DNA of 64,000 bases from a virus: positions 1 through 64,000 of the IMG/VR virus record IMGVR_UViG_3300037420_001736; one strand, 5' to 3'. The position numbers and the translations under genes are program-made. The notes under the pieces are model-generated. The model saw only the letters and a program-made list of their open reading frames with translations. It was not told where the DNA came from and made no database searches. This document shows positions 1-64,000 of this stretch, one piece after another; position 1 is the first letter of the stretch, and the number at the start of each line of letters is the position of its first letter.

Positions 1-1
1 G

Positions 2-1102
2 GCCGCCGGCGGCCAGCCGCAGCGCCAGGTGATCGTCACCGGCCAGGACTACGGCAAGATTTGGCAGATGCTGCAGGTGGTGAATTCGCCGTTCATCGAC
101 CCGGACGCCAACCTGATCACCAGCTTTCCCTTCTTCGCGCGCTTCGGCCTATCGATGCAGACCCAGTACGCCGAGGAGTTCGTGAAGGAGGTGTTCGACA
201 AGGTCGTCAACCCGTACATCGCCAAGATGGGCGCCAAGACCGGCGGCAAGACATCGCCGCTGCTGGCGATCAACACCGGCGGCATCCAGGTACGCGACGG
301 CGTCGTCTCGCCATTCGGCATCGGCGGCTGGCAAGGCGGCACCATCTACAGCCTGCTGGCCGAGCATTGCGACGTCGGCGCCTGGAACGAGCTCTACATC
401 GATGACCGCGAGGATGGTCCCTACGTGGTCTACCGGCCGAACCCGTTCATGACGGCCGACGGCAAGAGCTACGTGATGGACGTGATCGAGGAGCCGACGA
501 TCGTGGAGATCACACGCGGCGACATCATCGCCTCGAAGGTCTCGCGCAGCGATGCCGACGTGGCGAACTACTTCTGGGTGCACGCGCCGCGCTTCGCGCT
601 CAACGCCGACGACACGCTGCGGCTGATGAGCTACGCAGCCAAGCCCGAGGAGGTCTACCAGCAGGGCTACGGCAACAACGACCCCGAGTTCTACGGCATC
701 CGCCGCCTGGAGGACGCCACCCAGCAGGGCGGCCGCGCCGAGACCAACAACGGCAACGGCACGCCAGACGGCGCGCAGCGCACGGTGCAGGTCGATGCCG
801 CACTGCAGTGGATGAACAAGCGCCGCACCCAGCTGCGCGAGATGAACAAGGACAACGTCGTCTTCGAGTCGGGTTCGATGCGACTGAAGGGCAACGAGCG
901 CGTCAAGGCCGGCTGCGTGCTGCGCCTGACGCACGGCAACATGCGCAGCGACTACTACGTGGTCGGCGTGCAGCACGACTACGTGCCCTTCGGCGGCTTC
1001 TTCACCACGGTGCAGGTCGAGCGCGGCACCGGCTTCATCGACCGCGTGCAGAAGGGCAACGGCGTGGCCTCACCCTATTGGGCCGAGCTCGGCGAGGATT
1101 GA
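2..1102 (+). CDS. Baseplate/tail hub-like structural protein (5' partial; frame open to window edge)
   Basis: Track ORF 29..1102. The same frame has no stop back to nt 2. It sits directly upstream of the spike, gp25-like and baseplate-J genes. No diagnostic motif recognised. Confidence 0.5.
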   Translation, partial: AAGGQPQRQVIVTGQDYGKIWQMLQVVNSPFIDPDANLITSFPFFARFGLSMQTQYAEEFVKEVFDKVVNPYIAKMGAKTGGKTSPLLAINTGGIQVRDGVVSPFGIGGWQGGTIYSLLAEHCDVGAWNELYIDDREDGPYVVYRPNPFMTADGKSYVMDVIEEPTIVEITRGDIIASKVSRSDADVANYFWVHAPRFALNADDTLRLMSYAAKPEEVYQQGYGNNDPEFYGIRRLEDATQQGGRAETNNGNGTPDGAQRTVQVDAALQWMNKRRTQLREMNKDNVVFESGSMRLKGNERVKAGCVLRLTHGNMRSDYYVVGVQHDYVPFGGFFTTVQVERGTGFIDRVQKGNGVASPYWAELGED

Positions 1103-1104
1103 CC

Positions 1105-2046
1105 ATGTTCAAGTCCGGGACGGTGGTGGCGGTCTACCCCGAGGGCAATTCGGTGGACGTGCTGCTCGATCGCGACGGCAGCCGGCTGTCGAACGTGCAG
1201 GTGCTGTCGCCGACCGGCAGCAGCAACACTGGCGTGCTGGACCTGCCGGACGTCGGCGGCCCCAGCGACGACAAGCGCTGGGACCCGACCGTGACGCGCG
1301 CGCGCTACGTCAAGGCCATGGTCGGCTTCTGCGACGGCGCGCCGTTCGTGGCCGGCTTCCTGCTGCCGCAGGTCAACCAGATCACCTTCGCCGAGAAAAA
1401 CCGGCGCATCGTGCGCCACGCCAGCGACGTCTACACCAGCGTCGACGACGCCGGCAACGTCGAGGTCTACCACCCCAGCGGCACCTTCCTGCGCATCGCC
1501 ACGGCGGCCGCGCACGAGGACCTGACGGCGAAGGACTATGACAAGAAGTGGGCCATCGCGCGCAACACCGACAAGGCGGTGCACGTGCAGCTGACGGTCA
1601 AGAATGCCGGCGTGCAGAAGGCTTCGCTGAACATCGACCCGTCCGGCAACATCACGCTGGACCACGTCGGCAACCTGACGACGCACACCGGCGGCAACGC
1701 CTCGATCGACATCGACGGCAACGCCACCGTCAACGTCGACGGCAACGCCACGGTCACGGTCGACGGCACCACCGACGTGACGTCGGGCGGCGACGCCACG
1801 GTGACGGCGCCGCAGGTGACGCTGGACACGCCGGAGACCACCTGCACCGGCCACGTGACGATCCAGGGCGGCCTGTCGCTGAGCGGCGGCAGCGGCGGCT
1901 CGACGGCGACCATCACCGGCAACGTCAACGTGGTGGGTGACATCGCCTCGGTGGGTTCGCTCAGCAACAACGCCAAGCTGGTGGGCAGCACGCACACGCA
2001 CAGCGGCGTGCAGACCGGCGGCGGCAACACCGGCGCCCCGAACTGA
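1105..2046 (+). CDS. Baseplate central spike (P2 gpV / Mu gp45-like) with C-terminal beta-helix repeats
   Basis: ATG at 1105, 3 nt after the upstream stop. N-terminus MFKSGTVVAVYPEGNSVDVLL looks OB-fold-like. Repeats GNASIDIDGNATVNVDGNATVTVDGTTDV. Confidence 0.65.
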   Translation: MFKSGTVVAVYPEGNSVDVLLDRDGSRLSNVQVLSPTGSSNTGVLDLPDVGGPSDDKRWDPTVTRARYVKAMVGFCDGAPFVAGFLLPQVNQITFAEKNRRIVRHASDVYTSVDDAGNVEVYHPSGTFLRIATAAAHEDLTAKDYDKKWAIARNTDKAVHVQLTVKNAGVQKASLNIDPSGNITLDHVGNLTTHTGGNASIDIDGNATVNVDGNATVTVDGTTDVTSGGDATVTAPQVTLDTPETTCTGHVTIQGGLSLSGGSGGSTATITGNVNVVGDIASVGSLSNNAKLVGSTHTHSGVQTGGGNTGAPN

Positions 2047-2065
2047 GCGATGTCGTGACGCCACC

Positions 2066-3238
2066 ATGGGCGTCATGGATGTGCGCGCCCCTCAAACGCA
2101 GAAGGCCGAAGCGCGCCCGATCTCTTTCGTGCTGGACGACCAGTCCACGGGGGCGGCCCCGGTCAGCGTCAGCCTGGTGATCCGACCGGAGGACCTGACG
2201 CGCAACGATCGGTCGCGCGTGGCCGTGCAGCAGACCCTCGGCGGGGCCTGGGCTGACAACTTCGGCCCGGGCGTGCCGTCGATCACCATCGCCGGCCACA
2301 CGGGATGGCGCCGCCGCCTGGTGGGCGACGACGAGCGCGACGGCGGGGAGCGCTTCGTGCAGCTGTTCAAGCACGTGTTCACCGACTGGCACACGCTGCG
2401 CAAGGACGCGATCAAGAACGGCCGCGACCCCGACTTGGTGCGCATGGTGTTCGCCGATGCGCTCGACGGCTTCGCGGCGCTGGTGTCGATCGACAGCTTC
2501 GTGCTGCGCCGCTCGAAGCAGCGGCCGCTGCTGAGCCAGTACCAGATCGCCCTGACGGTGCTGTCGGACGACATCGACCAGCTGGCCTACCTGGAGTTCG
2601 GCAGCGGCAACCTCGACAAGCAGGCGCTGGAGGCCGCCGGCCTGGACAGCCTGACGGCGTCGATCAACGAGCTGATCGCCTACGAGCGCGACATCCAGGA
2701 CTACGTCGACCGCACGCTGGTGGTGCCGGTGCGCGACTTCCTGGGCAAGACCGCGCGGCTGTACCAGGCCGTCAGCACCGCCATCAGCACCGGCGACGAG
2801 ATCGCCGGCTCGATGATCGCGGTGGGCCGCATGACGGCCGCCGCCGGCATCAACATTTTCCGCTCGATCAACGCGGTGGCCGAAGTGCCGAGCATCGTGC
2901 GCTCACGCATGATGGAAGTGGCTGGCGCCTACAGCAACGTCTTCTGCGTGCTGCGCAACGCCGTGCAGCAGCAGGAGTTCTACCCCGACTACAACCCGCT
3001 GTTCGGATCGGCCAACTGCTCCAGCACCTCGGGCGGGCGGCCGCTGAGCCCGCTGTCTGGCGTCAACCCGTTCTACCTGTACTCGCCGAACAACCGCGAG
3101 CTGCCGGTGCAGGTGACGGAGAACGCGCAGGTCACGCTGGAGACGCTGGCCTCTGCTGACGTGGTGCTGGCGCCGCCGTCGCAGGCTTCGCTGCTGGGTT
3201 CGCTGTCGCAAATCTCGAATGGGCTGGCGATCGCATGA
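2066..3238 (+). CDS. Tail/baseplate-associated protein of unknown function
   Basis: Internal ATG (MGVMDVRAPQ) of track ORF 1937..3238, placed after the spike stop. High GC3 coding frame. Overlaps the next gene start by 4 nt. Confidence 0.5.
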   Translation: MGVMDVRAPQTQKAEARPISFVLDDQSTGAAPVSVSLVIRPEDLTRNDRSRVAVQQTLGGAWADNFGPGVPSITIAGHTGWRRRLVGDDERDGGERFVQLFKHVFTDWHTLRKDAIKNGRDPDLVRMVFADALDGFAALVSIDSFVLRRSKQRPLLSQYQIALTVLSDDIDQLAYLEFGSGNLDKQALEAAGLDSLTASINELIAYERDIQDYVDRTLVVPVRDFLGKTARLYQAVSTAISTGDEIAGSMIAVGRMTAAAGINIFRSINAVAEVPSIVRSRMMEVAGAYSNVFCVLRNAVQQQEFYPDYNPLFGSANCSSTSGGRPLSPLSGVNPFYLYSPNNRELPVQVTENAQVTLETLASADVVLAPPSQASLLGSLSQISNGLAIA

Positions 3239-3852
3239 GCACGAACCAGCGCCCGCTCTACGGCTTCCGCTTCGTCGAGATCCGACACGGCGACACGCTG
3301 CAGTCGATCGCCGCGCGCGAACTCGGCGACGCCAGCCGCTGGGCTGAGCTGATCGCCTACAACGACCTGGTGCCGCCCTACGTCACCGACGACGCCAGCG
3401 CGGCGGTCAATGGCGTGCTGCTGTCGGGCAACCTGATCCGGCTGCCGGCGCCGGTGCCGGTGGTCAGCACCACCAGCAACCCGGACCAGGTCTTCCAGAG
3501 CGACATCGAGCTCGACGCCGCCGGCGGCCTGGCGCTCAAGGACGGCGACTTCGCTGTCGTCTCCGGCCGCACCAACCTGCGCCAGGCGCTGAAGCACCGC
3601 GTCGAGACCGACCGCGGCGAGCTGATCTTCCACAGCACCTACGGCTCGCTGGTGCGGCGCTTGATCGGCAGCGTCAACGGGCCGACGGCCACGCTGCTGG
3701 CCGCGCAGTACGCGAAGTCGGCGGTGCAGGCGGATCCGCGCATCAAGCAAGTGACCCAGGCTGAGGCCGAGGCGATCGGCGACACGATCCGCGTGAGCAT
3801 CGAGGCCGAGCCGGTCGTCGGCCGTGTGGTCGAGCTGAGCGCGGACCTGTAA
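3235..3852 (+). CDS. LysM-domain plus gp25/GPW-like baseplate wedge protein
   Basis: LysM-like FRFVEIRHGDTLQSIAARELGDASRWAELIAYNDL. C-terminal gp25-like LRQALKHRVETDRGELIFHSTYGSLVRRLIG. Confidence 0.7.
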   Translation: MSTNQRPLYGFRFVEIRHGDTLQSIAARELGDASRWAELIAYNDLVPPYVTDDASAAVNGVLLSGNLIRLPAPVPVVSTTSNPDQVFQSDIELDAAGGLALKDGDFAVVSGRTNLRQALKHRVETDRGELIFHSTYGSLVRRLIGSVNGPTATLLAAQYAKSAVQADPRIKQVTQAEAEAIGDTIRVSIEAEPVVGRVVELSADL

Positions 3853-3860
3853 GGACCACC

Positions 3861-4985
3861 ATGGCATTCCAGATCCGCGACTTCCGCTCGATCGTCGCCG
3901 GCTGCATCAATTGGATGAAGTCGACGACGACGAAGATCAACGACTACAACGTCGGCTCCGTCGCGCGCACGATCATCGAGGCGCCAGCGGCCGAGATGGA
4001 CGAGCTGTACCAGAACATCCTGATCGGCCTCAAGGAGGCGATTCCCGTCTCCGTCTACACCACCTTCGGCTTCGATCGCATCCCGGCCGAGGCCGCCAGC
4101 GGCGTGGTGCGCTTTTCCACCGGCGGCCCGCTGGCGACGGCGCCGATCGTGATCCAGCTGGGCACGGTGGTGCGGATCTCGGCCACCACGACGCCGTACG
4201 CGACGCTGGCCGCCGGCACCATCCAGATCGGCCAGTCCTACGTCGACATCCTGGTGTCAGCGCAAAGCGCCGGCGTGTCCGGCAACTGCGACGCCGGCGC
4301 GATCGACGAGCTGGTCAGCTCGATCACCGGCATCAACAGCGTCACCAATCCGTCGCCGCTGATCAACGGCCGCGACGAGGAGACCGACGACCAGCGTCGC
4401 ACGCGCTTTCGCGGCTATATCTCGACGCTGGCGCGCGGCACCAAGACCGCGGTCGAGTACGGCGCCAAGACCGCCAAGCTGGTCGACGCCAACGGCCTCA
4501 TCACCGAATACGTCGCCCATGCGTCGGTGATCGAGCCCTACGTGACCGACAGCACGCAGCCGATCAGCCTGGTCGACGTCTACGTCCACAACGGCGCCTC
4601 CGCGACATCGACCGAGCTGGTGGCCGAGGCGCAGCGGGTGGTCGACGGCTACTACGACGATGCCGGCAAGGCGGTGCCTGGCTGGAAGGCCGCCGGCGTC
4701 AAGTGCGTCGTCTCCGCGGCCTCCGACAAGGCGATCACGGTGACCGGCAACCTGACGGTGCAGACGGGCTACGTCGAGGCCGACGCGATCGCGGCCGCAA
4801 CGAATGCCGTGAAGGCCTACATCCAGGGCCTGGGCGTTGGCGAGACGGTGGTGCTGGCCGAGCTCATCGCGATCATCAAGCGCGACATCGTCGGGGTCTA
4901 CAACATCACGCTGAGCGCGCCGCTGGCCGACGTCACCTGCGCCATCAACGAGAAGGCCATTCCTGGCACGGTGACGCTGACATGA
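3861..4985 (+). CDS. Baseplate J-like protein
   Basis: 374 aa. N-terminus DYNVGSVARTIIEAPAAEMDELY is typical of the Baseplate_J family. Positioned after the gp25-like gene. Confidence 0.75.
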   Translation: MAFQIRDFRSIVAGCINWMKSTTTKINDYNVGSVARTIIEAPAAEMDELYQNILIGLKEAIPVSVYTTFGFDRIPAEAASGVVRFSTGGPLATAPIVIQLGTVVRISATTTPYATLAAGTIQIGQSYVDILVSAQSAGVSGNCDAGAIDELVSSITGINSVTNPSPLINGRDEETDDQRRTRFRGYISTLARGTKTAVEYGAKTAKLVDANGLITEYVAHASVIEPYVTDSTQPISLVDVYVHNGASATSTELVAEAQRVVDGYYDDAGKAVPGWKAAGVKCVVSAASDKAITVTGNLTVQTGYVEADAIAAATNAVKAYIQGLGVGETVVLAELIAIIKRDIVGVYNITLSAPLADVTCAINEKAIPGTVTLT

Positions 4986-6661
4986 AGCTGACCGAGAAGC
5001 TGATCGGCTACCTGAACCGCGTGTTCGACAAGAACCCGGCGCAGGTGCTGGCGCTGCGGCTGCGCTACGACGGCTCGGCGATGACCTGGAGCATCGCCGA
5101 CGGCGTGCTGCGCACCAGCGTGACCGGCGGCAGCGGCACCGGCCTGGTGGTCGAGCTGTCGCGCTTCAGCGTCGCCGAGCTGGGCGTGTTCCTGGCCGCG
5201 CAGCCTGGCTATTCGGTCCCCTACCAGGACCTGACGACGTTTTCGGGCCTGTCGGCGCTGGTGCTGCTCGACGGCGATGGTGACCAGGACGCCTCGAACG
5301 GTGACCACCTGCACGGCTACACCTCGGTGCTGTGGTCCTACATGGAATCGGTCGCCAACGAGCTGACGCTGATCCGCACCGCGATCCAGGAGGCGCTGCT
5401 GCAGATGGCCGCGCCGACCGCGACCGCGGAATGGGTCGACGAGCACGGCGGCTACTACAACGTCGAGCGCATCGACGGCGAGACGGACTCCAACTACGCG
5501 CGCCGCATCGTGGTCGAGGTGCTGCGCGCGCGCGGCAACAACGTGGCGATCGGCGAGGCGCTGAAGGCCGCCGTCGGCGCCGACGCGGCCTACCTCACCG
5601 ACTACGGCACCATCACCGTCGCCGGCGACGGCACCAAGAGCTACGGCCTGTTCGATGTCACGGTGGAGTCCGGCACCGACATCGAGATGGCCGAGCAGGA
5701 GGACGTGATGGTGCGCGCCATCATCGAGTCGCTGCGCGACGCCGGCACGCACCTGCGCAAGCTGAAGTACATCCGCAAGAACCCGTGGTTTGTCTATGTC
5801 GGTGCGGCGCTTCGCTACGGCGTCGATGCGACCGTCTTCATGCCGTCGTCGACGCCGTCCGTGCTGCAGGGCGCGACCATCGTTGCCTCCACGCGCAAGC
5901 TGATCCAGACCGCGACCAGGAGCTTCCAGGCCAAGAGCGGCGCCACGGGGCTGACGTTCGATGTCCCGTTCTCAGGCGATGTTGCTGATTCTGCGGCCCT
6001 GATGGCATGGCTTGGAGCAACGGCGACAGCAACAGTGCCGATTTTCTATAACCAGGCGAACCCATCTAACAATCTAATTCCTGTTGGCGTGAGTGCACCC
6101 AGCTGCGTCACCTTCTCCAATACCTATGAAGGTGGTGTTCGTTGCTTACGAACCGGCAATGGCGCTCTAAAGTCTGTGCTCGCCAGCGGCGTGTTGTCGG
6201 CCTTCACGGTCTACATCAAGGGGCGCGTCAACGACCACATCACCGGCGGCGTCTATACGCTGCTCCAGCAAGGGTCTGCATTCGGCAGCGGCGACCGTTT
6301 CACGTCATATCAAAACTGGGAAGACAACGACCATTGGGCATGCGTTGCATATCGCTCCACCGGCGCGAAATACGGCAAAGGCATTTCTGTTGGCTCTGTT
6401 GGCGCCACCGAAAGCTATTGCATCACGTTCGACTTGGCAGGTTCGCCGCAGGTGCGTGTCTGGAAAAACGGTGTCGAGCAGACCACTCCCACATACGGCG
6501 CGAGCCCATCCCTGGTGGCGGCGTTGGCCGCCCATTTCTGGTCCTTCGGTGCCGCCGTCGACGCAAGCAATTGCTCCAACCACGTGTTCACCGACATCGT
6601 GGTCTTCGAGACGGCAAAAACGCCGACGCAAATTGCCGCCCTCTTTGCACTGCTAGGCTGA
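4982..6661 (+). CDS. Baseplate/tail-fiber adaptor protein with lower-GC C-terminal module
   Basis: ATGA overlap with the baseplate J stop (MKLTEKLIGYLNRV). 559 aa. The C-terminal ~230 aa (about 5950-6661) has visibly lower GC. Confidence 0.55.
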   Translation: MKLTEKLIGYLNRVFDKNPAQVLALRLRYDGSAMTWSIADGVLRTSVTGGSGTGLVVELSRFSVAELGVFLAAQPGYSVPYQDLTTFSGLSALVLLDGDGDQDASNGDHLHGYTSVLWSYMESVANELTLIRTAIQEALLQMAAPTATAEWVDEHGGYYNVERIDGETDSNYARRIVVEVLRARGNNVAIGEALKAAVGADAAYLTDYGTITVAGDGTKSYGLFDVTVESGTDIEMAEQEDVMVRAIIESLRDAGTHLRKLKYIRKNPWFVYVGAALRYGVDATVFMPSSTPSVLQGATIVASTRKLIQTATRSFQAKSGATGLTFDVPFSGDVADSAALMAWLGATATATVPIFYNQANPSNNLIPVGVSAPSCVTFSNTYEGGVRCLRTGNGALKSVLASGVLSAFTVYIKGRVNDHITGGVYTLLQQGSAFGSGDRFTSYQNWEDNDHWACVAYRSTGAKYGKGISVGSVGATESYCITFDLAGSPQVRVWKNGVEQTTPTYGASPSLVAALAAHFWSFGAAVDASNCSNHVFTDIVVFETAKTPTQIAALFALLG

Positions 6662-6665
6662 AACC

Positions 6666-8024
6666 ATGTCGACCTATCTGACCATTCATACCAATTACGG
6701 TCTGGCGGCACTGGCGGCCGCCGAGTCCTCCGGCATCCCGATCAACCTGACGCACATGGCGGTGGGCGACGGCAACGGCTCGCCTGTCACGCCGGACCCG
6801 GCGATGACGTCGCTGGTCCACGAGCGCTTTCGCACCACCATCAACCTGGTGCAGCAGGACCCGGCGAATCCGAACATTTTCTACGTCGAGATGCTGATCC
6901 CGGCCGACACCGGCGGCTGGACCATCCGCGAGTTCGGCATCTTCGATGACACCGGCGCGCTGTTCGCGGTCGGCAACTTCCCAGCCACCTACAAGACCGT
7001 GCCGACCGATGGCGCCAGCAGCGACATGGTGCTGCGCGCCACCATCGAGGTCTCCAACGCCAGCGTCATCACGCTGGTGATCGACCCGGCCGTGGTGATC
7101 GCCTCGCGCGCCTGGGTGCTGGCGACGGTCACCAAGTGCTGGCTGCTGCCTGGCGGCACCACCGGCCAGGTGCTGCGCAAGGTCAGCAACACCTGCGGCG
7201 ACACCGAGTGGGCCGACCCGACCGCGGTCAACGTCATCGTCAACGTGGTGCAGGAGATCCAGAGCGTCACCGCGAACCCGCAGCTGACGTTCACGATGGC
7301 GACCTGCACGACGCTGGGCCTGTCGGTGCACGTCGGCGGCGCGCTGATCCCCAAGCGGGCCGGTGCCGGCGGCTGGCAGCAAGGCGCCAACAACACGCAG
7401 GTGGTGCTCGGCACGCAGTATCCGATCGGCACCGAGATCGTGTTCCTGCAGAACGAGCCGGCCAACAGCCTGCCCGAGCCGCTGGACCAGAGCCTGAACC
7501 TGTCGGACCTGGAGAACGTCGCCGTCGCGCGCAACAACATCGACGTCTACAGCAGGACCGAGACCAAGACCTTCGCACCCGTTGGCGAGGTCGCGTTCTT
7601 CGCCCGCGGCTCGGCGCCATCGGGCTGGCTGAAGTGCAACGGAGCGAACATCAGCCGGACAACGTACGCCGACCTGTTTGCCGTCATGGGAACCACCTTC
7701 GGCGTCGGCGATGGCAGCACGACGTTTGCGTTGCCTGACTTGCGCGGCGAGTTCCTGCGCGGCCTGGACGACGGGCGTGGCGTCGATGCCGGGCGCACGC
7801 TGGGCGGCTGGCAGGTCGACGACTTCAAGAGCCACAACCACACTGGCAGCACCTACAAGTACCTGCTCAAGCCGCCGTACGGTGGCTCGCTCACCGGCTT
7901 CGACACCTCCGGCAGCGGCACCGAGCAGGCGGTCGGCAATGGCGACGGCGGCCAGATGATCAACGTCGGTGGCACCGAAACGCGCCCGCGCAACGTCGCG
8001 TTGCTGGCGTGCATCAAGTATTGA
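6666..8024 (+). CDS. Tail fiber protein (P2 gpH-like N-terminus, C-terminal tail-collar domain)
   Basis: N-terminus YGLAALAAAESSGIPINLTHMAVGDGNG...IREFGIFDDTGALFAV. C-terminal collar motif WLKCNGANISRTTYADLFAVMGTTFGVGDGSTTFALPDLRGEFLRG. Confidence 0.8.
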   Translation: MSTYLTIHTNYGLAALAAAESSGIPINLTHMAVGDGNGSPVTPDPAMTSLVHERFRTTINLVQQDPANPNIFYVEMLIPADTGGWTIREFGIFDDTGALFAVGNFPATYKTVPTDGASSDMVLRATIEVSNASVITLVIDPAVVIASRAWVLATVTKCWLLPGGTTGQVLRKVSNTCGDTEWADPTAVNVIVNVVQEIQSVTANPQLTFTMATCTTLGLSVHVGGALIPKRAGAGGWQQGANNTQVVLGTQYPIGTEIVFLQNEPANSLPEPLDQSLNLSDLENVAVARNNIDVYSRTETKTFAPVGEVAFFARGSAPSGWLKCNGANISRTTYADLFAVMGTTFGVGDGSTTFALPDLRGEFLRGLDDGRGVDAGRTLGGWQVDDFKSHNHTGSTYKYLLKPPYGGSLTGFDTSGSGTEQAVGNGDGGQMINVGGTETRPRNVALLACIKY

Positions 8025-8030
8025 GGCCCC

Positions 8031-8327
8031 ATGAACACCAAGACCGTTTACCAGGCCGATCGCCAGGGGTGGTTCCTCGGCGAGGTGGAGGCCGACGAAA
8101 GCCCGCTGGAAGAAGGCGTCTTCCTGATCCCGGCCGGCGCCCACGAGGATGCGCCGCCGGCGCGCGAGAGCTGGCCGGAGGGCCAGCTGCCGCGCCGCAC
8201 ACCGCATGGCTGGGTGATGATGTCGCTGCCGGTGCAGGACGAGCCCACACCCACCGAGAAGCTGGCCGCCTTCTTGGCGTCGCATCCTGACGTGGCCGCT
8301 CTGATCAACAACCAGGGAGGCGTATGA
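8031..8327 (+). CDS. Tail fiber assembly chaperone-like protein
   Basis: 98 aa immediately after the fiber gene. YQADRQGWFLGEVEADESPLEEGVFLIPAG resembles gpG/Tfa-type chaperone N-termini. Confidence 0.5.
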   Translation: MNTKTVYQADRQGWFLGEVEADESPLEEGVFLIPAGAHEDAPPARESWPEGQLPRRTPHGWVMMSLPVQDEPTPTEKLAAFLASHPDVAALINNQGGV

Positions 8328-8866
8328 ACCTGCTGGACTTCTGGATGGGCATGACGGGCGTGGTGCTGCCGTTCGCTGGCGGCACGGCGCCGAGCGGCTG
8401 GCTGCTGTGCTACGGCCAGTCGCTGCTGCGCTCCGACTACCCGGAGCTGTTCGCTGCCATCGGCACGACCTACGGCTCGGCCGACGGCACGCACTTCAAC
8501 GTGCCGGACCTGCGCGGCCGCTACGCTGCCGGCAAGGACAACATGGGCGGCACGGCGGCCAGCCGCCTGGTAGCCAACGTCGCCGGCGGCATCACCGCAT
8601 CCGATGGGCAGACGCTGGGCAAGAGCGGCGGCGTTGCCACGCACACGCTGACCGCGGCCGAGCTGCCGGCGCACCAACACTACGTCGGCGTGGATTCCGG
8701 CATCACGCAGGGCGCCGGCGTCAACCGCATCGGCAGCGGTGGCGGCGCCACCACCTCGACGGCCGAGGCCACCAGCGTCAACGCCATCACCAGCGCCGTC
8801 GGCTCCGACGCCGCGCACAACAATCTGCCGCCACTGCTGGTGCTGAACTACATCATCAAGGCCTGA
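8324..8866 (+). CDS. Phage tail-collar domain protein (second short fiber)
   Basis: GTAPSGWLLCYGQSLLRSDYPELFAAIGTTYGSADGTHFNVPDLRGRYAAG is a classic tail-collar motif. Confidence 0.75.
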   Translation: MNLLDFWMGMTGVVLPFAGGTAPSGWLLCYGQSLLRSDYPELFAAIGTTYGSADGTHFNVPDLRGRYAAGKDNMGGTAASRLVANVAGGITASDGQTLGKSGGVATHTLTAAELPAHQHYVGVDSGITQGAGVNRIGSGGGATTSTAEATSVNAITSAVGSDAAHNNLPPLLVLNYIIKA

Positions 8867-8886
8867 AGCGCAGCGCTTAGCACACC

Positions 8887-8912
8887 AGCCCCGGACCCTC
8901 CGGGGCTTTTTT
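8887..8912 (+). terminator. Rho-independent terminator after the tail fiber operon
   Basis: AGCCCCGGA-ccc-TCCGGGGCT hairpin followed by TTTTT. Confidence 0.7.
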
Positions 8913-8962
8913 GTGTCGTGACGTGAGACTTCACTGCGTCGCAACGCCAGTCCCCTGCTCAC

Positions 8963-9319
8963 ATGGACAAGCTCAACGCATGGATCGATGCCTTCCAGGT
9001 GCTGCTTGGAAAGGCCGGGCGGCTGGGCGCGCTCTTTGACAAGAGCGCCTGGCTGCTGATGCTGCCGGCGCTCGGCGCGCTCTACGCCACCGACGAGGCG
9101 CTGACCAAGACGCTGGTGCAGTGGTGCACCTTCGCGATGGTGCTGGCGGGCGCGGCGATCATCATCTCGCGCGTCACGTTCCCGCAGATCGATCTCACCG
9201 CGATGGTCGAGAAGGTCAAGAGCGAGAACAGCATGCCGGCGGCGGTGCTGTGCCTGGCCGTCGTCATCTTCGTGTCCTCGCTGATGATCGCCCTCGTGAT
9301 GTGGGCCAAGGGCACGTGA
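8963..9319 (+). CDS. Holin-like membrane protein
   Basis: 118 aa with about 3 hydrophobic segments. Lies directly upstream of, and overlaps (GTGA), the endolysin gene. Confidence 0.5.
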   Translation: MDKLNAWIDAFQVLLGKAGRLGALFDKSAWLLMLPALGALYATDEALTKTLVQWCTFAMVLAGAAIIISRVTFPQIDLTAMVEKVKSENSMPAAVLCLAVVIFVSSLMIALVMWAKGT

Positions 9320-10032
9320 AGCCGCTGCGGGCGCTGCTGCTGGCCGTCGCGCTGTTCGCGCGCGGCTGCTGGCCCGCTCCGGTGCCGGCGGCCGAGCTGC
9401 CGCCGCAGGCCGCGCAGCACCTGCCGACGCTGCGCGCCGTGCAGCTGCAGGTCTGGCCCGATGCGCCGCTGCCGTCGTTCCTGGCCGCGCAGGTCGAGCA
9501 GGAGAGCTGCATCACGCTGAAGCACCCACGCTGCTGGAATCCGCGCGTAGAGCTCAAGACCAGCCGCGAATACGGCTTCGGCCTCGGCCAGGTGACGATC
9601 GCCTACAACGCCGACGGCAGCGTGCGTTTCGACCGCTGGAGCGAGCTGCGCGCGCAGCACGCCAGCCTGTCCGGCTGGACCTGGGCCAACCGCTTCGAGC
9701 CGCGCTACCAGCTCACCGCGCTGGTCGAGATGGACCACGGCATCTACCGGCGCGTCGCCGGCGCCGCCAGCGCGCGCGAGCGCCTGGCGATGACGCTGGC
9801 GGCCTACAACGGCGGCGAGGGCGGCCTGCGCCAGGACCGCCTGCTATGCCGCAACACGCTCGGCTGCGACCCGGCCCACTGGTTCGGACACGTCGAGCGC
9901 AACTCCCTCAAGAGCCGGCAGCCCTTCAAGGGCTACGGCAAATCAGCCTTCGAGATCAACCGCGAGTACCCACCCAACGTGCTGGACCTGCGGCGTCCGA
10001 AGTACGAGCCATTTTTCAGGGAGCAGCCGTAG
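9316..10032 (+). CDS. SLT-type lytic transglycosylase endolysin with N-terminal signal/anchor
   Basis: GTG start overlapping the upstream stop. VKPLRALLLAVALFARGC is signal-like. SLT catalytic region AAQVEQESCITL...EYGFGLGQVT. Confidence 0.7.
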   Translation: MKPLRALLLAVALFARGCWPAPVPAAELPPQAAQHLPTLRAVQLQVWPDAPLPSFLAAQVEQESCITLKHPRCWNPRVELKTSREYGFGLGQVTIAYNADGSVRFDRWSELRAQHASLSGWTWANRFEPRYQLTALVEMDHGIYRRVAGAASARERLAMTLAAYNGGEGGLRQDRLLCRNTLGCDPAHWFGHVERNSLKSRQPFKGYGKSAFEINREYPPNVLDLRRPKYEPFFREQP

Positions 10033-10274
10033 TGCCGGATCAAGCCACCATGGTGGTTGTCACCACCCTCTTGGGCATCGTGCTCGCCGGCGTCAGCTGG
10101 TGGGTCAAGAACATTTGGGCGATGGTCACCAGCCAGCAAGAGCAGATCACGAAGCTGAACATCGAGCTCGCGAAGAACTACGCCACGCGCTCGGAGTTCC
10201 AGGCCACCGTCGACAAGATTTTCGACAAGCTCGACGAGATCCAGCGCGAGATGCGCAACACCACCCGGGCATAG
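10032..10274 (+). CDS. Membrane-anchored coiled-coil lysis-cassette protein
   Basis: One TM segment (VVVTTLLGIVLAGVSWWV) followed by a coiled coil. GTG at 10032 or ATG at 10050. Confidence 0.45.
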   Translation: MPDQATMVVVTTLLGIVLAGVSWWVKNIWAMVTSQQEQITKLNIELAKNYATRSEFQATVDKIFDKLDEIQREMRNTTRA

Positions 10275-10307
10275 GTTCCTCAACCCTCGTCTTTGAAAGG
10301 ACGAACC

Positions 10308-10634
10308 ATGCAAGTGAACTGCAAGTTCAACGCTGTCGCGCCGGTCGCCGGCAAGACATTTAGCGCGCTGCGCATCACGCTCACCGATGCCAGCAACGCG
10401 GTGCAAAAGCAGGACATGAATACGACTGCCATCAAGGCGGCCGCCGTGAAGCAGGACGACGGCTCGTATGTCCTGCCGGTGACGTTCGCCAACGTGGCGG
10501 TCGGCCCTTATACCGTGAAGGCGCAGGCCGTCGACACCAGCGCCCAGCCGATCGGTTCCGAAGCCACCGGCTCGGGCACCGTGTCGATGGAAGACGGCGG
10601 CGCCTGGATCCCGTCGCCGATCTCGTTCGTCTGA
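10308..10634 (+). CDS. Small beta-rich (Ig-like?) protein of unknown function
   Basis: ATG at 10308 preceded by AAAGGA. Alternating hydrophobic pattern (YVLPVTFANVAVGPYTVKAQAV). Confidence 0.4.
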   Translation: MQVNCKFNAVAPVAGKTFSALRITLTDASNAVQKQDMNTTAIKAAAVKQDDGSYVLPVTFANVAVGPYTVKAQAVDTSAQPIGSEATGSGTVSMEDGGAWIPSPISFV

Positions 10635-10640
10635 CGCGCC

Positions 10641-11000
10641 ATGCTGCCGGCCACCTTCAGCCTGCAGGCCGCGGCGATCGCCGCCGGCGCTGCGCTGCTG
10701 CTGGGCCTGGCCGGCGGCGGCGCGGCGGTGCACGGCTGGTACTCGCCGCGCCTGGAGGCAGCCGAGCTGCGCGAGCGCGAGCTGGGCAACAAGGTCGACG
10801 AGCAGAACCGCGCCGTGGAGTCGCTGAAGGAGGCGGCCGACGAGCGCCAGCGCCAGGCCGAAAAGGCGCTGGCCGCCGCGCAGGCCGCGGCCAAGGCCTA
10901 CGAGACCAGCGCGCAGCGCATCCTGGGCACGCAGAAGCCTGCCGGCGCCAACGAATGCGCCGCGGCGCAGTGGCTGCTGCAGCAGGAGCTGCGCAAGTGA
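10641..11000 (+). CDS. i-spanin (Rz-like)
   Basis: N-terminal TM segment, then a charged coiled coil (ELRERELGNKVDEQNRAVESLKEAADERQRQAEKAL). Precedes the lipoprotein gene. Confidence 0.65.
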   Translation: MLPATFSLQAAAIAAGAALLLGLAGGGAAVHGWYSPRLEAAELRERELGNKVDEQNRAVESLKEAADERQRQAEKALAAAQAAAKAYETSAQRILGTQKPAGANECAAAQWLLQQELRK

Positions 11001-11239
11001 AGCGCGCCGCGCTGCTGGTGCTGGTGCTGCTGTCCGGCTGCGACACCTTCGTGCGCCGCGTCGAGGTGCCGGTGCCAGTGCCGTGCCGCGTGCAGCTGCC
11101 GGAGCACCCCGTGTGGGCCACCGACGCGCTGCCGGCCGATGCCGGCCTGTTCGAGCAGGTGCGCGCGCTGCTGGCCGAGCGCGCGCAGCGCCAGGCCTAC
11201 GAGCTCAAGCTGGAGGCGGCCGCCAAGGCCTGCGCCTGA
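10997..11239 (+). CDS. o-spanin (Rz1-like lipoprotein)
   Basis: GTGA overlap with the i-spanin stop. Lipobox VKRAALLVLVLLSGC. Pro-rich, 80 aa. Confidence 0.7.
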   Translation: MKRAALLVLVLLSGCDTFVRRVEVPVPVPCRVQLPEHPVWATDALPADAGLFEQVRALLAERAQRQAYELKLEAAAKACA

Positions 11240-11448
11240 TTGCCCCACGGCACCGGCGCGCCGTCGAGCACCCAGCCGCGGCCGTAGGTGCCGTCGCGCA
11301 TGCGCCGCACCGCGGCCACCCACTCGCGCCGATTGCGGCTGTTGTCGGGCACCAGCTCGGTGTCGGGGTAGATGCGCTCGGCTCGCGTCTCCAGCCCGTC
11401 GAGGCTGATCACGATGCGCACTTGCAGATTGCTTTGGGCCAACTTCAC
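11197..11448 (-). CDS. Hypothetical protein
   Basis: 83-aa track ORF, convergent with the o-spanin and overlapping it by 43 nt. No motif recognised. Confidence 0.35.
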   Translation of the reverse strand: MKLAQSNLQVRIVISLDGLETRAERIYPDTELVPDNSRNRREWVAAVRRMRDGTYGRGWVLDGAPVPWGNQAQALAAASSLSS

Positions 11449-11455
11449 TCTCCTC

Positions 11456-11623
11456 TCAGGTTGAGCGCCAGCGCAGCCAGGCCATCAGGCGCGCGAGGCG
11501 CCCGGCCTGGCGCCGCACCGGCGCGGGGTTGTTGAACACTTCGGTGATGCGCTCCAGCTCCAGCTGGCGCCGCTCCGCAGCGGCCACCAGCTCGAAGTGC
11601 GCGGGATCGAAGATCGTCTTCAT
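11456..11623 (-). CDS. Small hypothetical protein
   Basis: MKTIFDPAHFELVAAAERRQLELE. ATGA overlap with the upstream gene's stop. Confidence 0.4.
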   Translation of the reverse strand: MKTIFDPAHFELVAAAERRQLELERITEVFNNPAPVRRQAGRLARLMAWLRWRST

Positions 11624-12552
11624 GCCCAGCCAAACTTCTCGGCGCAGATCGGGCCGATGCCGCGGTCGATGCTCTTGCCGTCGGTGAGCTCGCGGCCGCA
11701 GACGCTGCAGGCGCCGAAGCGCTGGCCGTAGGCCACCGCGGCCGCCTCGGGGTCGCTGGCCGCGGCCACGATGCGCGCCTCCTCGTCGCTGCTGCAGGCG
11801 CGCACCTTGATGAACTTGCCGCCCATCACCTTGCCCAGGTACTCGCCCTTGCCCTCGTCGTCCTTGCGCTCGGCCGAGGTGACGTAGATTGCGCCGGCGT
11901 TCTTGCCGCTGGCGTTGGCCGGCTTCAGCACGAACGTGTCGAGCCGCAGCTTGGGCCACTTGACGCCGGCCGCCTTGGCCTTGGCGAAGGCCGCTTCCAG
12001 CTTCTCCAGGCTGGCCGCCTCGACCACCGGCGCCGCCTCGGCCGCCTTGGCAGCTTCGGCGGCCGCCGCGGCCTTGCGCAGGGCGCGCTCGCCGTCGTCG
12101 ACCACGCACTTGCGCACCGCGTTGAGCTGGCCGACCGTCAGGGTGCCGAACTTGTGCACCGCCTCGAACATGCTCTGGGCGAAGCCGAAGGCTTCCTTGC
12201 GCTCCAGGATCCAGGCTGCCTCGGCCGCGTTGGCCTCGGCGAAGTGGTCCCAGCGGCTGGCTGCCTGGCGCTCGCTGCGCGCGGCCGCGTTGGCGCGGTT
12301 CTTGGCGCGCTCGAACGGGCTGGTCTTGAAGGTCAGGACCCGGGCGCCGTTGCACTTGAAGCAGACGCTGCCGTGCGAGCTGGGGCCGAGGTAGCGGCCC
12401 GTGCCACGGCACTTGGGGCAGGGCTGGGTATAGACCGGCGCGGCGGCCTCGGCGGCCGATTCCTTGCGCACGGGTGCGCTGTCCAGGTCGTCGGGCATGT
12501 CGTCGAACGCGGGGCGCTCGACGGCGGGGCGGGCGGGAGAGGTGGCGAACAT
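11620..12552 (-). CDS. Zinc-ribbon protein with DUF6011-like C-terminal motif
   Basis: AGGAGA RBS before the ATG at 12552. CPKCRGTGRY...CFKCNG. C-terminus CSVCGRELTDGKSIDRGIGPICAEKF. Confidence 0.55.
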   Translation of the reverse strand: MFATSPARPAVERPAFDDMPDDLDSAPVRKESAAEAAAPVYTQPCPKCRGTGRYLGPSSHGSVCFKCNGARVLTFKTSPFERAKNRANAAARSERQAASRWDHFAEANAAEAAWILERKEAFGFAQSMFEAVHKFGTLTVGQLNAVRKCVVDDGERALRKAAAAAEAAKAAEAAPVVEAASLEKLEAAFAKAKAAGVKWPKLRLDTFVLKPANASGKNAGAIYVTSAERKDDEGKGEYLGKVMGGKFIKVRACSSDEEARIVAAASDPEAAAVAYGQRFGACSVCGRELTDGKSIDRGIGPICAEKFGWA

Positions 12553-12661
12553 TGCGGTCTCCTGAAGTAACGAACCCAGTATAACCAAAAATGATCAATA
12601 GCGTGCGCCGTGACGAACAATAAAACAACGCCCGGGACTTGCCCAGGCGCTGCGCTCGTCT

Positions 12662-13864
12662 TCAGGCGGCCGCCGGTTCTTCTTCGCGGCGCCTGGTCTT
12701 CCAGTTGACCGTGATCACCTCGGCCACCTTCTGCGCCACCTTGGCCTTCTCCGAGCCGCGGCCGTGGATGTAGCGCTCGGTGGTGCTCATCTGCTTGTGG
12801 CCCAGCTGGCCCTGGATCTGTTTCTGCGTCAGGCCGGCCTCGTGGCCGGTGGAGCCGACGGTGTGGCGCAGCGTGTGCGGCGTCGACTCCTCGGGCACGC
12901 CGGCGCGCCTGGCGATGCGCTTCCAGGGCTTCCACGGCGACGCCAGGCAGCAGCCCGGCTTGCGGCCCGGGATCAGCCACCGGCGGTCCTTGCCGTACAC
13001 CGCGTCGAGCTCGGCGATGATCTCCATCGCGATGTCGGGCAGCTGGATCGGCCGCTGGCCGACCTTGGAGTCCGGCAGCAGCAGCAGCTGGCGGTGCGCG
13101 TCGACCCAGCGCCGCTCGGCGGTGCGGATCTCGCTGTTGCGGCAGCCGGTGACCAGCCACAGGCGCACCAGCGCGGCCATCGCCAGGGGAATGTCCTGCT
13201 CGGCCACCAGCTCGTCGCAGGCGCGGTCGACGGCGCTGAACTGGTCCGGCGCCAGCACCAGGTCCTTCTGCCGCGTCTTGTACTTCTTCAGCCGGTAGCA
13301 GGGGTTGCTGTTCTGCGGCCGCCACTTCCACTCCTCGGCCAAGTTGAAGGCCTTGCCCAGCAGCGCCACGACCTGGTTGGCCGCTGACGGGGTCTGCACG
13401 AGCTCGCCCTGCAGCTTCAGCACGTCGGCCTTGTCGATCTCGGCCACTTTGCGCTGCGCCCACCTGGGGAGGATGTAGCGGCGCCAGGTGCCGTCGTCCT
13501 CCTTGGCGCTGCGCGGCTTCTTGAACGGCTCGGCCCACTCGCGCTGGTAGCGGTCGCGCAGGTCCTGGATCGTCGGCGCCTCGCGCGCCTCCTGGCGCTC
13601 GACGGCCGGGTCGCGGCCGTCGGCCACCTGGCCGAACACCTTGCGCGCCTTCTCGCGCGCCTTGTCGGGCGTGAGGTCGCAGCAGCGGGCGATGGTCATC
13701 TTGCGCGCGGTGCCATGCTGGTTGCGGTAGCGCACCACGAAGGTCTTGCGGCCGCTGGCCTGCACGCGCACACCGAACCCTGGCACCTCGCTGTCCCAGA
13801 CCCAGTGGTCGCCCTTCTCGGGCGTCGCGGCGTTGTCGACGATGGTCTTGTTGAGCTTCGGCAT
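12662..13864 (-). CDS. int: Tyrosine integrase (P4-type, N-terminal arm-binding domain)
   Basis: GGAGAA RBS before MPKLNK. WVWDSEVPGFGVRV arm-type N-terminus. Catalytic HTLRHTVGS...LGHKQMSTTERYIH. Confidence 0.9.
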   Translation of the reverse strand: MPKLNKTIVDNAATPEKGDHWVWDSEVPGFGVRVQASGRKTFVVRYRNQHGTARKMTIARCCDLTPDKAREKARKVFGQVADGRDPAVERQEAREAPTIQDLRDRYQREWAEPFKKPRSAKEDDGTWRRYILPRWAQRKVAEIDKADVLKLQGELVQTPSAANQVVALLGKAFNLAEEWKWRPQNSNPCYRLKKYKTRQKDLVLAPDQFSAVDRACDELVAEQDIPLAMAALVRLWLVTGCRNSEIRTAERRWVDAHRQLLLLPDSKVGQRPIQLPDIAMEIIAELDAVYGKDRRWLIPGRKPGCCLASPWKPWKRIARRAGVPEESTPHTLRHTVGSTGHEAGLTQKQIQGQLGHKQMSTTERYIHGRGSEKAKVAQKVAEVITVNWKTRRREEEPAAA

Positions 13865-13888
13865 CGGTTCTCCAAGTAGCTTCGAGCC

Positions 13889-13918
13889 CGGGCGCACTTC
13901 GGGCGCAGGTCGGGCGCA
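13889..13918 (+). promoter_or_regulatory. Three tandem CGGGCGCA boxes at exact 11-bp spacing
   Basis: CGGGCGCA at 13889, 13900 and 13911, just upstream of the int start. Confidence 0.6.
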
Positions 13919-13925
13919 AAAACGA

Positions 13926-14071
13926 GTGAAGTTGGGGGAGAGTGGAGGATGCCGGCGGTTGCTGGGTAGCCGGCTAACCCATTGAAGGCGTGAGAGTCCG
14001 TGTCACTCCGTGAAGTTGGGTGACTAGGATCGTGCCTTACTCAAAATCAGCTGTCTACTCAAAAATGAGTA
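13926..14071. repeat. att-like spacer repeats between int and tRNA-Leu
   Basis: GTGAAGTTGGG direct repeat (13926 and 14010). TACTCAAAA twice (14038, 14056). Palindrome TACTCAAAAATGAGTA (14056-14071). A/T-rich core. Confidence 0.5.
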
Positions 14072-14109
14072 TGGGCTTTCAACGGGTTATGGGCGCAGCG
14101 AGGCGGCCT

Positions 14110-14128
14110 CGGGCGCACTTCGGGCGCA
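14110..14128 (+). promoter_or_regulatory. Two CGGGCGCA boxes at 11-bp spacing upstream of tRNA-Leu
   Basis: CGGGCGCA at 14110 and 14121, in the same orientation as the 13889 cluster. Confidence 0.55.
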
Positions 14129-14164
14129 CGTAAGGACGGGACAGCCGGTGATCAGCAGTGAAGT

Positions 14165-14250
14165 GCCGGGGTGGCGGAACGGTAGACGCGCGGCGCTCAA
14201 AACGCCGTGTCCGCAAGGGCGTGCAGGTTCGATTCCTGTTCCCGGCACCA
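14165..14250 (+). tRNA. tRNA-Leu(CAA): tRNA-Leu (anticodon CAA), class II with long variable arm, CCA encoded
   Basis: Acceptor GCCGGGG/TCCCGGC. Anticodon loop CT-CAA-AA. Variable stem-loop GTGTCCGCAAGGGCGT. T-loop GGTTCGATTCC. 86 nt. Confidence 0.9.
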
Positions 14251-14255
14251 ACAGC

Positions 14256-14447
14256 TCAACGCCGCACCTTGTGCCAGGCCTCGACGGTCTGGCGGTAGTT
14301 GCCCATCGCCAGCGGCGGTTGCGGCTCGGTATCGATGCGCAGCGTGATGCCCATCATGTTCGCTACCTGCACCAGCGCGCGGGCGCGGCGCAGGATCTCG
14401 TCGAGCTGGGCCTGGCGCTGGTCAGGCGGGTGTCGGGTTGTGCTCAT
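14256..14447 (-). CDS. Small hypothetical protein
   Basis: 63-aa track ORF ending 6 nt from the tRNA 3' end. Last gene of the minus-strand early operon. Confidence 0.45.
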   Translation of the reverse strand: MSTTRHPPDQRQAQLDEILRRARALVQVANMMGITLRIDTEPQPPLAMGNYRQTVEAWHKVRR

Positions 14448-14703
14448 GCTCGTCCTCGGGTCGGTATTCGCCCCATGGGGGCGGGATCAGGCCGGCGGCG
14501 ATCAGCTCGGCCTCCTTGCGCTTGTCGCGCTTGGGCAGCGGACACCAGGCGATGAAGTGCTCGCCATAGCGGCCGTACCAGTTGCCGGTGGCCGTCGTGC
14601 GGCCGATGGTCAGCAGCTGCACCTTGGCGTCGGTGCGCTGCGGCACCTCGTAGCGCCAGCCGAGCTCGGCGTTGGGTGCGGCGATGTAGGCTTGATCGGT
14701 CAT
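14422..14703 (-). CDS. Hypothetical protein
   Basis: 93-aa track ORF with a start/stop overlap to its upstream neighbour. No motif recognised. Confidence 0.5.
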   Translation of the reverse strand: MTDQAYIAAPNAELGWRYEVPQRTDAKVQLLTIGRTTATGNWYGRYGEHFIAWCPLPKRDKRKEAELIAAGLIPPPWGEYRPEDEHEHNPTPA

Positions 14704-15038
14704 GCAGCTTGCGCGGCGCGCGCGCGCCGCAGGTCGTGGAGCTGCTTCGCATCGGCGAGCAGCTGGTCGGCCGCGGCCAGGCCGCGGAACTTAAACACGC
14801 TCGCCGGCGCCGCATTGCGGTTGGCCGACTTGCTGAAGTCATACTGGTCGCGCAGCACCATCTGCCCGGTCTTCGAGTCGAAGCGGAACAGCTGCTCGCG
14901 GTCCTCGACGCCGTACAGGTGCAGGTGCTTGTCGGCGCGGCGCGGGAAGGCCTCCAGGAGGTAGCGCAGCTCGCATTCGCGGCGCCAGGCCTCGCTGGTG
15001 GCCGACAGCTCCTCGCCGGTGAGCTCGCTGGTTGGCAT
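14700..15038 (-). CDS. Hypothetical protein
   Basis: MPTSELTGEE start, sharing 1 nt with the helicase stop (TGATG). Confidence 0.5.
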   Translation of the reverse strand: MPTSELTGEELSATSEAWRRECELRYLLEAFPRRADKHLHLYGVEDREQLFRFDSKTGQMVLRDQYDFSKSANRNAAPASVFKFRGLAAADQLLADAKQLHDLRRARAAQAA

Positions 15039-16180
15039 CAGACCAGCACCTTCACCCGCTCTGCAGCGCGAGTCACCGCCGTGTAAAGCCACTGATCAGC
15101 GGCCTCACGGAACACGCTCGACTCGTCGAAGATCAGCGCCTCGTCGTACTGGCTGCCCTGGCTCTTGTGACACGTGATCGCCCAGGCCCAGTCGAACTCC
15201 TCGAAGCGCTTGCGCACGCGCCAGTCCATGTTGTTCTTCGGGTCGCCGCCGAAGAATTCCAGGTGCGTGTCCACCTTCACGCCGTCGCCGAGGCCGTCGA
15301 TCGAGTCGATGGTCATCTTGATGCGCTCCGGGTGGCCGCTCACCTCTTTGGCGATCCACTGGCTGCCGTTGAGCAGGCCGGCCAGCTTGTTGTTCTTCAG
15401 GCACATCAGCCGCTCACCCGGCATCGGCAGCTTGTCGGTGTAGCCTTTCAGCTGGCGCATGCGCTGGTTGAAGGTGTTGCGGGTCTTGTTCATGCCGACC
15501 AGCACCTGGTCGGCCTGCAGCACCTCGGTCGCCAGCTCGTCCTTGCCGACGTCGGCGCGCCGGCGCACGTAGCTCTCGCCGTACCGGCCGGTCGCCAGGC
15601 CGCGTCCCTCGCGGATGTCCATGGACATGCGGATGATCGGGTTGTCCTGCGCCTGGCGGTGGATCTCGTCGAGCAGGATGTCGGGCGCCTGGCCGGTGAA
15701 GAAGCCCTCGCCGTTGATCGGCGGCAGCTGGAACGGGTCGCCCAGCACCAGCACCTTGGTGCCGAAGCTCAGGACGTCCTGCCCGAGCTCGGGCCCGACC
15801 ATCGACACCTCGTCGACGATCAGCAGGCGCACCAGCGACAGCGGCCCGTCGTGGTTGAGGACGAATGTCACCTCGCCGGTTTCCTCGTTCTCCTGCGGCT
15901 TGTAGCAGAGGCTGTGCAGAGTGCTGGCGCCGGCGCAGCCCTTCTTCTGCAGCACCAGCGCAGCCTTTCCGGTGAAGCATCCAAACAGCGCGCCGCCGCC
16001 GAGGTCTTCGTTGATCTGCTTCGCCAGCGTCGTCTTGCCGGTGCCGGCGTAGCCAAACAGCCGGAACACCTGCGGCGCGTGCGGGTCACGGAACCAACGC
16101 GCGATGGCCTTCAGGGCCATGTCCTGCTTGGGACTCCATTGCATACGGTCTTTCGTTGCGTCACGAGCGTGCCGCAGCAC
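15038..16180 (-). CDS. RecD/Dda-like SF1 DNA helicase
   Basis: Walker A GYAGTGKTTLAK, Walker B LLIVDEVSM, motif VI AITCHKSQGSQYD. Alternative start ATG at 16144. Confidence 0.85.
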   Translation of the reverse strand: MLRHARDATKDRMQWSPKQDMALKAIARWFRDPHAPQVFRLFGYAGTGKTTLAKQINEDLGGGALFGCFTGKAALVLQKKGCAGASTLHSLCYKPQENEETGEVTFVLNHDGPLSLVRLLIVDEVSMVGPELGQDVLSFGTKVLVLGDPFQLPPINGEGFFTGQAPDILLDEIHRQAQDNPIIRMSMDIREGRGLATGRYGESYVRRRADVGKDELATEVLQADQVLVGMNKTRNTFNQRMRQLKGYTDKLPMPGERLMCLKNNKLAGLLNGSQWIAKEVSGHPERIKMTIDSIDGLGDGVKVDTHLEFFGGDPKNNMDWRVRKRFEEFDWAWAITCHKSQGSQYDEALIFDESSVFREAADQWLYTAVTRAAERVKVLV

Positions 16181-16223
16181 CTCGAATCAGAAGCGGCGGG
16201 TGGGGTGCCCGCAGCTCTGGCCT

Positions 16224-16427
16224 TCACTTCCGGTAGGCGCTGGTGTGCTCCACCGTTCGCTTGTCCTCCCACTCGACCAACTGATCGAGTGGATAGAGGA
16301 TCCTGCCGCCAACGCGGGTGAAATGCGGCCCTGTACCTGCCCACCGCCAATTGCTGAGTGTGCGGACGCTGATGCATCCGTTCCACCGAGCCGACACCTG
16401 CTCAGGCGTCAGGTACTGCCGATTCAG
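16224..16427 (-). CDS. AlpA/Xis-like helix-turn-helix protein (start uncertain)
   Basis: My own translation: YLTPEQVSARWNGCISVRTLSNWRWAGTGPHFTRVGGRILYPLDQLVEWE. Not in the ORF track. Only CTG (16427) or GTG (16397) starts are available. Confidence 0.55.
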   Translation of the reverse strand: MNRQYLTPEQVSARWNGCISVRTLSNWRWAGTGPHFTRVGGRILYPLDQLVEWEDKRTVEHTSAYRK

Positions 16428-16482
16428 TGGACACCAGCCCAGCGCATGGCGCTCGGCCGGCGCGCGTCAACGTGCTTGCGCA

Positions 16483-17598
16483 TCAGAAAACGTCGTCCTC
16501 CTTGGGGGTGGTCGCTGCGTTGGGTTGCGGCTGGCTGGCCGGCTGTTGGGTGGCTGGTGCAGCTGCTTCCTGCGTCGTTGCGATGGCAGCTTGATCGCTG
16601 GATTCGGTTGCCGCCGCTTTCGCCGGCTTGCCGTCCCCTTCCACCGGCTTGCTCTTTTGGGTGGTGGCCTTCGCCCGTTGGGGGGATGCCTCGGCGGCCG
16701 GCGCTGGCGCATTGGCAGCGGCCTGCTTGGCGGTGTTGGTGAGCGCGGCGGCGGTGCTGGTGCTGGCCGCGGCGCTGGCGTCGGGCAGGTCGAAGTATTC
16801 CGACGCCTTGCCGCCTTCCTTCAGCGCGTTGAAGATACCGATCAGGTCGGCGAGCTCGTCGACGGTGGTCACGTCGAGCGTGTGGCCCAGCTTCGTCTCC
16901 AGGTGGATGACACCGACGCCGTATTTCGAGAACGCGGCCACCATCGCGTTGACGCGCTGGCTGATCGGCTTCTCGCTGTCGCCGGCGATCGTCTTCTTGC
17001 AGGCCTCGATGCCGGCCATCACCATGCCCTTGGGCAGCAGCGCCAGGATGCGGCCGCGCATCTGCTTGCTCGCCACGTTGGCGATGCGGTTGTCGATGTC
17101 GGTCTGGTCGCGCAGCACCTTCGGGCCGTTCTTCGTGTCGACCACGTGCATGACGGTGATCTGGCGCTCCGAGTGGTTGCCCTTCTCGGTGTCCCAGGCG
17201 TAGACCACGACCACGCTGCGGTCCTTGTCGCGGCTGAGCTCCTTGTGCCCGAACTCGAAGTTGCCGTAGCAGCGCGCGGCCTCCTCGGCGAAGCGGATCG
17301 ACGGGCCGCTGCCGCGGTTGGGCACGGCGTAGAACGCGACGTTGGCGAACTCGGGGATCTTGCAGGCCTCCATGAAGTCGGCCATCGCCTGCGTCATGCT
17401 GCGCGGGAACTTGCGCGCCAGCAGCTGCTTGCCCTGCGCCTCGGCGATCGCGCGCTGCGACTCGATCTCGACGACGGCGTGGTTCATGCCGCCGCTGGTC
17501 TGCTGCATGCGCTGGAAGGGGTTGGTGGTGGCCGGCGCTTGCTGCGGCATCTCGGCCGGCAGGTTGGCCGGGTGGTTCTGGTCGATGATTTCGGTCAT
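16483..17598 (-). CDS. Putative recombination-associated protein with low-complexity linker and acidic C-terminal tip
   Basis: 371 aa in the recombination module. C-terminal A/P/Q-rich region ending in EDDVF, reminiscent of the SSB tail. Family not recognised. Confidence 0.45.
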   Translation of the reverse strand: MTEIIDQNHPANLPAEMPQQAPATTNPFQRMQQTSGGMNHAVVEIESQRAIAEAQGKQLLARKFPRSMTQAMADFMEACKIPEFANVAFYAVPNRGSGPSIRFAEEAARCYGNFEFGHKELSRDKDRSVVVVYAWDTEKGNHSERQITVMHVVDTKNGPKVLRDQTDIDNRIANVASKQMRGRILALLPKGMVMAGIEACKKTIAGDSEKPISQRVNAMVAAFSKYGVGVIHLETKLGHTLDVTTVDELADLIGIFNALKEGGKASEYFDLPDASAAASTSTAAALTNTAKQAAANAPAPAAEASPQRAKATTQKSKPVEGDGKPAKAAATESSDQAAIATTQEAAAPATQQPASQPQPNAATTPKEDDVF

Positions 17599-17625
17599 GT
17601 GCGTGCTCGTGGTGGGGGGAATGGA

Positions 17626-17886
17626 TCAGCCGCGGTGGGCGCGGCGGTTGCGGGCCTGGTTGCGCTTCTTGCGCGCGGCGCGCTGGTGCTGGCGCACGGT
17701 GACGCGCTCCTTCTTGGCGTAGCCCCAGTGCGTGACGTAGGGGGTACCAGTGGTGCGGCGCGCCTCCTTCTTTCTCGGCGCCACCGCCTGCACAGTGACG
17801 GCGGGCTGACCCATGAAGGCAGCACCCATGCCGGCGGCCGCCATCACGGCAGCGGTCATCAGACCCATTCGACTGGTGCCGCGCAT
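17626..17886 (-). CDS. Small protein with signal-like N-terminus and very basic C-terminus
   Basis: MRGTSRMGLMTAAVMAAAGMGAAF, then a K/R-rich tail. Start adjacent to the upstream stop. Confidence 0.4.
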   Translation of the reverse strand: MRGTSRMGLMTAAVMAAAGMGAAFMGQPAVTVQAVAPRKKEARRTTGTPYVTHWGYAKKERVTVRQHQRAARKKRNQARNRRAHRG

Positions 17887-17887
17887 G

Positions 17888-18478
17888 TCAGTGCACCTTC
17901 CCGTTGGTGGCGGTCTGGTCGGCCTCCTGCTGCGCCTGGGCCTGCGCGGCCTGCACGAGCTGCATGACCGCATTGGCGCCGTTCTGCAGCGCCTGCAGCA
18001 GCACGTCGAGCACGGCCGGGCCGCCGCGCATGAAAGCCACGGCCGCCGCCGGCTGGCCGGTGGCGTGGTCCATCAGCTGCACCACGCTCACCAAGCCGCC
18101 GCTGTCAGCCATGCCCTCGGCGATCAGCTGCAACGGCGCCAGCATGATGTGGTCGCCATCAGGCGTCGCCGGCTTCGACGGGTGCGGCAGATAGTCCACC
18201 TCGACGATCTCGCGCTCGGGCAGCGCGTAGCCCACCAGCTTGGCGTGGGTGCGAAGCGTCGCGTCGACGTCCATGTTGTTGAGCAGCCATTCCGAGGCCT
18301 CGCTGTTGTTGCCAGCGAACAGGCCCATGCTGTCCTCGCGCGCCGCGTCGAGCGTGGGGAACTCGTCGGGGCACTGCTGGTGGTAGTAGGTCGCTCGGTC
18401 GTCCGCGATGCAGCGGATCGGCAGCTCGAAGATATGGCCCGACACGAGCGTCAGGCGCAGGGTTTCGATGGTGGTCAC
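17888..18478 (-). CDS. Hypothetical protein
   Basis: 196-aa track ORF with good GC3. No motif recognised. Confidence 0.5.
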   Translation of the reverse strand: MTTIETLRLTLVSGHIFELPIRCIADDRATYYHQQCPDEFPTLDAAREDSMGLFAGNNSEASEWLLNNMDVDATLRTHAKLVGYALPEREIVEVDYLPHPSKPATPDGDHIMLAPLQLIAEGMADSGGLVSVVQLMDHATGQPAAAVAFMRGGPAVLDVLLQALQNGANAVMQLVQAAQAQAQQEADQTATNGKVH

Positions 18479-18531
18479 GGGTGCTCCAAAAAAGAGTTGG
18501 ATGATTGTATTTGATCAAGCGCCGCGCGCGC

Positions 18532-19854
18532 TCAGCCGGCGGTGTTGATCTTGAATGCGTCGTCGGTGACGCGCGTCACGAACAACTGCAGGCCAGCTTC
18601 GAGCGCGCCCTTGCGCAGCGCCTCGCGCGAGTCCTTGTCCAGCGCCTCGATGCGGTCGACGCACACGATGCCGAGATCGCCGGCGCGCAGCTTGGCGAGC
18701 TCGACGGCGATGGACACCTGCTGCGCGGTGTTGAGGCGATCGAACGGCACGCCGTCGCGCATCACCTGGCCGTCCTGCACCACCAGGCCCGGGATGGGCA
18801 GGTTGTTCAGCAGCTCGCCCTTGTAGGTGTCGAGGTCGGTCAGGGCCTTCGTCTGGCGCTCGGCGTCGGCGCGCAGGTGCTCGGCATGTTCCTCCAGCTG
18901 AGCGATCGTCTCCAGCGTGCCCTGGCGCTTCGCCGCGGCGTCGCGATTGGCGCGGATGGCGGCCAGCGCCTCGCGCTTCGGGCCAGTGGCGACCAGGTGA
19001 TCGGCGTTGGCCTTGTCGCGCGCGGCCGCGGCCCTCTGGCGGTTCTCGTCGAGCGTGGCGCTGAGCTGGTCGACCTGCAGCTGCGCGGCCGCCTTCAGCG
19101 CATCGATGTCAGCCTGCAGCTTCGTGCGGATCGCGTCCACGGTATCGTGGTGCGCCCGCTCCAGGCCGCTCAGCTTCGCCTGGATCTTGCCCAGCTTGTC
19201 GTCGCGCGCGGCCGCCGCGGCGGCGATGTCGGCGTCCAGGCTGGCCTCGTCTCCTTCGATGCCGCCAGGCGCCTCGGGCAGCGCCTGGCGCAGCTGGCTG
19301 ATGGTGGCCTCCTTCTCCTTCACCGCGCGGTTGGTGCCGGTGCGGTCGTCATAGACCTGCTTGCGCACGGTCTCGATGACATCGAGCGCGTGACCGTCGA
19401 CACCCTTGGTGTCGATGCCGGTGATCTCGATCAGCCGCGCCGGGTCGGCCTTCAGCGGCATGGCCTCCAGCAGCACGCGCACGCGCTCTTTCTCGCTGGC
19501 GGCCAGGAACGCCACCGGGTTGACCGACAGCACGTCGATCAGGCCCTGGATCACGCTGGCAGGCCGCGCCATGCGCTTGCCGTCGGAGTCGCGCACCACG
19601 GTCGTGCTGGTGCCGGGCTTGATCGTCTTGATGATCTCGGTGCCATCGTCGAGCACCAGCACGGCCTCGCCTTGCTCGGCGCCCTTGCGCAGCAGCGTGG
19701 CGTCGTGGCCTTCCTTCAGCGCGGCTTTGATCGCCTCCAGCACCGACGTCTTGCCGGTGCCGTTCTGGCCGCTGATCTGGGTGTAGCCCTTGGGGCTCAA
19801 TTCGAGCTCGGCGATGCCGAGCACGTTGGAGATTCGGATTTGGGAGATGCGCAC
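18532..19854 (-). CDS. SMC/RecN/SbcC-like coiled-coil ATPase
   Basis: GTG at 19854 after AAGGA. VRISQIRISNVLG...GQNGTGKTSVLEAI (Walker A). Long coiled coil. C-terminal LGIVCVDRIEALD. Confidence 0.75.
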   Translation of the reverse strand: MRISQIRISNVLGIAELELSPKGYTQISGQNGTGKTSVLEAIKAALKEGHDATLLRKGAEQGEAVLVLDDGTEIIKTIKPGTSTTVVRDSDGKRMARPASVIQGLIDVLSVNPVAFLAASEKERVRVLLEAMPLKADPARLIEITGIDTKGVDGHALDVIETVRKQVYDDRTGTNRAVKEKEATISQLRQALPEAPGGIEGDEASLDADIAAAAAARDDKLGKIQAKLSGLERAHHDTVDAIRTKLQADIDALKAAAQLQVDQLSATLDENRQRAAAARDKANADHLVATGPKREALAAIRANRDAAAKRQGTLETIAQLEEHAEHLRADAERQTKALTDLDTYKGELLNNLPIPGLVVQDGQVMRDGVPFDRLNTAQQVSIAVELAKLRAGDLGIVCVDRIEALDKDSREALRKGALEAGLQLFVTRVTDDAFKINTAG

Positions 19855-19858
19855 GGGT

Positions 19859-20452
19859 TCAGTCCTTGGTGGCTTCGTCGATGAGGCTCTGCGCTTTCGA
19901 GAAGTTCTCTCTGGCGATTGCGATGGTGATGGCGTGCCAGCGGTCGACCAGGCGGCTCCATTGCGGCGAAACATCCCGCATGCTCGGAGCGAAGGCCTGG
20001 TTCAGGTCGCAGGCGTCGAGCATGTCCAGGCAGCGGCGGACGTCGTCGACGTCGCTGGGATGGCGGGGTCGATCACCGTCCAGCAGGTTGACGCCGGTAA
20101 GAACCTGGAAGGCCGTGTCAGAGCTCAGGCCCCGCTCGCCGCAGGCCAACCATTCAATCTGCTTCGGCGTGAGGCCGATGGCGCTGTAGCGCTGCTGGGC
20201 GCGCGCGATGGCGTTGGCGCGCAGTGAGGCCTTCAGATTCTCCAGGTCCTCGCGCAGTCCAAAGGCGAAGTTCGCGCCGGCCATGGCGGCGGCCGTAGGA
20301 TCGATGACGGCCTTGCGCGGCGCCAGCTTGGCGATCGACTGGAAGTCGCCGGCCGGCACGCTGCCGAAGATCAGGATGCAGCCGGCCTGGTGGCGGATGG
20401 TGTACTCGGTGTAGTCGTCGCCGCCGACGACGAAGGTCGCATTGAAGCTCAT
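19859..20452 (-). CDS. Hypothetical protein
   Basis: GGAGGTGA RBS before MSFNATFVVGG. 197 aa. Confidence 0.5.
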   Translation of the reverse strand: MSFNATFVVGGDDYTEYTIRHQAGCILIFGSVPAGDFQSIAKLAPRKAVIDPTAAAMAGANFAFGLREDLENLKASLRANAIARAQQRYSAIGLTPKQIEWLACGERGLSSDTAFQVLTGVNLLDGDRPRHPSDVDDVRRCLDMLDACDLNQAFAPSMRDVSPQWSRLVDRWHAITIAIARENFSKAQSLIDEATKD

Positions 20453-20454
20453 GC

Positions 20455-21315
20455 TCACCTCCGCGTCCACGTCGGCAGGCTCAGCGGCTGCACTTCGTCG
20501 CCGAAGCCCGGCCACTCGTTGACGCGGCTGGCGTTGACAATGCGCATGAACTGCTCGCGCGCCTGGAGGCGGCCGCGCTCGACCTGGTCGGGATCGATGA
20601 AGTACAGCCCGATCTCGTAGGGCGGCTCCTTCTCGACGGCCATGAACACCCAGTGCGGCGGGTGCTCGCCGAAGGCCGCGTCGAGCACGTCCTGGTAAAA
20701 CGGCGGCTGCCAGTCATACCGATAGTTGAACGCCGACTTGCCGAAGCCGTTGGGGCTGGCGTCGTCGGTGCTCTTGACGTCGACGATGTGGTTGCCACCC
20801 TCGTGCAGCGCGTCGACCTGGCACTTCACGAGCTCGCCGGTCTCGGGGTCGATGGCGAACACCGGCTGCTCGAAGCGGCAGCCCGCCAGCAGGCCGCGCG
20901 CCACCGGGTGGCGCTGCACCGCGTCGCGCACGGCCAGCACGGTCTGGAAGTCTTCGTCCTTCAGGATGGTCTTCGCCGCGTGCTCGGCGCAGAAGCCGGC
21001 CCATTCCGCCTTGCCGGCGTTGCTGCGCTTGTCGATGCCAGGGTCGGCGATGTAGAGCGAGCGCAGCAGGTCCGGCTGCAGCACCGCGCAGTGGATCGCG
21101 TTGCCGAGGATCTTCGCCGGCGTCTGCTTCTGCACGATGCGCTGGTCGAGCGGCGCGCGGTACTTGAACCAGTATTTGCGCAGGCCGTTGTCGGCCACGA
21201 AATCAAGGTGCGACTTCGAGACGCCAAGCGCCGCGTGGTATTCGTCGTTGGTCATCTCGACCAGGCCGAGCTGCACCACCTCTCCTGTGGGCGCGTCGAT
21301 GTATTCGCTGGGCAT
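20455..21315 (-). CDS. PD-(D/E)XK (RecB/Cas4-like) exonuclease
   Basis: VDALHEGGNHIVDVKST (D...D-x-K) and QPPFYQDVL (QxxxY). 286 aa. Confidence 0.75.
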   Translation of the reverse strand: MPSEYIDAPTGEVVQLGLVEMTNDEYHAALGVSKSHLDFVADNGLRKYWFKYRAPLDQRIVQKQTPAKILGNAIHCAVLQPDLLRSLYIADPGIDKRSNAGKAEWAGFCAEHAAKTILKDEDFQTVLAVRDAVQRHPVARGLLAGCRFEQPVFAIDPETGELVKCQVDALHEGGNHIVDVKSTDDASPNGFGKSAFNYRYDWQPPFYQDVLDAAFGEHPPHWVFMAVEKEPPYEIGLYFIDPDQVERGRLQAREQFMRIVNASRVNEWPGFGDEVQPLSLPTWTRR

Positions 21316-21521
21316 TGTTTGCGGGTGGGGTAGTGTTCGTGACGGCGATTGTTAATCAAATTTGAGCAGGCTACAAGCGGTCGCCCCGCTTTCTCTTTTT
21401 GATACACCGCCTACACTCGAAACATCACGCCAGGTCACGGAAGTTCACTGCGTTCTGTTTGCCGGCTTGATCAAAAGCGGTACACTCGGAGCCACTTTTA
21501 TTTGATCAACCTAGGACCAAG
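21316..21521. promoter_or_regulatory. Divergent early promoter/operator region
   Basis: Low-GC 206-bp spacer. Palindromic box TAATCAAATTTGAGCA (21353-21368). TTGATA/TTGATC boxes, each followed by TACACTCG (21413, 21481). TTTGATCAAC at 21501. Confidence 0.6.
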
Positions 21522-21740
21522 ATGCCTCAACCGTCGTTCGGCAAGGTCTTTCGCGAGCGCCTGAAGGCGATCGAAGCCGAAGCCACGGCTGCCGGCCTCA
21601 ACTGGACCACGATCTGCAACGAGGCTGGCATCAGCCGCGCGACGCCGGATCGCTGGAAGAAGCAGACGCCCAAGACCGTCAAGCTGATCGAGACCATCGA
21701 GAAGGTGGTCGAGAAGCACAAGGCTGACGCCAAGAAGTAA
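21522..21740 (+). CDS. Small HTH regulator (Cro/Ner-like)
   Basis: 72 aa. NWTTICNEAGISRATPDRWKK is helix-turn-helix-like. First gene of the rightward operon. Confidence 0.55.
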   Translation: MPQPSFGKVFRERLKAIEAEATAAGLNWTTICNEAGISRATPDRWKKQTPKTVKLIETIEKVVEKHKADAKK

Positions 21741-21796
21741 GCGCTGAACAACAGTTGGGTGCAGCATCCTCATAGCGCTGCGCCTGGGACGAGTGC

Positions 21797-23314
21797 ATGT
21801 CGAAGATCCAGCTTCGCGATTACCAGTCGACGGCAGTGCAGGAGGTGAGGGTCGCATTCCGCGAGCAGCAATGGCCGGTGCTGTTCGTGCTGCCAACCGG
21901 CGGCGGCAAGACCTACACCTTCAGCTATATCGCCGACAGCGCAGCGCAGCGCGGCCGCCTGGTGATCATCATCGTGCACCGCAAGGAGCTGCTGCTGCAG
22001 GCCTCGGCGTCGCTGATGAACCTGGGCATCGAGCACGGCCTGATCAGCCCCGACTTCACGCCATCGCTGCATGCGCAGGTGCAGGTCGCCAGCGTCGACA
22101 CGTTGCTGCTGCGGCTGAAGAAGCCGCACTACGCGCAGCTGCTCAAGCGCTGCGGCCTGGTGATCTTCGACGAGGCGCACCACGTCGTCGACGGCAACAA
22201 GTGGGGCCGCTGCTACGAGGCGCTTGGCAAGCCGCCGATGCTCGGCGTGACGGCCACGCCGGTGCGCACCGACGGCAAGGGCCTGGGCGAGCACGCGGGT
22301 GGGCTGTTCAAGACCATGGTGCTGGGCCCGTCGGTGGCCGAGCTGATCGAGCGCCGCATGCTGATCAATCCGCAGGTCTACACCAGCCTGGACCTACCGG
22401 ACCTGGAGGGGCTGAAGACCACGCGCGAGGGCGACTACGACCGCGCCGCGCTGGCCGAGCGCGTCGACAAGCCGCGCATCACCGGCTCAGCCGTCGATCA
22501 CTATCGCGAGCTCTGCCCAGGCCGGCGCGCCATCGTGTTCTGCAGCTCGATCGAGCACGCGAAGCACGTGCGCGACCAATTCAACGCAGCGGGCTATCGC
22601 TTCGAGCTGCTGGTCGGTGCGCCGGAGATGAGCGACGACGAGCGCACCGCGGTGAACAAGCGGCTGCGCCGCGGCGAGATCCACGGCGCGTGCACCGTCG
22701 ACCTAGTGAGCGAGGGCTACGACCTGCCGGACCTGGAGGTCTGCATCATGCTGCGGCCGACCGCCAGCGAGGCGCTGTTCCTGCAGCAGGTCGGCCGCGT
22801 GATGCGCATCAGCGACGGCAAGGTGATGTGCTGGTTGCTCGACCACGTGGGCAATGTGGGGCGCATGGTCGACGGCGCTTTCAAGCGCAAGCACGGCCTG
22901 CCGAACGAGGCGCGCGAATGGACGCTGGACGGGCGCAAGAAGAAGAAAAAGAAGGCCGCCGACGATGAGCCGACCGTCCCGCTCAAGCAATGCCCCACCT
23001 GCTACGTGGTCCATGAGCCTGCACCGGCCTGCCCGGCCTGCGGCCACGTCTACCCGGTCGCCAATCGCGAGGCCGAGCAGGTCGACGGCAAGCTGCAGCA
23101 GATCACCGCCGAGATGGCCGCACAGCTGGCCGTCAAGCGCAAGAAAGAGGTGCAGCGCGCGCAGACCCGAGATGAGCTGGATCGCATCGCCAAGGAGCGC
23201 GGCTACAGCGATGCATGGGTCGACACGATGCTCGCTGTCAAAGAGAAGACACGCGCCAAGTACCGCCGCCCCGAGCCTCCGATCGAGGTCTATGAGGCCG
23301 ATTTTTTCCGTTGA
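21797..23314 (+). CDS. SF2 (DEAD/DEAH, Res-subunit-like) helicase with C-terminal zinc ribbon
   Basis: LPTGGGKTY (motif I), VIFDEAHHV (motif II), CPTCYVVHEPAPACPACGH. Confidence 0.85.
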   Translation: MSKIQLRDYQSTAVQEVRVAFREQQWPVLFVLPTGGGKTYTFSYIADSAAQRGRLVIIIVHRKELLLQASASLMNLGIEHGLISPDFTPSLHAQVQVASVDTLLLRLKKPHYAQLLKRCGLVIFDEAHHVVDGNKWGRCYEALGKPPMLGVTATPVRTDGKGLGEHAGGLFKTMVLGPSVAELIERRMLINPQVYTSLDLPDLEGLKTTREGDYDRAALAERVDKPRITGSAVDHYRELCPGRRAIVFCSSIEHAKHVRDQFNAAGYRFELLVGAPEMSDDERTAVNKRLRRGEIHGACTVDLVSEGYDLPDLEVCIMLRPTASEALFLQQVGRVMRISDGKVMCWLLDHVGNVGRMVDGAFKRKHGLPNEAREWTLDGRKKKKKKAADDEPTVPLKQCPTCYVVHEPAPACPACGHVYPVANREAEQVDGKLQQITAEMAAQLAVKRKKEVQRAQTRDELDRIAKERGYSDAWVDTMLAVKEKTRAKYRRPEPPIEVYEADFFR

Positions 23315-23335
23315 CCACCACCACGAAAGACCACC

Positions 23336-23785
23336 ATGTCATCCCTGAACCAAGTCCAAATCATCGGCCGCCTCGGCAAGGATCCCGACGTGCGCTTCAT
23401 GCCCAGCGGCGAGGCCATCGCCACGCTCAGCGTTGCCACGTCCGAGACGTGGAAGGACAAGCAAAGCGGCGAGAAGAAGGAGGCCACCGAATGGCACCGC
23501 GTGGTGCTGTTCGGAAAGCTGGCCGAGATCGCGCAGCAGTACCTGAAGAAGGGCGCGCTGGCGTTCTTCCAGGGCAAGCTGAAGACACGCAAGTGGCAGG
23601 ACAAGGACGGCAGCGACCGCTACACCACCGAGATCAGCGCGCACGAGATGAAGATGCTCGGCGGCAAGTCGGATGGCGACGCTGGTGGCCCGCCTGCGCA
23701 GGGATCGGCGCAGCGCCCGGCTGCCGCACCAGCGCCGCGCCAGCAGCCGCGCCAGGACGATCTGGACCCGGACATCCCCTTCTGA
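23336..23785 (+). CDS. ssb: Single-stranded DNA-binding protein
   Basis: [42 protein letters not shown]...[14 protein letters not shown]. Acidic tail DDLDPDIPF. Confidence 0.95.
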
Positions 23786-23861
23786 GCTCCGGCGTCATCC
23801 AGTCACGCTTATGTCGTGACGTAACAGTGAAGGCACCCCACCAGCCACCTGGAGTGCCCAC

Positions 23862-24233
23862 ATGAGCTCTCGCAAGCACAGCCACTACTTCAAGGACGTC
23901 AGCCACCTGCGCGAGGTCGACGTCTATCGCTTGCTGCACCTGTTCGGCGTCACCGACCAGGCCATCGGCCACGCGATCAAGAAGCTGCTGCTGGCGGGGC
24001 AGCGCGGGCGCAAGGCCGAGCTCGGCCAGACGTTCGAGAAGGACATCGGCGAGGCCCTCGACACGCTCAAGCGCTGGCAGGAGATGCGCGAGGAGGATGC
24101 GCGTGGACCGCTGCCGGCCGCCGATGCGCCGGCCGTGCTGCAGCCGTGCAGCTGCCGCGCCAACTGCAAGGGCCCCACGCCGGGCCAGGAGTGCCAGCGC
24201 TTCGCGCGCCCGCTGACCATCGGCGAGTGCTGA
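23862..24233 (+). CDS. DUF3310-like phage protein
   Basis: HSHYFKDVSHLREVDVYRLLHLFGVTDQAIGHAIKKLLLAGQRGRK resembles DUF3310. Confidence 0.45.
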   Translation: MSSRKHSHYFKDVSHLREVDVYRLLHLFGVTDQAIGHAIKKLLLAGQRGRKAELGQTFEKDIGEALDTLKRWQEMREEDARGPLPAADAPAVLQPCSCRANCKGPTPGQECQRFARPLTIGEC

Positions 24234-24234
24234 C

Positions 24235-24738
24235 GTGGCCGCTGAAGCCACTGTCTTGCGCCAGTGCTGGCTGGCCGTCGGCCGCTGGTGCCGCGTGTTC
24301 CGCCTGAACTCAGGCGTCGCCTGGGTCGGCAACGGGCCGCCCGAGCGCCAGGCCGACGGCAGCGTCGTGCTGCGCGGCGCGCGCCCCATCACGCTCGGCT
24401 TCGGCCTGCCAGACGGCAAGCCGCTGGCGGGCCCGAGCGACCTGGTCGGCTGGACCGAGGTGGAGATCACCCCCAAGATGGTGGGATTGCGCATTCCTGT
24501 TTTCACAGGCATCGAGACCAAGCGCACCGATGGTGGCAAGAGGCGCGATGCGCAAGTCAACTTTGCGCAACAGGTCTCACGAGCGGGCGGAATTGCAGGC
24601 TTCGCCAACTCACCGGCCGTTGCACAATCGCTGGTCCGCGACTGGGCGTCCCGGGTCGGTGCGAAGCTAGTAGAAACCCTCCCTACAAGTGGTGACGCAC
24701 ACTCACCAAAAATGAGGAAGGGGGACTACACTCCCTAA
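24235..24738 (+). CDS. VRR-NUC domain nuclease
   Basis: RVFRLNSGVAW...GPSDLVGWTEV...FTGIETKRTDGGKRRDAQVNFAQQVSRAGGIAG matches the VRR-NUC pattern. Confidence 0.7.
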   Translation: MAAEATVLRQCWLAVGRWCRVFRLNSGVAWVGNGPPERQADGSVVLRGARPITLGFGLPDGKPLAGPSDLVGWTEVEITPKMVGLRIPVFTGIETKRTDGGKRRDAQVNFAQQVSRAGGIAGFANSPAVAQSLVRDWASRVGAKLVETLPTSGDAHSPKMRKGDYTP

Positions 24739-24763
24739 CACGCACCCCCTGCAAGTTAGGGGG

Positions 24764-24798
24764 ACAAAAAAATGCCGAGGTGGTCGCAACACCTCGGC
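24764..24798 (-). terminator. Minus-strand rho-independent terminator in the VRR-NUC/primase spacer
   Basis: GCCGAGGTG-7 nt-CACCTCGGC hairpin, followed on the minus strand by ATTTTTTTG. Confidence 0.6.
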
Positions 24799-25040
24799 GT
24801 CTCGTCGATACAAGTGGCAGGTCTGTCGCAAAGGCCTCCTTTCGTTCAGTGCACGGCTAGGGGGCACCCGAAAAGCGTCTTGCCAGCGCCTGCCGCCGCA
24901 CCCCACCCGGCAACTTCTTGGGCAGAAGAAGAAAATGGGATGCACGGTCTATGAGGCAGGTTCTGTGCCTGCCCTGTGCGGAGTATTCGCACAGAAAACG
25001 CCAATTGGCGCGGTAAGCCCTACAGCAATCAGCTGCAATT
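24764..25040 (-). ncRNA. Candidate small non-coding RNA (minus strand)
   Basis: 308-bp gene-free, lower-GC spacer. Hairpins CTGTGCG..CGCACAG and GGCAGG..CCTGCC. Possible -10 TAATAAT near 25030. Ends at the terminator above. Confidence 0.3.
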
Positions 25041-25046
25041 ATTACC

Positions 25047-27920
25047 GTGAGGGTGGGCGTGGAATCACTCTCGCTTGACGCGGTCAGGGCAGCGCTCAGC
25101 GTCCTGTCGCCGGCCGACCGCTTCATGCGGGTCAGGATCGGCGAGGCCATCAAGGACGAGTTCGGCGACGCTGGCTTCGATACCTGGGACACCTGGTATC
25201 AGGGGCACGACCGCCACACGGCCAACGAGGCGAAATCGGCCTGGAAGTCCTTCGGCAAGGGTGGCCCCAAGCGCTGCACCATCGCCACCCTGGTCTACGA
25301 GGCCAAGAGGGCCGGCTTCAAGTTCACCAAGAAGCATCAGCTGAAGCAAACCGCCGAGGAGCGCGCGCGCTTCGAGGCCGAGCGCGCCGCGCGCCGCGCC
25401 GCCCTGGAGGCCGAGGCCGCCGCGCAGGAGGCCGCCGCCGCCGAGCGCGCAGCGGCGATCTGGGCGGCTGCCGGCGAGGATCCTGCCGGCCACCCGTACC
25501 TGGCGCGCAAGGGCATCCAGCCGCTCGGCAGCGTGCGCCGCGCGCGCGAGTGGGTGAAGGAGTGGACCGACGCCGAGGGCGAGATCCGCACCATCACGTT
25601 CAAGGACGCGCTGCTGGTGCCGATCTGGTCGGCGCCGGGCAAGCTTGCGAGCCTGCAGGCGATCCTGCCGTCCAAGGTGATCGGCCGCGAGGGCGAGAAG
25701 CGCGACAAGGACTATCTCACCGGAGGCCGCAAGCACGGCTGCTACTGCGTGCTGGGCCGCGTGAAGGATGCGGCCGTGGTGCTGGTGTGTGAGGGCTACG
25801 CCACCGGCGTCAGCCTGCACCAGGCCACCGGCTATCCGGTGATGGTGGCGTTCGACGCGAGCAACCTGCAGGCCGTGGCCGAGCAGCTGCGCGCGAAGCT
25901 GCCCGAGGTGCCGATCGTCATCTGCGCCGACAACGACCAGTTCACCAGGCCGCGGCGCGACGGCTCGAAGTGGAACCCTGGTGTCGAGAACGCCACCGCG
26001 GCAGCCGAGGCCTGCAAGGGCCTGGTGGCCGTGCCGCAGTTCGACAGCCTGGAGGACGAGCCGACCGACTTCAACGACCTGGCGCAGCGCCAGGGTGAGG
26101 CCGCGGTGCACGACGCCATCGAGCTCGCGCTGCGGCCGCCGGCGCCGGCACCGGCACCGGCCGAGGCGCCGCCGTGGGACGGCGAGGAGCAGCCGCCTGC
26201 GGCCGCGCCAGCGCCCGACGCACCGAAGTCCGAGGGCGACGACGGCGGCGAGGACGACGAACCCGGCATGCCGGAGAAAAACGGCTACTTCGCGGTGCTG
26301 GGCTACGATCACGGCGCCTACTACGTGTTCGTGCACGGCAAGCGCCAGCTGATGGTGATGCACAAGGGCGACATGGGCCTCAACGGCTTCCTGGAGCTCG
26401 CGCCGCTGAATTGGTGGGAGATGCACTTCCCGCCGCCCAGCGAGAAGACCAAGATCGACACGCCGGCCGCGGCCAACTTCCTGATCCAGACCGCGCACAA
26501 GCGCGGCATCTACGACCCGACGCGCATCCGCGGCCGCGGCGCCTGGGAGGACGAGGGCCGCATCGTGTTCCACCACGGCGGCTACCTCAGCGTCGACGGC
26601 GTGCCCACCGACATCACGGCCATCAAGTCGCGCTACGTCTACGAGCTCAACCGCTCGCTGCCGGAGCCGGCCGAGGATGCGCTGACCAGCGACGAGGGCG
26701 AGGCGCTGCTGTCGATCGCCGAGCGCTTCCGCTGGGCCACGCCGGGGTCGGCCGCGCTCATGCTCGGCTGGGTCGCGCTGGCGCCGGTGTGCGGCGCGCT
26801 GCCCTGGCGGCCGCACCTGTGGCTGACCGGCGGCGCCGGCAGCGGCAAGTCGACCGTGCTGACAAAGTTCGGTCACCACCTGCTGTCGGGTATCGACGTC
26901 TACGCGCTGGGCAAGAGCACGGAGCCCGGCATCCGCCAGGAGCTCAAGAGCGACGCGCGGCCGGTCATGATGGACGAGTCCGAATCCAACGAGGAGGACG
27001 ACGTCAGGCGCATCCAGAACATTTTGGGCCTGATCCGCCAGGCCTCCAGCGAGACCGGTGCCAAGACCTACAAGGGCACTGCCACCGGCCATGCGCTGAG
27101 CTTCGACGTGCGCAGCATGTTCTGCCTGGCCTCGATCCAGGTGGCGCTGAAGCAGAAGGCCGACATCGACCGCCTCACGGTGCTGGCGCTGCGCTCGACC
27201 ACCGAGGAGGAGAAGGACGGCGCCGGCGAGGAGTGGCGCACGCTGCGCGAGATCCTGCACGGGCTGCACAAGGACCGCACGCTGCCGGCGCGCCTGCTGC
27301 GCCGGGTGATCGACCAGCTGCCGGTGACGCTGCAGGCCATCACGGTGTTCTGCGATGCGGCGGCCGACAAGTTCGGCAGCCAGCGCGACGGCGACCAGTA
27401 CGGCACGCTGCTGGCCGGCGCCTGGTCGCTGATCAGCACGCAGGTGCCCACGCGCGAGCAGGCCGTCGAGCTGATCGAGCGCTACGACTGGAGCGAGTAC
27501 CGCGAGCGCAGCGACGAGGACGAGTCCAAGCGCGCGCTGGCCGCGCTGCTGGAGGCGCACATCCGCGTGCACGGCGGCATCGAGGTGACGGTGTTCGAGC
27601 TCGTGGCCGCGGCCAGCCAGCGGCCGACCGACGTGGTGGACCTGACGGCACCGAAGGCGCAGGCCTTCCTGGAGCGCCATGGCCTGAAGGTGAAGGACAA
27701 CCACCTGCTGGTGTCCAACACCAGCGTCGAGCTGCGCAACCTCATGAGCGGCACACAGTTCGCCGCCGACCTGCGCGGCCTGCTGCTGCGCACGCCCGGG
27801 GCCATCAAGTGGGAGAAGGCCGTGAAGTTCAGCGGCGCCGTCTCGCGCGCGATCGCGCTGCCGCTGGAGCCGATCGTCGGCCACCTGGTGGTGGTGGCGC
27901 CTGATGAGCGGCCGTTCTGA
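25047..27920 (+). CDS. Bifunctional primase-helicase (TOPRIM plus P-loop helicase, P4 alpha-like)
   Basis: TOPRIM VLVCEGYATGVSLH...VICADNDQF. Walker A LTGGAGSGKSTVL. Walker B RPVMMDESE. 957 aa. Confidence 0.85.
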   Translation: MRVGVESLSLDAVRAALSVLSPADRFMRVRIGEAIKDEFGDAGFDTWDTWYQGHDRHTANEAKSAWKSFGKGGPKRCTIATLVYEAKRAGFKFTKKHQLKQTAEERARFEAERAARRAALEAEAAAQEAAAAERAAAIWAAAGEDPAGHPYLARKGIQPLGSVRRAREWVKEWTDAEGEIRTITFKDALLVPIWSAPGKLASLQAILPSKVIGREGEKRDKDYLTGGRKHGCYCVLGRVKDAAVVLVCEGYATGVSLHQATGYPVMVAFDASNLQAVAEQLRAKLPEVPIVICADNDQFTRPRRDGSKWNPGVENATAAAEACKGLVAVPQFDSLEDEPTDFNDLAQRQGEAAVHDAIELALRPPAPAPAPAEAPPWDGEEQPPAAAPAPDAPKSEGDDGGEDDEPGMPEKNGYFAVLGYDHGAYYVFVHGKRQLMVMHKGDMGLNGFLELAPLNWWEMHFPPPSEKTKIDTPAAANFLIQTAHKRGIYDPTRIRGRGAWEDEGRIVFHHGGYLSVDGVPTDITAIKSRYVYELNRSLPEPAEDALTSDEGEALLSIAERFRWATPGSAALMLGWVALAPVCGALPWRPHLWLTGGAGSGKSTVLTKFGHHLLSGIDVYALGKSTEPGIRQELKSDARPVMMDESESNEEDDVRRIQNILGLIRQASSETGAKTYKGTATGHALSFDVRSMFCLASIQVALKQKADIDRLTVLALRSTTEEEKDGAGEEWRTLREILHGLHKDRTLPARLLRRVIDQLPVTLQAITVFCDAAADKFGSQRDGDQYGTLLAGAWSLISTQVPTREQAVELIERYDWSEYRERSDEDESKRALAALLEAHIRVHGGIEVTVFELVAAASQRPTDVVDLTAPKAQAFLERHGLKVKDNHLLVSNTSVELRNLMSGTQFAADLRGLLLRTPGAIKWEKAVKFSGAVSRAIALPLEPIVGHLVVVAPDERPF

Positions 27921-27936
27921 TCAGCCAGCTGCAGGC

Positions 27937-27964
27937 GAAAAAAGACCCGGGGCGGGCCCGGGTC
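27937..27964 (-). terminator. Minus-strand terminator after the 28020 gene
   Basis: GACCCGGG-5 nt-CCCGGGTC hairpin, followed on the minus strand by TCTTTTTT. Confidence 0.6.
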
Positions 27965-28019
27965 GAACCCTGCAGCGGTTGGGAGGAGGAGGGTGCTGCA
28001 GGGGGTCGGAAGGGCCAGT

Positions 28020-28199
28020 CTAGCGCCAGGGCCGCGCACCCCAGACGTCGCGCCAGGCGTATTTCCACACTCGGAACCAGGTTGCCCAGCGCTCACGGAT
28101 CACGTCGTCAGTGTGGGCGGCCAACCCTTCGAGGATGAGCGCGATGACGATGCCGAGGCAGATGGTCCAGACGATCACTTCCATGGTGGGTTCCTTCAT
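28020..28199 (-). CDS. Small membrane protein
   Basis: MKEPTMEVIVWTICLGIVIALILEGL. ATGA overlap with the PAPS-reductase-like gene. Confidence 0.5.
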   Translation of the reverse strand: MKEPTMEVIVWTICLGIVIALILEGLAAHTDDVIRERWATWFRVWKYAWRDVWGARPWR

Positions 28200-29065
28200 G
28201 GCCGCAGCAGCTCGGCCTCGTCTTCGATTTCCTCGGCCTTCGCTTCTGCCATGTCGCTCCAGGCGAAGTTGCGGCCGAGGCCTTTGACCGTGTCCAGGCC
28301 GTGCTTGCCGTCGCGCGCGCCGCGCTCGATGTCCAGCGCGCGGTGGAACAGCACCGGGTGCGTGTCGCGCAGCCAGACGATCTCCGACTTCTTGCTGGCG
28401 GGGCAGAAGAAGCATGCGCTCTTGGGCGGCACCGGCAGGCCGACCGACTTGATGAGCTCGATGCAGCCCTCGCGATCCAGGTCCCACTCAGGCAGCGGGT
28501 ACCAGTATTCGTAGCGCGCCGCATCCTTGTGGCCGGCGGCCATCTTCTTGGCGCAGGCGCGGTCTGCCTTCAGGCGCCGCCTGGTGTCGGCCTTGCCGGC
28601 GTCGTAGCCGATCGCGCGCCGCACCTTCAGGCCGGCAGCCCAGGCTGCCTTCGCAGGCTCCCAGCTCTCCATCCACTTGTCGATCGGTGCGATCTTGAAC
28701 ACCAGCGAGCAGCTGTGCATGCCGAACGCCAGGCTGGGCAGCGTTTCGTTGGACAGGCACTTGCCTTCGAGCGTGTCGTACGGCGCCCTGGTGGGCACAT
28801 AGCGCACGATCGTGAGGTCAGGGAATCCGATGCGCGCCAGCCAGGCGCGGATCACTGGGATGTAGGCGTAGGTCTCGGGCTTCTCGCCGCCGGTGTCGGC
28901 GAACACGATCGCGTCGGGCCGGATGCCGCGGCGGTACATGCCCGCCAGCATCGCAGTGGAGTCCACGCCGATGCCGTACGAGACCACCAGCGGCGCGTCG
29001 TGCTCGTGCGGCACGCCGGCGAACAGGTCGCCAATCGCCGCGTGAATCGCACTCAAGTCGCTCAT
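28196..29065 (-). CDS. PAPS-reductase-family (PP-loop ATP pyrophosphatase-like) protein
   Basis: VVSYGIGVDSTAMLAGM...IVFADTGGEKPETYAYI (variant SGGxDS plus DTG). C-terminal ACFFCP. Confidence 0.75.
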   Translation of the reverse strand: MSDLSAIHAAIGDLFAGVPHEHDAPLVVSYGIGVDSTAMLAGMYRRGIRPDAIVFADTGGEKPETYAYIPVIRAWLARIGFPDLTIVRYVPTRAPYDTLEGKCLSNETLPSLAFGMHSCSLVFKIAPIDKWMESWEPAKAAWAAGLKVRRAIGYDAGKADTRRRLKADRACAKKMAAGHKDAARYEYWYPLPEWDLDREGCIELIKSVGLPVPPKSACFFCPASKKSEIVWLRDTHPVLFHRALDIERGARDGKHGLDTVKGLGRNFAWSDMAEAKAEEIEDEAELLRP

Positions 29066-29131
29066 TTCAAACCCCTTTCCGCTACAGCTTGATTGTACGC
29101 CGTAACGAACGATTCATGTGTCGTTGAGGGG

Positions 29132-29326
29132 CTACAGCTTGAGCATCTTCTTCGGCCGCTTCGGTGCCGGCGTGACGGTGAACCCGGGCGGGATCAGCCA
29201 GTCGCGCCCCAGCTTTTTGGCGCCAGTGATGCGGCCGGCCTCGGCCAGCACCTGGATGCGGCGCACGCTTACCTTGCACAGCTTGGCGGCCTGTCTGGCG
29301 GTGATGTAGTCGGGGATGGTGGTCAT
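29132..29326 (-). CDS. Excisionase-family HTH DNA-binding protein
   Basis: MTTIPDYITARQAAKLCKVSVRRIQVLAEAGRITGAKKLGRDWLIP. ATGA overlap upstream. Confidence 0.65.
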   Translation of the reverse strand: MTTIPDYITARQAAKLCKVSVRRIQVLAEAGRITGAKKLGRDWLIPPGFTVTPAPKRPKKMLKL

Positions 29327-29973
29327 GCTGTCACGGCCTCCGCTTCGAGCTCGGTGCGCAGCTGCGCTACCAGGTGCGGCCAGAGGTCGCGCCAGAAGCC
29401 ACGTGCGGCAGGCTTGATCCTGGTGGTGGTGCGCTCCCACGGCTCGGACAGAAAGTTGCGGATGTCATCAGCGTCGGCGCCGCGGTTGAGGATGCGGCCG
29501 ATGCCGTCCTCGTCGAACTCGCTGCTGATCTCGTGGCAGGCCTCGACGAAGTCGCGCTCGCTGGCCTCCAGCTGGAGGGAACGGTCCTCGATCGCATCCC
29601 AGAGCGCGCGCGCCGTCTCTTTGCTCCAGCCATTGAATCGGCGGTGCTCGATCACCTGCTGGCGCAGCGCTTTGACCGAACCATCGCCGTCGAACTCGGT
29701 CAGGTCGGCACCCATGAACTTGGTGAAGACATAGTCCATGTCGGCGCCGACCAGGAACCGATAGAACGGCACGCCGCAGTGCCCCCACTGGTAGGCCCAG
29801 CTGCCGAAGCTGCTGTAGATCATGATCTCGCCGCACTCGCGCGGCTCGCCGCCGCTGAGCTTGGTGCCGTCGACGCGCCAGGCGCGCAGCGCGATCGTGG
29901 CCCACTCGTGGTCGCCGTGGCCGCCGCGGATGCGGTAGACGGTGAAGCCGGTGTCTTTGGTGATGGAGGGCAT
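29323..29973 (-). CDS. Hypothetical protein
   Basis: 216-aa track ORF, overlap-coupled at both ends. Confidence 0.55.
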   Translation of the reverse strand: MPSITKDTGFTVYRIRGGHGDHEWATIALRAWRVDGTKLSGGEPRECGEIMIYSSFGSWAYQWGHCGVPFYRFLVGADMDYVFTKFMGADLTEFDGDGSVKALRQQVIEHRRFNGWSKETARALWDAIEDRSLQLEASERDFVEACHEISSEFDEDGIGRILNRGADADDIRNFLSEPWERTTTRIKPAARGFWRDLWPHLVAQLRTELEAEAVTA

Positions 29974-30398
29974 CAGCGGAACCTACGGTTCACCGGCTCG
30001 GGCGCCGGCGTGGGGTTGAGGCGTTCGGCGTCGATCATCTGGTCGATGCGCAGCAGTCGCGCGAGCATCTCGCGCTCGACCTGCTGGCGCAGCGCATGCA
30101 GGGCCAGCGCCTTGGTGCTGAAGATCGGTTTGTCGCCATGACTCCAGCTGATGTCACGCGACGCGGCGTGCTTGCGCTCGCCCACGTAGTACAAGCTGCC
30201 GTCGACGAATGCCGTGCGAACGGCGTCGCTGGTGGTGCCGCTGTAACTGTCCGGCAGGAACCCGGCGCGCACTGGGCTGATGATCAGGTCCGGCTTGATG
30301 TCGACGTCGAATGCAAATTGGAAGCGCGCGGCGCGCGCCAGGTCTCGATCGCGCTGCAGCTGCTCCAGCTGCTCGCGCTCCTTCTTGGTCATGGGCAA
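29973..30398 (-). CDS. Hypothetical protein
   Basis: 141-aa track ORF. Confidence 0.5.
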   Translation of the reverse strand: MPMTKKEREQLEQLQRDRDLARAARFQFAFDVDIKPDLIISPVRAGFLPDSYSGTTSDAVRTAFVDGSLYYVGERKHAASRDISWSHGDKPIFSTKALALHALRQQVEREMLARLLRIDQMIDAERLNPTPAPEPVNRRFR

Positions 30399-30408
30399 GT
30401 GGATCTCC

Positions 30409-30834
30409 TCAGAGTGATTGGATGATGTTCGCGACGTCGATCGCCTCCAGCCCCACCGGCTCGGCCTGCAGCAGCCGATAGGGCAGCGCCTGCAGCTGGT
30501 CGTCGTCGAGGTGGTCCAGCTGGCGCATCGCAGCCATGACGTAGCTGCGGCGCATGCGCGTGACGTTCTGCGGGTCGCGGCTCTCGGCCTCGACCGTGCT
30601 GTCGACGAACTGCTTCATCACGCCTTCGCAGAACTCGCGCGGCTTCTGCCTGGCGAGCTCGCGCGCGATCAGCGCCGACCAGCCGCCGAAGCCCAGCGGC
30701 CGGTCGTGGTCGTCGGTCACCACCGCGTTGGGGTCGCAGCGGAACAGGTCGTAGGCGGCCTGGCGCATGCCCTGCAGGTACAGGCGCTGCACTGAGCGCG
30801 CGATCTCGCTGGCGATGGGTGGGTGCGCGGTCAT
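30409..30834 (-). CDS. Hypothetical protein
   Basis: 141-aa track ORF. Confidence 0.5.
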   Translation of the reverse strand: MTAHPPIASEIARSVQRLYLQGMRQAAYDLFRCDPNAVVTDDHDRPLGFGGWSALIARELARQKPREFCEGVMKQFVDSTVEAESRDPQNVTRMRRSYVMAAMRQLDHLDDDQLQALPYRLLQAEPVGLEAIDVANIIQSL

Positions 30835-31550
30835 GCGGGCTGGGCCTCGGTGGTGGCGGGCGCCGCGGCCGCGGGCGGCGATGCGGGATCGCGCTTGGCC
30901 TTGGCGAACGTGTTCAGCCAGGCGCTGCGCTTCACCGGATCGATCGAGTTGTCATTCATCGGCATGATCATCAGCATGACGTTGTCGTGGCCGGCGAAGC
31001 GCCAGACGGTGACTGCTCGATCGCTTGCCTCCTGGAACGACTCGACGCCAGCCGCGAACGCCTTGCCGCCCTTGGCGATGGCCTCCAGCGGCCGCTGCAG
31101 GTAGTCGAGGTTGAAGGCTGAGCGCGAACCCTTCTCCAGCTTACTGAAGTCGGGCAGCACGCTAGTGCGCCACGTCGGAAAGCGGCCCTCGATGACGGCA
31201 TCGCTCAGCTGCATGTTGACCGGCAGGCCGAGCTTGTCCTTCAGCAGCAGCGCCGGCTTGTCGTCGTGGCGAACCAGCTCCAGGCGGGCGTCCTCTGTGT
31301 CGTTGCGGCTGCCCACCTTCGGCAGCAGCATGCTGGTCACCCCGTTGGGGCTGAGGATGATCGACGGCTCGTCGCAGGTGCCGGTCGGGTCGATGATGGC
31401 GATCAGGCTGTGGCCGTTGGTGGCCGCGATGTAGACGCCACCCTCCTCGCGCGGCTGCACCTCGATGCCGCGCAGGTAGTAGCGGATGTCGACGTCGGCC
31501 TTGCACGTGAGCGCCAGGCGCGCGTAGCTGGCGCGGATGCAGGTGGTCAT
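30831..31550 (-). CDS. Beta sliding-clamp-like (DnaN-like) short protein
   Basis: RYYLRGIEVQPREEGGVYIAATNGHSLIAI parallels the DnaN N-terminal motif (..ATDGHRLA). Only 239 aa. Confidence 0.4.
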   Translation of the reverse strand: MTTCIRASYARLALTCKADVDIRYYLRGIEVQPREEGGVYIAATNGHSLIAIIDPTGTCDEPSIILSPNGVTSMLLPKVGSRNDTEDARLELVRHDDKPALLLKDKLGLPVNMQLSDAVIEGRFPTWRTSVLPDFSKLEKGSRSAFNLDYLQRPLEAIAKGGKAFAAGVESFQEASDRAVTVWRFAGHDNVMLMIMPMNDNSIDPVKRSAWLNTFAKAKRDPASPPAAAAPATTEAQPA

Positions 31551-31918
31551 CAGTACACCCCCTGTGCGCGTGCCTCGGCCTTGCGGTTGGCCGTAGCGAT
31601 CTCCTCCAGCCGCTGCAGGTCCTTCAGCATCGCGCGGTCGTTGAGCTTGGCGGCCAGGCGCTTGATGATGCCAAGCATCTCCTGGTTGGCCTCCAGCAGC
31701 GCGATGGCCTCGTCCAGCGGCGCGACGATCCAGGTGTCGTGGTGGAGCTTCACCTTGCCTTTGATGAACTCGTCGATCGGCATGCTCACGATCGGCTCCT
31801 CGAAGTGAGGGTTGCTGCTCACGAGCTCGGTACTGAAGCCGAAGCTGGCACGCTCCAGCGTGGCAGACTCGCGCGCCTCCTTCAGGCGCGTGACGATGCG
31901 GTCGATGACAGTGGTCAT
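31550..31918 (-). CDS. Hypothetical protein
   Basis: 122-aa track ORF. Confidence 0.5.
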   Translation of the reverse strand: MTTVIDRIVTRLKEARESATLERASFGFSTELVSSNPHFEEPIVSMPIDEFIKGKVKLHHDTWIVAPLDEAIALLEANQEMLGIIKRLAAKLNDRAMLKDLQRLEEIATANRKAEARAQGVY

Positions 31919-31960
31919 GGTGTCAGGCCCGGGGCTGCCGGGCGGTGGTGGGGGTGGGTG

Positions 31961-32317
31961 TCAGGCCTCAGCCTTCAGCTGCGCGAGCTCGGCCTGGTAC
32001 TTCGGAATGGCCTGCTCCAGCCACTTGATGCGGTCGGCCTTCTTCTTGGCGGCCGCAGCGGCCTCGCGCTTCGCCTTCTCGATCACCTCGAAGCGCTCGC
32101 CGGTGCTGTCCAGGTGCGCTTGGTAGCGCTTTGCCATCTTGGCCGCGTTCATGCGCAGGCCGGCGACCTGGCGGTTCTCGCCGGTGGAGAAGTAGGTGGT
32201 GGTGCCCCAGCAGAAGGTGCCGTCGGTGTGCTTGACGACAGCGCGCACCGTGGGCCGAACGCGGCAGTCGGACAGGTTCATGCCCTCGCCGCGCACGATC
32301 TCGACTTGGTAGTCCAT
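31961..32317 (-). CDS. Hypothetical protein with C-terminal coiled coil
   Basis: 118-aa track ORF. Lys/Ala-rich helical tail. Confidence 0.5.
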   Translation of the reverse strand: MDYQVEIVRGEGMNLSDCRVRPTVRAVVKHTDGTFCWGTTTYFSTGENRQVAGLRMNAAKMAKRYQAHLDSTGERFEVIEKAKREAAAAAKKKADRIKWLEQAIPKYQAELAQLKAEA

Positions 32318-32359
32318 TGGGTCTCCAGGTGATGCCCGGCGCGCGGCCGGGCGGGGTGG

Positions 32360-32449
32360 TCAGAGCCAGCCGGCAGCCCTGCCGGCGCGGATCACTGCCG
32401 AGCTCAGGGCCAGGCCGGTTGCGCAGCAGGCGATGGTCAGCAGCAGCAT
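32360..32449 (-). CDS. 29-aa hydrophobic peptide
   Basis: GGAGA RBS, then MLLLTIACCATGLALSSAVIRAGRAAGWL. Below the ORF-track size cutoff. Confidence 0.35.
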   Translation of the reverse strand: MLLLTIACCATGLALSSAVIRAGRAAGWL

Positions 32450-32461
32450 GGTCAGGTCTCC

Positions 32462-32875
32462 TTAGAAACTGAAGTCGTAGTGCTCGTCGCGGCGGCCGAG
32501 CATCAGGCCGTTGCCGCGGTGCTTCTTGCCCCAGCGGCTGATGTCGTTCTCGGCACAGAGGCGCCAGCCGGCGCTGGGGTCGTCGATGGGCCGGCGGAAG
32601 TAGCTGCGGGCGCCGCTCACGTTCGGCCTGTAGCTGTAGTCCTGGCAGTCCGACATGCCGAGCGCGTCGGTGCGCTTCACGTGGTCGCGGCGCACCTCGA
32701 TGAAGCGGAAGTTACCCCGCTCCCACACGCGGAACACCGTGCAGGCGTGGCGGTCGCTCCACATCAGGATCGTGGCACCCATGCCGGCCACCGGATCGGG
32801 CTGGCCGATCGTCGCGCGGCTGTGCAGGTGGTTGATCAGGCTGCTGGTTTCGCTGCCAAGTCGCATCGCCATCAC
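32462..32875 (-). CDS. Hypothetical protein (first gene of the leftward early operon)
   Basis: 137-aa track ORF. Confidence 0.5.
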   Translation of the reverse strand: MMAMRLGSETSSLINHLHSRATIGQPDPVAGMGATILMWSDRHACTVFRVWERGNFRFIEVRRDHVKRTDALGMSDCQDYSYRPNVSGARSYFRRPIDDPSAGWRLCAENDISRWGKKHRGNGLMLGRRDEHYDFSF

Positions 32876-33067
32876 GCTCTCCTTCGTTCCTTCGTTTCGA
32901 CAGCTCTAGTGTACGTGCAGACGAACGATAGCAGCCGTTCCACCTACTCTTTTTTGATACATCGTCGTTATTTGGATCCTCAAATTCGATACAACATTGT
33001 CTAAGCATAGGTGCGCGTAGGCGAACGATTCATGAGACTATAGAGGCCTGGAGAAAAGGAGTTCGTG
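32876..33067. promoter_or_regulatory. Divergent early promoter/operator region
   Basis: Low-GC spacer. GTATCAAAAAAGAG box on the minus strand (about 32947-32962). Operator-like TCCTCAAATTCGATAC (32977-32992). Confidence 0.55.
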
Positions 33068-33244
33068 ATGCCCCGCTTCCATCACTACGACGACCGGCGC
33101 TTCTACCTGGTGGCCCTGATGGCCGATGCGCTCGGCGCCAGCGAGCTGCCCTGGGCGGTCGACTCGGTGTTCCGCATGTTCGCGGTCGAGGTCGACAACG
33201 AAATCGAGTTCTACGAGGCGCGGCTGGCCGCGGTGGCCGGCTGA
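33068..33244 (+). CDS. Small hypothetical protein (58 aa)
   Basis: AAGGAG RBS. MPRFHHYDDRRFYLVALMADAL. Below the track cutoff. Confidence 0.5.
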   Translation: MPRFHHYDDRRFYLVALMADALGASELPWAVDSVFRMFAVEVDNEIEFYEARLAAVAG

Positions 33245-33297
33245 TCCCAGCGACCTGCCCGGCGGCAGGTCAGTGTGATCAACCGAAGGAGAGAGCG
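33245..33297 (+). repeat. Intergenic hairpin-RBS cassette, divergent copy R1
   Basis: GACCTGCC-cggc-GGCAGGTC hairpin, then AGTGTGATCAACCGAAGGAGAGAGCG-ATG. Confidence 0.55.
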
Positions 33298-33486
33298 ATG
33301 AACCAGATGCGATTGGTGGTCGACGGAACGGACGAGTACGGCAACTACGCCGGTGACGCCCAGAACGCTCCGTTCGTGGTCTTCGACATCGAGCGGCAAG
33401 AGAACATCGCCGGCCCCTTCCCGACGCGCGAGCGCGCCGAGCAGGCCCTGGAGTTCATCAAGCGCAACGCGCTGGCGATGGCCTGA
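33298..33486 (+). CDS. Small hypothetical protein
   Basis: 62-aa track ORF. Confidence 0.5.
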   Translation: MNQMRLVVDGTDEYGNYAGDAQNAPFVVFDIERQENIAGPFPTRERAEQALEFIKRNALAMA

Positions 33487-33533
33487 TAGCGACTAGCGCA
33501 ACTAGCACCCACTACACACAAGGAGAGATAGCG

Positions 33534-33764
33534 ATGAAGCATGTACTGCCCGACCTGGTGATCGGCACCGGCGGCGTGATCGTCACCACCGGCGCCATGC
33601 TGGCGATGGATTACGCCCACCAGTGCTCCGAGTGCGTGATCGAGCTGGCCGCGCATTCGATCGATGCGCCGGAGGAGATCCTGAACGGCAGCACCAGCGC
33701 GCCGTGCGGGGAGCCGTTCCAGGGCTTCTCCTTCCGTGAAGGTTACCGGCTGCGCGCCCGCTGA
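33534..33764 (+). CDS. Small hypothetical protein (one TM-like segment)
   Basis: 76-aa track ORF. Confidence 0.5.
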   Translation: MKHVLPDLVIGTGGVIVTTGAMLAMDYAHQCSECVIELAAHSIDAPEEILNGSTSAPCGEPFQGFSFREGYRLRAR

Positions 33765-33824
33765 CGGCTGCAGCCGCGCAGGGCCTGCCGGGCCCTGGCG
33801 AGTGCAACCCGATGGAGAGAAGCG
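33762..33824 (+). repeat. Intergenic hairpin-RBS cassette copy R2
   Basis: TGACGGCTGCAGCC, then a CAGGGCC..GGCCCTG hairpin, then AGTGCAACCCGATGGAGA. Confidence 0.65.
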
Positions 33825-34058
33825 ATGGGAATGGCTGGAAGCACCTTGCGAAAGATCATCGACAGGAATGGGGCCGTGTTCACCGCAACCGTGCCTGCCA
33901 CCAAGTTCACGCCCGGCAGCGTCAACCACTTCGCCACCGAACTGCAGCGCGACAAGTTCGTCATGAACCTGCTGCGGCACGGTGACCACGCCGTTCCAGG
34001 GACTGTCGACGCTGCGTCGTGCCTGGGGCTGTTGACGAAAGAGGACTACCTGGTATGA
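33825..34058 (+). CDS. Small hypothetical protein
   Basis: 77-aa track ORF. Confidence 0.5.
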   Translation: MGMAGSTLRKIIDRNGAVFTATVPATKFTPGSVNHFATELQRDKFVMNLLRHGDHAVPGTVDAASCLGLLTKEDYLV

Positions 34059-34303
34059 GCCGCTTGGCTGCCTGGTGCCCGCAGGGCGCAAAGCTGTTCA
34101 CCAGCGAGGACCTGCGGCTCCGGGAAGAAGATGGGGCACGGGTCCTGGGCTACCGGTGCCCCCGGTGCGGCCGCGTCGTCCAGGCCAGCGAGTGGAAGGA
34201 CAGCAACCGGGTGGCGAACGGCGACAGCCGGGGCTGGGTTGGCACGTCCGGCATGCGCTGGCCGCGCCACTACAGCTGGGCGCAGGGAATGAAGAAACGC
34301 TGA
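34055..34303 (+). CDS. Small zinc-ribbon protein
   Basis: ATGA overlap. MSRLAAWCPQG...YRCPRCGRVV. Confidence 0.5.
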   Translation: MSRLAAWCPQGAKLFTSEDLRLREEDGARVLGYRCPRCGRVVQASEWKDSNRVANGDSRGWVGTSGMRWPRHYSWAQGMKKR

Positions 34304-34345
34304 CGGCTGCAGCGGCCTGCCCACGCGGCAGGCCAGTGCAACCCG
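34301..34345 (+). repeat. Intergenic hairpin-RBS cassette copy R3
   Basis: TGACGGCTGCAGCGGCCTGCC-cacgc-GGCAGGCCAGTGCAACCCGATGGAGACCCTG-ATG. Confidence 0.7.
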
Positions 34346-34678
34346 ATGGAGACCCTGATGCAAGCCCTCCCCTCGAACCCTGAGCCGCCGGCACGCCTGG
34401 GCGCCCTTCAGCTGGCCCTCTATAACAGCGTGCTGTCCATAGCGAAGGCATTCGACGACAGCGTCGAAACGCTGGACCCGCGCCGGGCCTCCGTCACGCT
34501 GCTGAACTTCATGCGGGCGAACCCGGGCCTGGATGAGCGACAAGCGCGTCGCGCCGCGGATGCGCTGGTGGCGCGTCGCATCCTCAAGGTCAGCAAGATC
34601 GGCTGGTCGCTGGCTGATCTGGAATACGAGCGCCTGCTGCAGCAGCGGGTGCGCGAGCTGACTGGACCCAACACCTGA
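34346..34678 (+). CDS. Hypothetical protein
   Basis: 110-aa track ORF. Confidence 0.5.
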   Translation: METLMQALPSNPEPPARLGALQLALYNSVLSIAKAFDDSVETLDPRRASVTLLNFMRANPGLDERQARRAADALVARRILKVSKIGWSLADLEYERLLQQRVRELTGPNT

Positions 34679-34738
34679 CCGGCTGACGGTGGCAGCGGCT
34701 TGCCCAGTGGCAGGCCAGTGCAACCCGATGGAGACCCT
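34676..34738 (+). repeat. Intergenic hairpin-RBS cassette copy R4
   Basis: TGACCGGCTGACGGTGGCAGCGGCTTGCC-cagt-GGCAGGCCAGTGCAACCCGATGGAGACCCT-ATG. Confidence 0.7.
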
Positions 34739-34915
34739 ATGGCATCCCCTGATGAGACACCGATCCAAGCCGCCATCCGCGGCCTGGAGGAGCGCGCCGC
34801 GGCGCGTGAGGCGGCCGCCGCGCACCTGAACCAGCTGGCCGAGACCGTCGGCGCCAAGCCCGTGGTGCGTGGCCTGGTGGTGCTGGCCAGCGTCGCGCAG
34901 GGGCGGCTGCCGTGA
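34739..34915 (+). CDS. Small hypothetical protein
   Basis: GGAGA RBS supplied by the cassette. MASPDETPIQAAIRGLEE. Confidence 0.5.
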   Translation: MASPDETPIQAAIRGLEERAAAREAAAAHLNQLAETVGAKPVVRGLVVLASVAQGRLP

Positions 34916-35331
34916 GGCCGGCGCAACGCCTGCTGGCGCGCGCCGCCGCGCATGCCGTCGAGGACTACCAGCGCCGCGAGGCCGAGCTGCGCGAGCTCGG
35001 GCCGGCGCTCGCGCACCTGGACGAGTTCGTGCCGGCGCTGGCCGCGCGCGGGCTGGAGATCGGCATCAGCGACTACAGCCTGAAGCTGGAGCACTACTAC
35101 CCCAGCGGCAGCATCCTGGGCCGCAAGCTCAAGGTGGTGCGCCTGCACACCCGCGGCATCGTGACCAGCGACGCTCGGGTGGCGAAGTGGATCACCGCGC
35201 TGGAGGAGCTGGGCTTCAAGGAGATCGAGCGCAGCACCGGCTCCTACCCGACGGTGCTGCTGCGCAAGGGGCCGCTGCTGGTGAGGGTGGATGCGCCGGT
35301 GGCGCTGCCGGCGCCGGGAGGTGCGGCATGA
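34912..35331 (+). CDS. Hypothetical protein
   Basis: 139-aa track ORF with an overlap start. Confidence 0.5.
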   Translation: MRPAQRLLARAAAHAVEDYQRREAELRELGPALAHLDEFVPALAARGLEIGISDYSLKLEHYYPSGSILGRKLKVVRLHTRGIVTSDARVAKWITALEELGFKEIERSTGSYPTVLLRKGPLLVRVDAPVALPAPGGAA

Positions 35332-35588
35332 GCGGCGCAGCTATCGCCCATGCCGGCGACATGATCCTGGGTGGGCTGCTGTTCCTGATCTGCGCGGCGG
35401 CCCTGCTGGTGCTGCTGCTGCTCGGCGTGCTGCCGTTCATGGTCAGCTCCGTGCGGATGTTGCTGACGCCTGGTGATCGGTTGGAGGGCGCTGCCATCCT
35501 CCTGATTCAGCTGGTCGCAGCGACGCTGATCGTTGGGCTGCTGCTGAGCCTGACTGGCGGCGCGTTGCGCGCAGCGGGGTGGCCATGA
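35328..35588 (+). CDS. Small multi-pass membrane protein
   Basis: MSGAAIAHAGDMILGGLLFLICAAALLVLLLLGVLPFMV... 2-3 TM segments. Confidence 0.5.
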   Translation: MSGAAIAHAGDMILGGLLFLICAAALLVLLLLGVLPFMVSSVRMLLTPGDRLEGAAILLIQLVAATLIVGLLLSLTGGALRAAGWP

Positions 35589-35809
35589 AGGCGCAGCGGC
35601 TGCCCACTGGTCACAAGCTGATCAGCGATGGGCCGCCCGGCAGCCTCAAGAGCTGGACCTGGCGGTGCGAGTGCGGCGGCTGGGGCCCGGTGCCGACGCC
35701 TGACAAGGGGCCGTTCGGCAGCACCACGAGCAAGGCGCGCATCGCGCAGGTCGAGATGGCGCACGGGAAGCACGTCAAGTACGCATTGATCAAAAAGGAT
35801 ACGAAATGA
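35579..35809 (+). CDS. Small Cys-containing protein
   Basis: 76-aa track ORF. WRCECGGWGP. Confidence 0.45.
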   Translation: MAMKAQRLPTGHKLISDGPPGSLKSWTWRCECGGWGPVPTPDKGPFGSTTSKARIAQVEMAHGKHVKYALIKKDTK

Positions 35810-36318
35810 GCTCAATCCCCCCGCCGCCCCTGCGCGGCATGGTCGAGCGCCTGGTGCGCCACTTCGCGCCCGGCCCCGCGGCCGAGGCGCTGCTGCGCGA
35901 GCACCGCGGCATGCTGGAGCAGCTGGTCATGCAGGTGCACCTGGAGTGCGCGATGCTGGTGGCCGAGGCGCACGGGCAGGTCAGCCCCATCACGCACATG
36001 ACGCTGGGCCCGCACGCCAGCGAGGCCGTGCACAACGTCATCACGAACCTGGCCGGGCGCGTGCTGGCCCGGGCGGGGATGGAGCCGACGGTGTTGCCGA
36101 AGGCGCAGCCGGTGCTGACTGGTGAGCAGGTGGCGCGAATCGACAAGGCACACCGGGACGTCGTCAGGGCCACGGCGCTGCTCGGTTCGATGATTGCGCG
36201 CAATGCGGGCCAGCAGGAGTTCCGTGAGGCCGAGGAGCGCCTGGGCCAGCTGAACGCGGCCTGGGCGAGCCTGGTGGCAGACATGCTGCCTGACCCGCCG
36301 GAGGTGCGTCGTGGCTGA
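35806..36318 (+). CDS. Hypothetical protein
   Basis: 170-aa track ORF. Confidence 0.5.
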   Translation: MSSIPPPPLRGMVERLVRHFAPGPAAEALLREHRGMLEQLVMQVHLECAMLVAEAHGQVSPITHMTLGPHASEAVHNVITNLAGRVLARAGMEPTVLPKAQPVLTGEQVARIDKAHRDVVRATALLGSMIARNAGQQEFREAEERLGQLNAAWASLVADMLPDPPEVRRG

Positions 36319-36520
36319 CCAGCGCCTCTACGCCCTGGTGTTCGAGGCCGACAAGGCGCATGACGCGGTGGTGGCGGCCCTCGCACGGCTCGCGACGTCG
36401 CCAGGAACCGGCAGTTTGCCCAAGCGCCAGGCCGATGTGATGGCCGCTGGGCAGCGCTGGGAGGCCGCGATGGTGGCCCTGTACGCGGCAGCCGGTGTCA
36501 GGCGAGAGATGAGGCTGTAG
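36311..36520 (+). CDS. Small hypothetical protein
   Basis: 69-aa track ORF. Confidence 0.45.
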   Translation: MADQRLYALVFEADKAHDAVVAALARLATSPGTGSLPKRQADVMAAGQRWEAAMVALYAAAGVRREMRL

Positions 36521-36550
36521 CGGCGCCTCTCACCCCAATCTGAACCCCAC

Positions 36551-36584
36551 GGCGCAGCGCTTCACGGCCTGCGCCGTTTCTGTT
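36551..36584 (+). terminator. Terminator-like hairpin ending the small-gene operon
   Basis: GGCGCAG..CTGCGCC stem followed by GTTTCTGTT. Confidence 0.5.
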
Positions 36585-36981
36585 ACCGAGCGCGGTTTCT
36601 CCTATGAGAACCACGGTAACAGCGCACCGTTACCGCACCCCTGAACAGCAACCCGCCAGGCCCCAGTAACGCCGCCGAAGGCCGTAACCACGCGGTGACC
36701 AGCCATGTTATGCGCTAAGTGCTTGTCAGCATTGAAGAAAGTGACACGGTAACGGGGTAACAGCGTTCCGAAAGCCCGGAGAGATATAGCGTGTGCGTGT
36801 GCGTGCGTGTGTGTGCGCATGCGCGTGTGCATGTGCATGCGCACGTGCGTGTGTATGCGTGCATATATATATATTTTCTAAGTTACTATGTTACTTCTTC
36901 TTCTAGTGACTCCTAAGTTGTTGTCGGGATTGAAGAATTTTGGAAACAATGGTTTGGTTACCCGCTGTTATCGCGGTTACT
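36582..36981. repeat. GGTAAC/GTTACC iteron array (candidate origin or protein-binding array)
   Basis: About 13 GTAAC/GTTAC-containing sites. GTAAC orientation at 36615, 36665, 36683, 36748, 36756. GTTAC orientation at 36582, 36629, 36882, 36890, 36956, 36967, 36975. GGTAACAGCG occurs twice. Confidence 0.6.
36789..36874. repeat. Perfect 86-bp alternating purine-pyrimidine tract
   Basis: Every position from 36789 to 36874 alternates R/Y (GT, GC and AT steps), ending in (AT)6. It is followed by an AT-rich stretch. Confidence 0.9.
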
Positions 36982-37041
36982 GGGTGCCGATCGTTCAAGT
37001 TCATTGAACATCACGCGAATACTGGGAAACCCCAGACCACT

Positions 37042-37057
37042 TAATCAAATTTGATTT
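37042..37057. promoter_or_regulatory. Palindromic operator-like box upstream of the 37097 operon
   Basis: TAATCAAATTTGATTT. The core AATCAAATTTGATT is a perfect palindrome. Confidence 0.55.
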
Positions 37058-37096
37058 AGAATTCGCCGCACCTCGTCGGGCAAAGGACCAGTCGCA

Positions 37097-37621
37097 ATGG
37101 TCGAATACTTCGGAATCGAGGCGGCACCCGGACAGACCTTCTTCCGGTGTGAACGCCAGCGCGCGACCCTCAGCGCGCCCGCCTGTGCGTCCATGTGGCG
37201 CCAGGCCAACCATGACAACCTGGAGAGCCGCATAGGCTGCAAGCGGTGCCCCATCGGCGCCGAGCACGCCGGTGAGCTCTACGCCAACATGAGCGCGCTG
37301 CACGGCACGCTGACATGCGCCAGGTGCCACCGCGGCGCCGAGCGCCTGATCGGCGGCATGCACTGCGTCAGCTGCTACAACCGCGAGCGCGAGGCCGTGC
37401 TGGGCCGCAACGCCAAAGGCACGCGGCCGACCAAGCTGCCGCCACTGGAGCCGCGGCGCCTGTGGTTCCTGAGCGGGCGCGCGCTGACGTGCCTGTCGCG
37501 GCCACGCACCACCGACATCAGCGAGCTGATCGTCAGCGCGCTGCGTGACAGCCAGGACCGCGTTCGCTTCGCCTTCCGAGCGCCGACACCGCGCCGTGCC
37601 CAGCTCGCCTTCCCCTGGTGA
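37097..37621 (+). CDS. Cys-rich (multi-zinc-ribbon) protein
   Basis: 174 aa with CKRCPIG, CARCHRG, CVSCYN. Confidence 0.5.
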   Translation: MVEYFGIEAAPGQTFFRCERQRATLSAPACASMWRQANHDNLESRIGCKRCPIGAEHAGELYANMSALHGTLTCARCHRGAERLIGGMHCVSCYNREREAVLGRNAKGTRPTKLPPLEPRRLWFLSGRALTCLSRPRTTDISELIVSALRDSQDRVRFAFRAPTPRRAQLAFPW

Positions 37622-37899
37622 GCGCCATGGACGACCACGTCTGGCGCATGACACGCCACGCCTGCGCTGTGTGCTTCGGCCGGATCCTGGCCCGGCCGCA
37701 CGCCGGCGAGACCCTGTACCGCTGCAGCAACTGCGGCCTGGAGCGCGTGAGCACGCGCCCCGAGACGCTGTGCGCCTGCGGCATCACGCTGAAGACCGGG
37801 CGCAATGCCGGCCTGCGCTGCCTGGTCAACCAGCAGCGCACGCCGGAGTGCCCGAGCGAGATCGTCGTTGAGGAGATCAGCGGCCCGCAGAGGCCGTGA
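37618..37899 (+). CDS. Small zinc-ribbon protein
   Basis: CAVCFG...CSNCG...CACG...C. Confidence 0.5.
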   Translation: MSAMDDHVWRMTRHACAVCFGRILARPHAGETLYRCSNCGLERVSTRPETLCACGITLKTGRNAGLRCLVNQQRTPECPSEIVVEEISGPQRP

Positions 37900-37973
37900 G
37901 CAGATTCGCAGTCTGTTGTGTTTGGTCCGCGCAGCAAGAGCTGACGCGGGTTTAGCGGCGATGCCGCGCGCGC

Positions 37974-37992
37974 CGGGCGCAGGTCGGGCGCT
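37974..37992 (+). promoter_or_regulatory. Two CGGGCGC(A/T) boxes at 11-bp spacing
   Basis: Boxes at 37974 and 37985. They end 14 nt upstream of the ATG at 38006. Confidence 0.5.
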
Positions 37993-38005
37993 TCATGGAT
38001 CGAAA

Positions 38006-38290
38006 ATGAGCAAATCAATCACCATCCACGCGCTGCCGACCTACGGCGGCAGCAGCATCGATCACGGCATGCCGGCCATGCCGGAACTGCTTGGGATTAC
38101 CGCGGCTGATCCGTTGTACGGCGGCCAGCCGACGGTGGCGGCGCTCGTCGATAGCGCGATGCCGACGCAGCTGTACCGCTTCACGGCCTATGCGGAACAC
38201 ACGGCTGTTCCCGACAATCCCGGCCGCTATATCGGCAGCGCCGTTGTCAACGGCCAGGCCCTGCACTACTTCGCGCCGGGGCAGCTGTGA
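38006..38290 (+). CDS. Small hypothetical protein
   Basis: MSKSITIHALPTYGG. 94 aa. Confidence 0.5.
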   Translation: MSKSITIHALPTYGGSSIDHGMPAMPELLGITAADPLYGGQPTVAALVDSAMPTQLYRFTAYAEHTAVPDNPGRYIGSAVVNGQALHYFAPGQL

Positions 38291-38502
38291 TCGTCTGGAC
38301 CGAAGCAGCGCCGCCGCGCCGCGGCACCTACCCAGTCAGGCGCACCAGCTCCAACGCCGTCGCTGGTTACCGTTACTGGGACGGTGAGCGCTGGGGCATC
38401 CTCTGCCACACCTACAAGGGTGCGCAGCACATCAAGACCACCGGCCGGCGCCGACCGATGCGCACGGTGCACTGGGGTCGAACCATTCAGGGGAACGGCT
38501 GA
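38287..38502 (+). CDS. Small hypothetical protein
   Basis: 71-aa track ORF with an overlap start. Confidence 0.45.
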   Translation: MIVWTEAAPPRRGTYPVRRTSSNAVAGYRYWDGERWGILCHTYKGAQHIKTTGRRRPMRTVHWGRTIQGNG

Positions 38503-38741
38503 TGGCCGACACCACCACCACGCCAACCCTTGGCTGTCGCGACAGCTGCGGCGCTCGCGTTGCCGATCAGGATGCCGCTCTGGCCGAGGGCTGGAGCTGG
38601 CTGGAGATCGCGAAGCAGTGGCGCTGCCCCGCCTGCTGGCGCGCCCTGCAGGCCGCCGGGCCGATGCGTGGCACCGACGGCCAGACCACCGACAACTTGC
38701 CGCCCGATTCGATCGGCGCCCTGAAGAAGCTGAAGCGATGA
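38502..38741 (+). CDS. Small Cys-containing protein
   Basis: 79-aa track ORF. GCRDSCGARV...WRCPACW. Confidence 0.45.
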   Translation: MADTTTTPTLGCRDSCGARVADQDAALAEGWSWLEIAKQWRCPACWRALQAAGPMRGTDGQTTDNLPPDSIGALKKLKR

Positions 38742-38775
38742 GCGACACCGACGACAGCGGACTGGGACAAGCAGC

Positions 38776-39066
38776 ATGAGCGACGACACCAGCTGTCGCG
38801 GCTGCAAGCACCTGCTGATCTTCCGCGGCAAGGGCTACTGCCTGCAGCCCTTGCGGCCAGCGGTCTACACCGTAGACCCTTACAGCGGCCGCGGCAGATG
38901 GCAATCGGTCGAGTGGCACGCCGGCCAGTTGTCCGGCTGGAGTGCGCCAACGGCAGAGGAGATGCGCAGTTGTCGCGGCACATGCGGCCCGCTGCGCACG
39001 CTGTACGAGCCGAACTGGAAGCGCCGCCTGTGGGCATGGTTGAAGCGTCACTGCACCCTGTCGTGA
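38776..39066 (+). CDS. Small Cys-rich protein
   Basis: 96-aa track ORF. CRGCKHL...C...CRGTC. Confidence 0.45.
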   Translation: MSDDTSCRGCKHLLIFRGKGYCLQPLRPAVYTVDPYSGRGRWQSVEWHAGQLSGWSAPTAEEMRSCRGTCGPLRTLYEPNWKRRLWAWLKRHCTLS

Positions 39067-39081
39067 TCCCAGCATGACCCC

Positions 39082-39453
39082 ATGTCGGCCTGGCGCTTCA
39101 CCCTCAAGCAGCTGCACGAGCTCGGCGGCCGCGCGACATACGCCGAGATTGCAGAGCGTACCGTCGACGATCCGCGCAGCGCGCTGCGTCAGGCCCGCGT
39201 TCTGGGGCTGGTCGACCATGACCCGTTCACGTCGGCCTGCAGCATCGAGGAGCGCCGCATTGGCGCCACCTGGTGGCTGACCGATCGCGGGCGGCAGTGG
39301 TGCGATGGCGCGATCACCGACGCTCGCCTGCGTCAACCCGGTCAGCGCATCGGCCGACCCCGCCTGGCCTTCACCGCCACCTGGCTCGCGCCGCTGCTGC
39401 AGGCGGCCGGGCCGCTCACACCGAGGACCTGCCCATGCTGTCAACCACTCTGA
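39082..39453 (+). CDS. Winged-helix-like small protein
   Basis: LKQLHELGGRATYAEIAERTVDDPRSALRQARVLGLV. Confidence 0.45.
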   Translation: MSAWRFTLKQLHELGGRATYAEIAERTVDDPRSALRQARVLGLVDHDPFTSACSIEERRIGATWWLTDRGRQWCDGAITDARLRQPGQRIGRPRLAFTATWLAPLLQAAGPLTPRTCPCCQPL

Positions 39454-39593
39454 CCTTCACGCTGTGGGCCGCTGCCTGGCACTGGTACCGCGGCGACTTC
39501 GAGACATCGGCCTCACTGGCCGCTGCCGCCTGGCATCAAGGAGTTCTGCCATGCACCTCACCCGCCTTGTCCGACGCCTGCCGCGCCGCCTGA
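39435..39593 (+). CDS. Small hypothetical protein (uncertain)
   Basis: MLSTTLTFTLWAAAWHWY. Overlaps both neighbours. Confidence 0.25.
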   Translation: MLSTTLTFTLWAAAWHWYRGDFETSASLAAAAWHQGVLPCTSPALSDACRAA

Positions 39594-39967
39594 TGACCTG
39601 GCTGAAGTGGACCTTCGCCGGCGCCGAGCTGCGCGAGCTCCACCAGCTGAAGACCGGCATGCGCCAGGCCACGCGCACGCTGGGTGTCGACTTCCCCGAC
39701 GTCGTCAACGCGATCGGCTACCTGGAGCTGGCGGCCAACGGCACGCCGTGCGACATCGAGAAGCTGAAGGCGCGCATGCTGGCGCGCCGCGCTGACCGGC
39801 TGGCGGCCGCCATCGCGTATGCCAGGCGCGACGACCGCGCCGCGCTGCGCCACGCCCTGGAGGCCATGAACGACAGCGGGCACGCCAACCCGCGCCGGCG
39901 CCGCAGCTACGACCGCGAGCCGGTGCAGCCGTCCTACGAGCACCTGGGCGATGGCTGCAACCTCTGA
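39551..39967 (+). CDS. Hypothetical protein
   Basis: AAGGAG RBS. MHLTRLVRRLPRRL. 138 aa. Confidence 0.5.
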   Translation: MHLTRLVRRLPRRLMTWLKWTFAGAELRELHQLKTGMRQATRTLGVDFPDVVNAIGYLELAANGTPCDIEKLKARMLARRADRLAAAIAYARRDDRAALRHALEAMNDSGHANPRRRRSYDREPVQPSYEHLGDGCNL

Positions 39968-40490
39968 CGACGACGCGCTGCTGGGCGCGTTCGAGCAGGC
40001 CACGGCCGAGGACATCGAGTCGCCGGACGTGATCGCCGCGCGCCTGATGGAGCTGCCCGAGCACGCGCACCTGAAGGACCACGAGCAGCGCTTCCTGATC
40101 CTGATGCGCGCCGAGCAGGACTACGCCGCCGGCGTGTTCAACCTCGGCCGCGTGCACAAGCCCGAGGTGCAGGGCAAGCTGCGGCCGCTGTTCGAGCAGC
40201 TGCTGGTGCAGTGCTACGGCTTCATGCCCGACTGGATCATCACCATCGACCGCCAGTGGTGGCGCGAGGCCACGCCGGTGCAGCGAGAGGCGCTGGTGTT
40301 CCACGAGCTGTGCCACGTGAAACAGGCCATCGATCGCTTCGGCGAGCTGCGCTTCAACACCCAGACGGGCGAACCGATCTTCGAGCTGCGCGCGCACGAC
40401 CTTGAGGAGTTCCGCAGCGTCGTCGAGCGCTACGGCCGCTGGAAGGACGACATCACCGCTTTCGAGGAGGCATTGAAACGCCATGGGTAG
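39951..40490 (+). CDS. Putative phage metallopeptidase (HExxH)
   Basis: REALVFHELCHVKQ zinc-protease motif. 179 aa. Confidence 0.6.
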   Translation: MAATSDDDALLGAFEQATAEDIESPDVIAARLMELPEHAHLKDHEQRFLILMRAEQDYAAGVFNLGRVHKPEVQGKLRPLFEQLLVQCYGFMPDWIITIDRQWWREATPVQREALVFHELCHVKQAIDRFGELRFNTQTGEPIFELRAHDLEEFRSVVERYGRWKDDITAFEEALKRHG

Positions 40491-40848
40491 GATTTGCCAG
40501 CTGGTGCGCATCGACGTGCAGCGCTTCCTCGACGCGGTGGCCGCGTCCGCCAAGGAGCTCGGCCTGAGCCCGCACCGCCTGGCGCTGAATGCTGGCGTTG
40601 CCAAGAACACCTTCAACAACATGCGCCGGCGCGACACCTCGCCCTCGGCGGCCGCGATGCTGTCGCTGGCTATGGCCGCCGGCCTGGACCCGCGCCACTT
40701 CCTGCAGGACACGCGCCGCTGCGAGCTGCCGCCCGAGCAGGATCCGCAGCCGCGCGAGAGCACCGAGCTGGAGGGCATGGCCGTGATGGCGTACATCCGG
40801 GAAACCTTGTTCGGTGTCAACATCCCCACGGGGCCGAGGACAGCATGA
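40483..40848 (+). CDS. XRE-family HTH regulator
   Basis: LGLSPHRLALNAGVAKNTFNNMRRRD. Confidence 0.6.
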   Translation: MGRICQLVRIDVQRFLDAVAASAKELGLSPHRLALNAGVAKNTFNNMRRRDTSPSAAAMLSLAMAAGLDPRHFLQDTRRCELPPEQDPQPRESTELEGMAVMAYIRETLFGVNIPTGPRTA

Positions 40849-41213
40849 GCGACCCCAACCTGCGCTGCATGGCCTGCGGCCAGGTCGGCCACCTGGCCGC
40901 CGCCTGCCCGCGTGAGTTCTGGCGGTACAAACCCGGGGCCATCGACACGGCGGCCGTGTTTCATGATCAAATTCGATCATCGCAACCCTGGAGTAGTCGC
41001 AATGCTCTGGAATCGAATCCTGCGCCTGTTCGCGCTCAGCGTCGCCACGCTCAACGGCGTGAGGTTCATCGACCACGTGCTGCAGCCCAGCGGGCCGGAG
41101 ACGGCCGTGCGCGTGGCTGTGGACTTCATCTGTCTCATGCTGGCCGTTGCCGGCCTGCGGCTGCTGCTGCAGGCGCGCGACGAGCTGGTGTTCATCCGCC
41201 AGCGCGAGCGTGA
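40845..41213 (+). CDS. CCHC zinc-knuckle mini-protein (3' end uncertain)
   Basis: MSDPNLRCMACGQVGHLAAAC fits CX2CX4HX4C. GC3 collapses after about codon 35, and there is no in-frame stop until 41213. Confidence 0.3.
   Translation: MSDPNLRCMACGQVGHLAAACPREFWRYKPGAIDTAAVFHDQIRSSQPWSSRNALESNPAPVRAQRRHAQRREVHRPRAAAQRAGDGRARGCGLHLSHAGRCRPAAAAAGARRAGVHPPARA
40964..40979. promoter_or_regulatory. Palindromic operator-like box TGATCAAATTCGATCA
   Basis: Exact reverse complement of the box at 54404-54419. Lies 22 nt upstream of the ATG at 41002. Confidence 0.6.
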
Positions 41214-41490
41214 AGCCGAGTACGACCGCGCCATACGTGACTCGGCCGACCTGGTCAGCGTCGGTCGCATCCGCTCGCCATGGATCATGTGGCACGCCGT
41301 CGACGGCCCGGGCCTCGTGCTGACCACCGGCAAGCGCGTGTGGCTCACCTGGTGGGACCAGCTGCGCGCGCGCCTGGACCTGGTCACGCCGTACCAGCTG
41401 CAGGTCGAGCATTTCGACCGCGAGGAGCGGCTGCTGGCTGACGTGCGCGAGGCGCTGGAAGCCGCACCCTATCGCCCGTTCAAAGCCTAA
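41002..41490 (+). CDS. Membrane protein
   Basis: CTGGAG RBS. MLWNRILRLFALSVATL plus a second TM segment. 162 aa. Confidence 0.5.
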   Translation: MLWNRILRLFALSVATLNGVRFIDHVLQPSGPETAVRVAVDFICLMLAVAGLRLLLQARDELVFIRQREREAEYDRAIRDSADLVSVGRIRSPWIMWHAVDGPGLVLTTGKRVWLTWWDQLRARLDLVTPYQLQVEHFDREERLLADVREALEAAPYRPFKA

Positions 41491-41533
41491 GCGCCCGCCG
41501 CGGCGCCGGCTGCGCCGCATCCCTGGAGAACCC

Positions 41534-42346
41534 GTGGACCCCACTCAGACCCATTCCTACTTCCTCACCGCCGAGGAGATCGAGGCCCTGCGCCAATGGC
41601 ACCTGGAGCAGGCGTCCGTTCCAGCGCACGACGTCATGGACCTCGGTGCCATGACGGTCGAGCAGGCGCGCGAGCACAAACTTCGGCACGCGCGCAGAGC
41701 TCTGCAGCTGGACATGCCGGCGGCGCTGGAGCCCTCCAAGGTCACCGACCCTTGCCTCGCCAAGCGCGAGCCCAACGAACCGATGTTCACGCTGCTGGGG
41801 CGCGACCCGGTGGCGGCCAGCTTGATCCGGCTGTGGGCCGCGGCGCGCGAGCGGCTGACGTTGCACCCTGGTGGCAAATTCACGCCGGCCGAACGCATTG
41901 ATGAGGCGCGCGTGATCGCAGCGAAGTGCTACGACCACGCCATAGGCATGAACCGGCAACCGTTCGACGTGCTGGACCTGCTTCCCGCGCACGTGCTGAC
42001 AGAAGCGATCATTCGCCGATCTGGCGTCACCACGAAACTGGACGCCTTCGCCGCCGTGCCGACTGCCGATGCTCCGATCCCTGCGCCGAGCGGCTTCGGT
42101 AGCGCCTCAGCCGTCATTGTGAAGTCGCCTCCTGTCGAGGGCGCTCCTGAGTACTTGGCATTCGTGCCGCCGCAGAATGGTCAGCCTGGACTCGTGAGGG
42201 CTGCCACTCCTGCAGAGGTGAGCATGACGGCGGCGAGAGCAGGCCTCGATACCGGCATGCAGCGGCAGGGCAGCAGCCTGAAGCCGGCCGAAGGCGACCG
42301 CTGGGCCGGCGCCACGCCGCTGCAGCCGCGCACCAAGTCGGCATAG
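41534..42346 (+). CDS. Hypothetical protein
   Basis: 270-aa track ORF (GTG start). Confidence 0.5.
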   Translation: MDPTQTHSYFLTAEEIEALRQWHLEQASVPAHDVMDLGAMTVEQAREHKLRHARRALQLDMPAALEPSKVTDPCLAKREPNEPMFTLLGRDPVAASLIRLWAAARERLTLHPGGKFTPAERIDEARVIAAKCYDHAIGMNRQPFDVLDLLPAHVLTEAIIRRSGVTTKLDAFAAVPTADAPIPAPSGFGSASAVIVKSPPVEGAPEYLAFVPPQNGQPGLVRAATPAEVSMTAARAGLDTGMQRQGSSLKPAEGDRWAGATPLQPRTKSA

Positions 42347-42418
42347 CTAACACGAAGTCTGTCGAGCTGGCGCCGCGGCCCGCGCCAATGCTTGCTGTGC
42401 AGAGTACGGGCCGCGCTT

Positions 42419-42437
42419 CGGGCGCCATTCGGGCGCA
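42419..42437 (+). promoter_or_regulatory. Two CGGGCGC(C/A) boxes at 11-bp spacing
   Basis: Boxes at 42419 and 42430. They end 10 nt upstream of the ATG at 42447. Confidence 0.5.
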
Positions 42438-42446
42438 ATCAACACC

Positions 42447-42800
42447 ATGAAAGATCGAACCAAGTACCTGCTGGCCCTGCTTGTGGTCCTGCTATTCATC
42501 GTCGACGTCATCGCGCTTGGCTATGCGGCTGCCGGAGACAAGTGGGGTCGCGTAGCCTGGCTGGCGCTGTATCCAACCTACGTCGCGCTGATCCTGATCG
42601 CCAAGCCGTGGTCGCTGCGGCTCGCCTGGTGCGGCTTCGGCATTCCGCTGATGCTGGTGGTGCTGCTGGCGTTCGCGCTCTACCAGACCTACAGGCTGAT
42701 GCACGAGCACCGGCGCCTGCCGCGGCGCGGCTACTGGCCTGCCCTGTGGCAAGACCTGACGGACTTCTATCGAGACGGGAGACAAGCATGGATGAGCTGA
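42447..42800 (+). CDS. Three-TM membrane protein
   Basis: 117-aa track ORF. Its end overlaps the ACP start. Confidence 0.55.
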   Translation: MKDRTKYLLALLVVLLFIVDVIALGYAAAGDKWGRVAWLALYPTYVALILIAKPWSLRLAWCGFGIPLMLVVLLAFALYQTYRLMHEHRRLPRRGYWPALWQDLTDFYRDGRQAWMS

Positions 42801-43039
42801 AGACAACCGCCGACAAGGTGCGCGCGGTCATGGCCGAGGTCTTCGGCGTGCCGACGGCCGACCTGAAGCCCGAGGTCGAGATGGTGCCGGACCTGGGCAT
42901 CGACTCGCTGGACACCGTCGAGCTGCTGATCGCGCTGGAGGAGGAGTTCGCGATCACCATCGCCGACGACGACTGGGAGAAGGTGCGCACCGTGCAGGAT
43001 GCGGTCGACGTGGTCGAGCGGCTGAAGGGGCAGGTGTGA
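42788..43039 (+). CDS. Acyl carrier protein
   Basis: MDELKTTADKVRAVMAEVFGV...PDLGIDSLDTVELLIALEEEFAITI, with the canonical DSL phosphopantetheine-attachment motif. 83 aa. Confidence 0.8.
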   Translation: MDELKTTADKVRAVMAEVFGVPTADLKPEVEMVPDLGIDSLDTVELLIALEEEFAITIADDDWEKVRTVQDAVDVVERLKGQV

Positions 43040-43299
43040 TGAACATCACCGAGATCCCCACCGAGGCGCTGGAGGAGGAGCTGCGTTCACGCTACGCGCG
43101 CGACTCCGAGGCCGGCCGCCGCCACGTGGCCCTGCTGGTGGTGCTGGAGCAGGACGGCCTCGTGCACGTCACGACGCATGTCCCGCTGTGGGCGATCAAT
43201 TCCACAGCCGGCATCCTGGTGCACTTCGGCCGAGACGCCATCAAGGCGCAGCTGCGCCGCGATTTCATCGAGAAGCACGACAGCGGGGGGACGCACTGA
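43036..43299 (+). CDS. Small hypothetical protein
   Basis: 87-aa track ORF. Confidence 0.5.
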   Translation: MMNITEIPTEALEEELRSRYARDSEAGRRHVALLVVLEQDGLVHVTTHVPLWAINSTAGILVHFGRDAIKAQLRRDFIEKHDSGGTH

Positions 43300-43751
43300 T
43301 GCGCTACGACATCGCCAAGCTGGAGGGCGCGCTGCTGGACGCCGCGGTCGCTCTGGTCACCGGCATGCTGCCGAATGGCCTTATGCCAGACGTCCGCGGC
43401 AGCGGAGCGTTGGCGCTGCACTGCCGCGACGGTCGCATCTACGACCCGTCGACAAACGACACGCTGTCGATGCAGCTGCTGCACAACCATCAGGTCTTCC
43501 TGGAGCCGCCGCACGACGTGCACCGCTCCAACATCGGACCCAACGGCAAGCCGCGCGGCACCTGGGAGACCTACGAGAGCTGGCACGCCACCGTGAGCGC
43601 GCGCGTGCGCACCTACCCCAACCCAAACGTCAGCGACCCACAGAATTGGCCCGGCTGCGTCGGCCGCGGCGAGGGTCGGACGCCGCACGTCGCCATCTGC
43701 CGCGCCGTGGTGGCGAGCTACTGCGGCGACTACATCGAGATGGAGGTGTGA
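43299..43751 (+). CDS. DUF2591/NinX-like protein
   Basis: MRYDIAKLEGALLDAAVALVTGM resembles the NinX N-terminus. Confidence 0.5.
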   Translation: MRYDIAKLEGALLDAAVALVTGMLPNGLMPDVRGSGALALHCRDGRIYDPSTNDTLSMQLLHNHQVFLEPPHDVHRSNIGPNGKPRGTWETYESWHATVSARVRTYPNPNVSDPQNWPGCVGRGEGRTPHVAICRAVVASYCGDYIEMEV

Positions 43752-44137
43752 TGCGTTGCCCCACCTGCGGCGCCGCAACGCACATCGAGCGCGGAGCCGA
43801 GACAAAAGGCGCGCGCCGCTCCATCCTGCGCGAGATGAACACGCCAGAGCGCTGGCGCGAGTGCGAGAGCGGCCACCGTTTCAAGACCTTCGAGCTCGAC
43901 GCCGCCGAGCTGGCCGAGCTGCGCCGTCAGGCCGTGGTCGGAGCGCTCGCCAGCGCGTGCGCGCGCCGCGCCACGCACATGACCGGCAAGCGCGTGGAGC
44001 TGCACGACAAGGTGCTGGCCGAGCATGCGCGCGGCAACGTCGGCGTGAAGAAGCTGGCCGCGCGCTATGGCCTGGCGAAGTCCACCGTTCAGACCTGGAT
44101 CAAGCGACAGCGCGAGCGACTAGCAGCTAGCTCGTGA
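43751..44137 (+). CDS. Zinc-ribbon plus HTH protein
   Basis: MRCPTCGAATHIER... and C-terminal KKLAARYGLAKSTVQTWIKRQ. Confidence 0.5.
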   Translation: MRCPTCGAATHIERGAETKGARRSILREMNTPERWRECESGHRFKTFELDAAELAELRRQAVVGALASACARRATHMTGKRVELHDKVLAEHARGNVGVKKLAARYGLAKSTVQTWIKRQRERLAASS

Positions 44138-44152
44138 CGCTAGTGTCGGGGC

Positions 44153-44839
44153 ATGGACGACAAGCCACGACACGGCGCAACGCACCCCCTGAAGGCGCAG
44201 GCCGACAAAGAGATAGCCGAACACCTGGCGCTGCACGGCGGCAAAAACTGGAAGCCTCTGATCGAGCGCTACACCGCGCAGGGCATCCACGAGCAGACCG
44301 TGTGGCGCTGGATCCGCCTCGCGCGCAAGGCCGACGCACCAAAGCCCACGCTCACCGCCGCGCGTGCGCGCATCGCTGAGGTGATCGGCGACGCGCCCAG
44401 CGCCAGCGAGATGCCGCCCAACGCGGCCGAGCTCGGCCAGCACCTGCCTGCCGCGCCGTCGCCGGCCTACATCGCCAAGGCTGGCGATCGAGGCATGCGC
44501 AACCTCGACATCCTGCGCGAGCTGGAAAGCGTCTACGGCGATGCGCTGATGCTGCGCGCGGCGGCCGTCAAGATGGTCTCCGACCCGGTGACCGGCGCCG
44601 AGGTCGAAGGCATCAAGAACCCGGTGCTGTTCGAGAAGCAGATGGTGCGCCGCGTGAGCGTGATGGAGACCGCCATCAAGGCCATGGGCGAGGTCTGGAA
44701 CATGCGCCAGATGCAGGAGTTCTACGAGGTCATCGTGCAGGAGATCGGGCGCGCTGACCCGCAGACGCAGCAGCGCATCATGCAGCGCTTGGCCGCGCTC
44801 AACGCGCGCACCGGCATGACGATGGCGATGCCGGCCTGA
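44153..44839 (+). CDS. terS: Terminase small subunit (putative)
   Basis: 228 aa directly upstream of terL. HTH-like IHEQTVWRWIRLARK. Confidence 0.55.
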   Translation: MDDKPRHGATHPLKAQADKEIAEHLALHGGKNWKPLIERYTAQGIHEQTVWRWIRLARKADAPKPTLTAARARIAEVIGDAPSASEMPPNAAELGQHLPAAPSPAYIAKAGDRGMRNLDILRELESVYGDALMLRAAAVKMVSDPVTGAEVEGIKNPVLFEKQMVRRVSVMETAIKAMGEVWNMRQMQEFYEVIVQEIGRADPQTQQRIMQRLAALNARTGMTMAMPA

Positions 44840-44843
44840 CGCG

Positions 44844-46916
44844 ATGGGAGCACCTGGTCGCAGCGGCAAGTGGCGCAAGCACGGCGTCGGCGACTGGCAC
44901 GCCGGCCTGGCCGCGGCCATCACCGTGCTGGAGCAGAAGACCGGATTCGTCGTCACCGAGCGCCGCAAGGTGATCGAGCCTGGCACGACGTTCCGCCAGT
45001 GGGTCGAGCAGCTGGCCGTCGATGGCCTGAAGGTCGACGGCAAGCCGTTCACGCTCGACGACCGGCCGGCGATGGCCTGGATCTACGACCAGATCCCGAG
45101 CACCGAGGACGAGGCCTTCCGCCTGGTGCTGGCGCTGATGAAATGCGCGCAGGTGGGCTTCACCGTGATGGAGATGCTGGCCGCGGTCTACCTGGGCCTG
45201 CGCTTCGGCCCGGCCACCATCGGCATGTTCCTGCCCGACATGAACCTGGCCGGCCTGAAGTCGACCGAGCGCTTCATGCCGATCGTGCGCAGCGTGCCGA
45301 AGGTGCACGAGCTGATGACGCAGGACGCGGCCGACGGCTCAGGCCGCAAGGCCGGCGAGGGCAACGTCAACCGCCGGCGCATCGACCAGGCGCTGTTCAT
45401 CTTCAGCTGGACCAGCGGCCGCGCCACCACCGAGTCGGTGCCGATGGACGTGCTGTCCCTCGACGAGGTGCAGGAGATGACGCTGGAGCAGATCGAGAAG
45501 ACCTACGAGCGCATGAGCGCGTCGGCGATCCGCTTCATGCAGATGGGCAGCACGGCCAACTGGCCCGACGCCGACATCCACCACTGGTACAAGCGCGGCA
45601 GCCAGCACCGCTTTTTCACGCGCTGCAAGACCTGCGGCAGCGAGAAGCCGCTGGACGAGTATTTCCCCGACTGCATCCGCGTGGTCGACGACCGCTGGCG
45701 CTACGTGTGCCCCGACGGCCACGTAATCGATGACCCGCAGCATGGCGAGTGGCGCGCCGAGAACCCGGCCGCGGACCCGCCCGTCGACGTCACCGTGCCC
45801 AAGCGCGACCGGCCGCTGCGCATCCGCAGCATCCACTTCCCGCAGTTCCTTTCACCGACGATCAGCGCGCAGGAAATCATCGACGCCTACCGCCACGCCA
45901 CCGACATGAAGAACTTCTTCAATCGGAAGCTGGGCAAGCCGTACCTGGACCCGAGCCAGGTGCCAGTGACGCTGGAGCACCTGCGCGAGTGCGAGCGCCT
46001 GGGCATCGAGGCCGGCCTGACGTGGCTGTCGCGCGCGCGCGGCACGTTCATGGGCATCGACCAGATGGGCCAGTTCAACGTCGTGGTGATCAAGTACAGG
46101 CTGCCCGACGGCCGCCAAGCCTTTGCGCACGTCGAGGAGGTCTACAGCGAAGACCCATTCGCGCGCTGCGACGAGCTCATGGACCAGTTCGGCGTGCAGT
46201 GCTGCGTGCTGGAGATCAACCCCAACTACAACGACGCGAAGCGCTTCGCCAACCGCCACCGCGGCAAGGTGTTCATCTGCGACAGCTTCGGCTCGCTGAA
46301 GGAGGACATGATCGTCTGGGGCGACGCGCCGAAGCAGAACGCCAGCGAGCGCCGCACCGACGACGAGGAGAAGGACCGCTACACCCTGCGCATGGACCAG
46401 TACAAGTGCATGCAGGTGTCGATGGCGCGCTTCGTCAAGGGCCTGTGCCTGTTCCCCGACAGCCAGGGCTTGGTGCAGGAGGTGCGCGAGAAGGGCGTTG
46501 CGCAGGTGGCCGCGGTGCTGCCGCGCGCCTGGCACCACTTCACCAAGACCGCGCTGGTGGCCGAGAAGGACGAGGAGACCAACCAGTTCAAGCGCAGCGT
46601 CAAGAAGGTGGGCATCGACCCGCACTTCAGCTACGCCAACATGCTGGCCGACGTGGCCTGGGCGCGCGCCCACGGCACCAGCACATTCCTGATGCCGGAG
46701 GTGAAGGGCGTGAGCGAAGACGTGAAGAAGGCCGAGGACATGAACCTGCACGGCCTGCCCGCCAACGTGGCGGCGATGATTCAGGTGCTGCCGGCCGGCC
46801 AGGTCTGCGGCCGCTGCAGCGCGTTCGAGGAGGCCACCAGCCGCTGCGTCGAACGCGAGCTGGTCGTGAACGCGCGCGACCAAGGCTGTCCGCTGTGGGA
46901 CCCGGTCGTGACCTGA
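44844..46916 (+). CDS. terL: Terminase large subunit (GpA-like)
   Basis: 690 aa. Walker A-like LMKCAQVGFT. VLSLDEVQEM. C-terminal nuclease-size region. Confidence 0.8.
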   Translation: MGAPGRSGKWRKHGVGDWHAGLAAAITVLEQKTGFVVTERRKVIEPGTTFRQWVEQLAVDGLKVDGKPFTLDDRPAMAWIYDQIPSTEDEAFRLVLALMKCAQVGFTVMEMLAAVYLGLRFGPATIGMFLPDMNLAGLKSTERFMPIVRSVPKVHELMTQDAADGSGRKAGEGNVNRRRIDQALFIFSWTSGRATTESVPMDVLSLDEVQEMTLEQIEKTYERMSASAIRFMQMGSTANWPDADIHHWYKRGSQHRFFTRCKTCGSEKPLDEYFPDCIRVVDDRWRYVCPDGHVIDDPQHGEWRAENPAADPPVDVTVPKRDRPLRIRSIHFPQFLSPTISAQEIIDAYRHATDMKNFFNRKLGKPYLDPSQVPVTLEHLRECERLGIEAGLTWLSRARGTFMGIDQMGQFNVVVIKYRLPDGRQAFAHVEEVYSEDPFARCDELMDQFGVQCCVLEINPNYNDAKRFANRHRGKVFICDSFGSLKEDMIVWGDAPKQNASERRTDDEEKDRYTLRMDQYKCMQVSMARFVKGLCLFPDSQGLVQEVREKGVAQVAAVLPRAWHHFTKTALVAEKDEETNQFKRSVKKVGIDPHFSYANMLADVAWARAHGTSTFLMPEVKGVSEDVKKAEDMNLHGLPANVAAMIQVLPAGQVCGRCSAFEEATSRCVERELVVNARDQGCPLWDPVVT

Positions 46917-47023
46917 AGATGAGGGCTCTTGCGTTGCAGCGAGTGAACCCGCCAACCCTGTCAGGAGTCCCGCCCATGAAGTGAGACCATCGGCACCTTG
47001 CGCCCGACGAGCGCCCGCCGAGA

Positions 47024-47062
47024 AGCCCCGACGCGCTAACCCCGCGTCGGGGCTTTGTTTTT
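47024..47062. terminator. Strong terminator between terL and the minus-strand island
   Basis: GCCCCGACGCG..CGCGTCGGGGC hairpin followed by TTTGTTTTT. Confidence 0.7.
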
Positions 47063-47085
47063 GGCCGGACGCGACAGACTGCGGA

Positions 47086-47385
47086 TCAGTCGGCCGGCTG
47101 CAGCGCCAGGTAGGCCGCGGCGCGCGCAAGCACGTCGCCATGGCAGGGCAGCGGCGCGCAGCAGCAGCACAGCCGGCGGCCGTGCAGTGCGCGCACCTTG
47201 GAGGCGAATGCCGGCTCGTTGCGCATGCGGCGCCAGAGGTACACCCGAAAGCTCGCGATCGCCTGCTCGCGCGAGGTGAGCGCGTCGATGGTGTACGGGT
47301 TGCCAAAGTCGCTGCCGCGCATGATGTCGACGGCATCGGGCGGCACCCGGCCGCCGTAGTGGTGCTTGTTGATGACGATCGTCAT
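47086..47385 (-). CDS. DUF4326 domain protein
   Basis: MTIVINKHHYGG...MRGSDFGNPYTI...LCCCCAPLPCHGDVL. Confidence 0.7.
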   Translation of the reverse strand: MTIVINKHHYGGRVPPDAVDIMRGSDFGNPYTIDALTSREQAIASFRVYLWRRMRNEPAFASKVRALHGRRLCCCCAPLPCHGDVLARAAAYLALQPAD

Positions 47386-47480
47386 GCGGCCGCCAGCGCG
47401 GCAACGGCCAGCACCGCCAGGCCGACCAGCAGCACGCGCGGCACCCAGAACGCCAACAGCAGTCGCGTGCGCAGCGTCAT
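47382..47480 (-). CDS. 32-aa hydrophobic peptide
   Basis: MTLRTRLLLAFWVPRVLLVGLAVLAVAALAAA. Overlap-coupled at both ends. Confidence 0.35.
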   Translation of the reverse strand: MTLRTRLLLAFWVPRVLLVGLAVLAVAALAAA

Positions 47481-47737
47481 TGCGCATCCTCGTCGGTGTA
47501 GAAGCCGGGCGCCAGCTTGCGTTCCTCGCGCGGCTTCGCGAGCTCGGCGCGATCGGCGGCCAGGTGCGCCGTCCTGGCGGCCTCCTCTCGATTGAGCCGG
47601 CGCGCCTCTTTGATCGCGCACTGCTCGGTGGGGCAGTCGCACATGATGGTGCCGGTGGTGTCGGCCGCACAGGTGCGCACGACAAGCCAGCGATCATCGT
47701 CGCCGGCCACAGCGCTGTAGGTGAAGACCGGATCCAC
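47477..47737 (-). CDS. Small hypothetical protein
   Basis: GTG start just after the upstream stop. ...IMCDCPTEQCAIKEARRL. Confidence 0.4.
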   Translation of the reverse strand: MDPVFTYSAVAGDDDRWLVVRTCAADTTGTIMCDCPTEQCAIKEARRLNREEAARTAHLAADRAELAKPREERKLAPGFYTDEDAQ

Positions 47738-47739
47738 GC

Positions 47740-47982
47740 TCAGTGCCCGCAGGGCAAGGCGCCGTGCTCGTCGACCTGGTGGCGCGCGCCGCAGCTGATG
47801 CACAGCGGCAGCTGGTGCAGGGTGCGCGGCTGCAGCGGGTCGGCGCCTGCTCGCTGCTCTGGTGTGAGATGGAACGCGCGGTAGGTGATCGGTGTCGCTG
47901 GGCGGTTGAGCGGAATGCTCTCCATCATGCGGCGCTGCGCTTCTGTTAGCTCGATGGCCTGGTGATGTTGCGGGTTCGGCAT
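47740..47982 (-). CDS. Small hypothetical protein
   Basis: 80-aa track ORF. C-terminal CISCGARH...C. Confidence 0.45.
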   Translation of the reverse strand: MPNPQHHQAIELTEAQRRMMESIPLNRPATPITYRAFHLTPEQRAGADPLQPRTLHQLPLCISCGARHQVDEHGALPCGH

Positions 47983-47993
47983 GGGTTCTCCTC

Positions 47994-48209
47994 CTATTCA
48001 GAAACGACGCCAATGAATTCGCCATCGGTGTCATAGACGTAGCGCCGCGTGCCGGCCGAGCTGGTCTCGCGCAGCGGTCGACCGCCATCGTCGTACTCCA
48101 CAACCCAGCGCACGCCGGCGACGGTGTATGCCTTCACGGCGCATGGCAGCGTGGGGTGCCTGCGTGAGTAGCACTCCACGCTGCTCGGCTCGCTGAGGTT
48201 CTGGGTCAA
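47994..48209 (-). CDS. YD-repeat-like mini-protein
   Basis: AGGAGGAGAG RBS plus TTG start. VVEYDDGGRPL...YVYDTDGEFIGV. Confidence 0.4.
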   Translation of the reverse strand: MTQNLSEPSSVECYSRRHPTLPCAVKAYTVAGVRWVVEYDDGGRPLRETSSAGTRRYVYDTDGEFIGVVSE

Positions 48210-48219
48210 GGCTCTCCTC

Positions 48220-48732
48220 CTACAGTGAGGCCGCGAGCTCGAACACCGACCGCGGCACGTTGGTGATCTCCGGCGCGCGTGTTCGCGTCCGCTTCTCCGC
48301 TGCACGGGCGCGTCGGTAGGCATTGGTCTGCGACACAGCGCGCGGCTGCGGTTTGTCCCGACCAGGCCACGCAGCGTAAACCGGTGCGTAGACGTTGCCG
48401 GAAAGAACCCAGTCGTGAATGTGGACAAGCATGTACTTCCAGTGCAGCCGCTGCAGGCGACCGCCGGCGGCCTGGGTGCTCAGCCCCATGCGGATCTCGA
48501 TGGCGTCGCGCGTCATCGGGCCGAGGCGATCGAGCGTCAGCAGCACCGCTTCCAGCTTGGCGTGCGGCCGCGCGGCGATCACCAGGTTCTGCCGGCGCAG
48601 CAGCCGGCGCCGGCGGCAGGTGCCCATCCAGGAGCGCTTGAAGCCGGCGGCCTGCAGGGCAGCGACGATGTCGCTCGTGGTGCCGGGCAGCGACAGGATG
48701 CGCAGCTCGTCGCTCGTCCAATGGTGACTCAC
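48220..48732 (-). CDS. Putative DNA-binding regulator
   Basis: GTGA overlap start. WTSDELRILSLPGTTSDIVAALQAAGF and a wHTH-like MTRDAIEIRMGLSTQAAGGRLQRL. Confidence 0.45.
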   Translation of the reverse strand: MSHHWTSDELRILSLPGTTSDIVAALQAAGFKRSWMGTCRRRRLLRRQNLVIAARPHAKLEAVLLTLDRLGPMTRDAIEIRMGLSTQAAGGRLQRLHWKYMLVHIHDWVLSGNVYAPVYAAWPGRDKPQPRAVSQTNAYRRARAAEKRTRTRAPEITNVPRSVFELAASL

Positions 48733-49418
48733 TCCACCGCTCCCTGGCGAAGCTGACGGGCACGCCAGACGCAGATTGCCAGCCCGCTCAGCAGCAGCGC
48801 CCACGTGCCAGGCTCTGGCACCGCCGGCACTGGCGGCCGCGGCGGCAGCACGATCGGCGGCGGCAGCTGCCACACGATCGGCGGGTGGCTCACCGGCAGC
48901 GGCGGCCAGGCCGGCTGCCACACCGGCGGCGCCTCAGCCACCAGCGGCGGCAGCACCGGCTCTTGTGGCAGCACGGTGAAGGGGATGTCGGCCAGCAGCA
49001 CCGCGCCGCCACCAGGCGCTGGCGAGTCGAGCTCGACGGGCGTCGCCGCCTGCGGCTTCGGCTTCGGCACCAGGTCGACCAGCGAGACATTGCGGCACAC
49101 CGTCGGCACGATGACGCACGCGCCTTCGGCGCAGAACACCAGGCCGCGCTCGCGCATCGCATCGCTCCACTTGGCGCGGCTGACGGCGCCGCACACCTGA
49201 CCGCGGCCGAAGTGCATCTGCCGCAGGTTGGTGTACTTGGCCCGGCCCTCGATGGTGTCGCGCGTGATCAGTGCCATGTCGTCGTAGGCGCGCGCGGCCA
49301 CCTTGGCCTGCAGCGCCTTGATGGTGGCCGGCGGCAGGTCGTAGCGCGCCACCGCGGCCACCACGTCGCCCATGAACGGGTTCTTGCCGGGATCGTCCCA
49401 GCTGCAGGCGTCGATCAT
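48729..49418 (-). CDS. PEP-CTERM sorting-signal protein (MHFG-type)
   Basis: C-terminus VPEPGTWALLLSGLAICVWRARQLR. Pro-rich linker. LRQMHFGRGQVCG in the N-terminal domain. Confidence 0.7.
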   Translation of the reverse strand: MIDACSWDDPGKNPFMGDVVAAVARYDLPPATIKALQAKVAARAYDDMALITRDTIEGRAKYTNLRQMHFGRGQVCGAVSRAKWSDAMRERGLVFCAEGACVIVPTVCRNVSLVDLVPKPKPQAATPVELDSPAPGGGAVLLADIPFTVLPQEPVLPPLVAEAPPVWQPAWPPLPVSHPPIVWQLPPPIVLPPRPPVPAVPEPGTWALLLSGLAICVWRARQLRQGAVE

Positions 49419-49753
49419 CGCGCCTCTCCCGCTGCCGGTTGCGCCGCTAGTGCGTCACCCTTTGCCACGCGCTGCGCGAAGCACTGCTTGGCCGACGCGC
49501 ACCAACCCACGTTGCGGCAGTCCCTGCAAATCTCGGTGATGGGGCTGTCTTGCGGGTCCGGCTGCGAGGGGGCTGCGGCGAGGCGATCGATGGCGGCGAA
49601 CGCGCGCAGGCGTGCGTCGCGGGCATTGCTGATGCGGGCGAGCGTGCCGCCGCCGCAGTCCGCGTCCACCGCTGCAGCGATAGCCGCGTCAATGCGCCGC
49701 TTGACCTCGGCCGCCAGCGCCTCTCGCTCTCCCGGTGGTGGGGTGGGGTTCAT
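49415..49753 (-). CDS. Hypothetical Cys-containing protein
   Basis: MNPTPPPGERE start overlapping the upstream stop. CRDCRNVGWC. Confidence 0.45.
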   Translation of the reverse strand: MNPTPPPGEREALAAEVKRRIDAAIAAAVDADCGGGTLARISNARDARLRAFAAIDRLAAAPSQPDPQDSPITEICRDCRNVGWCASAKQCFAQRVAKGDALAAQPAAGEAR

Positions 49754-50004
49754 GCGGCATCCCTTTTGAAGTAACCTGGCTGGCCGCCGCACCAGGGGCA
49801 CTGATTCAGCAGCAGCCCGCGGTCCTTCGCGCTGGTCTTGTAGATCACGCCGAGCAAGCGCACCGCATCGTCCGCGCCGACCTTCTTGGTCGTGTCAAGC
49901 GTGTGTACGGCCTTGAACCCCTTGCCGCCGTCGCAAAGACGCGCCCCGAGGTGGTCGCAGATGCTGTTCTCACCACACTGCACAGCTCTCGTTTCGCCGC
50001 TCAC
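49750..50004 (-). CDS. Small zinc-binding protein
   Basis: GGAGG RBS, GTGA overlap. QCGENSIC...CPWCGG. Confidence 0.45.
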   Translation of the reverse strand: MSGETRAVQCGENSICDHLGARLCDGGKGFKAVHTLDTTKKVGADDAVRLLGVIYKTSAKDRGLLLNQCPWCGGQPGYFKRDAA

Positions 50005-50558
50005 TCTGCCTCCCCCTTCCTGGCGTCGGCCGGGCGCGTGGATGCGCGGGCGGCGCCGCGGTCTTGCCCCCACACGAACCACTGGCCGGTGCTGGCTTCG
50101 ATCAGGCTGCGCGCCTCGGGGTGCCGGTCGTAGATGCGTACCAGCAGTGCCTTCGCTCGCGTGAGGTCCGTGCTCAGCCGCTGCGCATCCTCTGCCTGCC
50201 CCCTGGGGGCGGCGAACGACAGGATCACCCAGCCCGGCATGAGACCGTAGCCGGCCAGCACATGCGACACGGTGCGCTCGATCTGCTCGCCGGTGTAGAC
50301 CAGCGGCGTACCTGCTCGCATTTCGGCGCCCGTGTGCTGCGTGCGGCGAAGCACGAGGGTGTCGCCCACCTGAAAGTCTCGGTCGTTGAGGCGAATCTCG
50401 TGCGTCTTGGCGCCGCTGGCCACCGCGTCGAACACCTCGGGGTCCGTCTTCAATTCGTGCACGCGCCCCGTCAGCACGGTCTGCGCGGCGTCGGCCAGCG
50501 CCAGCGCTTTCTTGCCGGCCTCAGCCACGACGTGCACCCAGCTTGCTGCTGCCCGCAT
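50001..50558 (-). CDS. ASCH/DUF3850 domain protein
   Basis: HELKTDPEVFDAVASGAKTHEIRLNDRDFQVGDTLVLRR. Start may be an internal GTG (50528/50537). Confidence 0.7.
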   Translation of the reverse strand: MRAAASWVHVVAEAGKKALALADAAQTVLTGRVHELKTDPEVFDAVASGAKTHEIRLNDRDFQVGDTLVLRRTQHTGAEMRAGTPLVYTGEQIERTVSHVLAGYGLMPGWVILSFAAPRGQAEDAQRLSTDLTRAKALLVRIYDRHPEARSLIEASTGQWFVWGQDRGAARASTRPADARKGEAE

Positions 50559-50778
50559 TCGGCTGATCGTCGCTGTAGTCGAGCTCGGACGGCACGCGCA
50601 GCCGCAGCATCGCCAGGCCGGCGCCGATCAGCACCACCAGCAGCACCGCCATCGCGCCGACGGCCGCCGAGGTGCTGAGCGTCGGCATGGTGCTGACCAC
50701 GGCCAGCATGATCGACACCATCAGCGCGGCGATCAGGTAGGGCAGCAAGCCGCTGCTGGCGGAACGGATATTCGACAT
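50521..50778 (-). CDS. Two-TM membrane protein
   Basis: 85-aa track ORF. First gene of the minus-strand island. Confidence 0.5.
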   Translation of the reverse strand: MSNIRSASSGLLPYLIAALMVSIMLAVVSTMPTLSTSAAVGAMAVLLVVLIGAGLAMLRLRVPSELDYSDDQPNAGSSKLGARRG

Positions 50779-50892
50779 GGGCCACTCCTTGAGGGTTTAT
50801 AGGGAACGGCCGGATTCTATCGAAGCTGATCAAAAAAGAGCAACCAACGGTTGTAGGGATTGCTCTCGGCGTCGTGACGCCAGCATGGCGGG
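50779..50892. promoter_or_regulatory. Divergent promoter region (island vs portal operon)
   Basis: Low-GC spacer with CTGATCAAAAAAGAG (50826-50840). The same box family occurs at 21391 and 32947. Confidence 0.5.
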
Positions 50893-52629
50893 ATGGACAA
50901 TGCCGCCTCCGTAGCGTTCAACCCTGGCGCCCCGGCCGATGAGCGCTATGACGCGCAGGCCGAGCTCCAGAAAGCCCACGCGCCGCGCTCGCTGGGCGAC
51001 CTGCTGATCCCGCCGGCCGAGCTGCAGCCGGTGATCGATCACATCCGCAACGACCTGGAGGAGCAGGCGATGACGAAGGCGCTGGCGAAGCGCAACGTCA
51101 TCCCCTTCCCGTCGACCGCGGTCAAGCAGCGCAAGCCCGGCATGCAGTCGGTCTGGCTGGACGACCTGCAGGTGCAGGTGATGGGCGACTGGTACGAGCG
51201 GCCCAGCGCCTTCAGCTTCGACATGATGCGCTCGATGGTCACGCAGACGCCGGTGCTCAACAGCGTGATCATGACGCGCCAGCGCCAGGTGCAGCGCTTC
51301 TGCCGCCCGCAGTCCGGCGGCAAGGGTCCGGGCTTCAAGATCGCGCTGAAGGACCAGGAGGCCCAGCCTGGCGACGACGAGAAGTCGTCCATGCTGCTGC
51401 TGCAGGACTTCTTCACACACTGCGGCTGGGAGAAGCGGCCGCGCCACCGCATGCGCCTGAAGCGCGACGACTTCGCCACCTTCATGGCGAAGCTCACGCG
51501 CGACACGCTGACCATGGACTCGATGCCGATCGAGACCGAGTGGAAGCGCGACAAGAGCCTGGGCCTGGACGGCATGTATGCGGTCGACGGCTCCACCATC
51601 CGCCTGTGCACCGAGAACGGCTACCGCGGCGACGACGAGATCGTCGCGCTGCAGGTGGTGCAGGGCAACATCCGCGCGGCCTACACCTGCGAGGACCTGG
51701 TCTACGTGCCGCGCAACCCGCTGACCGACGTGCTGGCCGGCGGCTACGGCCTGAGCGAGACCGAGCTGCTGGTGCGCACGGTGACGGGCTTCCTGAACGC
51801 CTTCACCTACAACACCAAGTATTTCGACTCCAACGCCATCCCCAAGGGGATGCTGCACCTGACCGGCAACTTCGACAGCACCGACATCGCGGCCTTCAAG
51901 CGCCAGTGGAACGCGATGGTCAAGGGCATCAACAACGCCTGGGCGCTGCCGGTGATGATCTCCAAGGACGCCGAGTCGAAAGCGGCCTTCGAGAACTTCG
52001 GCGTCGAGGTCAACGAGATGCTGTTCGGCAAGTGGATCAGCTTCCTGGTGAGCATGATCTGCGCGATCTACGGCATGGCGCCGGACGAGATCAACTTCGA
52101 GAGCTTCACCACCGGCACCAGTTCGCTGTCTGGCAGCGACACCGAGGAGAAGCTGATCAACTCGAAGGACAAGGGCCTGCGGCCGCTGCTGTCCTACTAC
52201 GAGAACCTGTTCAGCGACTATGTCGTCGCGGAGTACGGCGACAAGTATTGCTTCCGCTTCACCGGCCTGGACGACGAGGACCCGAAGGCGGTCGAGGAGC
52301 GCCGCAAGAACGGCATGACGTGGAACGAGTACCGCGCGCTCGACGACCTGCCGCCGGTCGAGGGCAAGCTGGGCGACGCGCCGATGAACCCGACGCTGAT
52401 TGGCGCCTGGCAGGCCGAGAACCAGCAGCCCGAGCAGGACTTCGGCCAGCCCGGCGCGATGCCGCCTGGCGAGGACGACGACGGCGAGGAGGGTGGCGAG
52501 GACTTCGGCGAGGCCGGCCCCGAGAACGACACCGGCGCCGACTTCGGCGAGGGTGACGACGACGCGCAACCGGGCCCGGACGAGCTCGCCAAGACCTTCG
52601 GCCTGCCGGTGTTCCGCCCCGAGCCATGA
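50893..52629 (+). CDS. Portal protein
   Basis: 578 aa, with an acidic G/D/E-rich C-terminus. Precedes the MuF-like gene. Called from size and position. Confidence 0.7.
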   Translation: MDNAASVAFNPGAPADERYDAQAELQKAHAPRSLGDLLIPPAELQPVIDHIRNDLEEQAMTKALAKRNVIPFPSTAVKQRKPGMQSVWLDDLQVQVMGDWYERPSAFSFDMMRSMVTQTPVLNSVIMTRQRQVQRFCRPQSGGKGPGFKIALKDQEAQPGDDEKSSMLLLQDFFTHCGWEKRPRHRMRLKRDDFATFMAKLTRDTLTMDSMPIETEWKRDKSLGLDGMYAVDGSTIRLCTENGYRGDDEIVALQVVQGNIRAAYTCEDLVYVPRNPLTDVLAGGYGLSETELLVRTVTGFLNAFTYNTKYFDSNAIPKGMLHLTGNFDSTDIAAFKRQWNAMVKGINNAWALPVMISKDAESKAAFENFGVEVNEMLFGKWISFLVSMICAIYGMAPDEINFESFTTGTSSLSGSDTEEKLINSKDKGLRPLLSYYENLFSDYVVAEYGDKYCFRFTGLDDEDPKAVEERRKNGMTWNEYRALDDLPPVEGKLGDAPMNPTLIGAWQAENQQPEQDFGQPGAMPPGEDDDGEEGGEDFGEAGPENDTGADFGEGDDDAQPGPDELAKTFGLPVFRPEP

Positions 52630-54245
52630 TCAAACCCAAGCTGCAGAAGCAGCCCCAGGCGCAGCCGCGCGACGTCGCACTCGGTGATGAGCTCTACGTG
52701 CACCACCGCGGCCAGCCGCACACCTGCCGCGTGGTGGCGCACGGCGCGCACGGCGTGACGGCCGAGATCGAGGGGCAGCATCACAAGGTCACCTGGGACA
52801 AGGTGCTCGGCCACAAGAGTCGCCGCATGCTGCGCTACGCGATCGCCGACCAGGGCGAGGACGGCATGATCCTGGAGGATGACGCCGGCACGCGGCGCTA
52901 CGTCGCCACCCCCAACGAAGCGAGTGAGGACCCCTACGTGGCGAAAGCGTTCGAGGGGCGGCGCGTCGCGCTGCTGCTGAAGGCCGAGGAACCTGGCGGC
53001 AGCGGCGCCGCGCCGCGCGCCGGCCTGGCGAAGAAGCAGATCACCGACCGCACCGGGCGCAGGCAGACCAAATGGGTGCGCACGAACAAGGACCAGCCGA
53101 AGCCGCGCCAGGCGGCCGCCGAGGATCCGCGCGGCGCGCAGCGCGGCTACGGCACGCACAACCTCGGCGCCGGCGACACCGTGCACTTCGCCGCCGGCGA
53201 CTACCAGGGCAGCGGCACGATCGTCGGCAAGCCGGGCGCCGACGGTGCGCACGTGAAGGACGCCAGCGGCCGCGTGCACCAGGTGCGCTGGAGCGAGGTG
53301 ACCGGCCACGAGCCGGCCGCTGATGTCGCAAAGCCCAAGGTGCAGCCGCAGGTGCGCGGCGAGCAGAAGCCGGTGCCGGCCGCCGAGTTCATCGCCAGCG
53401 ACTATGCCGCGCAGCACAACGACGCGGGCGTGACGGCCGAGGCCATCCTGGCGCAGTTCCCGGCCGACACGATGGAAAAGATCAGCGCCGTGCAAGAGCG
53501 CCTGCACAGCGTCGAGCAGACCATCGAGCTCTACAAGCAGGGCGACACCTACGACGACGAGCGCACGAAGATCCACCAGCGCATCTACGACCACTTCCTG
53601 TCGCCGCAGAAGGTCGAGGCGGCCACGCCGCCCGAGGGCCAGAAGCCGACGCTGACGATGCTTGGCGGCCGCGGCGGCTCCGGCAAGAGCTGGTTCGCCG
53701 GCCAGGTCTACGACCCGGGCAAGGCGATCGTCATCGACCCGGACGAAATCAAGGGCATGCTGCCCGAGTACGAGGGCTGGAACGCGCACCAGGTGCACGA
53801 GGAGTCGAGCGACATCACCAGCACCATCCTGCAGATCGCCGAGGAGCTGGGGCTGAACGTGGTGCTCGACGCGACGATGAAGACCGCCAAGAGCACGCTG
53901 GGGATGGCGAACAAGTTCAAGGCCAAGGGCTACCGGCTGGAGGCGCACTACATGCACCTGCCGCGGCAGGAGGCCGCCAAGCGCGCAGTGCAGCGCTTCC
54001 TCGGCAAGACCCAGCGCTACGTGCCGGTCGATGTGGTGCTGGGCAACACCGGCAACGAGGCAACCTTCGACCAGGTGCGCCAGCTGGCCGACAAGTGGTC
54101 GTTCCGCGACAACAACGTGCCGATGGGCCAGCAGCCGATCCTGATCAGCGAGAGCGGCAGCGGCGCCACGCCGGCGCAGCCTGGCGGCGGCCAGCCTTTG
54201 ACCAAATCCGAGCAAGCTGCGATCATCCTGTTCAGGAGAACGTGA
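52626..54245 (+). CDS. Zeta-toxin-like P-loop kinase domain protein with N-terminal repeat modules
   Basis: TLTMLGGRGGSGKSWF (Walker A) ...IVIDPDEIK...VVLDATM. Two ~45-aa repeats, each ending in ..H(K/Q)V(T/R)W..V.GH. Confidence 0.65.
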   Translation: MIKPKLQKQPQAQPRDVALGDELYVHHRGQPHTCRVVAHGAHGVTAEIEGQHHKVTWDKVLGHKSRRMLRYAIADQGEDGMILEDDAGTRRYVATPNEASEDPYVAKAFEGRRVALLLKAEEPGGSGAAPRAGLAKKQITDRTGRRQTKWVRTNKDQPKPRQAAAEDPRGAQRGYGTHNLGAGDTVHFAAGDYQGSGTIVGKPGADGAHVKDASGRVHQVRWSEVTGHEPAADVAKPKVQPQVRGEQKPVPAAEFIASDYAAQHNDAGVTAEAILAQFPADTMEKISAVQERLHSVEQTIELYKQGDTYDDERTKIHQRIYDHFLSPQKVEAATPPEGQKPTLTMLGGRGGSGKSWFAGQVYDPGKAIVIDPDEIKGMLPEYEGWNAHQVHEESSDITSTILQIAEELGLNVVLDATMKTAKSTLGMANKFKAKGYRLEAHYMHLPRQEAAKRAVQRFLGKTQRYVPVDVVLGNTGNEATFDQVRQLADKWSFRDNNVPMGQQPILISESGSGATPAQPGGGQPLTKSEQAAIILFRRT

Positions 54246-54406
54246 TGGACAAGAACGTCAAGCCGGAGCAGTTCGACGGCTACGATTGCCAGGAGCGGCC
54301 GCCGCTGTCGGACGCCTACCGCAAGAAGGCGCTGCCGCAGCACCTGCAGGACAAGCTCGCGAAGCGCGGCGCTGAAAAGCCGACTGAACCGCAGGGGAAT
54401 GCTTGA
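54245..54406 (+). CDS. Small hypothetical protein
   Basis: TGATG overlap. MDKNVKPEQFDGYDCQERPPL. 53 aa. Confidence 0.4.
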   Translation: MDKNVKPEQFDGYDCQERPPLSDAYRKKALPQHLQDKLAKRGAEKPTEPQGNA

Positions 54407-54432
54407 TCGAATTTGATCAGCGCCTGCAGAAT
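54403..54432 (+). promoter_or_regulatory. Promoter-like element with embedded palindromic box
   Basis: TTGATC, 17-18 nt, then CAGAAT. Box TGATCGAATTTGATCA at 54404-54419. Confidence 0.5.
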
Positions 54433-54568
54433 CGGCACCAACGACAGACGAGAGGTCGCTACCAGCAGACAGCCCTCAACCAGATGCGGGCCCGGCATGG
54501 AGTCCGGTGTCCCAACAAGCTGGCCGAAAAGCACTGCTGACTGCCGGGGGAAGGGCCTGGCAACGAAT

Positions 54569-54645
54569 TGTGGAGTAGCGCAGCACGGTAGCGCGCCAGG
54601 CTCATAACCTGGAGGTCGCAGGTTCAAGTCCTGCCTCCGCAACCA
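54569..54645 (+). tRNA. tRNA(CAU): tRNA with CAU anticodon (Met or Ile2), U1-A72, CCA encoded
   Basis: Hand-folded cloverleaf. Acceptor TGTGGAG/CTCCGCA. D stem GCGC/GCGC. Anticodon stem CCAGG/CCTGG with loop CTCATAA. T arm GCAGG-TTCAAGT-CCTGC. Confidence 0.8.
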
Positions 54646-55079
54646 GACAAACCAGCGAAGCAGAACGCGAGAGGGCCAGGGCCTGACGATCCTGGCTAAC
54701 GTACCGGGTGGCGCTGCCGACATCGAACGGCCCCGGCCGCGGAGGAAAACGCGCAAGTGCGATCGTCAGGCTGCGGGGCGTCACCCCACCAGCTGCGGAG
54801 CGCGAGTGAACCTGGTGCACGAGCGGTGAAGCCCCGCGCCGGAGACGTACCCGGACGTGAGAGCCTTCGGGCCCTCACGCATGCGCACAGCGACCACCAG
54901 CCATGCTGGTGGCGTGCGGCGGAAATCGCAGTGCGCAGTCGTGAGAGCCCGCTGAGCTGCAGCTTGGCCCTGCAGCAACCCTGCCTTTCCGGTAGAACGC
55001 CTTCCCTCCCTTTCTCACGCTGCCCATGCGAGCAGCGGGTCTCTCAGCAGACAGCCGCCTTCGGGCGGCTGTTTTGCTT
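54646..55079 (+). ncRNA. Candidate large structured RNA co-transcribed with tRNA(CAU)
   Basis: No credible ORF. Many GC-rich hairpins, two with UUCG loops (GTGAGAGCC-TTCG-GGCCCTCAC; terminator). CCACCAGC-cat-GCTGGTGG. Ends at a strong terminator. Confidence 0.4.
55051..55079 (+). terminator. Rho-independent terminator
   Basis: ACAGCCGCC-TTCG-GGCGGCTGT followed by TTTGCTT. Confidence 0.8.
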
Positions 55080-55342
55080 GCGGCGCCGTCGTGATCGCAC
55101 ACTGATCGCGGCCGCCGGAGCTTTCCTTTCGGCCGGTGGCTGCTGTGTGTGCTGAGAAGGCGCATCAGGGACCCCCAGCTGCGCGTGGGGTAGCGGCTTA
55201 AACACAACGCCAGCAGCAGATCACGGCGACACCCTCTGGGTGGGCCCTCCACGCCGGGGAGCTGCCGACCGAAGTTATGGGGCGGCCGCGTTGGTGGGGA
55301 CCGTGGCGCGGCCGCCCTGGTCGTGACTGCACGATCGGCAGC

Positions 55343-56497
55343 ATGGGCCTGTTCGTCGACCTGATCGCACTCTCCGAGGCGCGCACCAACGCGACGCTGG
55401 AGCTCATGTGCAAGGCCGAACACGGCGACGACGATGCCATCTGGCGCGAGCACGATTCGCCCTACATCCGCCGCCTGATCGAGCTGTTCACGCAGCGCGG
55501 CCTGATGCGCCTTGAGAGCTTCCGCACCGAACTCGTCGCCTGGCTCAAGGGCGAGCGCCACACGCACGCCGGCACCACGATGCCGCGCCCCGAGGGGTCA
55601 ATGCGCCTGTGGACGCCCGAGGAGCGCGGCCTGGTCAAGCTGTACCTGGAGACGCTGCCGCCCGAGCGCTGGACGCTGGACGACCACATGATGATGGTCG
55701 ACTACCTGGTGCAGCGCTACCTGCCCGAGAGCGAGATCCGCACCGAGGCCGAATGGCTGACGACGCGCGCCTCGCTGATGGGCCGCGTGCAGGCCAACCT
55801 GGAGAAGCTGTCGGCCGAGCAGGTCGACCAGGTGCTGCAGGCGCTGCCCACCACGGTGCGCGAGGCGCGCGAGCTCAAGCCGACGGCAAAGCAGCTGGCG
55901 GCCATGGACTTCGCGCGCGAGCGCGCCTGCGAGGCCGTCACGCGCCTGGCCGACGACGCGCGCCACCGCATGCGCTACGTGGTCGCGCAGGACGTCGAGC
56001 GCCGCGTGCTGCGCGTGCCAGACACCTCGCCGCAGGCGCTGGAGCAGCGGCTGTTCGACGAGTTCTCGACGCTCAACCGCGACATGCGGCGCATCGCGGT
56101 CACCGAGGCCGGCAACGCGGCGAACACGGGCTACATCGCCACGCTGCCGCCGGGCCGGCGCGTCAAGCGCACCGAGCAGTACCGCGGCGTGTGCGCCTGG
56201 TGCGCGCGCATCAACGGCCGCATCTTCACCGTCGTTGACCCCTCGAAGGCTGACAAGGACGGCGAGACGGAGGTGTGGGTCGGCAAGGACAACGTCGGCC
56301 GCTCGGCCGCGCCGCGCAAGCGCGTCGGCCAGCTGCTGGTCGAGCGCGAGCCGCACGAGCTGTACTGGGTGGCCTGCGGGACGCAGCACCCGCACTGCCG
56401 CGGCACGTGGCTGCCGGTGGCTGATGACCAGCCTGGGGATGACCCGCAATTCGCAGCATGGCTGAACCAGCTGCTCACGAAGAAGGAGCCAGCCTGA
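55343..56497 (+). CDS. MuF-like (SPP1 gp7 family) head morphogenesis protein
   Basis: Internal ATG MGLFVDLIAL. VTEAGNAANTGY...GVCAWCARINGRIFTV...GTQHPHCRGTW. Confidence 0.75.
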   Translation: MGLFVDLIALSEARTNATLELMCKAEHGDDDAIWREHDSPYIRRLIELFTQRGLMRLESFRTELVAWLKGERHTHAGTTMPRPEGSMRLWTPEERGLVKLYLETLPPERWTLDDHMMMVDYLVQRYLPESEIRTEAEWLTTRASLMGRVQANLEKLSAEQVDQVLQALPTTVREARELKPTAKQLAAMDFARERACEAVTRLADDARHRMRYVVAQDVERRVLRVPDTSPQALEQRLFDEFSTLNRDMRRIAVTEAGNAANTGYIATLPPGRRVKRTEQYRGVCAWCARINGRIFTVVDPSKADKDGETEVWVGKDNVGRSAAPRKRVGQLLVEREPHELYWVACGTQHPHCRGTWLPVADDQPGDDPQFAAWLNQLLTKKEPA

Positions 56498-57681
56498 TGC
56501 TGCTGCTGCTGAAGGCCCACGTGAAGGGCCACATGCGCGCGGGCGTGTTCATCAAGCCGCACGAGGACAAGCGCCGGCCGCAGGTGCTGCTGCGCCCCGG
56601 CGAGCACGTGCACGAGCACCAGCTGACGCTGTTCAACGAGGAGCTGCAGCCGGCGCCACCGACGTTCCACCGCGTCAAGCCGACAGCCGGCAAGCAGCCG
56701 GTGCCGATCGCGCCCGGCCCCGACCTGGCGAGCTACGACAAGGTGCTGGTCGGCTTCAGCGGCGGCAAGGACTCGATCGCCGCCGTGCTGGCGCTGCTGG
56801 AGAACGGCGTGCCGCCCGAGAAGATCGAGCTGCACCACCACGACATCGACGGTGAGGGCGCGACCTTCATGGACTGGCCCGTCACCAAGGACTACTGCCG
56901 CAAGTTCGCGGCCGCGCTGGGCATCCCGATCTACTTCAGCTGGCGCAAGGGCGGCTTCGAGCGCGAGATGATGCGCGACAACCAGCGCACTGCGCCGGTG
57001 GCGTTCGAGAAGCCGGACGGCACCGTCGGCGAGGCCGGCGGCCAGCACGGCCCGCTGGGCACGCGCAAGAAGTTTCCGCAGCAGTCGGCCAACCTCACCA
57101 CGCGCTGGTGCTCAGGCGCCCTCAAGGTCGACGTGATGGCCGCGGCTATCCGCAACCAGGACCGCTTCGATGACGCGCGCACCCTGGTGGTCACCGGCGA
57201 GCGCGCCGAGGAGAGCTCCAACCGCGCGCACTACAAGACCTTCGAGCCGCACCGTGCGCACAGCAGCAAGCGCCACGTCGACCAGTACCGCCCGGTGCAC
57301 GCCTGGAGCGAGCAACAGGTGTGGGATGTGATGCGCGAGCACGGCGTCGTGCCGCACCCGAGCTACCAGCTGGGCTACGGCCGGCTGTCGTGCCGGCACT
57401 GCATCTTTGCCAACCAGAACCAGATCGCGACCAACCAGGCGCTCTACCCAGAGAGCACCGGGAAGATCGCCGCGCGTGAGCAGGAGTTCGGCATCACGAT
57501 CCACCGCAAGGAGGACCTGATGACGCGCGCCAAGAAGGGCACGCCGTACCAGGCCGCGCTCGACAACCCGGAGATGGCCCGCCTGGGCGACTCCACCGTG
57601 TGGGACGTGCCGATCATCGTGCCCAAGGAGCAGTGGAAGCTGCCTGCGGGCGCGTTCGGCGAGAAGGATGGGCCATGCTGA
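56497..57681 (+). CDS. PP-loop / PAPS-reductase-like enzyme with N-terminal leader motif
   Basis: GAAGGAG RBS, TGATG overlap. Leader MLLLLKAHVKGHMRAGVFIKPHEDKRR. PP-loop VLVGFSGGKDSIAAVLAL. C-terminal LSCRHCIF. Confidence 0.75.
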   Translation: MLLLLKAHVKGHMRAGVFIKPHEDKRRPQVLLRPGEHVHEHQLTLFNEELQPAPPTFHRVKPTAGKQPVPIAPGPDLASYDKVLVGFSGGKDSIAAVLALLENGVPPEKIELHHHDIDGEGATFMDWPVTKDYCRKFAAALGIPIYFSWRKGGFEREMMRDNQRTAPVAFEKPDGTVGEAGGQHGPLGTRKKFPQQSANLTTRWCSGALKVDVMAAAIRNQDRFDDARTLVVTGERAEESSNRAHYKTFEPHRAHSSKRHVDQYRPVHAWSEQQVWDVMREHGVVPHPSYQLGYGRLSCRHCIFANQNQIATNQALYPESTGKIAAREQEFGITIHRKEDLMTRAKKGTPYQAALDNPEMARLGDSTVWDVPIIVPKEQWKLPAGAFGEKDGPC

Positions 57682-58286
57682 ACGAGGGGACGATGGACAA
57701 GCAACTCAACTGGCCCGAGCGGCCGACCTGCCACGACGGCGATTGGCAAGCGCGACGCTTCGGTCAGCAGACCTGGCGCGAGCCGCGCGGTGAGCACCGC
57801 GATCCGAAGTACGGGCCCGACCCCTACCGCGAGACCTATCGAACCTGCAGCTACTGCGGCTCGATGCACCCCGAGGACCTGTTCACCGCGCTGCAGGCCG
57901 GCGCGCGCCTGGGCATCACCGACAAGCTCTACAAGTTCTACGTCGAGGGCATCCCGAACCCGAAGGCCGGCGAGGACCTGCCGTGCTACAGCTTCTGCAG
58001 CAAGCCGTCGCCGAAGACCCTGGCCGAGGGCGGCTGGGAGGAGATCGCCGACGGCTACGACGAGCGCACCGGCGCGCCGAAGACCGCCTGGCGCAAGCTG
58101 CACTCGACGGGCAAGTGCCCGCCGACGCTGCCGGCGAAGTGGTACAACGACCACCTGCTGGACCTGGAGCCTGCGACGTTCCAGGCGATCACCGACCTGA
58201 TCGCTCAGCGCACCGGACGCCGGTACTTCGTCGGCGACCGTGGTCAGCTGATGGTGCGCGGCGAGGCCTCGCCCGCCGAGGCCTGA
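57675..58286 (+). CDS. Hypothetical Cys-containing protein
   Basis: MLNEGTMDKQLNWPERPTC...CSYCGSMHPEDL. 203 aa. Confidence 0.5.
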   Translation: MLNEGTMDKQLNWPERPTCHDGDWQARRFGQQTWREPRGEHRDPKYGPDPYRETYRTCSYCGSMHPEDLFTALQAGARLGITDKLYKFYVEGIPNPKAGEDLPCYSFCSKPSPKTLAEGGWEEIADGYDERTGAPKTAWRKLHSTGKCPPTLPAKWYNDHLLDLEPATFQAITDLIAQRTGRRYFVGDRGQLMVRGEASPAEA

Positions 58287-58288
58287 CC

Positions 58289-58444
58289 ATGACCCGCATC
58301 GGCTACATCATCCTCGGCGTGCGCCGCAACGGCCTGCCGATCGCGCCGTCCGAGCTCCACCGCGAGCAGTACAGCAACTGGCACCTGGTCGAGCAGCCCG
58401 ACGGCTCGCTGCGCTGGCGCGGCGAATGGGTGGTGCAGCCGTGA
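58289..58444 (+). CDS. Small hypothetical protein
   Basis: MTRIGYIILGVRRNGLPIAP. 51 aa. Confidence 0.4.
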   Translation: MTRIGYIILGVRRNGLPIAPSELHREQYSNWHLVEQPDGSLRWRGEWVVQP

Positions 58445-59295
58445 TCGCGCTGCTGCTGAAGTCGGCCGTTGCCGCCTACACCCGCCGCGACGGCACCTTC
58501 GTGCCGCCTCATGTTGACAGCCGCACCAAGCAGCAGCGCATGGACGACGACATGGAGGCGCAGGCCGCCTGGCTGACCGCCATGGCGCGCTCGCACGGTC
58601 ACGCCGACGTCGACGCGATGCTCAGCGACGATCCGGCGCTGTTCACGCGCCTGGCCGAGCAGTGGCGCGAGCAGCACCCGGAGCTCGCGAAGGCGATCGA
58701 TCACCTGGCGAAGTCGCACCCGGTGCTGCAGGGGGCCACGCGCGACAAGCGCGACTACAGCCGCGCGCTGATCATGCTGGGCAAGCGCCGCGGCGACCAG
58801 CTGCTGTCGCCTGGCGAGCCGCTACCCGAGGAGGCCGCCACCGGCGAGTACAAGAAGCCCACGGTGAAGTGGGCCGGCCTCACGCTGGCGATCGAGAACC
58901 CGGCCGGCAGCGTGCGCCGCGGCACCAACCGCCATGGCGTCACCTGGGAGGTGCGCTACAAGTTCGCCTATGGCGAGATCCTGGGCAGCATGGGTGTCGA
59001 CGGCGACCCGGTCGATTGCTACCTCGGCCCCAACATGGACGGCGCGCCGATGGTCTACGTCGTGCACCAACGCCAGGTCGGCAACTGGAGCGAGTACGAC
59101 GAGGACAAGTGCATGCTCGGCTTCGACAGCGAGGAGGATGCGCGCCAGGCTTTTCTGTCCTGCTACAACGACCCGCGATTCCTCGGTCCCATCACCGCGA
59201 TGCCGGTTGGTGAGTTCGTCACCAAGGTGCGCGCGACGCGCGAGGCCCCGGCAATGATCAAGGCGCTGCTGTTCAGGCTGCCAGCAGCTGGTTGA
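58441..59295 (+). CDS. Inorganic-pyrophosphatase-like protein with N-terminal leader motif
   Basis: GTGA overlap. Leader VIALLLKSAVAAYTRRDGTFVPPHVDSR. YKFAYGEILGSMGVDGDPVDCYLG parallels PPase YPANYGFIP..DGDPVDVLV. Confidence 0.6.
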   Translation: MIALLLKSAVAAYTRRDGTFVPPHVDSRTKQQRMDDDMEAQAAWLTAMARSHGHADVDAMLSDDPALFTRLAEQWREQHPELAKAIDHLAKSHPVLQGATRDKRDYSRALIMLGKRRGDQLLSPGEPLPEEAATGEYKKPTVKWAGLTLAIENPAGSVRRGTNRHGVTWEVRYKFAYGEILGSMGVDGDPVDCYLGPNMDGAPMVYVVHQRQVGNWSEYDEDKCMLGFDSEEDARQAFLSCYNDPRFLGPITAMPVGEFVTKVRATREAPAMIKALLFRLPAAG

Positions 59296-59662
59296 CCGCG
59301 GCGATGATGACGGGAATCGTCATCGCGATCAGCTCGCGCCGGAAAGCACCCGGCGTGACGCCGGTGTGACGCTTGAACGCCTCATTGAAGTGGCTCTGGC
59401 TGGAGAAGCCACACCGATAGGCGACGTCACCCAACTTGATGGACTGGTCACGCAACAGGCGCTTTGCGACGTCGATGCGGCGCCAGCACACATATCGCAT
59501 CGGCGACTTGCCGACGCACTTAGCGAATCTTCGGCTGAAGTGAAATTGGCTCATAAATGCCACGCGGGCCAATTCATCCAGTGTAATGCGCTCACCAATA
59601 TTGGTATCGATATATTCTAAAGCTCTAGACACGCCGCGTGGCATTGCATTTGTTTTGGTCAT
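59273..59662 (-). CDS. Stand-alone AraC/XylS-family HTH activator (MarA/SoxS-like), moron
   Basis: LDELARVAFMSQFHFSRRFAKCVGKSPMRYVCWRRIDVAKRLL...YRCGFSSQSHFNEAFKRHTGVTPGAFRR. 129 aa. Locally low GC. Confidence 0.85.
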   Translation of the reverse strand: MTKTNAMPRGVSRALEYIDTNIGERITLDELARVAFMSQFHFSRRFAKCVGKSPMRYVCWRRIDVAKRLLRDQSIKLGDVAYRCGFSSQSHFNEAFKRHTGVTPGAFRRELIAMTIPVIIAAVNQLLAA

Positions 59663-59818
59663 GACTCCGGTCTGATTCGGTTAATCCAAATCTAGACTCT
59701 GAATATATTGATAATGTGAATAGGTGAAAGAGATTTATTCTCTCCGTCGGCGCGCGCGGCTGCTGCCGATTCGATCGTGACACGATGATCCCGGGACGCA
59801 CCCCACGGGCCGTCCCTG

Positions 59819-62800
59819 ATGATCATCTTCCTCAAGAAGTCCCAGTTCGCTCTGTTCGATGCGCCGGTGCGCGTGGCGCAGCATGTGCGCAAGGACGGCA
59901 CCGTCGTGGCGCCGCACACGCGCGTGCAGAAGGTGCGCGGCCAGCACCCGCCGTCACATCACCAGGCGCAGGGCGACCTGTTCGGCGACGCGGCGCCGCG
60001 ACAGCACCAGCTGTTCGCCGAGCAGGAGGCCAAGCAGGCGATCGAGCAGGCGAAGAAGCCCGAGCGCGAGAGCCGCGGCCCGGCTGCCAGCGACGCCTGG
60101 GTGAACGAAGGCAAGAGCGCCGACGAGCTGATCCGCGACAAGGCTCACAGGCTGGGCGCCGAGCTGGCCGGCATCATCACCGAGGAGGCGAGCGAGAAGG
60201 ACTTCGCGCCGACCGAACTCCCGAAGGTGATCGCGCAGTGGGCCTCCGAGAACAAGGTGCCCGCCGACGAGCTGCGCCAGGCCGTTTTGGCCTCGCTCGG
60301 CCGGTATGACCTGAGCGAAGGGCGCAAGGCGCAGATTCGCCGCGCGCTGGATCCGACGGCGAAGAAGCCGGCCGCCAATGGCGCTGGATTCGGCACGCTG
60401 TACCACGGCACGCCGAAACCGTTCGATGCCTTCCGCGACCCGACTGGCAGCGCTGACCGCGGCGCCGGCTACAACCACCAGGGCCCGGCCGTCTACCTCA
60501 CGGACGACCCGCACGGCTACGCGCGCTTCTTCGCGCGCGAGGGCGGCGCGAAGCTGGCGTACCAGCTGCAGCGCGAGGGGAAGAAGGACGAGGCTGCACA
60601 GGCCTTCAGTGGCTGGGGCCACGTGCTGTCTGTCAAGCTGGCAGACGACGCGCGCATCCTGGAGCTCGACAAGGCGCCGGCCGAGGTCAAGGACCTGTTC
60701 GAGCGCTCGGTCGGCCATCCCGAGGTCGGCCAGAAGCTGCGCGAGGTGGTGCTGGCGCTGGGCTACGCCGGCCTGGCGTTCACCGAGCCGAACCACCCCG
60801 AGGGCTGGCCGACCAAGGCCGGCGCGCGCACGGTCGCTGTCTATCGGCAGGACAAGGCGATCATCACCGGCGACAAGCCGGCCGCCGAGTACGACCCGAA
60901 GAAGAAACCGGCGCCGACGACGCAGGACGCGATCGACGAGCTCGCCGCCAAGGTCACGCGCTACGCCTCCGGCCTGTCGCGCGCGAAGGACTTCGAGGCC
61001 GCCGGCCACGGCTCGCACCCGGTGGGCGTCGACGTCGGCCAGCTGTCCGACAAGGCGATGGACCAGCTCGCCGACCTGGTGACGCGGCTGCACACGCCGG
61101 TCTTCGTCGACAGCGGCGCCTACAGCCTGTTCCGCTCGCGCGAGAAGCGCCAGGCCGCCGGCGAGGACGTCGAGCCGCTGGACTTCAGCCAGGTGCTGGA
61201 GCGCTACGACCAGCTCACCGACAAGATCGGCGAGAAGAACGAGGCCGAGGAGGACCTGCCCAAGCCCATCCTGGTGATGCCCGACGTCATGGGCGACCAG
61301 GCGGCATCGCTCGACGAGATCAAGAAGCACGCGAAGTGGATCAACGTCGAGTGCAGCTTCGACGTCGCGCGGCCGCTGATCGCGATGCCCAAGGGCGACA
61401 TGAGCCTGACGGCCTACTACGACGCCGTGGTCGAGGCGATCGGCACCAGCCGCTTCATCGTCGGCATCCCGGCTGTGAGCGGCGCCTGGACGCCGGAGCA
61501 GGTCACTGCGTTCCTGCGCGAGCGCGAGCCTGCGCGCGTGCACTTCCTCGGCGCGCTGCACGAGAGCCGGCTGAACAAGTGGCTGGCCGCCGTGGTCGAG
61601 TCAGGCCACCAGCCCGAGATCACCGCCGACGCCAACCCGCTGCGCAGCCAGGTGCTGCCGCGCGACGGCACCAAGCTGGCGCCGGGCGAGCGCGCCAAGA
61701 AGATCACCGACAAGCTGGGCAAGCCGGCCCGAGCGCAGGAGCTCAAGCGCGTGATCGAGCAGCACGGCGGCGAGGATGGCGTGCGCCGCATGCTCGCCGG
61801 CGCCGACTTCGAGCAGCAGCAGCGCTTCATCGGCCTCATTTCCGACCTGTCGGGCAAGCCGCAGATCGAGGTGCGGCACCAGTACGGCCTGGGTGACGGG
61901 CCGGTCGAGGGCGACCGCAAGGTCGAGAACGGAGTCACCTATGTCCTGCGAAACGGACGCTGGCACCGAGCCGGCGATGATGCCGCGGCCGTCGCGCCGG
62001 CGCCGGCGGCTGCCGACACGGGCGCCGACCGCCTGGTGCTGGTCGCGTGCGGCGCCGCTAAAAAGGACGGCGCGCATTCTGCACGGCAGCTTTACACCGG
62101 CGCACTGGCTGGCGTCCTGAACAAGCACCTGCGCCCCGGCAGCGCCGACGTCGCGATCATCTCGGCCAAGCACGGCCTGGTGCACGGCGACCAGGTGATC
62201 GAGAGCTACGACCAGCGCATGACGCCGGAGCGTGCGAAGGAGCTGGCCGCGCAGCCGGTGGACCTGTCGCGCTTCCATGGCAAGCGCTACCGCGAGGTGT
62301 TCATCGCCGGCGGCGCCGACTACCGCGCCGTCGGCGCGGCCTACGTCAAGCAGCTGCAGGACGCCGGCATCGTGGCGGCCGACGCCAAGGTCGACGCCAC
62401 CAGCGGCGGCATCGGCGAGATCCGCGGCCAGCTGGGCGCGTACCTGCGCAGCCTGACGGATGACAAGCTCGATCCGAATCAGGTGCTTTTCCATGGCACA
62501 GGGGCTGACTTCTCCAAGTTCAACGGGCCGGCCTACTTCACGATCAACCGGGGTGTCGCTGAAGACTCTGCCCGCGCTACGGCCGAAGCCTATGGCGGCA
62601 ACGCGCGCGTGATCAGTGCTCGGCTCAGCCTGCGCAATCCGGCGATCGTCTCCGCTGATGAGATCGAAGGCCTGAAGTACGACGACGCCGCTATGCGGCG
62701 TCTGCGAGAAGCCGGGCATGACGGCGCGATGCGGGCTGACCTGCAGGAGGTGTTGGCGTTCGATCCATCGTCTATCGAAACGGTCGGGTCTGAACCGCTT

Positions 62801-64000
62801 TCGCTGCCGGGCCCCACGCGCGCCATCACGCAGGACGAGCTGCGCGCGGCCGCCGAGCGCGCGCCGCACAACCGCGCGGCGCCGTTCGGCGTGCCGGCCG
62901 GCATCAGCAAGGGCGCGCGCCGCGACATCAACGCGCGCGTCGCCCAGCTGGTGGCCGACGGCCAGGTCGACCGCGAGCTGATGCGCCAGTACAGCGGCAA
63001 CGGCGGCTGCGGCGACAGCCTGAACGAGTATTACACCGACCCCGCAGTGGCCCGCGCGATGTGGGACACCATCGGCCGCCTGGGCCTCACGCACGGCACC
63101 GCGCTGGAGCCCAGCTGCGGCACCGGCGTGTTCCTGCACACCGCGCCGGCGGGTTTCCGCGTCACCGGCGTCGAGCTCGATCCGGTCAGCTCGGCCTGCG
63201 CCACCGCGCTGCACGGCGATCGGCACGAGGTGCACACGGCCAGCCTGGAGCGCTTCGCCACCGCCGACAACCGCCAGTTCGACGTCGTCATCGGCAACCC
63301 ACCGTACGGCCCGCGCGGCTTCCTGGCGAAGGACGACAAGGTCGGCATCAGCACGGCCGAGGCCTACTTCACCGACACCGCGCTGGACAAGTGCAAGCCG
63401 GGCGGCATCGTCGCGCTGGTGGTGCCCACCGGCATCATGGACAGCCGCACGAACCTGGCGCTGCGCCGCGAGCTGCTGCGCAAGGGCCAGTTCCTGGGCG
63501 CGCAGCGCATGCCCAACACCGCGTTCGAGCACAGCCACACCGAGGTGACGACCGACGTCGTCTTCCTGCGCAAGCGGCCCGACGACGTCGCCGGGGCGCT
63601 GACGCTGGCCGACGACGAGACGCTGCAGAAGCTGGGCGTGTGGGACGAGGAGTTCCTGGCCGGCACCTACTTCACCGGCCGCGGCGCGCACAACGTGCTG
63701 GGCACGATGGAGGCCGGCTGGCGCGCGAAGGCCGGCATGGGCAACGACATCACCGTCAACGGCTCGATGCAGGGCGTGCCCGAGGCGATCGCCGAGTTCG
63801 TGCCGGATCCGGCCAGCGCCGCGCCGGGCGAGCTGACGGTGCAGCAGGTGGTCGAGGCGCTGCCCGAGCACGAGCGCGACCGCGCGCTGCTGGCGGCCTC
63901 GCGCCTGCCCTACGCCAACACCGCCAAGGTGGGTGACACCAAGGTGGTCGACGGCGTGCAGTACGTGCTGCAGGGCGACCCGCCGCGCTGGCACCGCGTC
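59819..64000 (+). CDS. Giant polyvalent protein (3' partial, at least 1394 aa): leader, two ART-like domains, unknown modules, N6-adenine methyltransferase
   Basis: I translated this frame by hand and it is open from the ATG at 59819 to the window end. It is absent from the track because there is no stop. LYHGTPKPF..AVYLTDD (about 60398). FVDSGAYS (61108). LVLVACGAAKK (about 62035). LFHGTGADF..AYFTIN (about 62488). EPSCGTGVF and VVIGNPPYG (63287). Confidence 0.8.
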   Translation, partial: MIIFLKKSQFALFDAPVRVAQHVRKDGTVVAPHTRVQKVRGQHPPSHHQAQGDLFGDAAPRQHQLFAEQEAKQAIEQAKKPERESRGPAASDAWVNEGKSADELIRDKAHRLGAELAGIITEEASEKDFAPTELPKVIAQWASENKVPADELRQAVLASLGRYDLSEGRKAQIRRALDPTAKKPAANGAGFGTLYHGTPKPFDAFRDPTGSADRGAGYNHQGPAVYLTDDPHGYARFFAREGGAKLAYQLQREGKKDEAAQAFSGWGHVLSVKLADDARILELDKAPAEVKDLFERSVGHPEVGQKLREVVLALGYAGLAFTEPNHPEGWPTKAGARTVAVYRQDKAIITGDKPAAEYDPKKKPAPTTQDAIDELAAKVTRYASGLSRAKDFEAAGHGSHPVGVDVGQLSDKAMDQLADLVTRLHTPVFVDSGAYSLFRSREKRQAAGEDVEPLDFSQVLERYDQLTDKIGEKNEAEEDLPKPILVMPDVMGDQAASLDEIKKHAKWINVECSFDVARPLIAMPKGDMSLTAYYDAVVEAIGTSRFIVGIPAVSGAWTPEQVTAFLREREPARVHFLGALHESRLNKWLAAVVESGHQPEITADANPLRSQVLPRDGTKLAPGERAKKITDKLGKPARAQELKRVIEQHGGEDGVRRMLAGADFEQQQRFIGLISDLSGKPQIEVRHQYGLGDGPVEGDRKVENGVTYVLRNGRWHRAGDDAAAVAPAPAAADTGADRLVLVACGAAKKDGAHSARQLYTGALAGVLNKHLRPGSADVAIISAKHGLVHGDQVIESYDQRMTPERAKELAAQPVDLSRFHGKRYREVFIAGGADYRAVGAAYVKQLQDAGIVAADAKVDATSGGIGEIRGQLGAYLRSLTDDKLDPNQVLFHGTGADFSKFNGPAYFTINRGVAEDSARATAEAYGGNARVISARLSLRNPAIVSADEIEGLKYDDAAMRRLREAGHDGAMRADLQEVLAFDPSSIETVGSEPLSLPGPTRAITQDELRAAAERAPHNRAAPFGVPAGISKGARRDINARVAQLVADGQVDRELMRQYSGNGGCGDSLNEYYTDPAVARAMWDTIGRLGLTHGTALEPSCGTGVFLHTAPAGFRVTGVELDPVSSACATALHGDRHEVHTASLERFATADNRQFDVVIGNPPYGPRGFLAKDDKVGISTAEAYFTDTALDKCKPGGIVALVVPTGIMDSRTNLALRRELLRKGQFLGAQRMPNTAFEHSHTEVTTDVVFLRKRPDDVAGALTLADDETLQKLGVWDEEFLAGTYFTGRGAHNVLGTMEAGWRAKAGMGNDITVNGSMQGVPEAIAEFVPDPASAAPGELTVQQVVEALPEHERDRALLAASRLPYANTAKVGDTKVVDGVQYVLQGDPPRWHRV

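Follow-up and report, generated by a model that had tools for sequence, protein, structure and literature searches.

Gene content of the portal region

The stretch analysed here, called the window, comprises positions 1 to 64,000 (64 kb) of the IMG/VR virus record IMGVR_UViG_3300037420_001736. The following genes and elements lie in its portal region, with arrows in peptides marking predicted cleavage positions.

50893-52629, + strand: portal gene, 578 aa (Pfam Phage_portal, 3.9e-16; 76% nucleotide identity to the portal gene of Bordetella phage PHB04)
52585-52626, + strand: portal C-terminal tail LAK↓TFGLPVFRPEP, a site-like motif followed by a hydrophobic tail
52626-54245, + strand: post-portal polymorphic effector, 539 aa (Pfam Zeta_toxin, 2.3e-23)
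52959-53084, + strand: junction-like element inside the Zeta-toxin protein, RRVALLLK↓AEEPGG...GLAKKQITDRTGRRQTKWVRT (regex match)
54198-54242, + strand: C-terminal tail of the Zeta-toxin protein, LTK↓SEQAAIILFRRT (sequence comparison with relatives)
55343-56497, + strand: MuF-like minor head protein, 384 aa (AF2 model matches)
56497-57681, + strand: PP-loop enzyme resembling PAPS reductases, 394 aa, of which the first 86 form an extension (Pfam PAPS_reduct, 5e-11)
56497-56517, + strand: PAPS leader element 1, MLLLLK↓A, hydrophobic run plus predicted protease site (sequence)
56518-56577, + strand: PAPS leader element 2, basic hairpin HVKGHMRAGVFIKPHEDKRR (AF2 model)
56620-56634, + strand: QLTLF, similar to beta-clamp-binding motifs, within the extension of the PAPS-like protein (motif match)
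57675-58286, + strand: leaderless 203-aa protein, function not assigned; in L064 and L066 directly after the MuF-like gene
58289-58444, + strand: 51-aa ORF whose stop overlaps the GTG start of the InPase gene
58441-59295, + strand: InPase-domain protein, 284 aa from the GTG or 289 aa from an ATG at 58426 (Pfam PF18823, 1.1e-39)
58441-58524, + strand: InPase leader VIALLLK↓S, then hairpin AVAAYTRRDGTFVPPHVDSR (sequence, regex)
59254-59292, + strand: InPase C-terminal tail MIK↓ALLFRLPAAG, kept in PHB04, L064 and L066
59273-59662, - strand: AraC-family HTH gene, 129 aa, in a low-GC kilobase (Pfam HTH_18, HTH_AraC)
59819-64000, + strand: DarB-like polyvalent protein, more than 1393 aa, running off the window (Pfam DUF6884, N6_Mtase, Eco57I; ART-PolyVal sub-threshold)
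59819-59932, + strand: long-variant leader of the polyvalent protein, MIIFLKK↓S, QFALF and hairpin VRVAQHVRKDGTVVAPHTRVQK (sequence)
59969-60016, + strand: two extra QxxLF motifs in the polyvalent protein, QGDLF (59969-59983) and QHQLF (60002-60016) (motif scan)

The post-portal effector consists of a conserved N-terminal part of about 225 aa followed by a Zeta-toxin P-loop kinase domain, and its PHB04 orthologue keeps both termini but has a RelA_SpoT core. Its tail is kept in PHB04, L012, L064 and L066 despite their differing core domains, and its internal element is kept in PHB04 gp034 and has a stretch of 17 nt identical to DNA of the InPase leader. The portal tail is kept as [LM]xK↓AFGLP[VI][FYL][RK]xxP, ending the protein, in PHB04, Dolphis, L012 and L064-66, and in L011 a protein in which portal is fused to PBECR3 still ends with this tail. 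The longest ORF of the MuF-like gene begins at 55277; however, 55343 is the likely start, because homologues begin at the equivalent of MGLFVDL. Pfam and PHROG searches gave no match for its product, and its AF2 model matched "Minor capsid protein" and "Phage head morphogenesis domain" entries of BFVD (E 7e-6 to 1e-3), so that the MuF assignment of the initial annotation stands at the fold level but not in family searches. Its enzyme identities hold: the PAPS_reduct match is accompanied by a PP-loop fold in the model, with CysH and FAD synthase among the Foldseek matches, and the other two proteins match PF18823 and N6_Mtase/Eco57I/DUF6884, respectively. The PHB04 orthologue of the polyvalent protein has 2098 aa and is followed by a Ulx-like gene. 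The MuF-like gene ends in a stop codon that overlaps the ATG of the PAPS-like gene. The three enzyme genes had been described as consecutive, but the 203-aa gene, whose product has no match in Pfam or PHROG, and the 51-aa gene separate the PAPS-like and InPase genes. GC content in the AraC region is 0.605, against about 0.70 nearby, and the AraC gene is not at this position in PHB04 and L064-66. The peptide MIKALLF beside it, previously read as a fourth leader-like fragment, belongs instead to the conserved C-terminus of the InPase protein: PAMIK↓A plus a hydrophobic tail also ends this protein in PHB04, L064 and L066, with no AraC gene downstream. In the fused proteins P0017, P0115, P0119, P0066 and P0110, PAMIK passes directly into ALLLK-THVSGYTKKDGT.

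Three unrelated enzymes open with the same peptide

Comparison of the translated N-termini confirmed that the PAPS-reductase-like (56497), InPase (58441) and polyvalent (59819) proteins open with the same peptide, as first proposed. The PAPS-like protein reads MLLLLKAHVKGHMRAGVFIKPHEDKRR (56497-56577), the InPase protein (V/M)IALLLKSAVAAYTRRDGTFVPPHVDSR (58441-58524) and the polyvalent protein MIIFLKKSQFALFDAPVRVAQHVRKDGTVVAPHTRVQK (59819-59932). The InPase GTG start overlaps the stop of the 51-aa ORF; gene callers favour the ATG at 58426, which gives the N-terminus MGGAAVIALLLK. A loose hairpin regex matched these three sites only in all six frames of the 64 kb. The leaders share no extended DNA repeat, only a 17-nt identity, and the conservation is thus at the protein level. 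The phage carrying these unrelated enzymes beside its head genes is of about 95 kb.

The shared module has two elements. In element 1 a few hydrophobic residues lead up to [L/M/F]-x-K, with S or A next, and element 2 is a basic beta-hairpin, (H)VxGYTRKDGTxVxPHxDKR, for which the AF2 model of the PAPS leader shows beta strands at aa 8-23, with a mean pLDDT of 88 over the 10-residue block at aa 11-20. The hairpin half is optional among cargo proteins, and the part common to all collected cargo N-termini is h-h-L-K↓[S/A], i.e. element 1. The pattern [MLFIV].K[SAT] falls within the first 20 aa of all 35 N-termini of the cargo set, which was assembled partly by eye, as against 6 of 87 control N-termini. 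QxxLF motifs, which resemble beta-clamp-binding motifs, are present in two of the three tagged window proteins. The hairpin is also found, repeated, in small bacterial proteins that have signal peptides and no known phage role, a counterpoint that makes any function assigned to it tentative.

The module is widespread among cargo proteins of related phages

A profile built from the three window leaders and two metagenomic homologues matched 501 representative proteins at E<=1e-3, 43 of them at E<=1e-10, among 1.84e9 representatives searched, so that the similarity of the leaders is significant in a profile search of the kind originally proposed. The phage-type matches include InPase (14) and ART-PolyVal (9) proteins as well as PBECR3, LPD1, LPD3, NUDIX, ddrB-ParB, Acb1 and Zeta_toxin, and in relatives the module also heads HD, NUDIX, Acb1 and ART enzymes; the idea that unrelated enzymes of the virion cargo carry the peptide therefore extends to many enzymes of the polyvalent repertoire. 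The long-variant leader recurs in PHB04, L012, L064-66, P0095, P0138, P0139 and P0147. Of the closest PAPS homologues listed (P0156-P0187), 29 of 32 carry the leader or a variant, whereas more distant ones lack the extension of about 80 aa; one enzyme family thus occurs both with and without the module, and PAPS-InPase fusions exist. The module is kept across phages of Bordetella, Pseudomonas, Aeromonas, Yersinia and Escherichia of differing GC content, its users being PHB04/Dolphis-like myophages of about 90-98 kb and many uncultured relatives. A search of Pfam gave no model for it. We conclude that the module is a widespread, previously undescribed and reusable head of a cargo cassette.

Short peptides and low-complexity LLLK-type runs could resemble each other in a high-GC genome with hydrophobic protein starts, with no shared function. 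The probability of this is practically negligible given the three unique regex sites in 64 kb, the hundreds of profile matches with consistent architectures and the retention of the module in phages of differing GC. Chance similarity is refuted by the regex sites, profile matches and domain architectures.

Described at first as an N-terminal leader, the module does stand at the N-terminus of many enzymes, but it also lies at internal domain junctions, often in 2-5 copies. These internal copies in polyvalent proteins score as high as the N-terminal ones, and the module lies before or after mapped domains in P0066, P0016, P0028, P0009, P0017 and P0022. An additional [ML].K[SA] is found at most 27 aa upstream of the internal junction in 36 of 57 cases, compared to a background of 9%.

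Tagged genes lie in head or packaging neighbourhoods

Leader-bearing genes have a head or packaging neighbourhood in every informative context. The gene order of the window is repeated in L064-66 and PHB04; L012 has portal, a 627-aa protein, MuF-like and three consecutive leader genes including Acb1, and L017 has five consecutive leader genes and an Acb1 gene before the protease, scaffold and capsid genes. The window layout is thus replicated independently in L012, L017, L064-66 and PHB04. Dolphis, ST4, fHe-Yen8-01 and ECML-606-1 have their tagged genes upstream of the terminase gene, and those of L013 and L020 do not adjoin MuF. As a counterpoint to the general pattern, the leader-bearing gp049 of PHB04 stands alone and distant from the head genes, with about 9 kb between it and the portal gene.

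These data bear on the proposal that an uncleaved leader docks to MuF or portal and so loads separately encoded cargo. The expected clustering was found as far as head and packaging genes are concerned, but adjacency to MuF is not general, as Dolphis and ST4 show. Docking would fit the position of the tagged genes directly after the portal and MuF-like genes in the window, PHB04, L012 and L064-66, as well as the conserved, motif-related tail of the portal protein. However, the tagged genes lie away from MuF in Dolphis, ST4, fHe-Yen8-01, ECML-606-1, L013 and L020, no link of the leader to MuF or portal docking was found, and the MuF-like proteins of PHB04 and Dolphis, scanned for the motif, contain no copy. 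Moreover, the 120 MuF-like homologues listed are nearly all of 375-397 aa, never fused to toxins and have no variable region. Several internal copies per protein would be needless in a docking tag, and the statistical partners of the motif are the scaffold, the protease and the capsid propeptide boundary (see below). We therefore consider docking distinctly improbable.

Element 1 resembles sites in the prohead protease, scaffold and capsid proteins

Motif counts in protease, scaffold and capsid proteins were taken from relatives as proxies, because the window ends before its own copies of these genes. In Dolphis and PHB04, [ML].K[SA] occurs 5 times per protease and 6-7 times per scaffold where 0.3-0.46 are expected, an excess of 12-20 times that none of 2000 composition-preserving shuffles reached. 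Among the other annotated Dolphis proteins, 8 of 24 have the motif, with 10 sites in 7,400 aa (Fisher p = 1.5e-8), and only two of these 8 are tail proteins (sheath, 2 sites; head-to-tail adaptor, 1). The major capsid protein has one motif at aa ~30-37, exactly where its poorly conserved N-terminus joins the conserved body. The pattern in scaffold, protease and capsid also holds in the more distant L017, and the same site motif precedes the conserved C-terminal tails of the portal, Zeta-toxin and InPase proteins. Since the h-h-L-K↓[S/A] of the cargo is the motif of the scaffold, the protease and the capsid boundary, these data implicate the prohead protease and core rather than MuF. Element 1 is a probable cleavage site of the head-maturation protease, with cleavage after K predicted from the motif statistics. 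As a counterpoint, the motif in scaffold and protease could be a capsid-binding repeat instead of a cleavage site.

It could also be argued that internal copies are gene fusions or internal translation starts, M-x-K being an initiator context and the likeness to scaffold and protease a coincidence. Internal junctions often read M-K-K-S-LLVV..., like N-terminal MKKLIV..., and fused and split versions of the same enzymes exist. Nevertheless, many junctions have L in place of M or lack an M entirely (PLKK↓A, PLTK↓S, PLQK↓A), translation cannot begin at the C-terminal tails, which have the same site, and the scores of internal copies, as high as those of N-terminal ones, indicate selection. With a scaffold and protease enrichment far beyond chance in three genomes, this explanation is very improbable.

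A model for processing of packaged effectors

We propose that the module is a propeptide and processing site for packaged effectors similar to the T4 capsid-targeting sequence (CTS), polyvalent proteins being polyproteins, a reading to which we give about an even chance, with cleavage and targeting its inferred steps. The cargo would enter the core of the assembling prohead together with scaffold and protease, and the prohead maturation protease would recognise and cut element 1. The protease would remove the N-terminal hydrophobic propeptides MLLLLK↓, MIALLLK↓ and MIIFLKK↓ and the C-terminal hydrophobic tails K↓SEQAAIILFRRT, K↓ALLFRLPAAG and K↓TFGLPVFRPEP, and would cut fused polyvalent proteins at the same junctions, releasing separate effectors. 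Tagged effectors would be incorporated into the capsid and passed on to the host. Any function of the hairpin likewise belongs to the inferred part of the model. Packaging is supported by the virion-proteome annotation of Yersinia phage fHe-Yen8-01, in which leader-bearing NUDIX and polyvalent ART proteins are labelled particle-associated; this is a database annotation for which we found no underlying paper. Some N-terminal propeptides have only 3-5 aa (MLK↓A in fHe-Yen8-01, MDLMK↓A in ST4), too short to act as a targeting signal alone.

Alternatively, the module could act after injection, the hairpin and QxxLF holding each effector on DNA or on the beta sliding clamp of the host, or stabilising and localising it in the newly infected cell. 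QxxLF fits the published clamp-binding consensus QLxLF (PMC4549789), and of the 32 closest PAPS homologues listed (P0156-P0187), 29 have Q..[LM]F in their extension, as against one site in 37,202 core-domain residues. The three Q..[LM]F sites of the polyvalent protein (1393 aa) all fall within its first 66 aa (0 of 5000 shuffles), some leaderless PAPS homologues begin with MQLSLF or MEQLALF, and one IMG/VR phage has a DnaN clamp gene beside a hairpin protein. In non-PAPS proteins, however, QxxLF follows only 8 of 50 N-terminal and 2 of 58 internal hairpin copies (background 5.6%), a low rate that makes QxxLF effector-specific and places it outside the common module. The hairpin occurs in secreted proteins too, and the K↓[S/A] element and its enrichment in scaffold and protease would be left unexplained. 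A role after injection is compatible with the processing model and does not exclude it, although as an account of the module it seems unlikely.

Comparison with known packaging systems

The cleavage motif of T4 gp21 is L/I-x-E. The predicted site here, [L/M/F]-x-K↓[S/A], differs from this L/I-x-E↓, and the module has no sequence similarity to the T4 CTS. In both systems diverse cargo has a common N-terminal peptide and the protease motif also riddles the scaffold, whereas the module here is also found internally and as C-terminal tails and has an extra beta-hairpin, its targeting and cleavage being predicted. T4 IPI-III and Alt are fast-evolving anti-host proteins loaded into the prohead core by a common short N-terminal peptide that is then removed (PMC3012670), and as these diverse internal proteins have the CTS alone in common, the T4 analogy drawn in the initial annotation is apt. 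The N-terminal 30 residues of P1 DarB act as a CTS and suffice for the packaging of a reporter (PMC9024508). DarB and the polyvalent protein of the window are of one kind (methylase-helicase, then Ulx), but the DarB N-terminus, MNKLSMGVFRCSSVSEILKYIRAITSHRAP, bears no resemblance to the module.

The 2017 paper on polyvalent proteins by Iyer, Burroughs, Anand, de Souza and Aravind (PMC5512222) predicted capsid packaging for a repertoire like the one here (InPase, ART-PolyVal, PBECR, LPDs, DarB-type MTase-helicase, Zeta, RelA/SpoT, NUDIX) in portal/terminase neighbourhoods. A term search of that paper, covering 12 of 34 matching passages, found no junction or leader motif, with 0 occurrences of "linker", and the processing proposed in it is by embedded peptidase domains, whereas the junctions here resemble sites of the prohead protease and separate genes encode part of the cargo. 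In giant phages, ejection proteins of SPN3US lose N-terminal propeptides to the prohead protease, which also loses its own C-terminal piece (PMC10052503), and with SPN3US gp245/phiKZ gp175 the module shares the trimming of packaged proteins, here predicted, at a motif recurring in propeptides (PMC10052503). Their propeptides, however, are of 20-254 aa, unconserved between cargo and cut at A/S/G-x-E, while the predicted removed pieces here are of 3-20 aa and are followed by a common retained hairpin. Lastly, toxins of the MuF (SPP1 gp7) type resemble the present system in their constant and variable parts and in co-delivery with DNA, as illustrated by the post-portal protein with its Zeta toxin here versus RelA_SpoT in PHB04, but among the homologues listed no MuF-like protein of this clade is fused to a toxin, and other, leader-bearing genes carry the variable cargo.

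Genomic setting of the leader genes

The region analyzed covers the head-proximal part of a phage genome rich in GC (~68%), and proteins identical to those of the window are also encoded on a JGI metagenome contig of 95,516 bp. The closest cultured relatives are myophages of ~90-95 kb (Bordetella phage PHB04, Pseudomonas phages Dolphis, Jeremy and Touem01, and Aeromonas phage ST4), and the portal gene has 76% nucleotide identity to that of PHB04. The genes are arranged as follows:

50893-52629, + strand, portal
52626-54245, + strand, 539-aa protein with a Zeta-toxin domain
54569-54645, + strand, tRNA-Met
55343-56497, + strand, MuF-like protein, 384 aa
56497-57681, + strand, PAPS-reductase-like PP-loop enzyme
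57675-58286, + strand, 203-aa protein
58289-58444, + strand, 51-aa ORF
58441-59295, + strand, InPase-domain protein
59273-59662, minus strand, short AraC-type HTH gene
59819 to past the window end, + strand, DarB-like polyvalent protein

The 384-aa protein gave zero matches to Pfam and PHROG, and its alignment to SPP1 gp7 with hhalign had a probability of 0.1%. The best match of its PHB04 counterpart (gp030) was Phage_min_cap2 at E = 0.014, below the cutoff, a Pfam domain was present in 0/120 of the homologues listed, and a PDB fold search with the model was negative. None of the sequence tools (Pfam, PHROGs, hhalign to SPP1 gp7) placed it in MuF, and BFVD was the one source of support: there the AF2 model (pLDDT 82.6) gave 25 matches at E<=1e-3, including 'Minor capsid protein' and 'Phage head morphogenesis domain', with TM values of just 0.2-0.47. 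The gene position, between portal and head genes, fits a minor head protein. On the strength of the model, the protein is best called MuF-like.

The layout of the window recurs independently in L012, L064-66, PHB04 and L017 (L numbers denote related loci). In L012, the portal gene is followed by genes for a 627-aa post-portal protein and a MuF-like protein and then by three leader genes in a row, whose products begin MLLLLK-THVEAYTRKDG (with Acb1), MLLLIK-... and MLIVFAK-SQFPLFDAPVQVAQHVRKDG. The order in L064-66 and PHB04 is portal, Zeta-toxin or RelA protein, Metallophos, MuF-like, (203 aa), InPase, polyvalent, Ulx-like and helicase-polyvalent. L017, a prophage, has five consecutive leader genes and an Acb1 gene ahead of the protease, scaffold and capsid genes. 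Cargo, the effector proteins predicted to be packaged into the capsid, is encoded beside the portal/terminase packaging genes, as expected for polyvalent proteins. The location of the tagged genes after portal and MuF, emphasized in the initial annotation, holds for the window, L012, L064-66 and PHB04 but not for Dolphis, ST4, fHe-Yen8-01, ECML-606-1 and L020, where they lie upstream of the terminase gene. The Dolphis order is portal, MuF-like, protease, cargo-free between, and PHB04 gp049 is isolated, with the portal gene ~9 kb downstream. In fHe-Yen8-01, the tagged NUDIX (gp131) and polyvalent ART (gp129) proteins are labelled 'particle associated protein' in the GenBank annotation; a paper behind these labels was not found in our literature search.

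A shared module in two classes

The leader consists of a hydrophobic run ending in K|[S/A] (element 1; the vertical bar marks a predicted cut position) and a basic beta-hairpin (element 2). The N-termini of the proteins starting at 56497, 58441 and 59819 were confirmed as previously read, and a loose regular expression for the hairpin found 3 sites only over all six reading frames of the 64 kb, namely the three leaders. Their similarity, claimed in the initial annotation, held in a profile search of 1.84 billion representative proteins: a profile of the three window leaders and two metagenomic homologues matched 501 proteins at E<=1e-3, 43 of them at E<=1e-10, mostly with 2-5 copies; the two homologues are matched by construction. 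Since the leaders share only 17 nt at the DNA level, their conservation is at the protein level and a recent DNA duplication was ruled out. No Pfam model for the hairpin was found, just sub-threshold partial matches to DUF5666. In the AF2 model of the PAPS protein, beta strands at aa 8-23 (mean pLDDT 88 over the block of 10 residues at aa 11-20) lead into a linker of low confidence (aa 24-70); the PP-loop core beyond it is modelled with confidence and resembles CysH and FAD synthase.

Mapping of module copies by local HMM in the best 150 of the 501 matches separated two classes. Class A comprises small proteins that have either a signal peptide or regions rich in Ser/Gly, without the LLK element, and with the repeat unit V.VRGYTRKDGTYV.PH.RS(.PDGN..NNWS..GN.NPY); these secreted proteins first surfaced in a search with a 45-aa leader (33 candidates). 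Class B, the phage type, has the consensus h-h-L-[LF]-K-[SA]-H-[VI]-x-[GSA]-Y-T-[RK]-K-D-G-T-[FY]-V-x-x-H-[ED]-D-K-R, and its copies are both N-terminal and internal. Its proteins carry the polyvalent-protein repertoire: by Pfam, InPase (14) and ART-PolyVal (9), and also PBECR3, LPD1, LPD3, NUDIX, ddrB-ParB, Acb1, Zeta_toxin, PolyA_pol and RadC. Further leader loci were sought with a degenerate DNA pattern for GYTRKDGT.

Small signal-peptide proteins of the class A type (homologues P0005-P0007, P0030, P0031 and others) contain 1-5 repeats of V.VRGYTRKDGTYV.PH.RS.PDGN..NNWS..GN.NPY, and some are encoded on viral contigs; IMG/VR loci with such repeat proteins are L031, L036, L047, L048 and L062. 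The hairpin is common to these repeats and the phage leader, and the class A repeat has no Pfam family.

Fused and split cargo units

One module is found on unrelated proteins (PAPS-like, InPase, HD, NUDIX, Acb1, ART, DarB-like and helicase). The leader heads PHB04 gp032 (an HD_4 phosphohydrolase) and the NUDIX enzymes of ST4, Dolphis (gp119), fHe-Yen8-01 (gp131) and ECML-606-1, and is also present on PHB04 gp049 and Dolphis gp116. The PAPS family displays cassette behaviour directly. The leader or a variant was found in 29/32 of the closest PAPS homologues listed (52-100% identity), 27 of these 32 being 380-422 aa long and the others truncated or fused. A further ~90 homologues that are more distant (55-60% identity, covering 81% of the query) lack the ~80-aa extension altogether. 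Three matches (P0172, P0174 and P0180) are PAPS+InPase fusions, and the window PAPS and InPase proteins are single-unit versions of effectors known to be fused elsewhere.

Internal motif copies are situated at domain boundaries, as in P0066, with InPase at 43-167, motif at 181-208, ART at 236-429 and a further motif at 445-457. Such copies fit a propeptide and processing module better than three other readings: that the leader docks on MuF or the portal, as the initial annotation proposed as an alternative to capsid targeting, that the module acts purely after injection, or that the internal copies are relics of fusion or initiation. The motif has 0 copies in the MuF-like proteins of PHB04 and Dolphis, and the MuF-like protein is without a variable region.

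A related arrangement was observed in L011 (16478-19444), where the portal is fused to a PBECR3 nuclease via a junction hairpin (aa 590-614) and the fusion keeps the usual portal tail at its end (PLAK|AIGLPPVLRIE...). The window polyvalent protein has internal G-V-x-Y-V-L-x-x-G-(x)-R-W-H-R motifs (61931-61969 and 63953-63997), and a similar motif, GYYLQGGRWHS, takes the hairpin's place in the ART proteins of ST4, Dolphis and fHe-Yen8-01; motifs of this kind could represent another type of hairpin at junctions.

A putative prohead-protease site

A hydrophobic run followed by K and S or A was present in 35/35 cargo N-termini, a set partly picked by eye, versus 6/87 control N-termini. The hairpin is optional among cargo N-termini, being missing in the InPase of PHB04, L065 and L066, and RWITVHPNG... 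replaces it in helicase-polyvalent proteins. The second large polyvalent protein, of helicase type (L001:27351-27500, and in L064, L065 and L066), starts with h-h-L-L-K|[AS] and then (A)RWITVHPNGPGTEGQPVLIQ where the hairpin would be.

At 36/57 internal junctions a second [ML]-x-K-[SA] lies a few residues upstream (9% background), so that a short hydrophobic peptide would be bracketed by two sites (PAMIK|ALLLK|THV). Site plus hydrophobic tail also forms conserved C-termini in three kinds of protein: the portal (LAK|TFGLPVFRPEP*, the asterisk marking the stop), the Zeta/RelA protein (LTK|SEQAAIILFRRT*) and InPase (MIK|ALLFRLPAAG*). The MIKALLF fragment, previously taken for a fourth leader beside the AraC insertion, is therefore a genuine, conserved C-terminal element of InPase and not debris. 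Docking on MuF or portal, a post-injection role and relic status fit these tails less well than a propeptide does.

The [ML].K[SA] motif was found 5 times in the prohead protease of both Dolphis and PHB04 and 6-7 times in their scaffolds, against only 0.3-0.46 expected, and the observed counts were reached in 0/2000 shuffles. It is present in 8/24 of the other annotated Dolphis proteins (10 sites in 7,400 aa; Fisher p = 1.5e-8), and among the tail proteins only the sheath (2 sites) and the head-to-tail adaptor (1 site) do. The major capsid protein has a single [ML].K[SA] at aa ~30-37, where the variable N-terminus meets the conserved body (K|ALEASNYQTD); this putative capsid propeptide boundary carries [ML]xK[SA] in three relatives, and L017 repeats the protease/scaffold/capsid pattern. 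In HK97, the capsid protein is cleaved at K|S. The distribution of [ML].K[SA] is what one would expect for the cleavage motif of a maturation protease, a pattern also shown by the T4 gp21 and phiKZ/SPN3US proteases (PMC10052503), and from it we infer that the leader's LLK|S/A serves as a site for the prohead protease. The docking, post-injection and relic readings are less consistent with these scaffold and protease statistics as well.

The C-terminal part of the prohead protease (PHB04 L010:11625-12017; Dolphis L002:8521-8910) repeats the capsid segment K|ALEA(S/G)Y.TD...GGAALG..SLD, in apparent mimicry of the mature capsid protein's N-arm.

QxxLF motifs in DNA-acting enzymes

The PAPS and polyvalent proteins carry four QxxLF motifs, all in + strand genes:

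56620-56634, QLTLF, PAPS protein, in the low-pLDDT linker
59843-59857, QFALF, polyvalent protein
59969-59983, QGDLF, polyvalent protein
60002-60016, QHQLF, polyvalent protein

The three in the polyvalent protein all fall within its first 66 aa, which 0/5000 shuffles reach, and Q..[LM]F is present in the extension of 29/32 of the closest PAPS homologues listed, whereas their cores, 37,202 residues in all, yielded 1 site. QxxLF was rejected as a third element common to all leaders: it is restricted to the PAPS family, DarB-like and some ART proteins, and is effector-specific, outside the common module. The motifs fit QLxLF, the beta-clamp-binding consensus (PMC4549789), and their conservation in the N-terminal extensions of PAPS-like and DarB-like proteins suggests that injected DNA-acting enzymes may dock on the host sliding clamp. 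On a 90,100-bp IMG/VR contig, a phage DnaN-type clamp with all three Pfam domains (L049:3565-4731) is encoded directly after a 758-aa hairpin-bearing protein.

A propeptide model and its relation to known systems

The best-supported model is a T4 CTS-like propeptide and processing module on cargo. Cargo units would be brought into the prohead core and trimmed at h-x-K|[S/A] by the prohead protease. Cuts at the junctions would divide fused polyvalent proteins, and the hairpin would be retained after trimming. A post-injection role of the hairpin and QxxLF can coexist with this propeptide model. A wider and rather improbable reading is a 'cassette grammar' for capsid-delivered effectors, in which units would be bracketed by protease sites and hydrophobic plugs, polyvalents would be polyproteins cut in the capsid, and the retained hairpin (with QxxLF in DNA-acting enzymes) would dock on DNA or the host clamp after ejection. 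If true, the module would offer a portable and programmable means to load foreign proteins and release them, valid for a whole clade of phages infecting Bordetella, Pseudomonas, Aeromonas, Yersinia and Escherichia.

As in T4, unrelated cargo proteins share one short peptide; the T4 CTS ends at a prohead-protease motif recurring in the scaffold, and here [ML]xK[SA], the candidate counterpart, is enriched in protease and scaffold and occurs at the capsid boundary. Capsid-targeting or propeptide tags on packaged effectors are already known (T4, P1 DarB and giant phages), and the P1 DarB N-terminus was rejected as a leader homologue, having no similarity to it. No earlier description was found of the leader sequence, of its use both at N-termini and at junctions, of the K|S/A site or of the hairpin, and the leader motif strings did not occur in the literature searched. 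The protein at 59819, with DUF6884, N6_Mtase, Eco57I and a sub-threshold ART-PolyVal in Pfam, resembles the polyvalent proteins of Iyer et al. (2017) in joining several effector domains of the LPD/InPase/ART/MTase-helicase repertoire in one polypeptide; the matching passages listed from a term search of that paper showed no junction or leader motif, and 'linker' had 0 matches.

A conserved, recognisable tag would make virion cargo predictable from sequence in hundreds of uncultured phages, would explain the shuffling of effector domains between fused and split genes, and would give phage engineers a short peptide to load proteins into therapeutic phages. The outcome of the first minutes of infection depends on packaged enzymes of anti-defence and takeover (DarB-like, Acb1, ART, and those acting on alarmones and nucleotides), and to our knowledge their entry into capsids is known for T4 and partly P1 only. 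The QxxLF motifs suggest that, once injected, such enzymes might ride on the host sliding clamp.

Variable genes around the cargo

The post-portal gene (52626-54245; L001:15574-17055 in PHB04) is a polymorphic effector with ~225 N-terminal aa and a C-terminal tail conserved around a core that is a Zeta toxin in the window and RelA_SpoT in PHB04. The conserved N-terminal part has two similar conserved stretches, and the L065 version is only 229 aa long. The ~1.1 kb between the Zeta-toxin and MuF-like genes (54246-55342) contains tRNA-Met only, and the same interval holds HD, Metallophos or small genes in relatives. Between the InPase and polyvalent genes, the AraC-type gene sits within a kilobase of low GC; it is missing from the equivalent spot in PHB04 and L064-66. 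Cargo genes nevertheless have AraC-family neighbours in Dolphis (gp100), L013/L014 and ST4, in the last case immediately upstream of the ART polyvalent gene, and the link between AraC and cargo may therefore be no accident.

Follow-up and report, generated by a model that had tools for sequence, protein, structure and literature searches.

What kind of protein is encoded by the long frame that stays open at the end of IMG/VR virus record IMGVR_UViG_3300037420_001736, and what would it do in an infected cell? The window analysed here is a stretch of 64,000 nucleotides (positions 1 to 64,000 of that record). The original prediction described a single frame, open from 59819 to the window end. Translation bears this out: there is no stop across 1,394 codons, and the frame carries the genome's coding signature (GC3 0.93, GC2 0.46, similar to the other called genes of the window), with GC3 at coding level along its entire length. 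The ORF list lacks it for no other reason than that it continues past the window end, and two long antisense shadow ORFs (59954-61561, 535 aa, and 61601-63994, 797 aa) do cover it, as had been stated. An in-frame stop lies upstream at 59786-59788. An independent gene call, made on a public contig, also begins at the first start codon thereafter, ATG 59819, and the resulting N-terminus agrees with the annotated start of Bordetella phage PHB04 gp027 and with the point where the ORF of the L003 homologue begins. The public contig is identical to the window across 8,315 bp; the first 1,030 codons, which agree base for base in two independent assemblies, are therefore free of frameshifts there. Each motif quoted in the prediction was found where it had been placed, and four modules of the 1,394-aa frame have family-level statistical support. 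The frame and its motifs are not due to chance.

The frame encodes the N-terminal portion of a polyvalent protein of DarB type, whose gene belongs to the head module of a temperate myovirus with high GC. Its modules run in the order leader, ART1, TIM barrel, DUF6884, ART2 and gamma-class N6-adenine methyltransferase (Table 1). The polyvalent protein is of a known kind; the barrel represents a large enzyme family, not yet catalogued, that resembles DpdA.

Table 1. Features of the frame and its upstream region, in window coordinates; single numbers give the first residue or nucleotide of a motif
Feature	Residues	Nucleotides	Strand	Basis or remark
AraC-type regulator gene, divergently transcribed	129 aa	59273..59662	-	HTH_18/HTH_AraC on identical public gene call; phrog_7620 transcriptional regulator
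Intergenic region with AT-rich island		59663..59818	.	
ORF, DarB-type polyvalent protein	at least 1,394 aa	59819..64000	+	window end cuts frame
N-terminal leader, MIIFLKKSQFALFDAPVRVAQHVRKDGTVVAPHTRVQKV...	1-55	59819..59983	+	putative capsid-targeting tag
Linker and small region, no assigned family	56-184	59984..60370	+	
ART1, divergent ART-PolyVal-like domain	185-360	60371..60898	+	HHalign, AF2, Foldseek
LYHGT (ART1)	194	60398	+	translation
AVYLTDD (ART1)	224		+	translation
ARTVAVY (ART1)	336		+	translation
DpdA-like (beta/alpha)8 barrel	368-634	60920..61720	+	AF2 model, HHalign, residue conservation
FVDSGAYS (barrel)	429	61103	+	translation
Small helical HGG...QQQRF...SDLSG module	635-695	61721..61903	+	C-terminal extension of window's barrel subfamily
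Hairpin module copy 1, GDRKVENGVTYVLRNGRWHR	698-717	61910..61969	+	matches copy 2
YVLRNGRWHR (hairpin copy 1)	708	61940	+	translation
DUF6884	735-880	62021..62458	+	Pfam PF21818, phrog_5935, motifs
LVLVACGAAKK (DUF6884)	739		+	translation
ART2, ART-PolyVal domain	885-1000	62471..62818	+	Pfam PF18760, HHalign, block alignment
LFHGT (ART2)	890	62486	+	translation
AYFTIN (ART2)	905		+	translation
LQEVLAFD (ART2)	975		+	translation
Pre-methyltransferase region (SGNGGCGD...YYTDP)	1006-1065	62834..63013	+	LPD36 position
Gamma-class N6-adenine DNA methyltransferase, DarB type	1066-1330	63014..63808	+	Pfam, PHROGs
EPSCGTG (methyltransferase motif I)	1097		+	translation
NPPY (methyltransferase motif IV)	1160	63296	+	translation
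Hairpin module copy 2, GDTKVVDGVQYVLQGDPPRWHR	1372-1393	63932..63997	+	matches copy 1
YVLQGDPPRWHR (hairpin copy 2)	1382	63962	+	translation

Terminase, portal, a Zeta-toxin head protein and an InPase protein are encoded upstream, and the order portal, Zeta, 406-aa ORF, InPase, polyvalent protein is kept in phage PHB04 and in a Paraburkholderia prophage. The closest annotated relative is PHB04 gp027 (YP_009792693.1), a methyltransferase-helicase of 2,097 aa annotated as a single protein; its gene sits between those for the portal and for the head protease and major head protein, with a Ulx-like gene after it. The leader is 62% identical to gp027 aa 1-50 and 54% identical to the Paraburkholderia homologue, and is alike in both although the domains after it differ. 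Its core, R(K/R)DGTxVxPH, recurs at the N-terminus of the neighbouring InPase protein. Dar proteins of phage P1, DarB among them, are internal head proteins that are co-ejected with the DNA (PMC12810830, PMC5512222), and the protein described here is likewise most likely packed in the phage head and injected with DNA. The earlier suggestion of an injected anti-restriction or host-takeover protein is supported by DarB-like PHROG hits, by the 65% identity of the methyltransferase part to gp027 (with its Ulx-like gene and helicase following) and by the gene's location in a portal/terminase head module beside the polyvalent-type Zeta-toxin and InPase domains. The linker (aa 56-184) has no match in Pfam; one further barrel-containing protein, P0018, resembles it over aa 83-180 (E 7e-7). 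The intergenic region upstream is likely a control region, a putative function; its AT-rich island (59680-59720) has a GC content of 0.23-0.28 against 0.68 for the genome, and the region holds no match to the sigma-70 consensus.

The predicted gamma-type N6A methyltransferase was confirmed, with matches to Pfam N6_Mtase and Eco57I over their cutoffs; it matches phrog_11801 at E 7.5e-110 and phrog_10089, 'DarB-like antirestriction', at E 7.8e-40. The region before it, 65% identical to its gp027 counterpart, is assigned to LPD36 only from its position and from the likeness of its motifs to those described in PMC5512222. The YVL...RWHR module does recur: its two copies match each other and have counterparts in L003 and in gp027, where the module (aa 650-671) precedes the helicase.

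Are both ART-like domains intact? Aligned by HHalign with six true ART-PolyVal members, ART2 scores 98.5% (E 2.2e-15; reversed control 0.2%) and ART1 96.1% (E 3.4e-9). The predicted ART likeness stands for both, but the H-Y-E signature proposed for them does not, ART-PolyVal being defined as H-Y-D and typically present in polyvalent proteins as one copy or several (PMC5512222). The literature gives the catalytic residue as a strand-5 Asp, with no motif named; we infer that it is the GYDG Asp. ART2 has all of His892, Tyr906, Asp968 (GHDG) and Glu977, and matches PF18760 with 28.2 bits (E 3.6e-6), under the 31.2-bit cutoff. Judged from these residues and profiles, it is a genuine ART-PolyVal domain with H-Y-D intact.

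ART1 retains His196 and Tyr226. The alignment that set Thr338 opposite Glu977, from which a degenerate first copy had been proposed, is correct, and the case is stronger than was argued: the invariant G-Y-D-G Asp is Ala317 here, a replacement seen in the window's copy alone within its small family. By alignment, then, ART1 is without both candidate catalytic acids. It bears an additional invariant insert, EPNxPEGW (Glu323, Glu328), and reaches just 13 bits against Pfam ART-PolyVal. Only eight homologues were found among 5.8e9 proteins, every one standalone and of 207-302 aa. With its AF2 model (pLDDT 84.4), RES toxins, PARP1/2/4 and NatT make up most of the top Foldseek matches, none of which has an E below 4e-3.

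The best lead came from a weak suggestion that FVDSGAYS recalls TGT/DpdA enzymes: the module forms a TIM barrel whose active-site layout is like that of DpdA, although the statistics come largely from the DSGAF block. Phage DpdAs are DNA guanine/7-deazaguanine transglycosylases of the TGT superfamily. The barrel family has at least 582 representatives (E <= 1e-3) and no model in Pfam, PHROGs or NCBIfam; one member weakly matches DUF6610 (DpdA4). The AF2 model has eight strands (pLDDT 96.7, pTM 0.92). Compared by HHalign with seven phage DpdAs, the barrel reaches 95.7-96.2% (E about 1e-9 to 1e-8), with reversed, shuffled and unrelated controls at 0.1-0.2%. Four residues, Asp431 (FVDSGAY), Asp489 (MPDVMGDQ), His575 (HFLG) and Asp604 (ADAN), are invariant in 140-142 of 142 barrel domains and align with the DSGAF, LD, HGFG and DSSSW residues of DpdA; the DpdA structure paper places Asp95 at strand 3 and the nucleophile Asp at strand 8. 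The helical module after the barrel is also found in P0002-P0004, P0008, P0009, P0013, P0016 and P0076, and a related stretch lies in gp027 (aa 60-109).

Does the company that the barrel keeps suggest a role? The LVLVACGAAKK...LYTG module beside it, noted earlier as resembling DUF6884, proved to be that domain, scoring over the curated cutoff of PF21818 (E 6e-13 to 1e-14) and at E 2e-25 against phrog_5935. It has both signature motifs described in PMC11701544, CxxxK (Cys744..Lys748) and (L/I)SAxxG (Ile781-Gly786). Barrel and DUF6884 adjoin in P0003, P0017 and P0111, and the Paraburkholderia homologue, whose helicase is a separate gene, keeps them as a block (63% identity) without any ART; among relatives the ARTs are dispensable add-ons. 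As separate genes the orders are DUF6884, barrel, N6 methyltransferase; barrel, N6 methyltransferase/SNF2 helicase, ParB; Mom, barrel, SNF2-like helicase, C5 methyltransferase; and barrel, RecJ, C5 methyltransferase, UvrD-like helicase. Because standalone barrels repeatedly lie beside DUF6884, methyltransferases, SNF2 helicases and Mom, this setting points to DNA modification for anti-restriction.

We think it probable, on balance, that a temperate myovirus of a high-GC beta-proteobacterium encodes in this frame the N-terminal portion (at least 1,394 residues) of a DarB-type polyvalent effector, one that works mainly on DNA. The analysis yielded the open frame, domain identities, residue conservation, fold models, synteny and gene neighbourhoods; packaging and ejection, the division of labour among modules, all substrates and the base-exchange chemistry we infer. 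The protein would be synthesised along with the head proteins, loaded into the procapsid through its conserved leader and ejected into the cell with the DNA, on which it would mainly act. The methyltransferase probably runs on into an SNF2-type helicase past the window, or works together with one, and would evade restriction by methylating in cis the genome that enters the cell, as has been suggested for P1 DarB. Barrel and DUF6884 would form a second, conserved DNA-modification cassette, in which DUF6884, with a predicted DNA-binding, base-flipping fold, may present a nucleotide to the barrel. There Asp431 as general acid/base and Asp604 as nucleophile may cleave the glycosidic bond, the base being exchanged or removed; an incoming base would need host supply. 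ART2, with its predicted intact site, would use NAD+ to ADP-ribosylate a host target, and ART1 is most likely a binding or scaffold module.

The barrel could instead be a TIM-barrel enzyme of other chemistry, acting on sugar-phosphate, nucleotide or ADP-ribose/NAD-derived substrates in support of the ARTs and not as a DNA transglycosylase, its DSGAF convergent or of very remote ancestry. Foldseek placed no TGT or DpdA among its top 50 PDB matches, only generic TIM barrels (TMq about 0.5), the best being sugar isomerases/epimerases, aldolases and AP endonuclease 2; Pfam TGT does not match the frame even at E <= 10. Significance against DpdA hangs on a single block some 26 residues long: once the DSGAF block is taken out, the probability collapses to 2% (E 0.02), and it is 3% when residues 101-267 are used by themselves. 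In a viral structure library a phage DpdA ranks just 49th (E 0.03), and the nearest structural relative also bears an ART-PolyVal domain. The base-recognition His of DpdA is not kept (Pro524 here, mostly Gln across the family), and none of FolE, QueC, QueD and QueE was found in the window or around six standalone barrels. We nonetheless regard this explanation as unlikely. The Paraburkholderia homologue has barrel and DUF6884 without an ART, standalone barrels adjoin DNA methyltransferases, helicases, Mom, RecJ and ParB and not ARTs or NAD enzymes, and the invariant Asp, Asp, His and Asp, collinear with those of DpdA, lie at or just past the C-terminal ends of strands 3, 4, 7 and 8 in the model. 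The 96% match to phage DpdA also far exceeds the 1.6% that phage DpdA itself obtains against bacterial TGT in the same test.

Might the whole protein be directed at DNA, its ARTs ADP-ribosylating bases of incoming phage or host DNA, as DarT, pierisin and Scabin do, alongside the barrel, DUF6884 and methyltransferase? All the other identifiable modules are DNA-directed, ART2 lies directly between DUF6884 and the methyltransferase, and the H-Y-[EDQ] ART clade includes DNA modifiers such as DarT (PMC9503650). The idea seems improbable to us: neither ART has specific similarity to DarT or other DNA-ARTs, ART1 folds match RES, PARP and NatT, for ART-PolyVal the literature infers that proteins are modified (PMC5512222), and relatives dispense with the ARTs. 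That the frame does not act as one polypeptide, the fusion being a delivery vehicle cut after synthesis or ejection, or an assembly artefact joining neighbouring genes, we hold to be very improbable. It has been proposed that polyvalent proteins undergo processing to functional units (PMC5512222), relatives spread the same modules over separate genes, and Pro/Ala/Lys-rich linkers separate the modules; but the 1,394 residues contain no detected peptidase domain, the two assemblies agree over the codons they share, GC3 keeps to the coding level throughout and gp027 is annotated as one protein. Processing would in any case leave the functional assignments of the modules unchanged.

How, then, does the DarB-type effector compare with known systems? 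With P1 DarB and DarB-like methylase-helicase proteins (Iyer et al. 2017, PMC5512222) it has in common giant size, a gene in the head module, a gamma-class N6A methyltransferase with NPPY and, before it, a helical region at the LPD36 position. It shares leader and methyltransferase part with PHB04 gp027, yet has some 950 additional residues between them (ART1, barrel, DUF6884, ART2); gp027 carries a helicase, and no helicase part is visible within the window. ART2 agrees block by block with ART-PolyVal (PF18760; Tox-ART-HYD2 clade), H-Y-D residues included, but scores under the curated cutoff and is without the loop preceding the Tyr strand; ART1 differs more, as a separate small family otherwise seen only as standalone proteins, with its insert and Thr for Glu. 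DUF6884 matches its family (PF21818; B. subtilis YfjM, distant YaaA kin) in score and motifs; here, however, it lies as an internal domain within a polyvalent protein from a phage and is paired with a barrel, a pairing absent from the Pfam description. The barrel, finally, is like phage DpdA (DpdA1 type, such as phage 9g AHN84519.1) in its TIM fold, DSGAF at the end of strand 3, further collinear Asp, His and Asp, absence of a Zn motif and nearby ParB-like genes. It is unlike DpdA in having no significant similarity beyond the DSGAF block, Gln or Pro for the base-recognition His and no preQ0-gene linkage, and in residing within giant polyvalent proteins, fused or adjacent to DUF6884 and methyltransferases; it falls outside the five described subfamilies (bDpdA and DpdA1-4).

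The window represents a temperate phage or prophage of the myovirus type. It encodes a tyrosine integrase, so the element is temperate; tail genes stand at the start and head genes at the end, so the genome is shown in permuted or prophage order. Downstream of the portal, the head module carries domains typical of polyvalent effectors (Zeta toxin, InPase), and this run of genes leads into a giant protein of at least 1,394 residues that is cut by the window end. Bordetella phage PHB04 and a prophage of a Paraburkholderia MAG keep this gene order, from the portal through the Zeta protein, the 406-aa ORF and the InPase protein to the giant protein. In both, the 406-aa ORF (gp030 in PHB04) occupies the same slot between Zeta and InPase, with 54-58% identity.

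Features of the window, with the flanks of the giant gene
Feature	Position	Strand	Match or remark
Tail-tube initiator, baseplate J and tail-fibre genes	2-8 kb		
Endolysin-like gene	9.1 kb		
Tyrosine integrase	12662-13897	-	Arm DNA-binding domain
Helicases, exonuclease VIII, primase, RusA	15-32 kb		
PAPS-reductase-like (PP-loop) protein	28196-29065	-	
Large terminase	44844		
Portal	50893		
Zeta toxin-domain head-module gene	52626-54245	+	PF06414, E 2e-23; separate protein
406-aa ORF	55277-56497	+	no Pfam or PHROG family
PAPS-reductase-like (PP-loop) protein	56458-57681	+	
InPase-domain head-module gene	58426-59295	+	PF18823, E 1e-39; separate protein
AraC-type regulator gene	within 59273-59818		divergent from the giant gene
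In-frame stop upstream of the giant gene	59786-59788		
Giant gene	59819-64000	+	cut by window end
Antisense shadow ORF	59954-61561		
Antisense shadow ORF	61601-63994		

The original prediction held that a single frame stays open from 59819 to the window end, invisible in the ORF track and covered by two long antisense shadow ORFs. This description is accurate. On translation the frame comprises 1,394 codons without a stop; both shadow ORFs are present; and the gene is absent from the ORF table because ORFs running off the window are unlisted. Every motif that the prediction quoted lies at its position. The composition of the frame (GC3 0.93, GC2 0.46) is similar to that of other called genes in a window of 68% GC. 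The first start codon after the upstream in-frame stop is the ATG at 59819, which was also chosen by an independent gene call on the public contig Logan SRR35148586_312882. That contig and the window are identical across 8,315 bp, which reproduces the first 1,030 codons with no frameshift. A search for the C-terminus by way of neighbouring genes led only to this public contig (8.3 kb), which stops at codon 1,030. Megablast against plasmids gave no match.

The region upstream of the giant gene is unusual in composition. Between the AraC-type gene and the giant gene lies an AT-rich island with a GC content of 0.23-0.28, against 68% for the genome, and PHB04 has no AraC-type gene at the corresponding place. 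The gene and the island suggest separate regulation or a moron-like insertion. A promoter and terminator scan upstream of the giant gene found none, and no sigma-70 consensus. One of the two PAPS-reductase-like proteins, that on the plus strand, is encoded within the head-effector gene run.

Two features place the giant protein in the polyvalent class as defined by Iyer et al. 2017. One frame holds several unrelated effector domains, in the order ART1 (aa 185-360), a beta/alpha barrel (aa 368-634), DUF6884, ART2 (aa 885-1000) and an N6-adenine methyltransferase. The gene also stands among packaging and late genes, with the terminase and portal before it and the Zeta and InPase genes directly upstream. 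Comparison with its relatives separates a fixed frame from a changing interior. Residues 1-55, the leader, match the start of PHB04 gp027 at 62% identity, and residues 1006-1394 match residues 280-672 of that protein at 65%; gp027 has nothing equivalent to the roughly 950 residues that separate them. The Paraburkholderia homologue (1,155 aa) has the leader in common and matches residues 372-879 at 63% identity, but it lacks the ART domains and its small methyltransferase differs. The protein therefore has a modular build, with a leader that is conserved, cargo that varies and a methyltransferase of the DarB type.

The leader core, R(K/R)DGTxVxPH, recurs in the N-terminal part of the InPase protein encoded next to it, and on this shared motif it may be a packaging tag. 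In P1, the DarB N-terminus directs DarB packaging; this precedent helped us to read the leader as a putative capsid-targeting tag. A second repeated element is the hairpin GDxKVxxGVxYVL...RWHR, which had been noticed as a short recurring module and was located twice, at aa 698-717 and aa 1372-1393. PHB04 gp027 and the Paraburkholderia protein have this hairpin too; it is otherwise absent among 150 barrel representatives.

For the methyltransferase, the original prediction of a gamma-type N6A enzyme was right. Pfam N6_Mtase and Eco57I both score above their cutoffs at aa 1066-1266, and the motif order, with EPSCGTG (motif I, aa 1097) ahead of NPPY (aa 1160), is that of the gamma class. PHROG matches include 11801 (E 7.5e-110) and phrog_10089, 'DarB-like antirestriction' (E 7.8e-40); the PHROG families matched are 2,269-4,647 positions long. 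The domain is an EcoKI/TaqI-like gamma-class enzyme with NPP(Y/F), as in the DarB dyad. Ahead of it, at the position of LPD36, lies a stretch (SGNGGCGD...YYTDP) that is conserved with PHB04 gp027; it gives no profile match to LPD36 (GxGU motif). Behind it, PHB04 gp027 runs about 1,400 residues further, with a P-loop-like motif (ADVGLGKT) visible, whereas the window stops at aa 1394. The DarB-type dyad has a C-terminally fused SF2/SNF2 helicase; at the Paraburkholderia locus, by contrast, the helicase is a gene of its own, encoding a 1,523-aa SNF2-type protein that follows the homologue.

What, then, is the barrel? The original prediction had seen in its FVDSGAYS motif a faint likeness to the TGT/DpdA transglycosylases. 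When 1.84 billion representatives were searched exhaustively with HMMER, 582 relatives came up at E <= 1e-3, 204 of them at E <= 1e-10, so that the family comprises at least 582 clusters at 50% identity. Among the best 150 representatives, 61 have at most 450 aa and 73 are longer than 1,000 aa, the longest having 7,235 aa; the giant proteins scanned carry LPD1, LPD38 or InPase domains. Pfam matches of the members do not rise above noise, and neither PHROGs nor NCBIfam has a model for the family. In the subfamily of the window's barrel, a helical 'HGG' module follows directly on its C-terminal side. An AlphaFold2 model built from a 40-sequence alignment (pLDDT 96.7, pTM 0.92) is an eight-stranded beta/alpha barrel with strands and helices alternating. 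In Foldseek searches of the PDB it retrieved generic TIM barrels only (TMq about 0.5). In a viral structure library the sole close relative was an 877-aa 'ART-PolyVal-like domain-containing protein' (TMq 0.74, rmsd 2.0 A), with a mycobacteriophage DpdA no higher than rank 49. Searches of PDB sequences with the barrel profile returned SSB matches only, which are spurious.

We also compared the barrel with a DpdA profile from seven phages (9g, Baskent_P4_1, RHEph04, VpKK5, Bipper, Rosebush and Mufasa8) and a TGT profile from four bacteria. The family alignment of 142 domains matched phage DpdA with an HHalign probability of 95.7% (E 8.8e-9), and the 40-sequence alignment did so at 96.2% (E 2.4e-9); reversed, column-shuffled or unrelated profiles gave 0.1-0.2%. 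Against bacterial TGT, the family reached only 8.3% (E 0.004). As a yardstick, phage DpdA itself scored 1.6% against bacterial TGT, and these two families are truly, if distantly, related. The DpdA signal is concentrated in one place: removal of the 15-residue DSGAF block lowered it to 2.2%, and residues 101-267 alone gave 3.1%. The motifs FVDSGAF, PDxVGDQ, VPLQxG, RxHxLG and SxDANxLR follow the same order as those of the TGT superfamily.

Four residues are invariant (140-142 of the 142 domains): Asp431, Asp489, His575 and Asp604. They align with the DSGAF, LD, HGFG and DSSSW motifs of DpdA and lie in the model at or just past the ends of strands 3, 4, 7 and 8. Asp431 (141/142), at the end of strand 3, is followed at +4 by Phe or Tyr in 139 of 142, as in DSG(G/A)F; in the published DpdA structure, strand 3 carries the general acid Asp95 (Phe99 at +4) and strand 8 the nucleophilic Asp. 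Asp489 (142/142) and Asp604 (140/142) are brought opposite DpdA LD and DSSSW only by permissive or collinear alignments, which are not significant alone.

The zinc site CxCx2Cx22H, a feature of TGT and bacterial DpdA, is present in all four bacterial TGTs and in none of the 142 barrels; it is also missing from all seven phage DpdAs, so its absence does not distinguish barrel from phage DpdA. The position of the base-recognition His, a residue absent in DpdA2, is Pro524 in the window and Gln in 126, His in 7 and Pro in 9 family members. FolE, QueD, QueC and QueE were found neither in the window, L001 and the Paraburkholderia locus L003 (tblastn) nor in six standalone-barrel neighbourhoods; the link to preQ0 genes is not obligatory, since singleton DpdAs exist. 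One family member weakly matches DUF6610, the Pfam family equal to DpdA4. Membership among the classical tRNA-TGTs fared worse: the low HHalign values, 4.5% against the single E. coli Tgt and 8.3% against the four-sequence bacterial profile, leave it unsupported. The early guess is favoured by the profile match to DpdA, while the collapse of that match without the DSGAF block and the lack of a Pfam TGT match count against it. In our view the barrel probably belongs to the TGT superfamily as a distant, DpdA-like member, with base exchange as its putative chemistry. No paper found in our literature search describes polyvalent or DarB-like proteins with a domain of the DpdA type.

The company kept by the barrel offers a further line of argument. 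The adjoining module with LVLVACGAAKK had been recognized as resembling DUF6884, and it is a DUF6884 domain (PF21818): it scores 49.5-54.8 bits against a cutoff of 30 and has both signature motifs, CxxxK (Cys744..Lys748) and LSAxxG (Ile781-Ser-Ala-Lys-His-Gly786). DUF6884 has a YaaA-like fold with predicted DNA binding and base flipping (PMC11701544). Barrel and DUF6884 together form the block that is 63% identical in the Paraburkholderia protein, and they are adjacent in three further family proteins (P0003, of 582 aa; P0017; P0111). Where the barrel is a gene of its own, the order at L034/L035 is DUF6884, barrel, N6A methyltransferase. At others the barrel is followed by a 1,717-aa N6 methyltransferase with SNF2 helicase and then ParB (L032), lies between Mom and a SNF2-like helicase with a C5 methyltransferase beyond (L027), precedes RecJ, a C5 methyltransferase and a UvrD-like helicase (L036), or has Dam about 3 kb away (L028). 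Standalone barrels thus adjoin DNA-modification genes, and the fusion in the giant protein repeats a recurring gene neighbourhood. No other argument speaks as strongly for an action of the barrel on DNA in an anti-restriction role as this recurrence.

Other neighbours were seen at the same loci. On the metagenomic phage contig L028, a dGTP_diPhyd_N gene (PF18909) lies at 6671-6991, two genes from the barrel. The otherwise unrelated L027 encodes homologues of both PAPS-reductase-like proteins of the window (1-798 and 5074-6063; 46-47% identity), so that the link between barrel and PAPS-reductase-like genes is recurrent. ParB-like genes adjoin the singleton phage DpdAs of Rosebush (gp1/gp2, L025) and Mufasa8 (gp90/gp91, L026) and stand beside or near the standalone barrels of L032 and L027, a neighbour common to both families.

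Both ART-like domains of the original prediction were upheld by profile homology to ART-PolyVal. For ART2, the Pfam match (PF18760, aa 889-961) of 28.2 bits lies below the curated cutoff of 31.2 bits, and a word-indexed homologue search with ART2 alone gave no match. Its weak tblastn matches all fall within giant phage proteins, including an N4-like virion RNA polymerase; six such regions were fetched, and all six are bona fide ART-PolyVal domains (37-133 bits). Aligned with these, ART2 keeps every block of the family: (Y/F)HGT, Y(F/L)T, NP, G(Y/H)DG and xEhhhF(D/S)P. HHalign against true ART-PolyVal gave 98.5% (E 2.2e-15), with 0.2% for the reversed control. The prediction had put the domains in the H-Y-E class. 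The ART fold stands; the class does not, the ART-PolyVal family being described as H-Y-D, with H on strand 1, Y on strand 2 and D on strand 5. We take the Asp of GYDG to be the probable strand-5 catalytic residue because it is the sole invariant Asp in the alignment. ART2 has the complete H-Y-D set in His892, Tyr906 and Asp968, plus Glu977.

ART1 is much rarer than ART2 and appears to have decayed. Only eight homologues were found among 5.8 billion proteins, all standalone, of 207-302 aa and 46-56% identical; tblastn against phages gave no match. The domain itself scores 13 bits with Pfam ART-PolyVal, below the 31.2-bit cutoff, and six of nine family members match it (best E 0.002). The family profile aligns with true ART-PolyVal over 144 columns at 96.1% (E 3.4e-9; reversed controls for the two domains 0.1-0.2%). 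ART1 has His196 and Tyr226, but Ala317 replaces the Asp and Thr338 the Glu. Column mapping confirmed the proposed alignment of the two copies, in which Thr338 faces the Glu of xEhhhF. That Thr is invariant throughout the ART1 family, whereas the GYDG Asp is present in all eight standalone homologues and is Ala317 in the window copy. Asp345, in 'YRQD', is not conserved. Whether Asp or Glu is the catalytic acid, the window's ART1 lacks it, and the suggestion that the first copy may be inactive agrees with both substitutions. Inactivity is likely but not proven, because an alternative acid might conceivably come from EPNxPEGW (Glu323, Glu328), an insert that is invariant.

Could ART1 belong to another family? 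Its model (pLDDT 84.4) finds mostly members of the ART superfamily among the top fold matches (Xre-RES toxins, PARP1/2/4, NatT), all weakly (E >= 4e-3, TMq 0.41-0.47). A RES toxin is the reading favoured by one UniRef cluster label and by fold-level matches to 9r35 and 6gw6 (E 4e-3 to 3e-2); we rejected it because none of the nine members has a Pfam RES match. [quoted passage not shown] This is suggestive, yet we set it aside because the score is weak and the A4 paper describes no ART domain; for the ejection protein gp28 it reports a lytic transglycosylase, an M23 peptidase and an unassigned alpha+beta domain. A resemblance of the ART1 profile to HIV-1 protease comes down to one 38-residue motif with a per-domain E of about 0.15, in which LRqAVLdaGyDGiaFxEpNxPEGW (A3, window aa 300-330) is aligned with 27 residues of the protease. 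Tethered-dimer entries inflate the whole-sequence E-values, and the window does not keep the 'DAG' Asp; we judged the match coincidental. Single-sequence PDB searches with ART1, with barrel plus linker and with DUF6884 plus ART2 gave nothing meaningful. We retain ART1 as a divergent ART-PolyVal relative.

Taken together, the giant protein is most likely a head-packaged, ejected effector that modifies DNA and ADP-ribosylates. It would be ejected into the host and modify the incoming DNA in two ways, by N6-adenine methylation of the DarB type and by a base-directed reaction of the DpdA-like barrel and DUF6884. ART2 would ADP-ribosylate a host target, and ART1 would be a decayed copy retained for binding or structure, so that an intact ART-PolyVal domain could be set against a decayed one within a single protein. 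The polyvalent DarB-like class, ART-PolyVal, DUF6884 and the methyltransferase are already known; the barrel family and its links, and the ART1 family, are new.

The comparison with P1 is instructive. PHB04 gp027 (2,097 aa, annotated 'DNA methyltransferase') is encoded in the stretch from the portal to the head protease and major head protein. The next genes encode an Ulx-like anti-restriction protein and a 1,518-aa helicase, and this neighbourhood resembles the P1 dar locus. The Dar proteins of P1, DarB included, are internal head proteins co-ejected with the DNA, and DarB shields DNA in cis against type I restriction (PMC5512222, PMC12810830). Polyvalent DarB-like head proteins are known as a class, with the chemistry of most of their domains unassigned. 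The barrel brings to this class a family with no Pfam, PHROGs or NCBIfam entry, an excellent fold model, an invariant Asp/Asp/His/Asp set and a DpdA-like signature, linked by fusion and neighbourhood to DUF6884, N6A and C5 methyltransferases, SNF2 helicases, Mom and ParB. Tentatively, and with doubt outweighing confidence, we propose that it is a sixth, undescribed branch of the DpdA/TGT radiation of DNA transglycosylases, virion-delivered in polyvalent proteins and elsewhere encoded beside methyltransferase-helicase genes. With DUF6884 as base-flipping partner, it might exchange or excise a DNA base at entry, as a pre-replicative, protein-borne form of anti-restriction in which the base used may be different from the known 7-deazaguanines. 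If the barrel is a DNA transglycosylase or glycosylase, phages bring a ready-made base-modifying enzyme into the cell, DUF6884 gains a concrete functional partner, and the family becomes a new marker for finding modified phage DNA. The insertion of 7-deazaguanine is currently viewed as occurring after replication, by enzymes made after infection. Delivery of the barrel in the virion, if true, would be unlike all known DpdAs.
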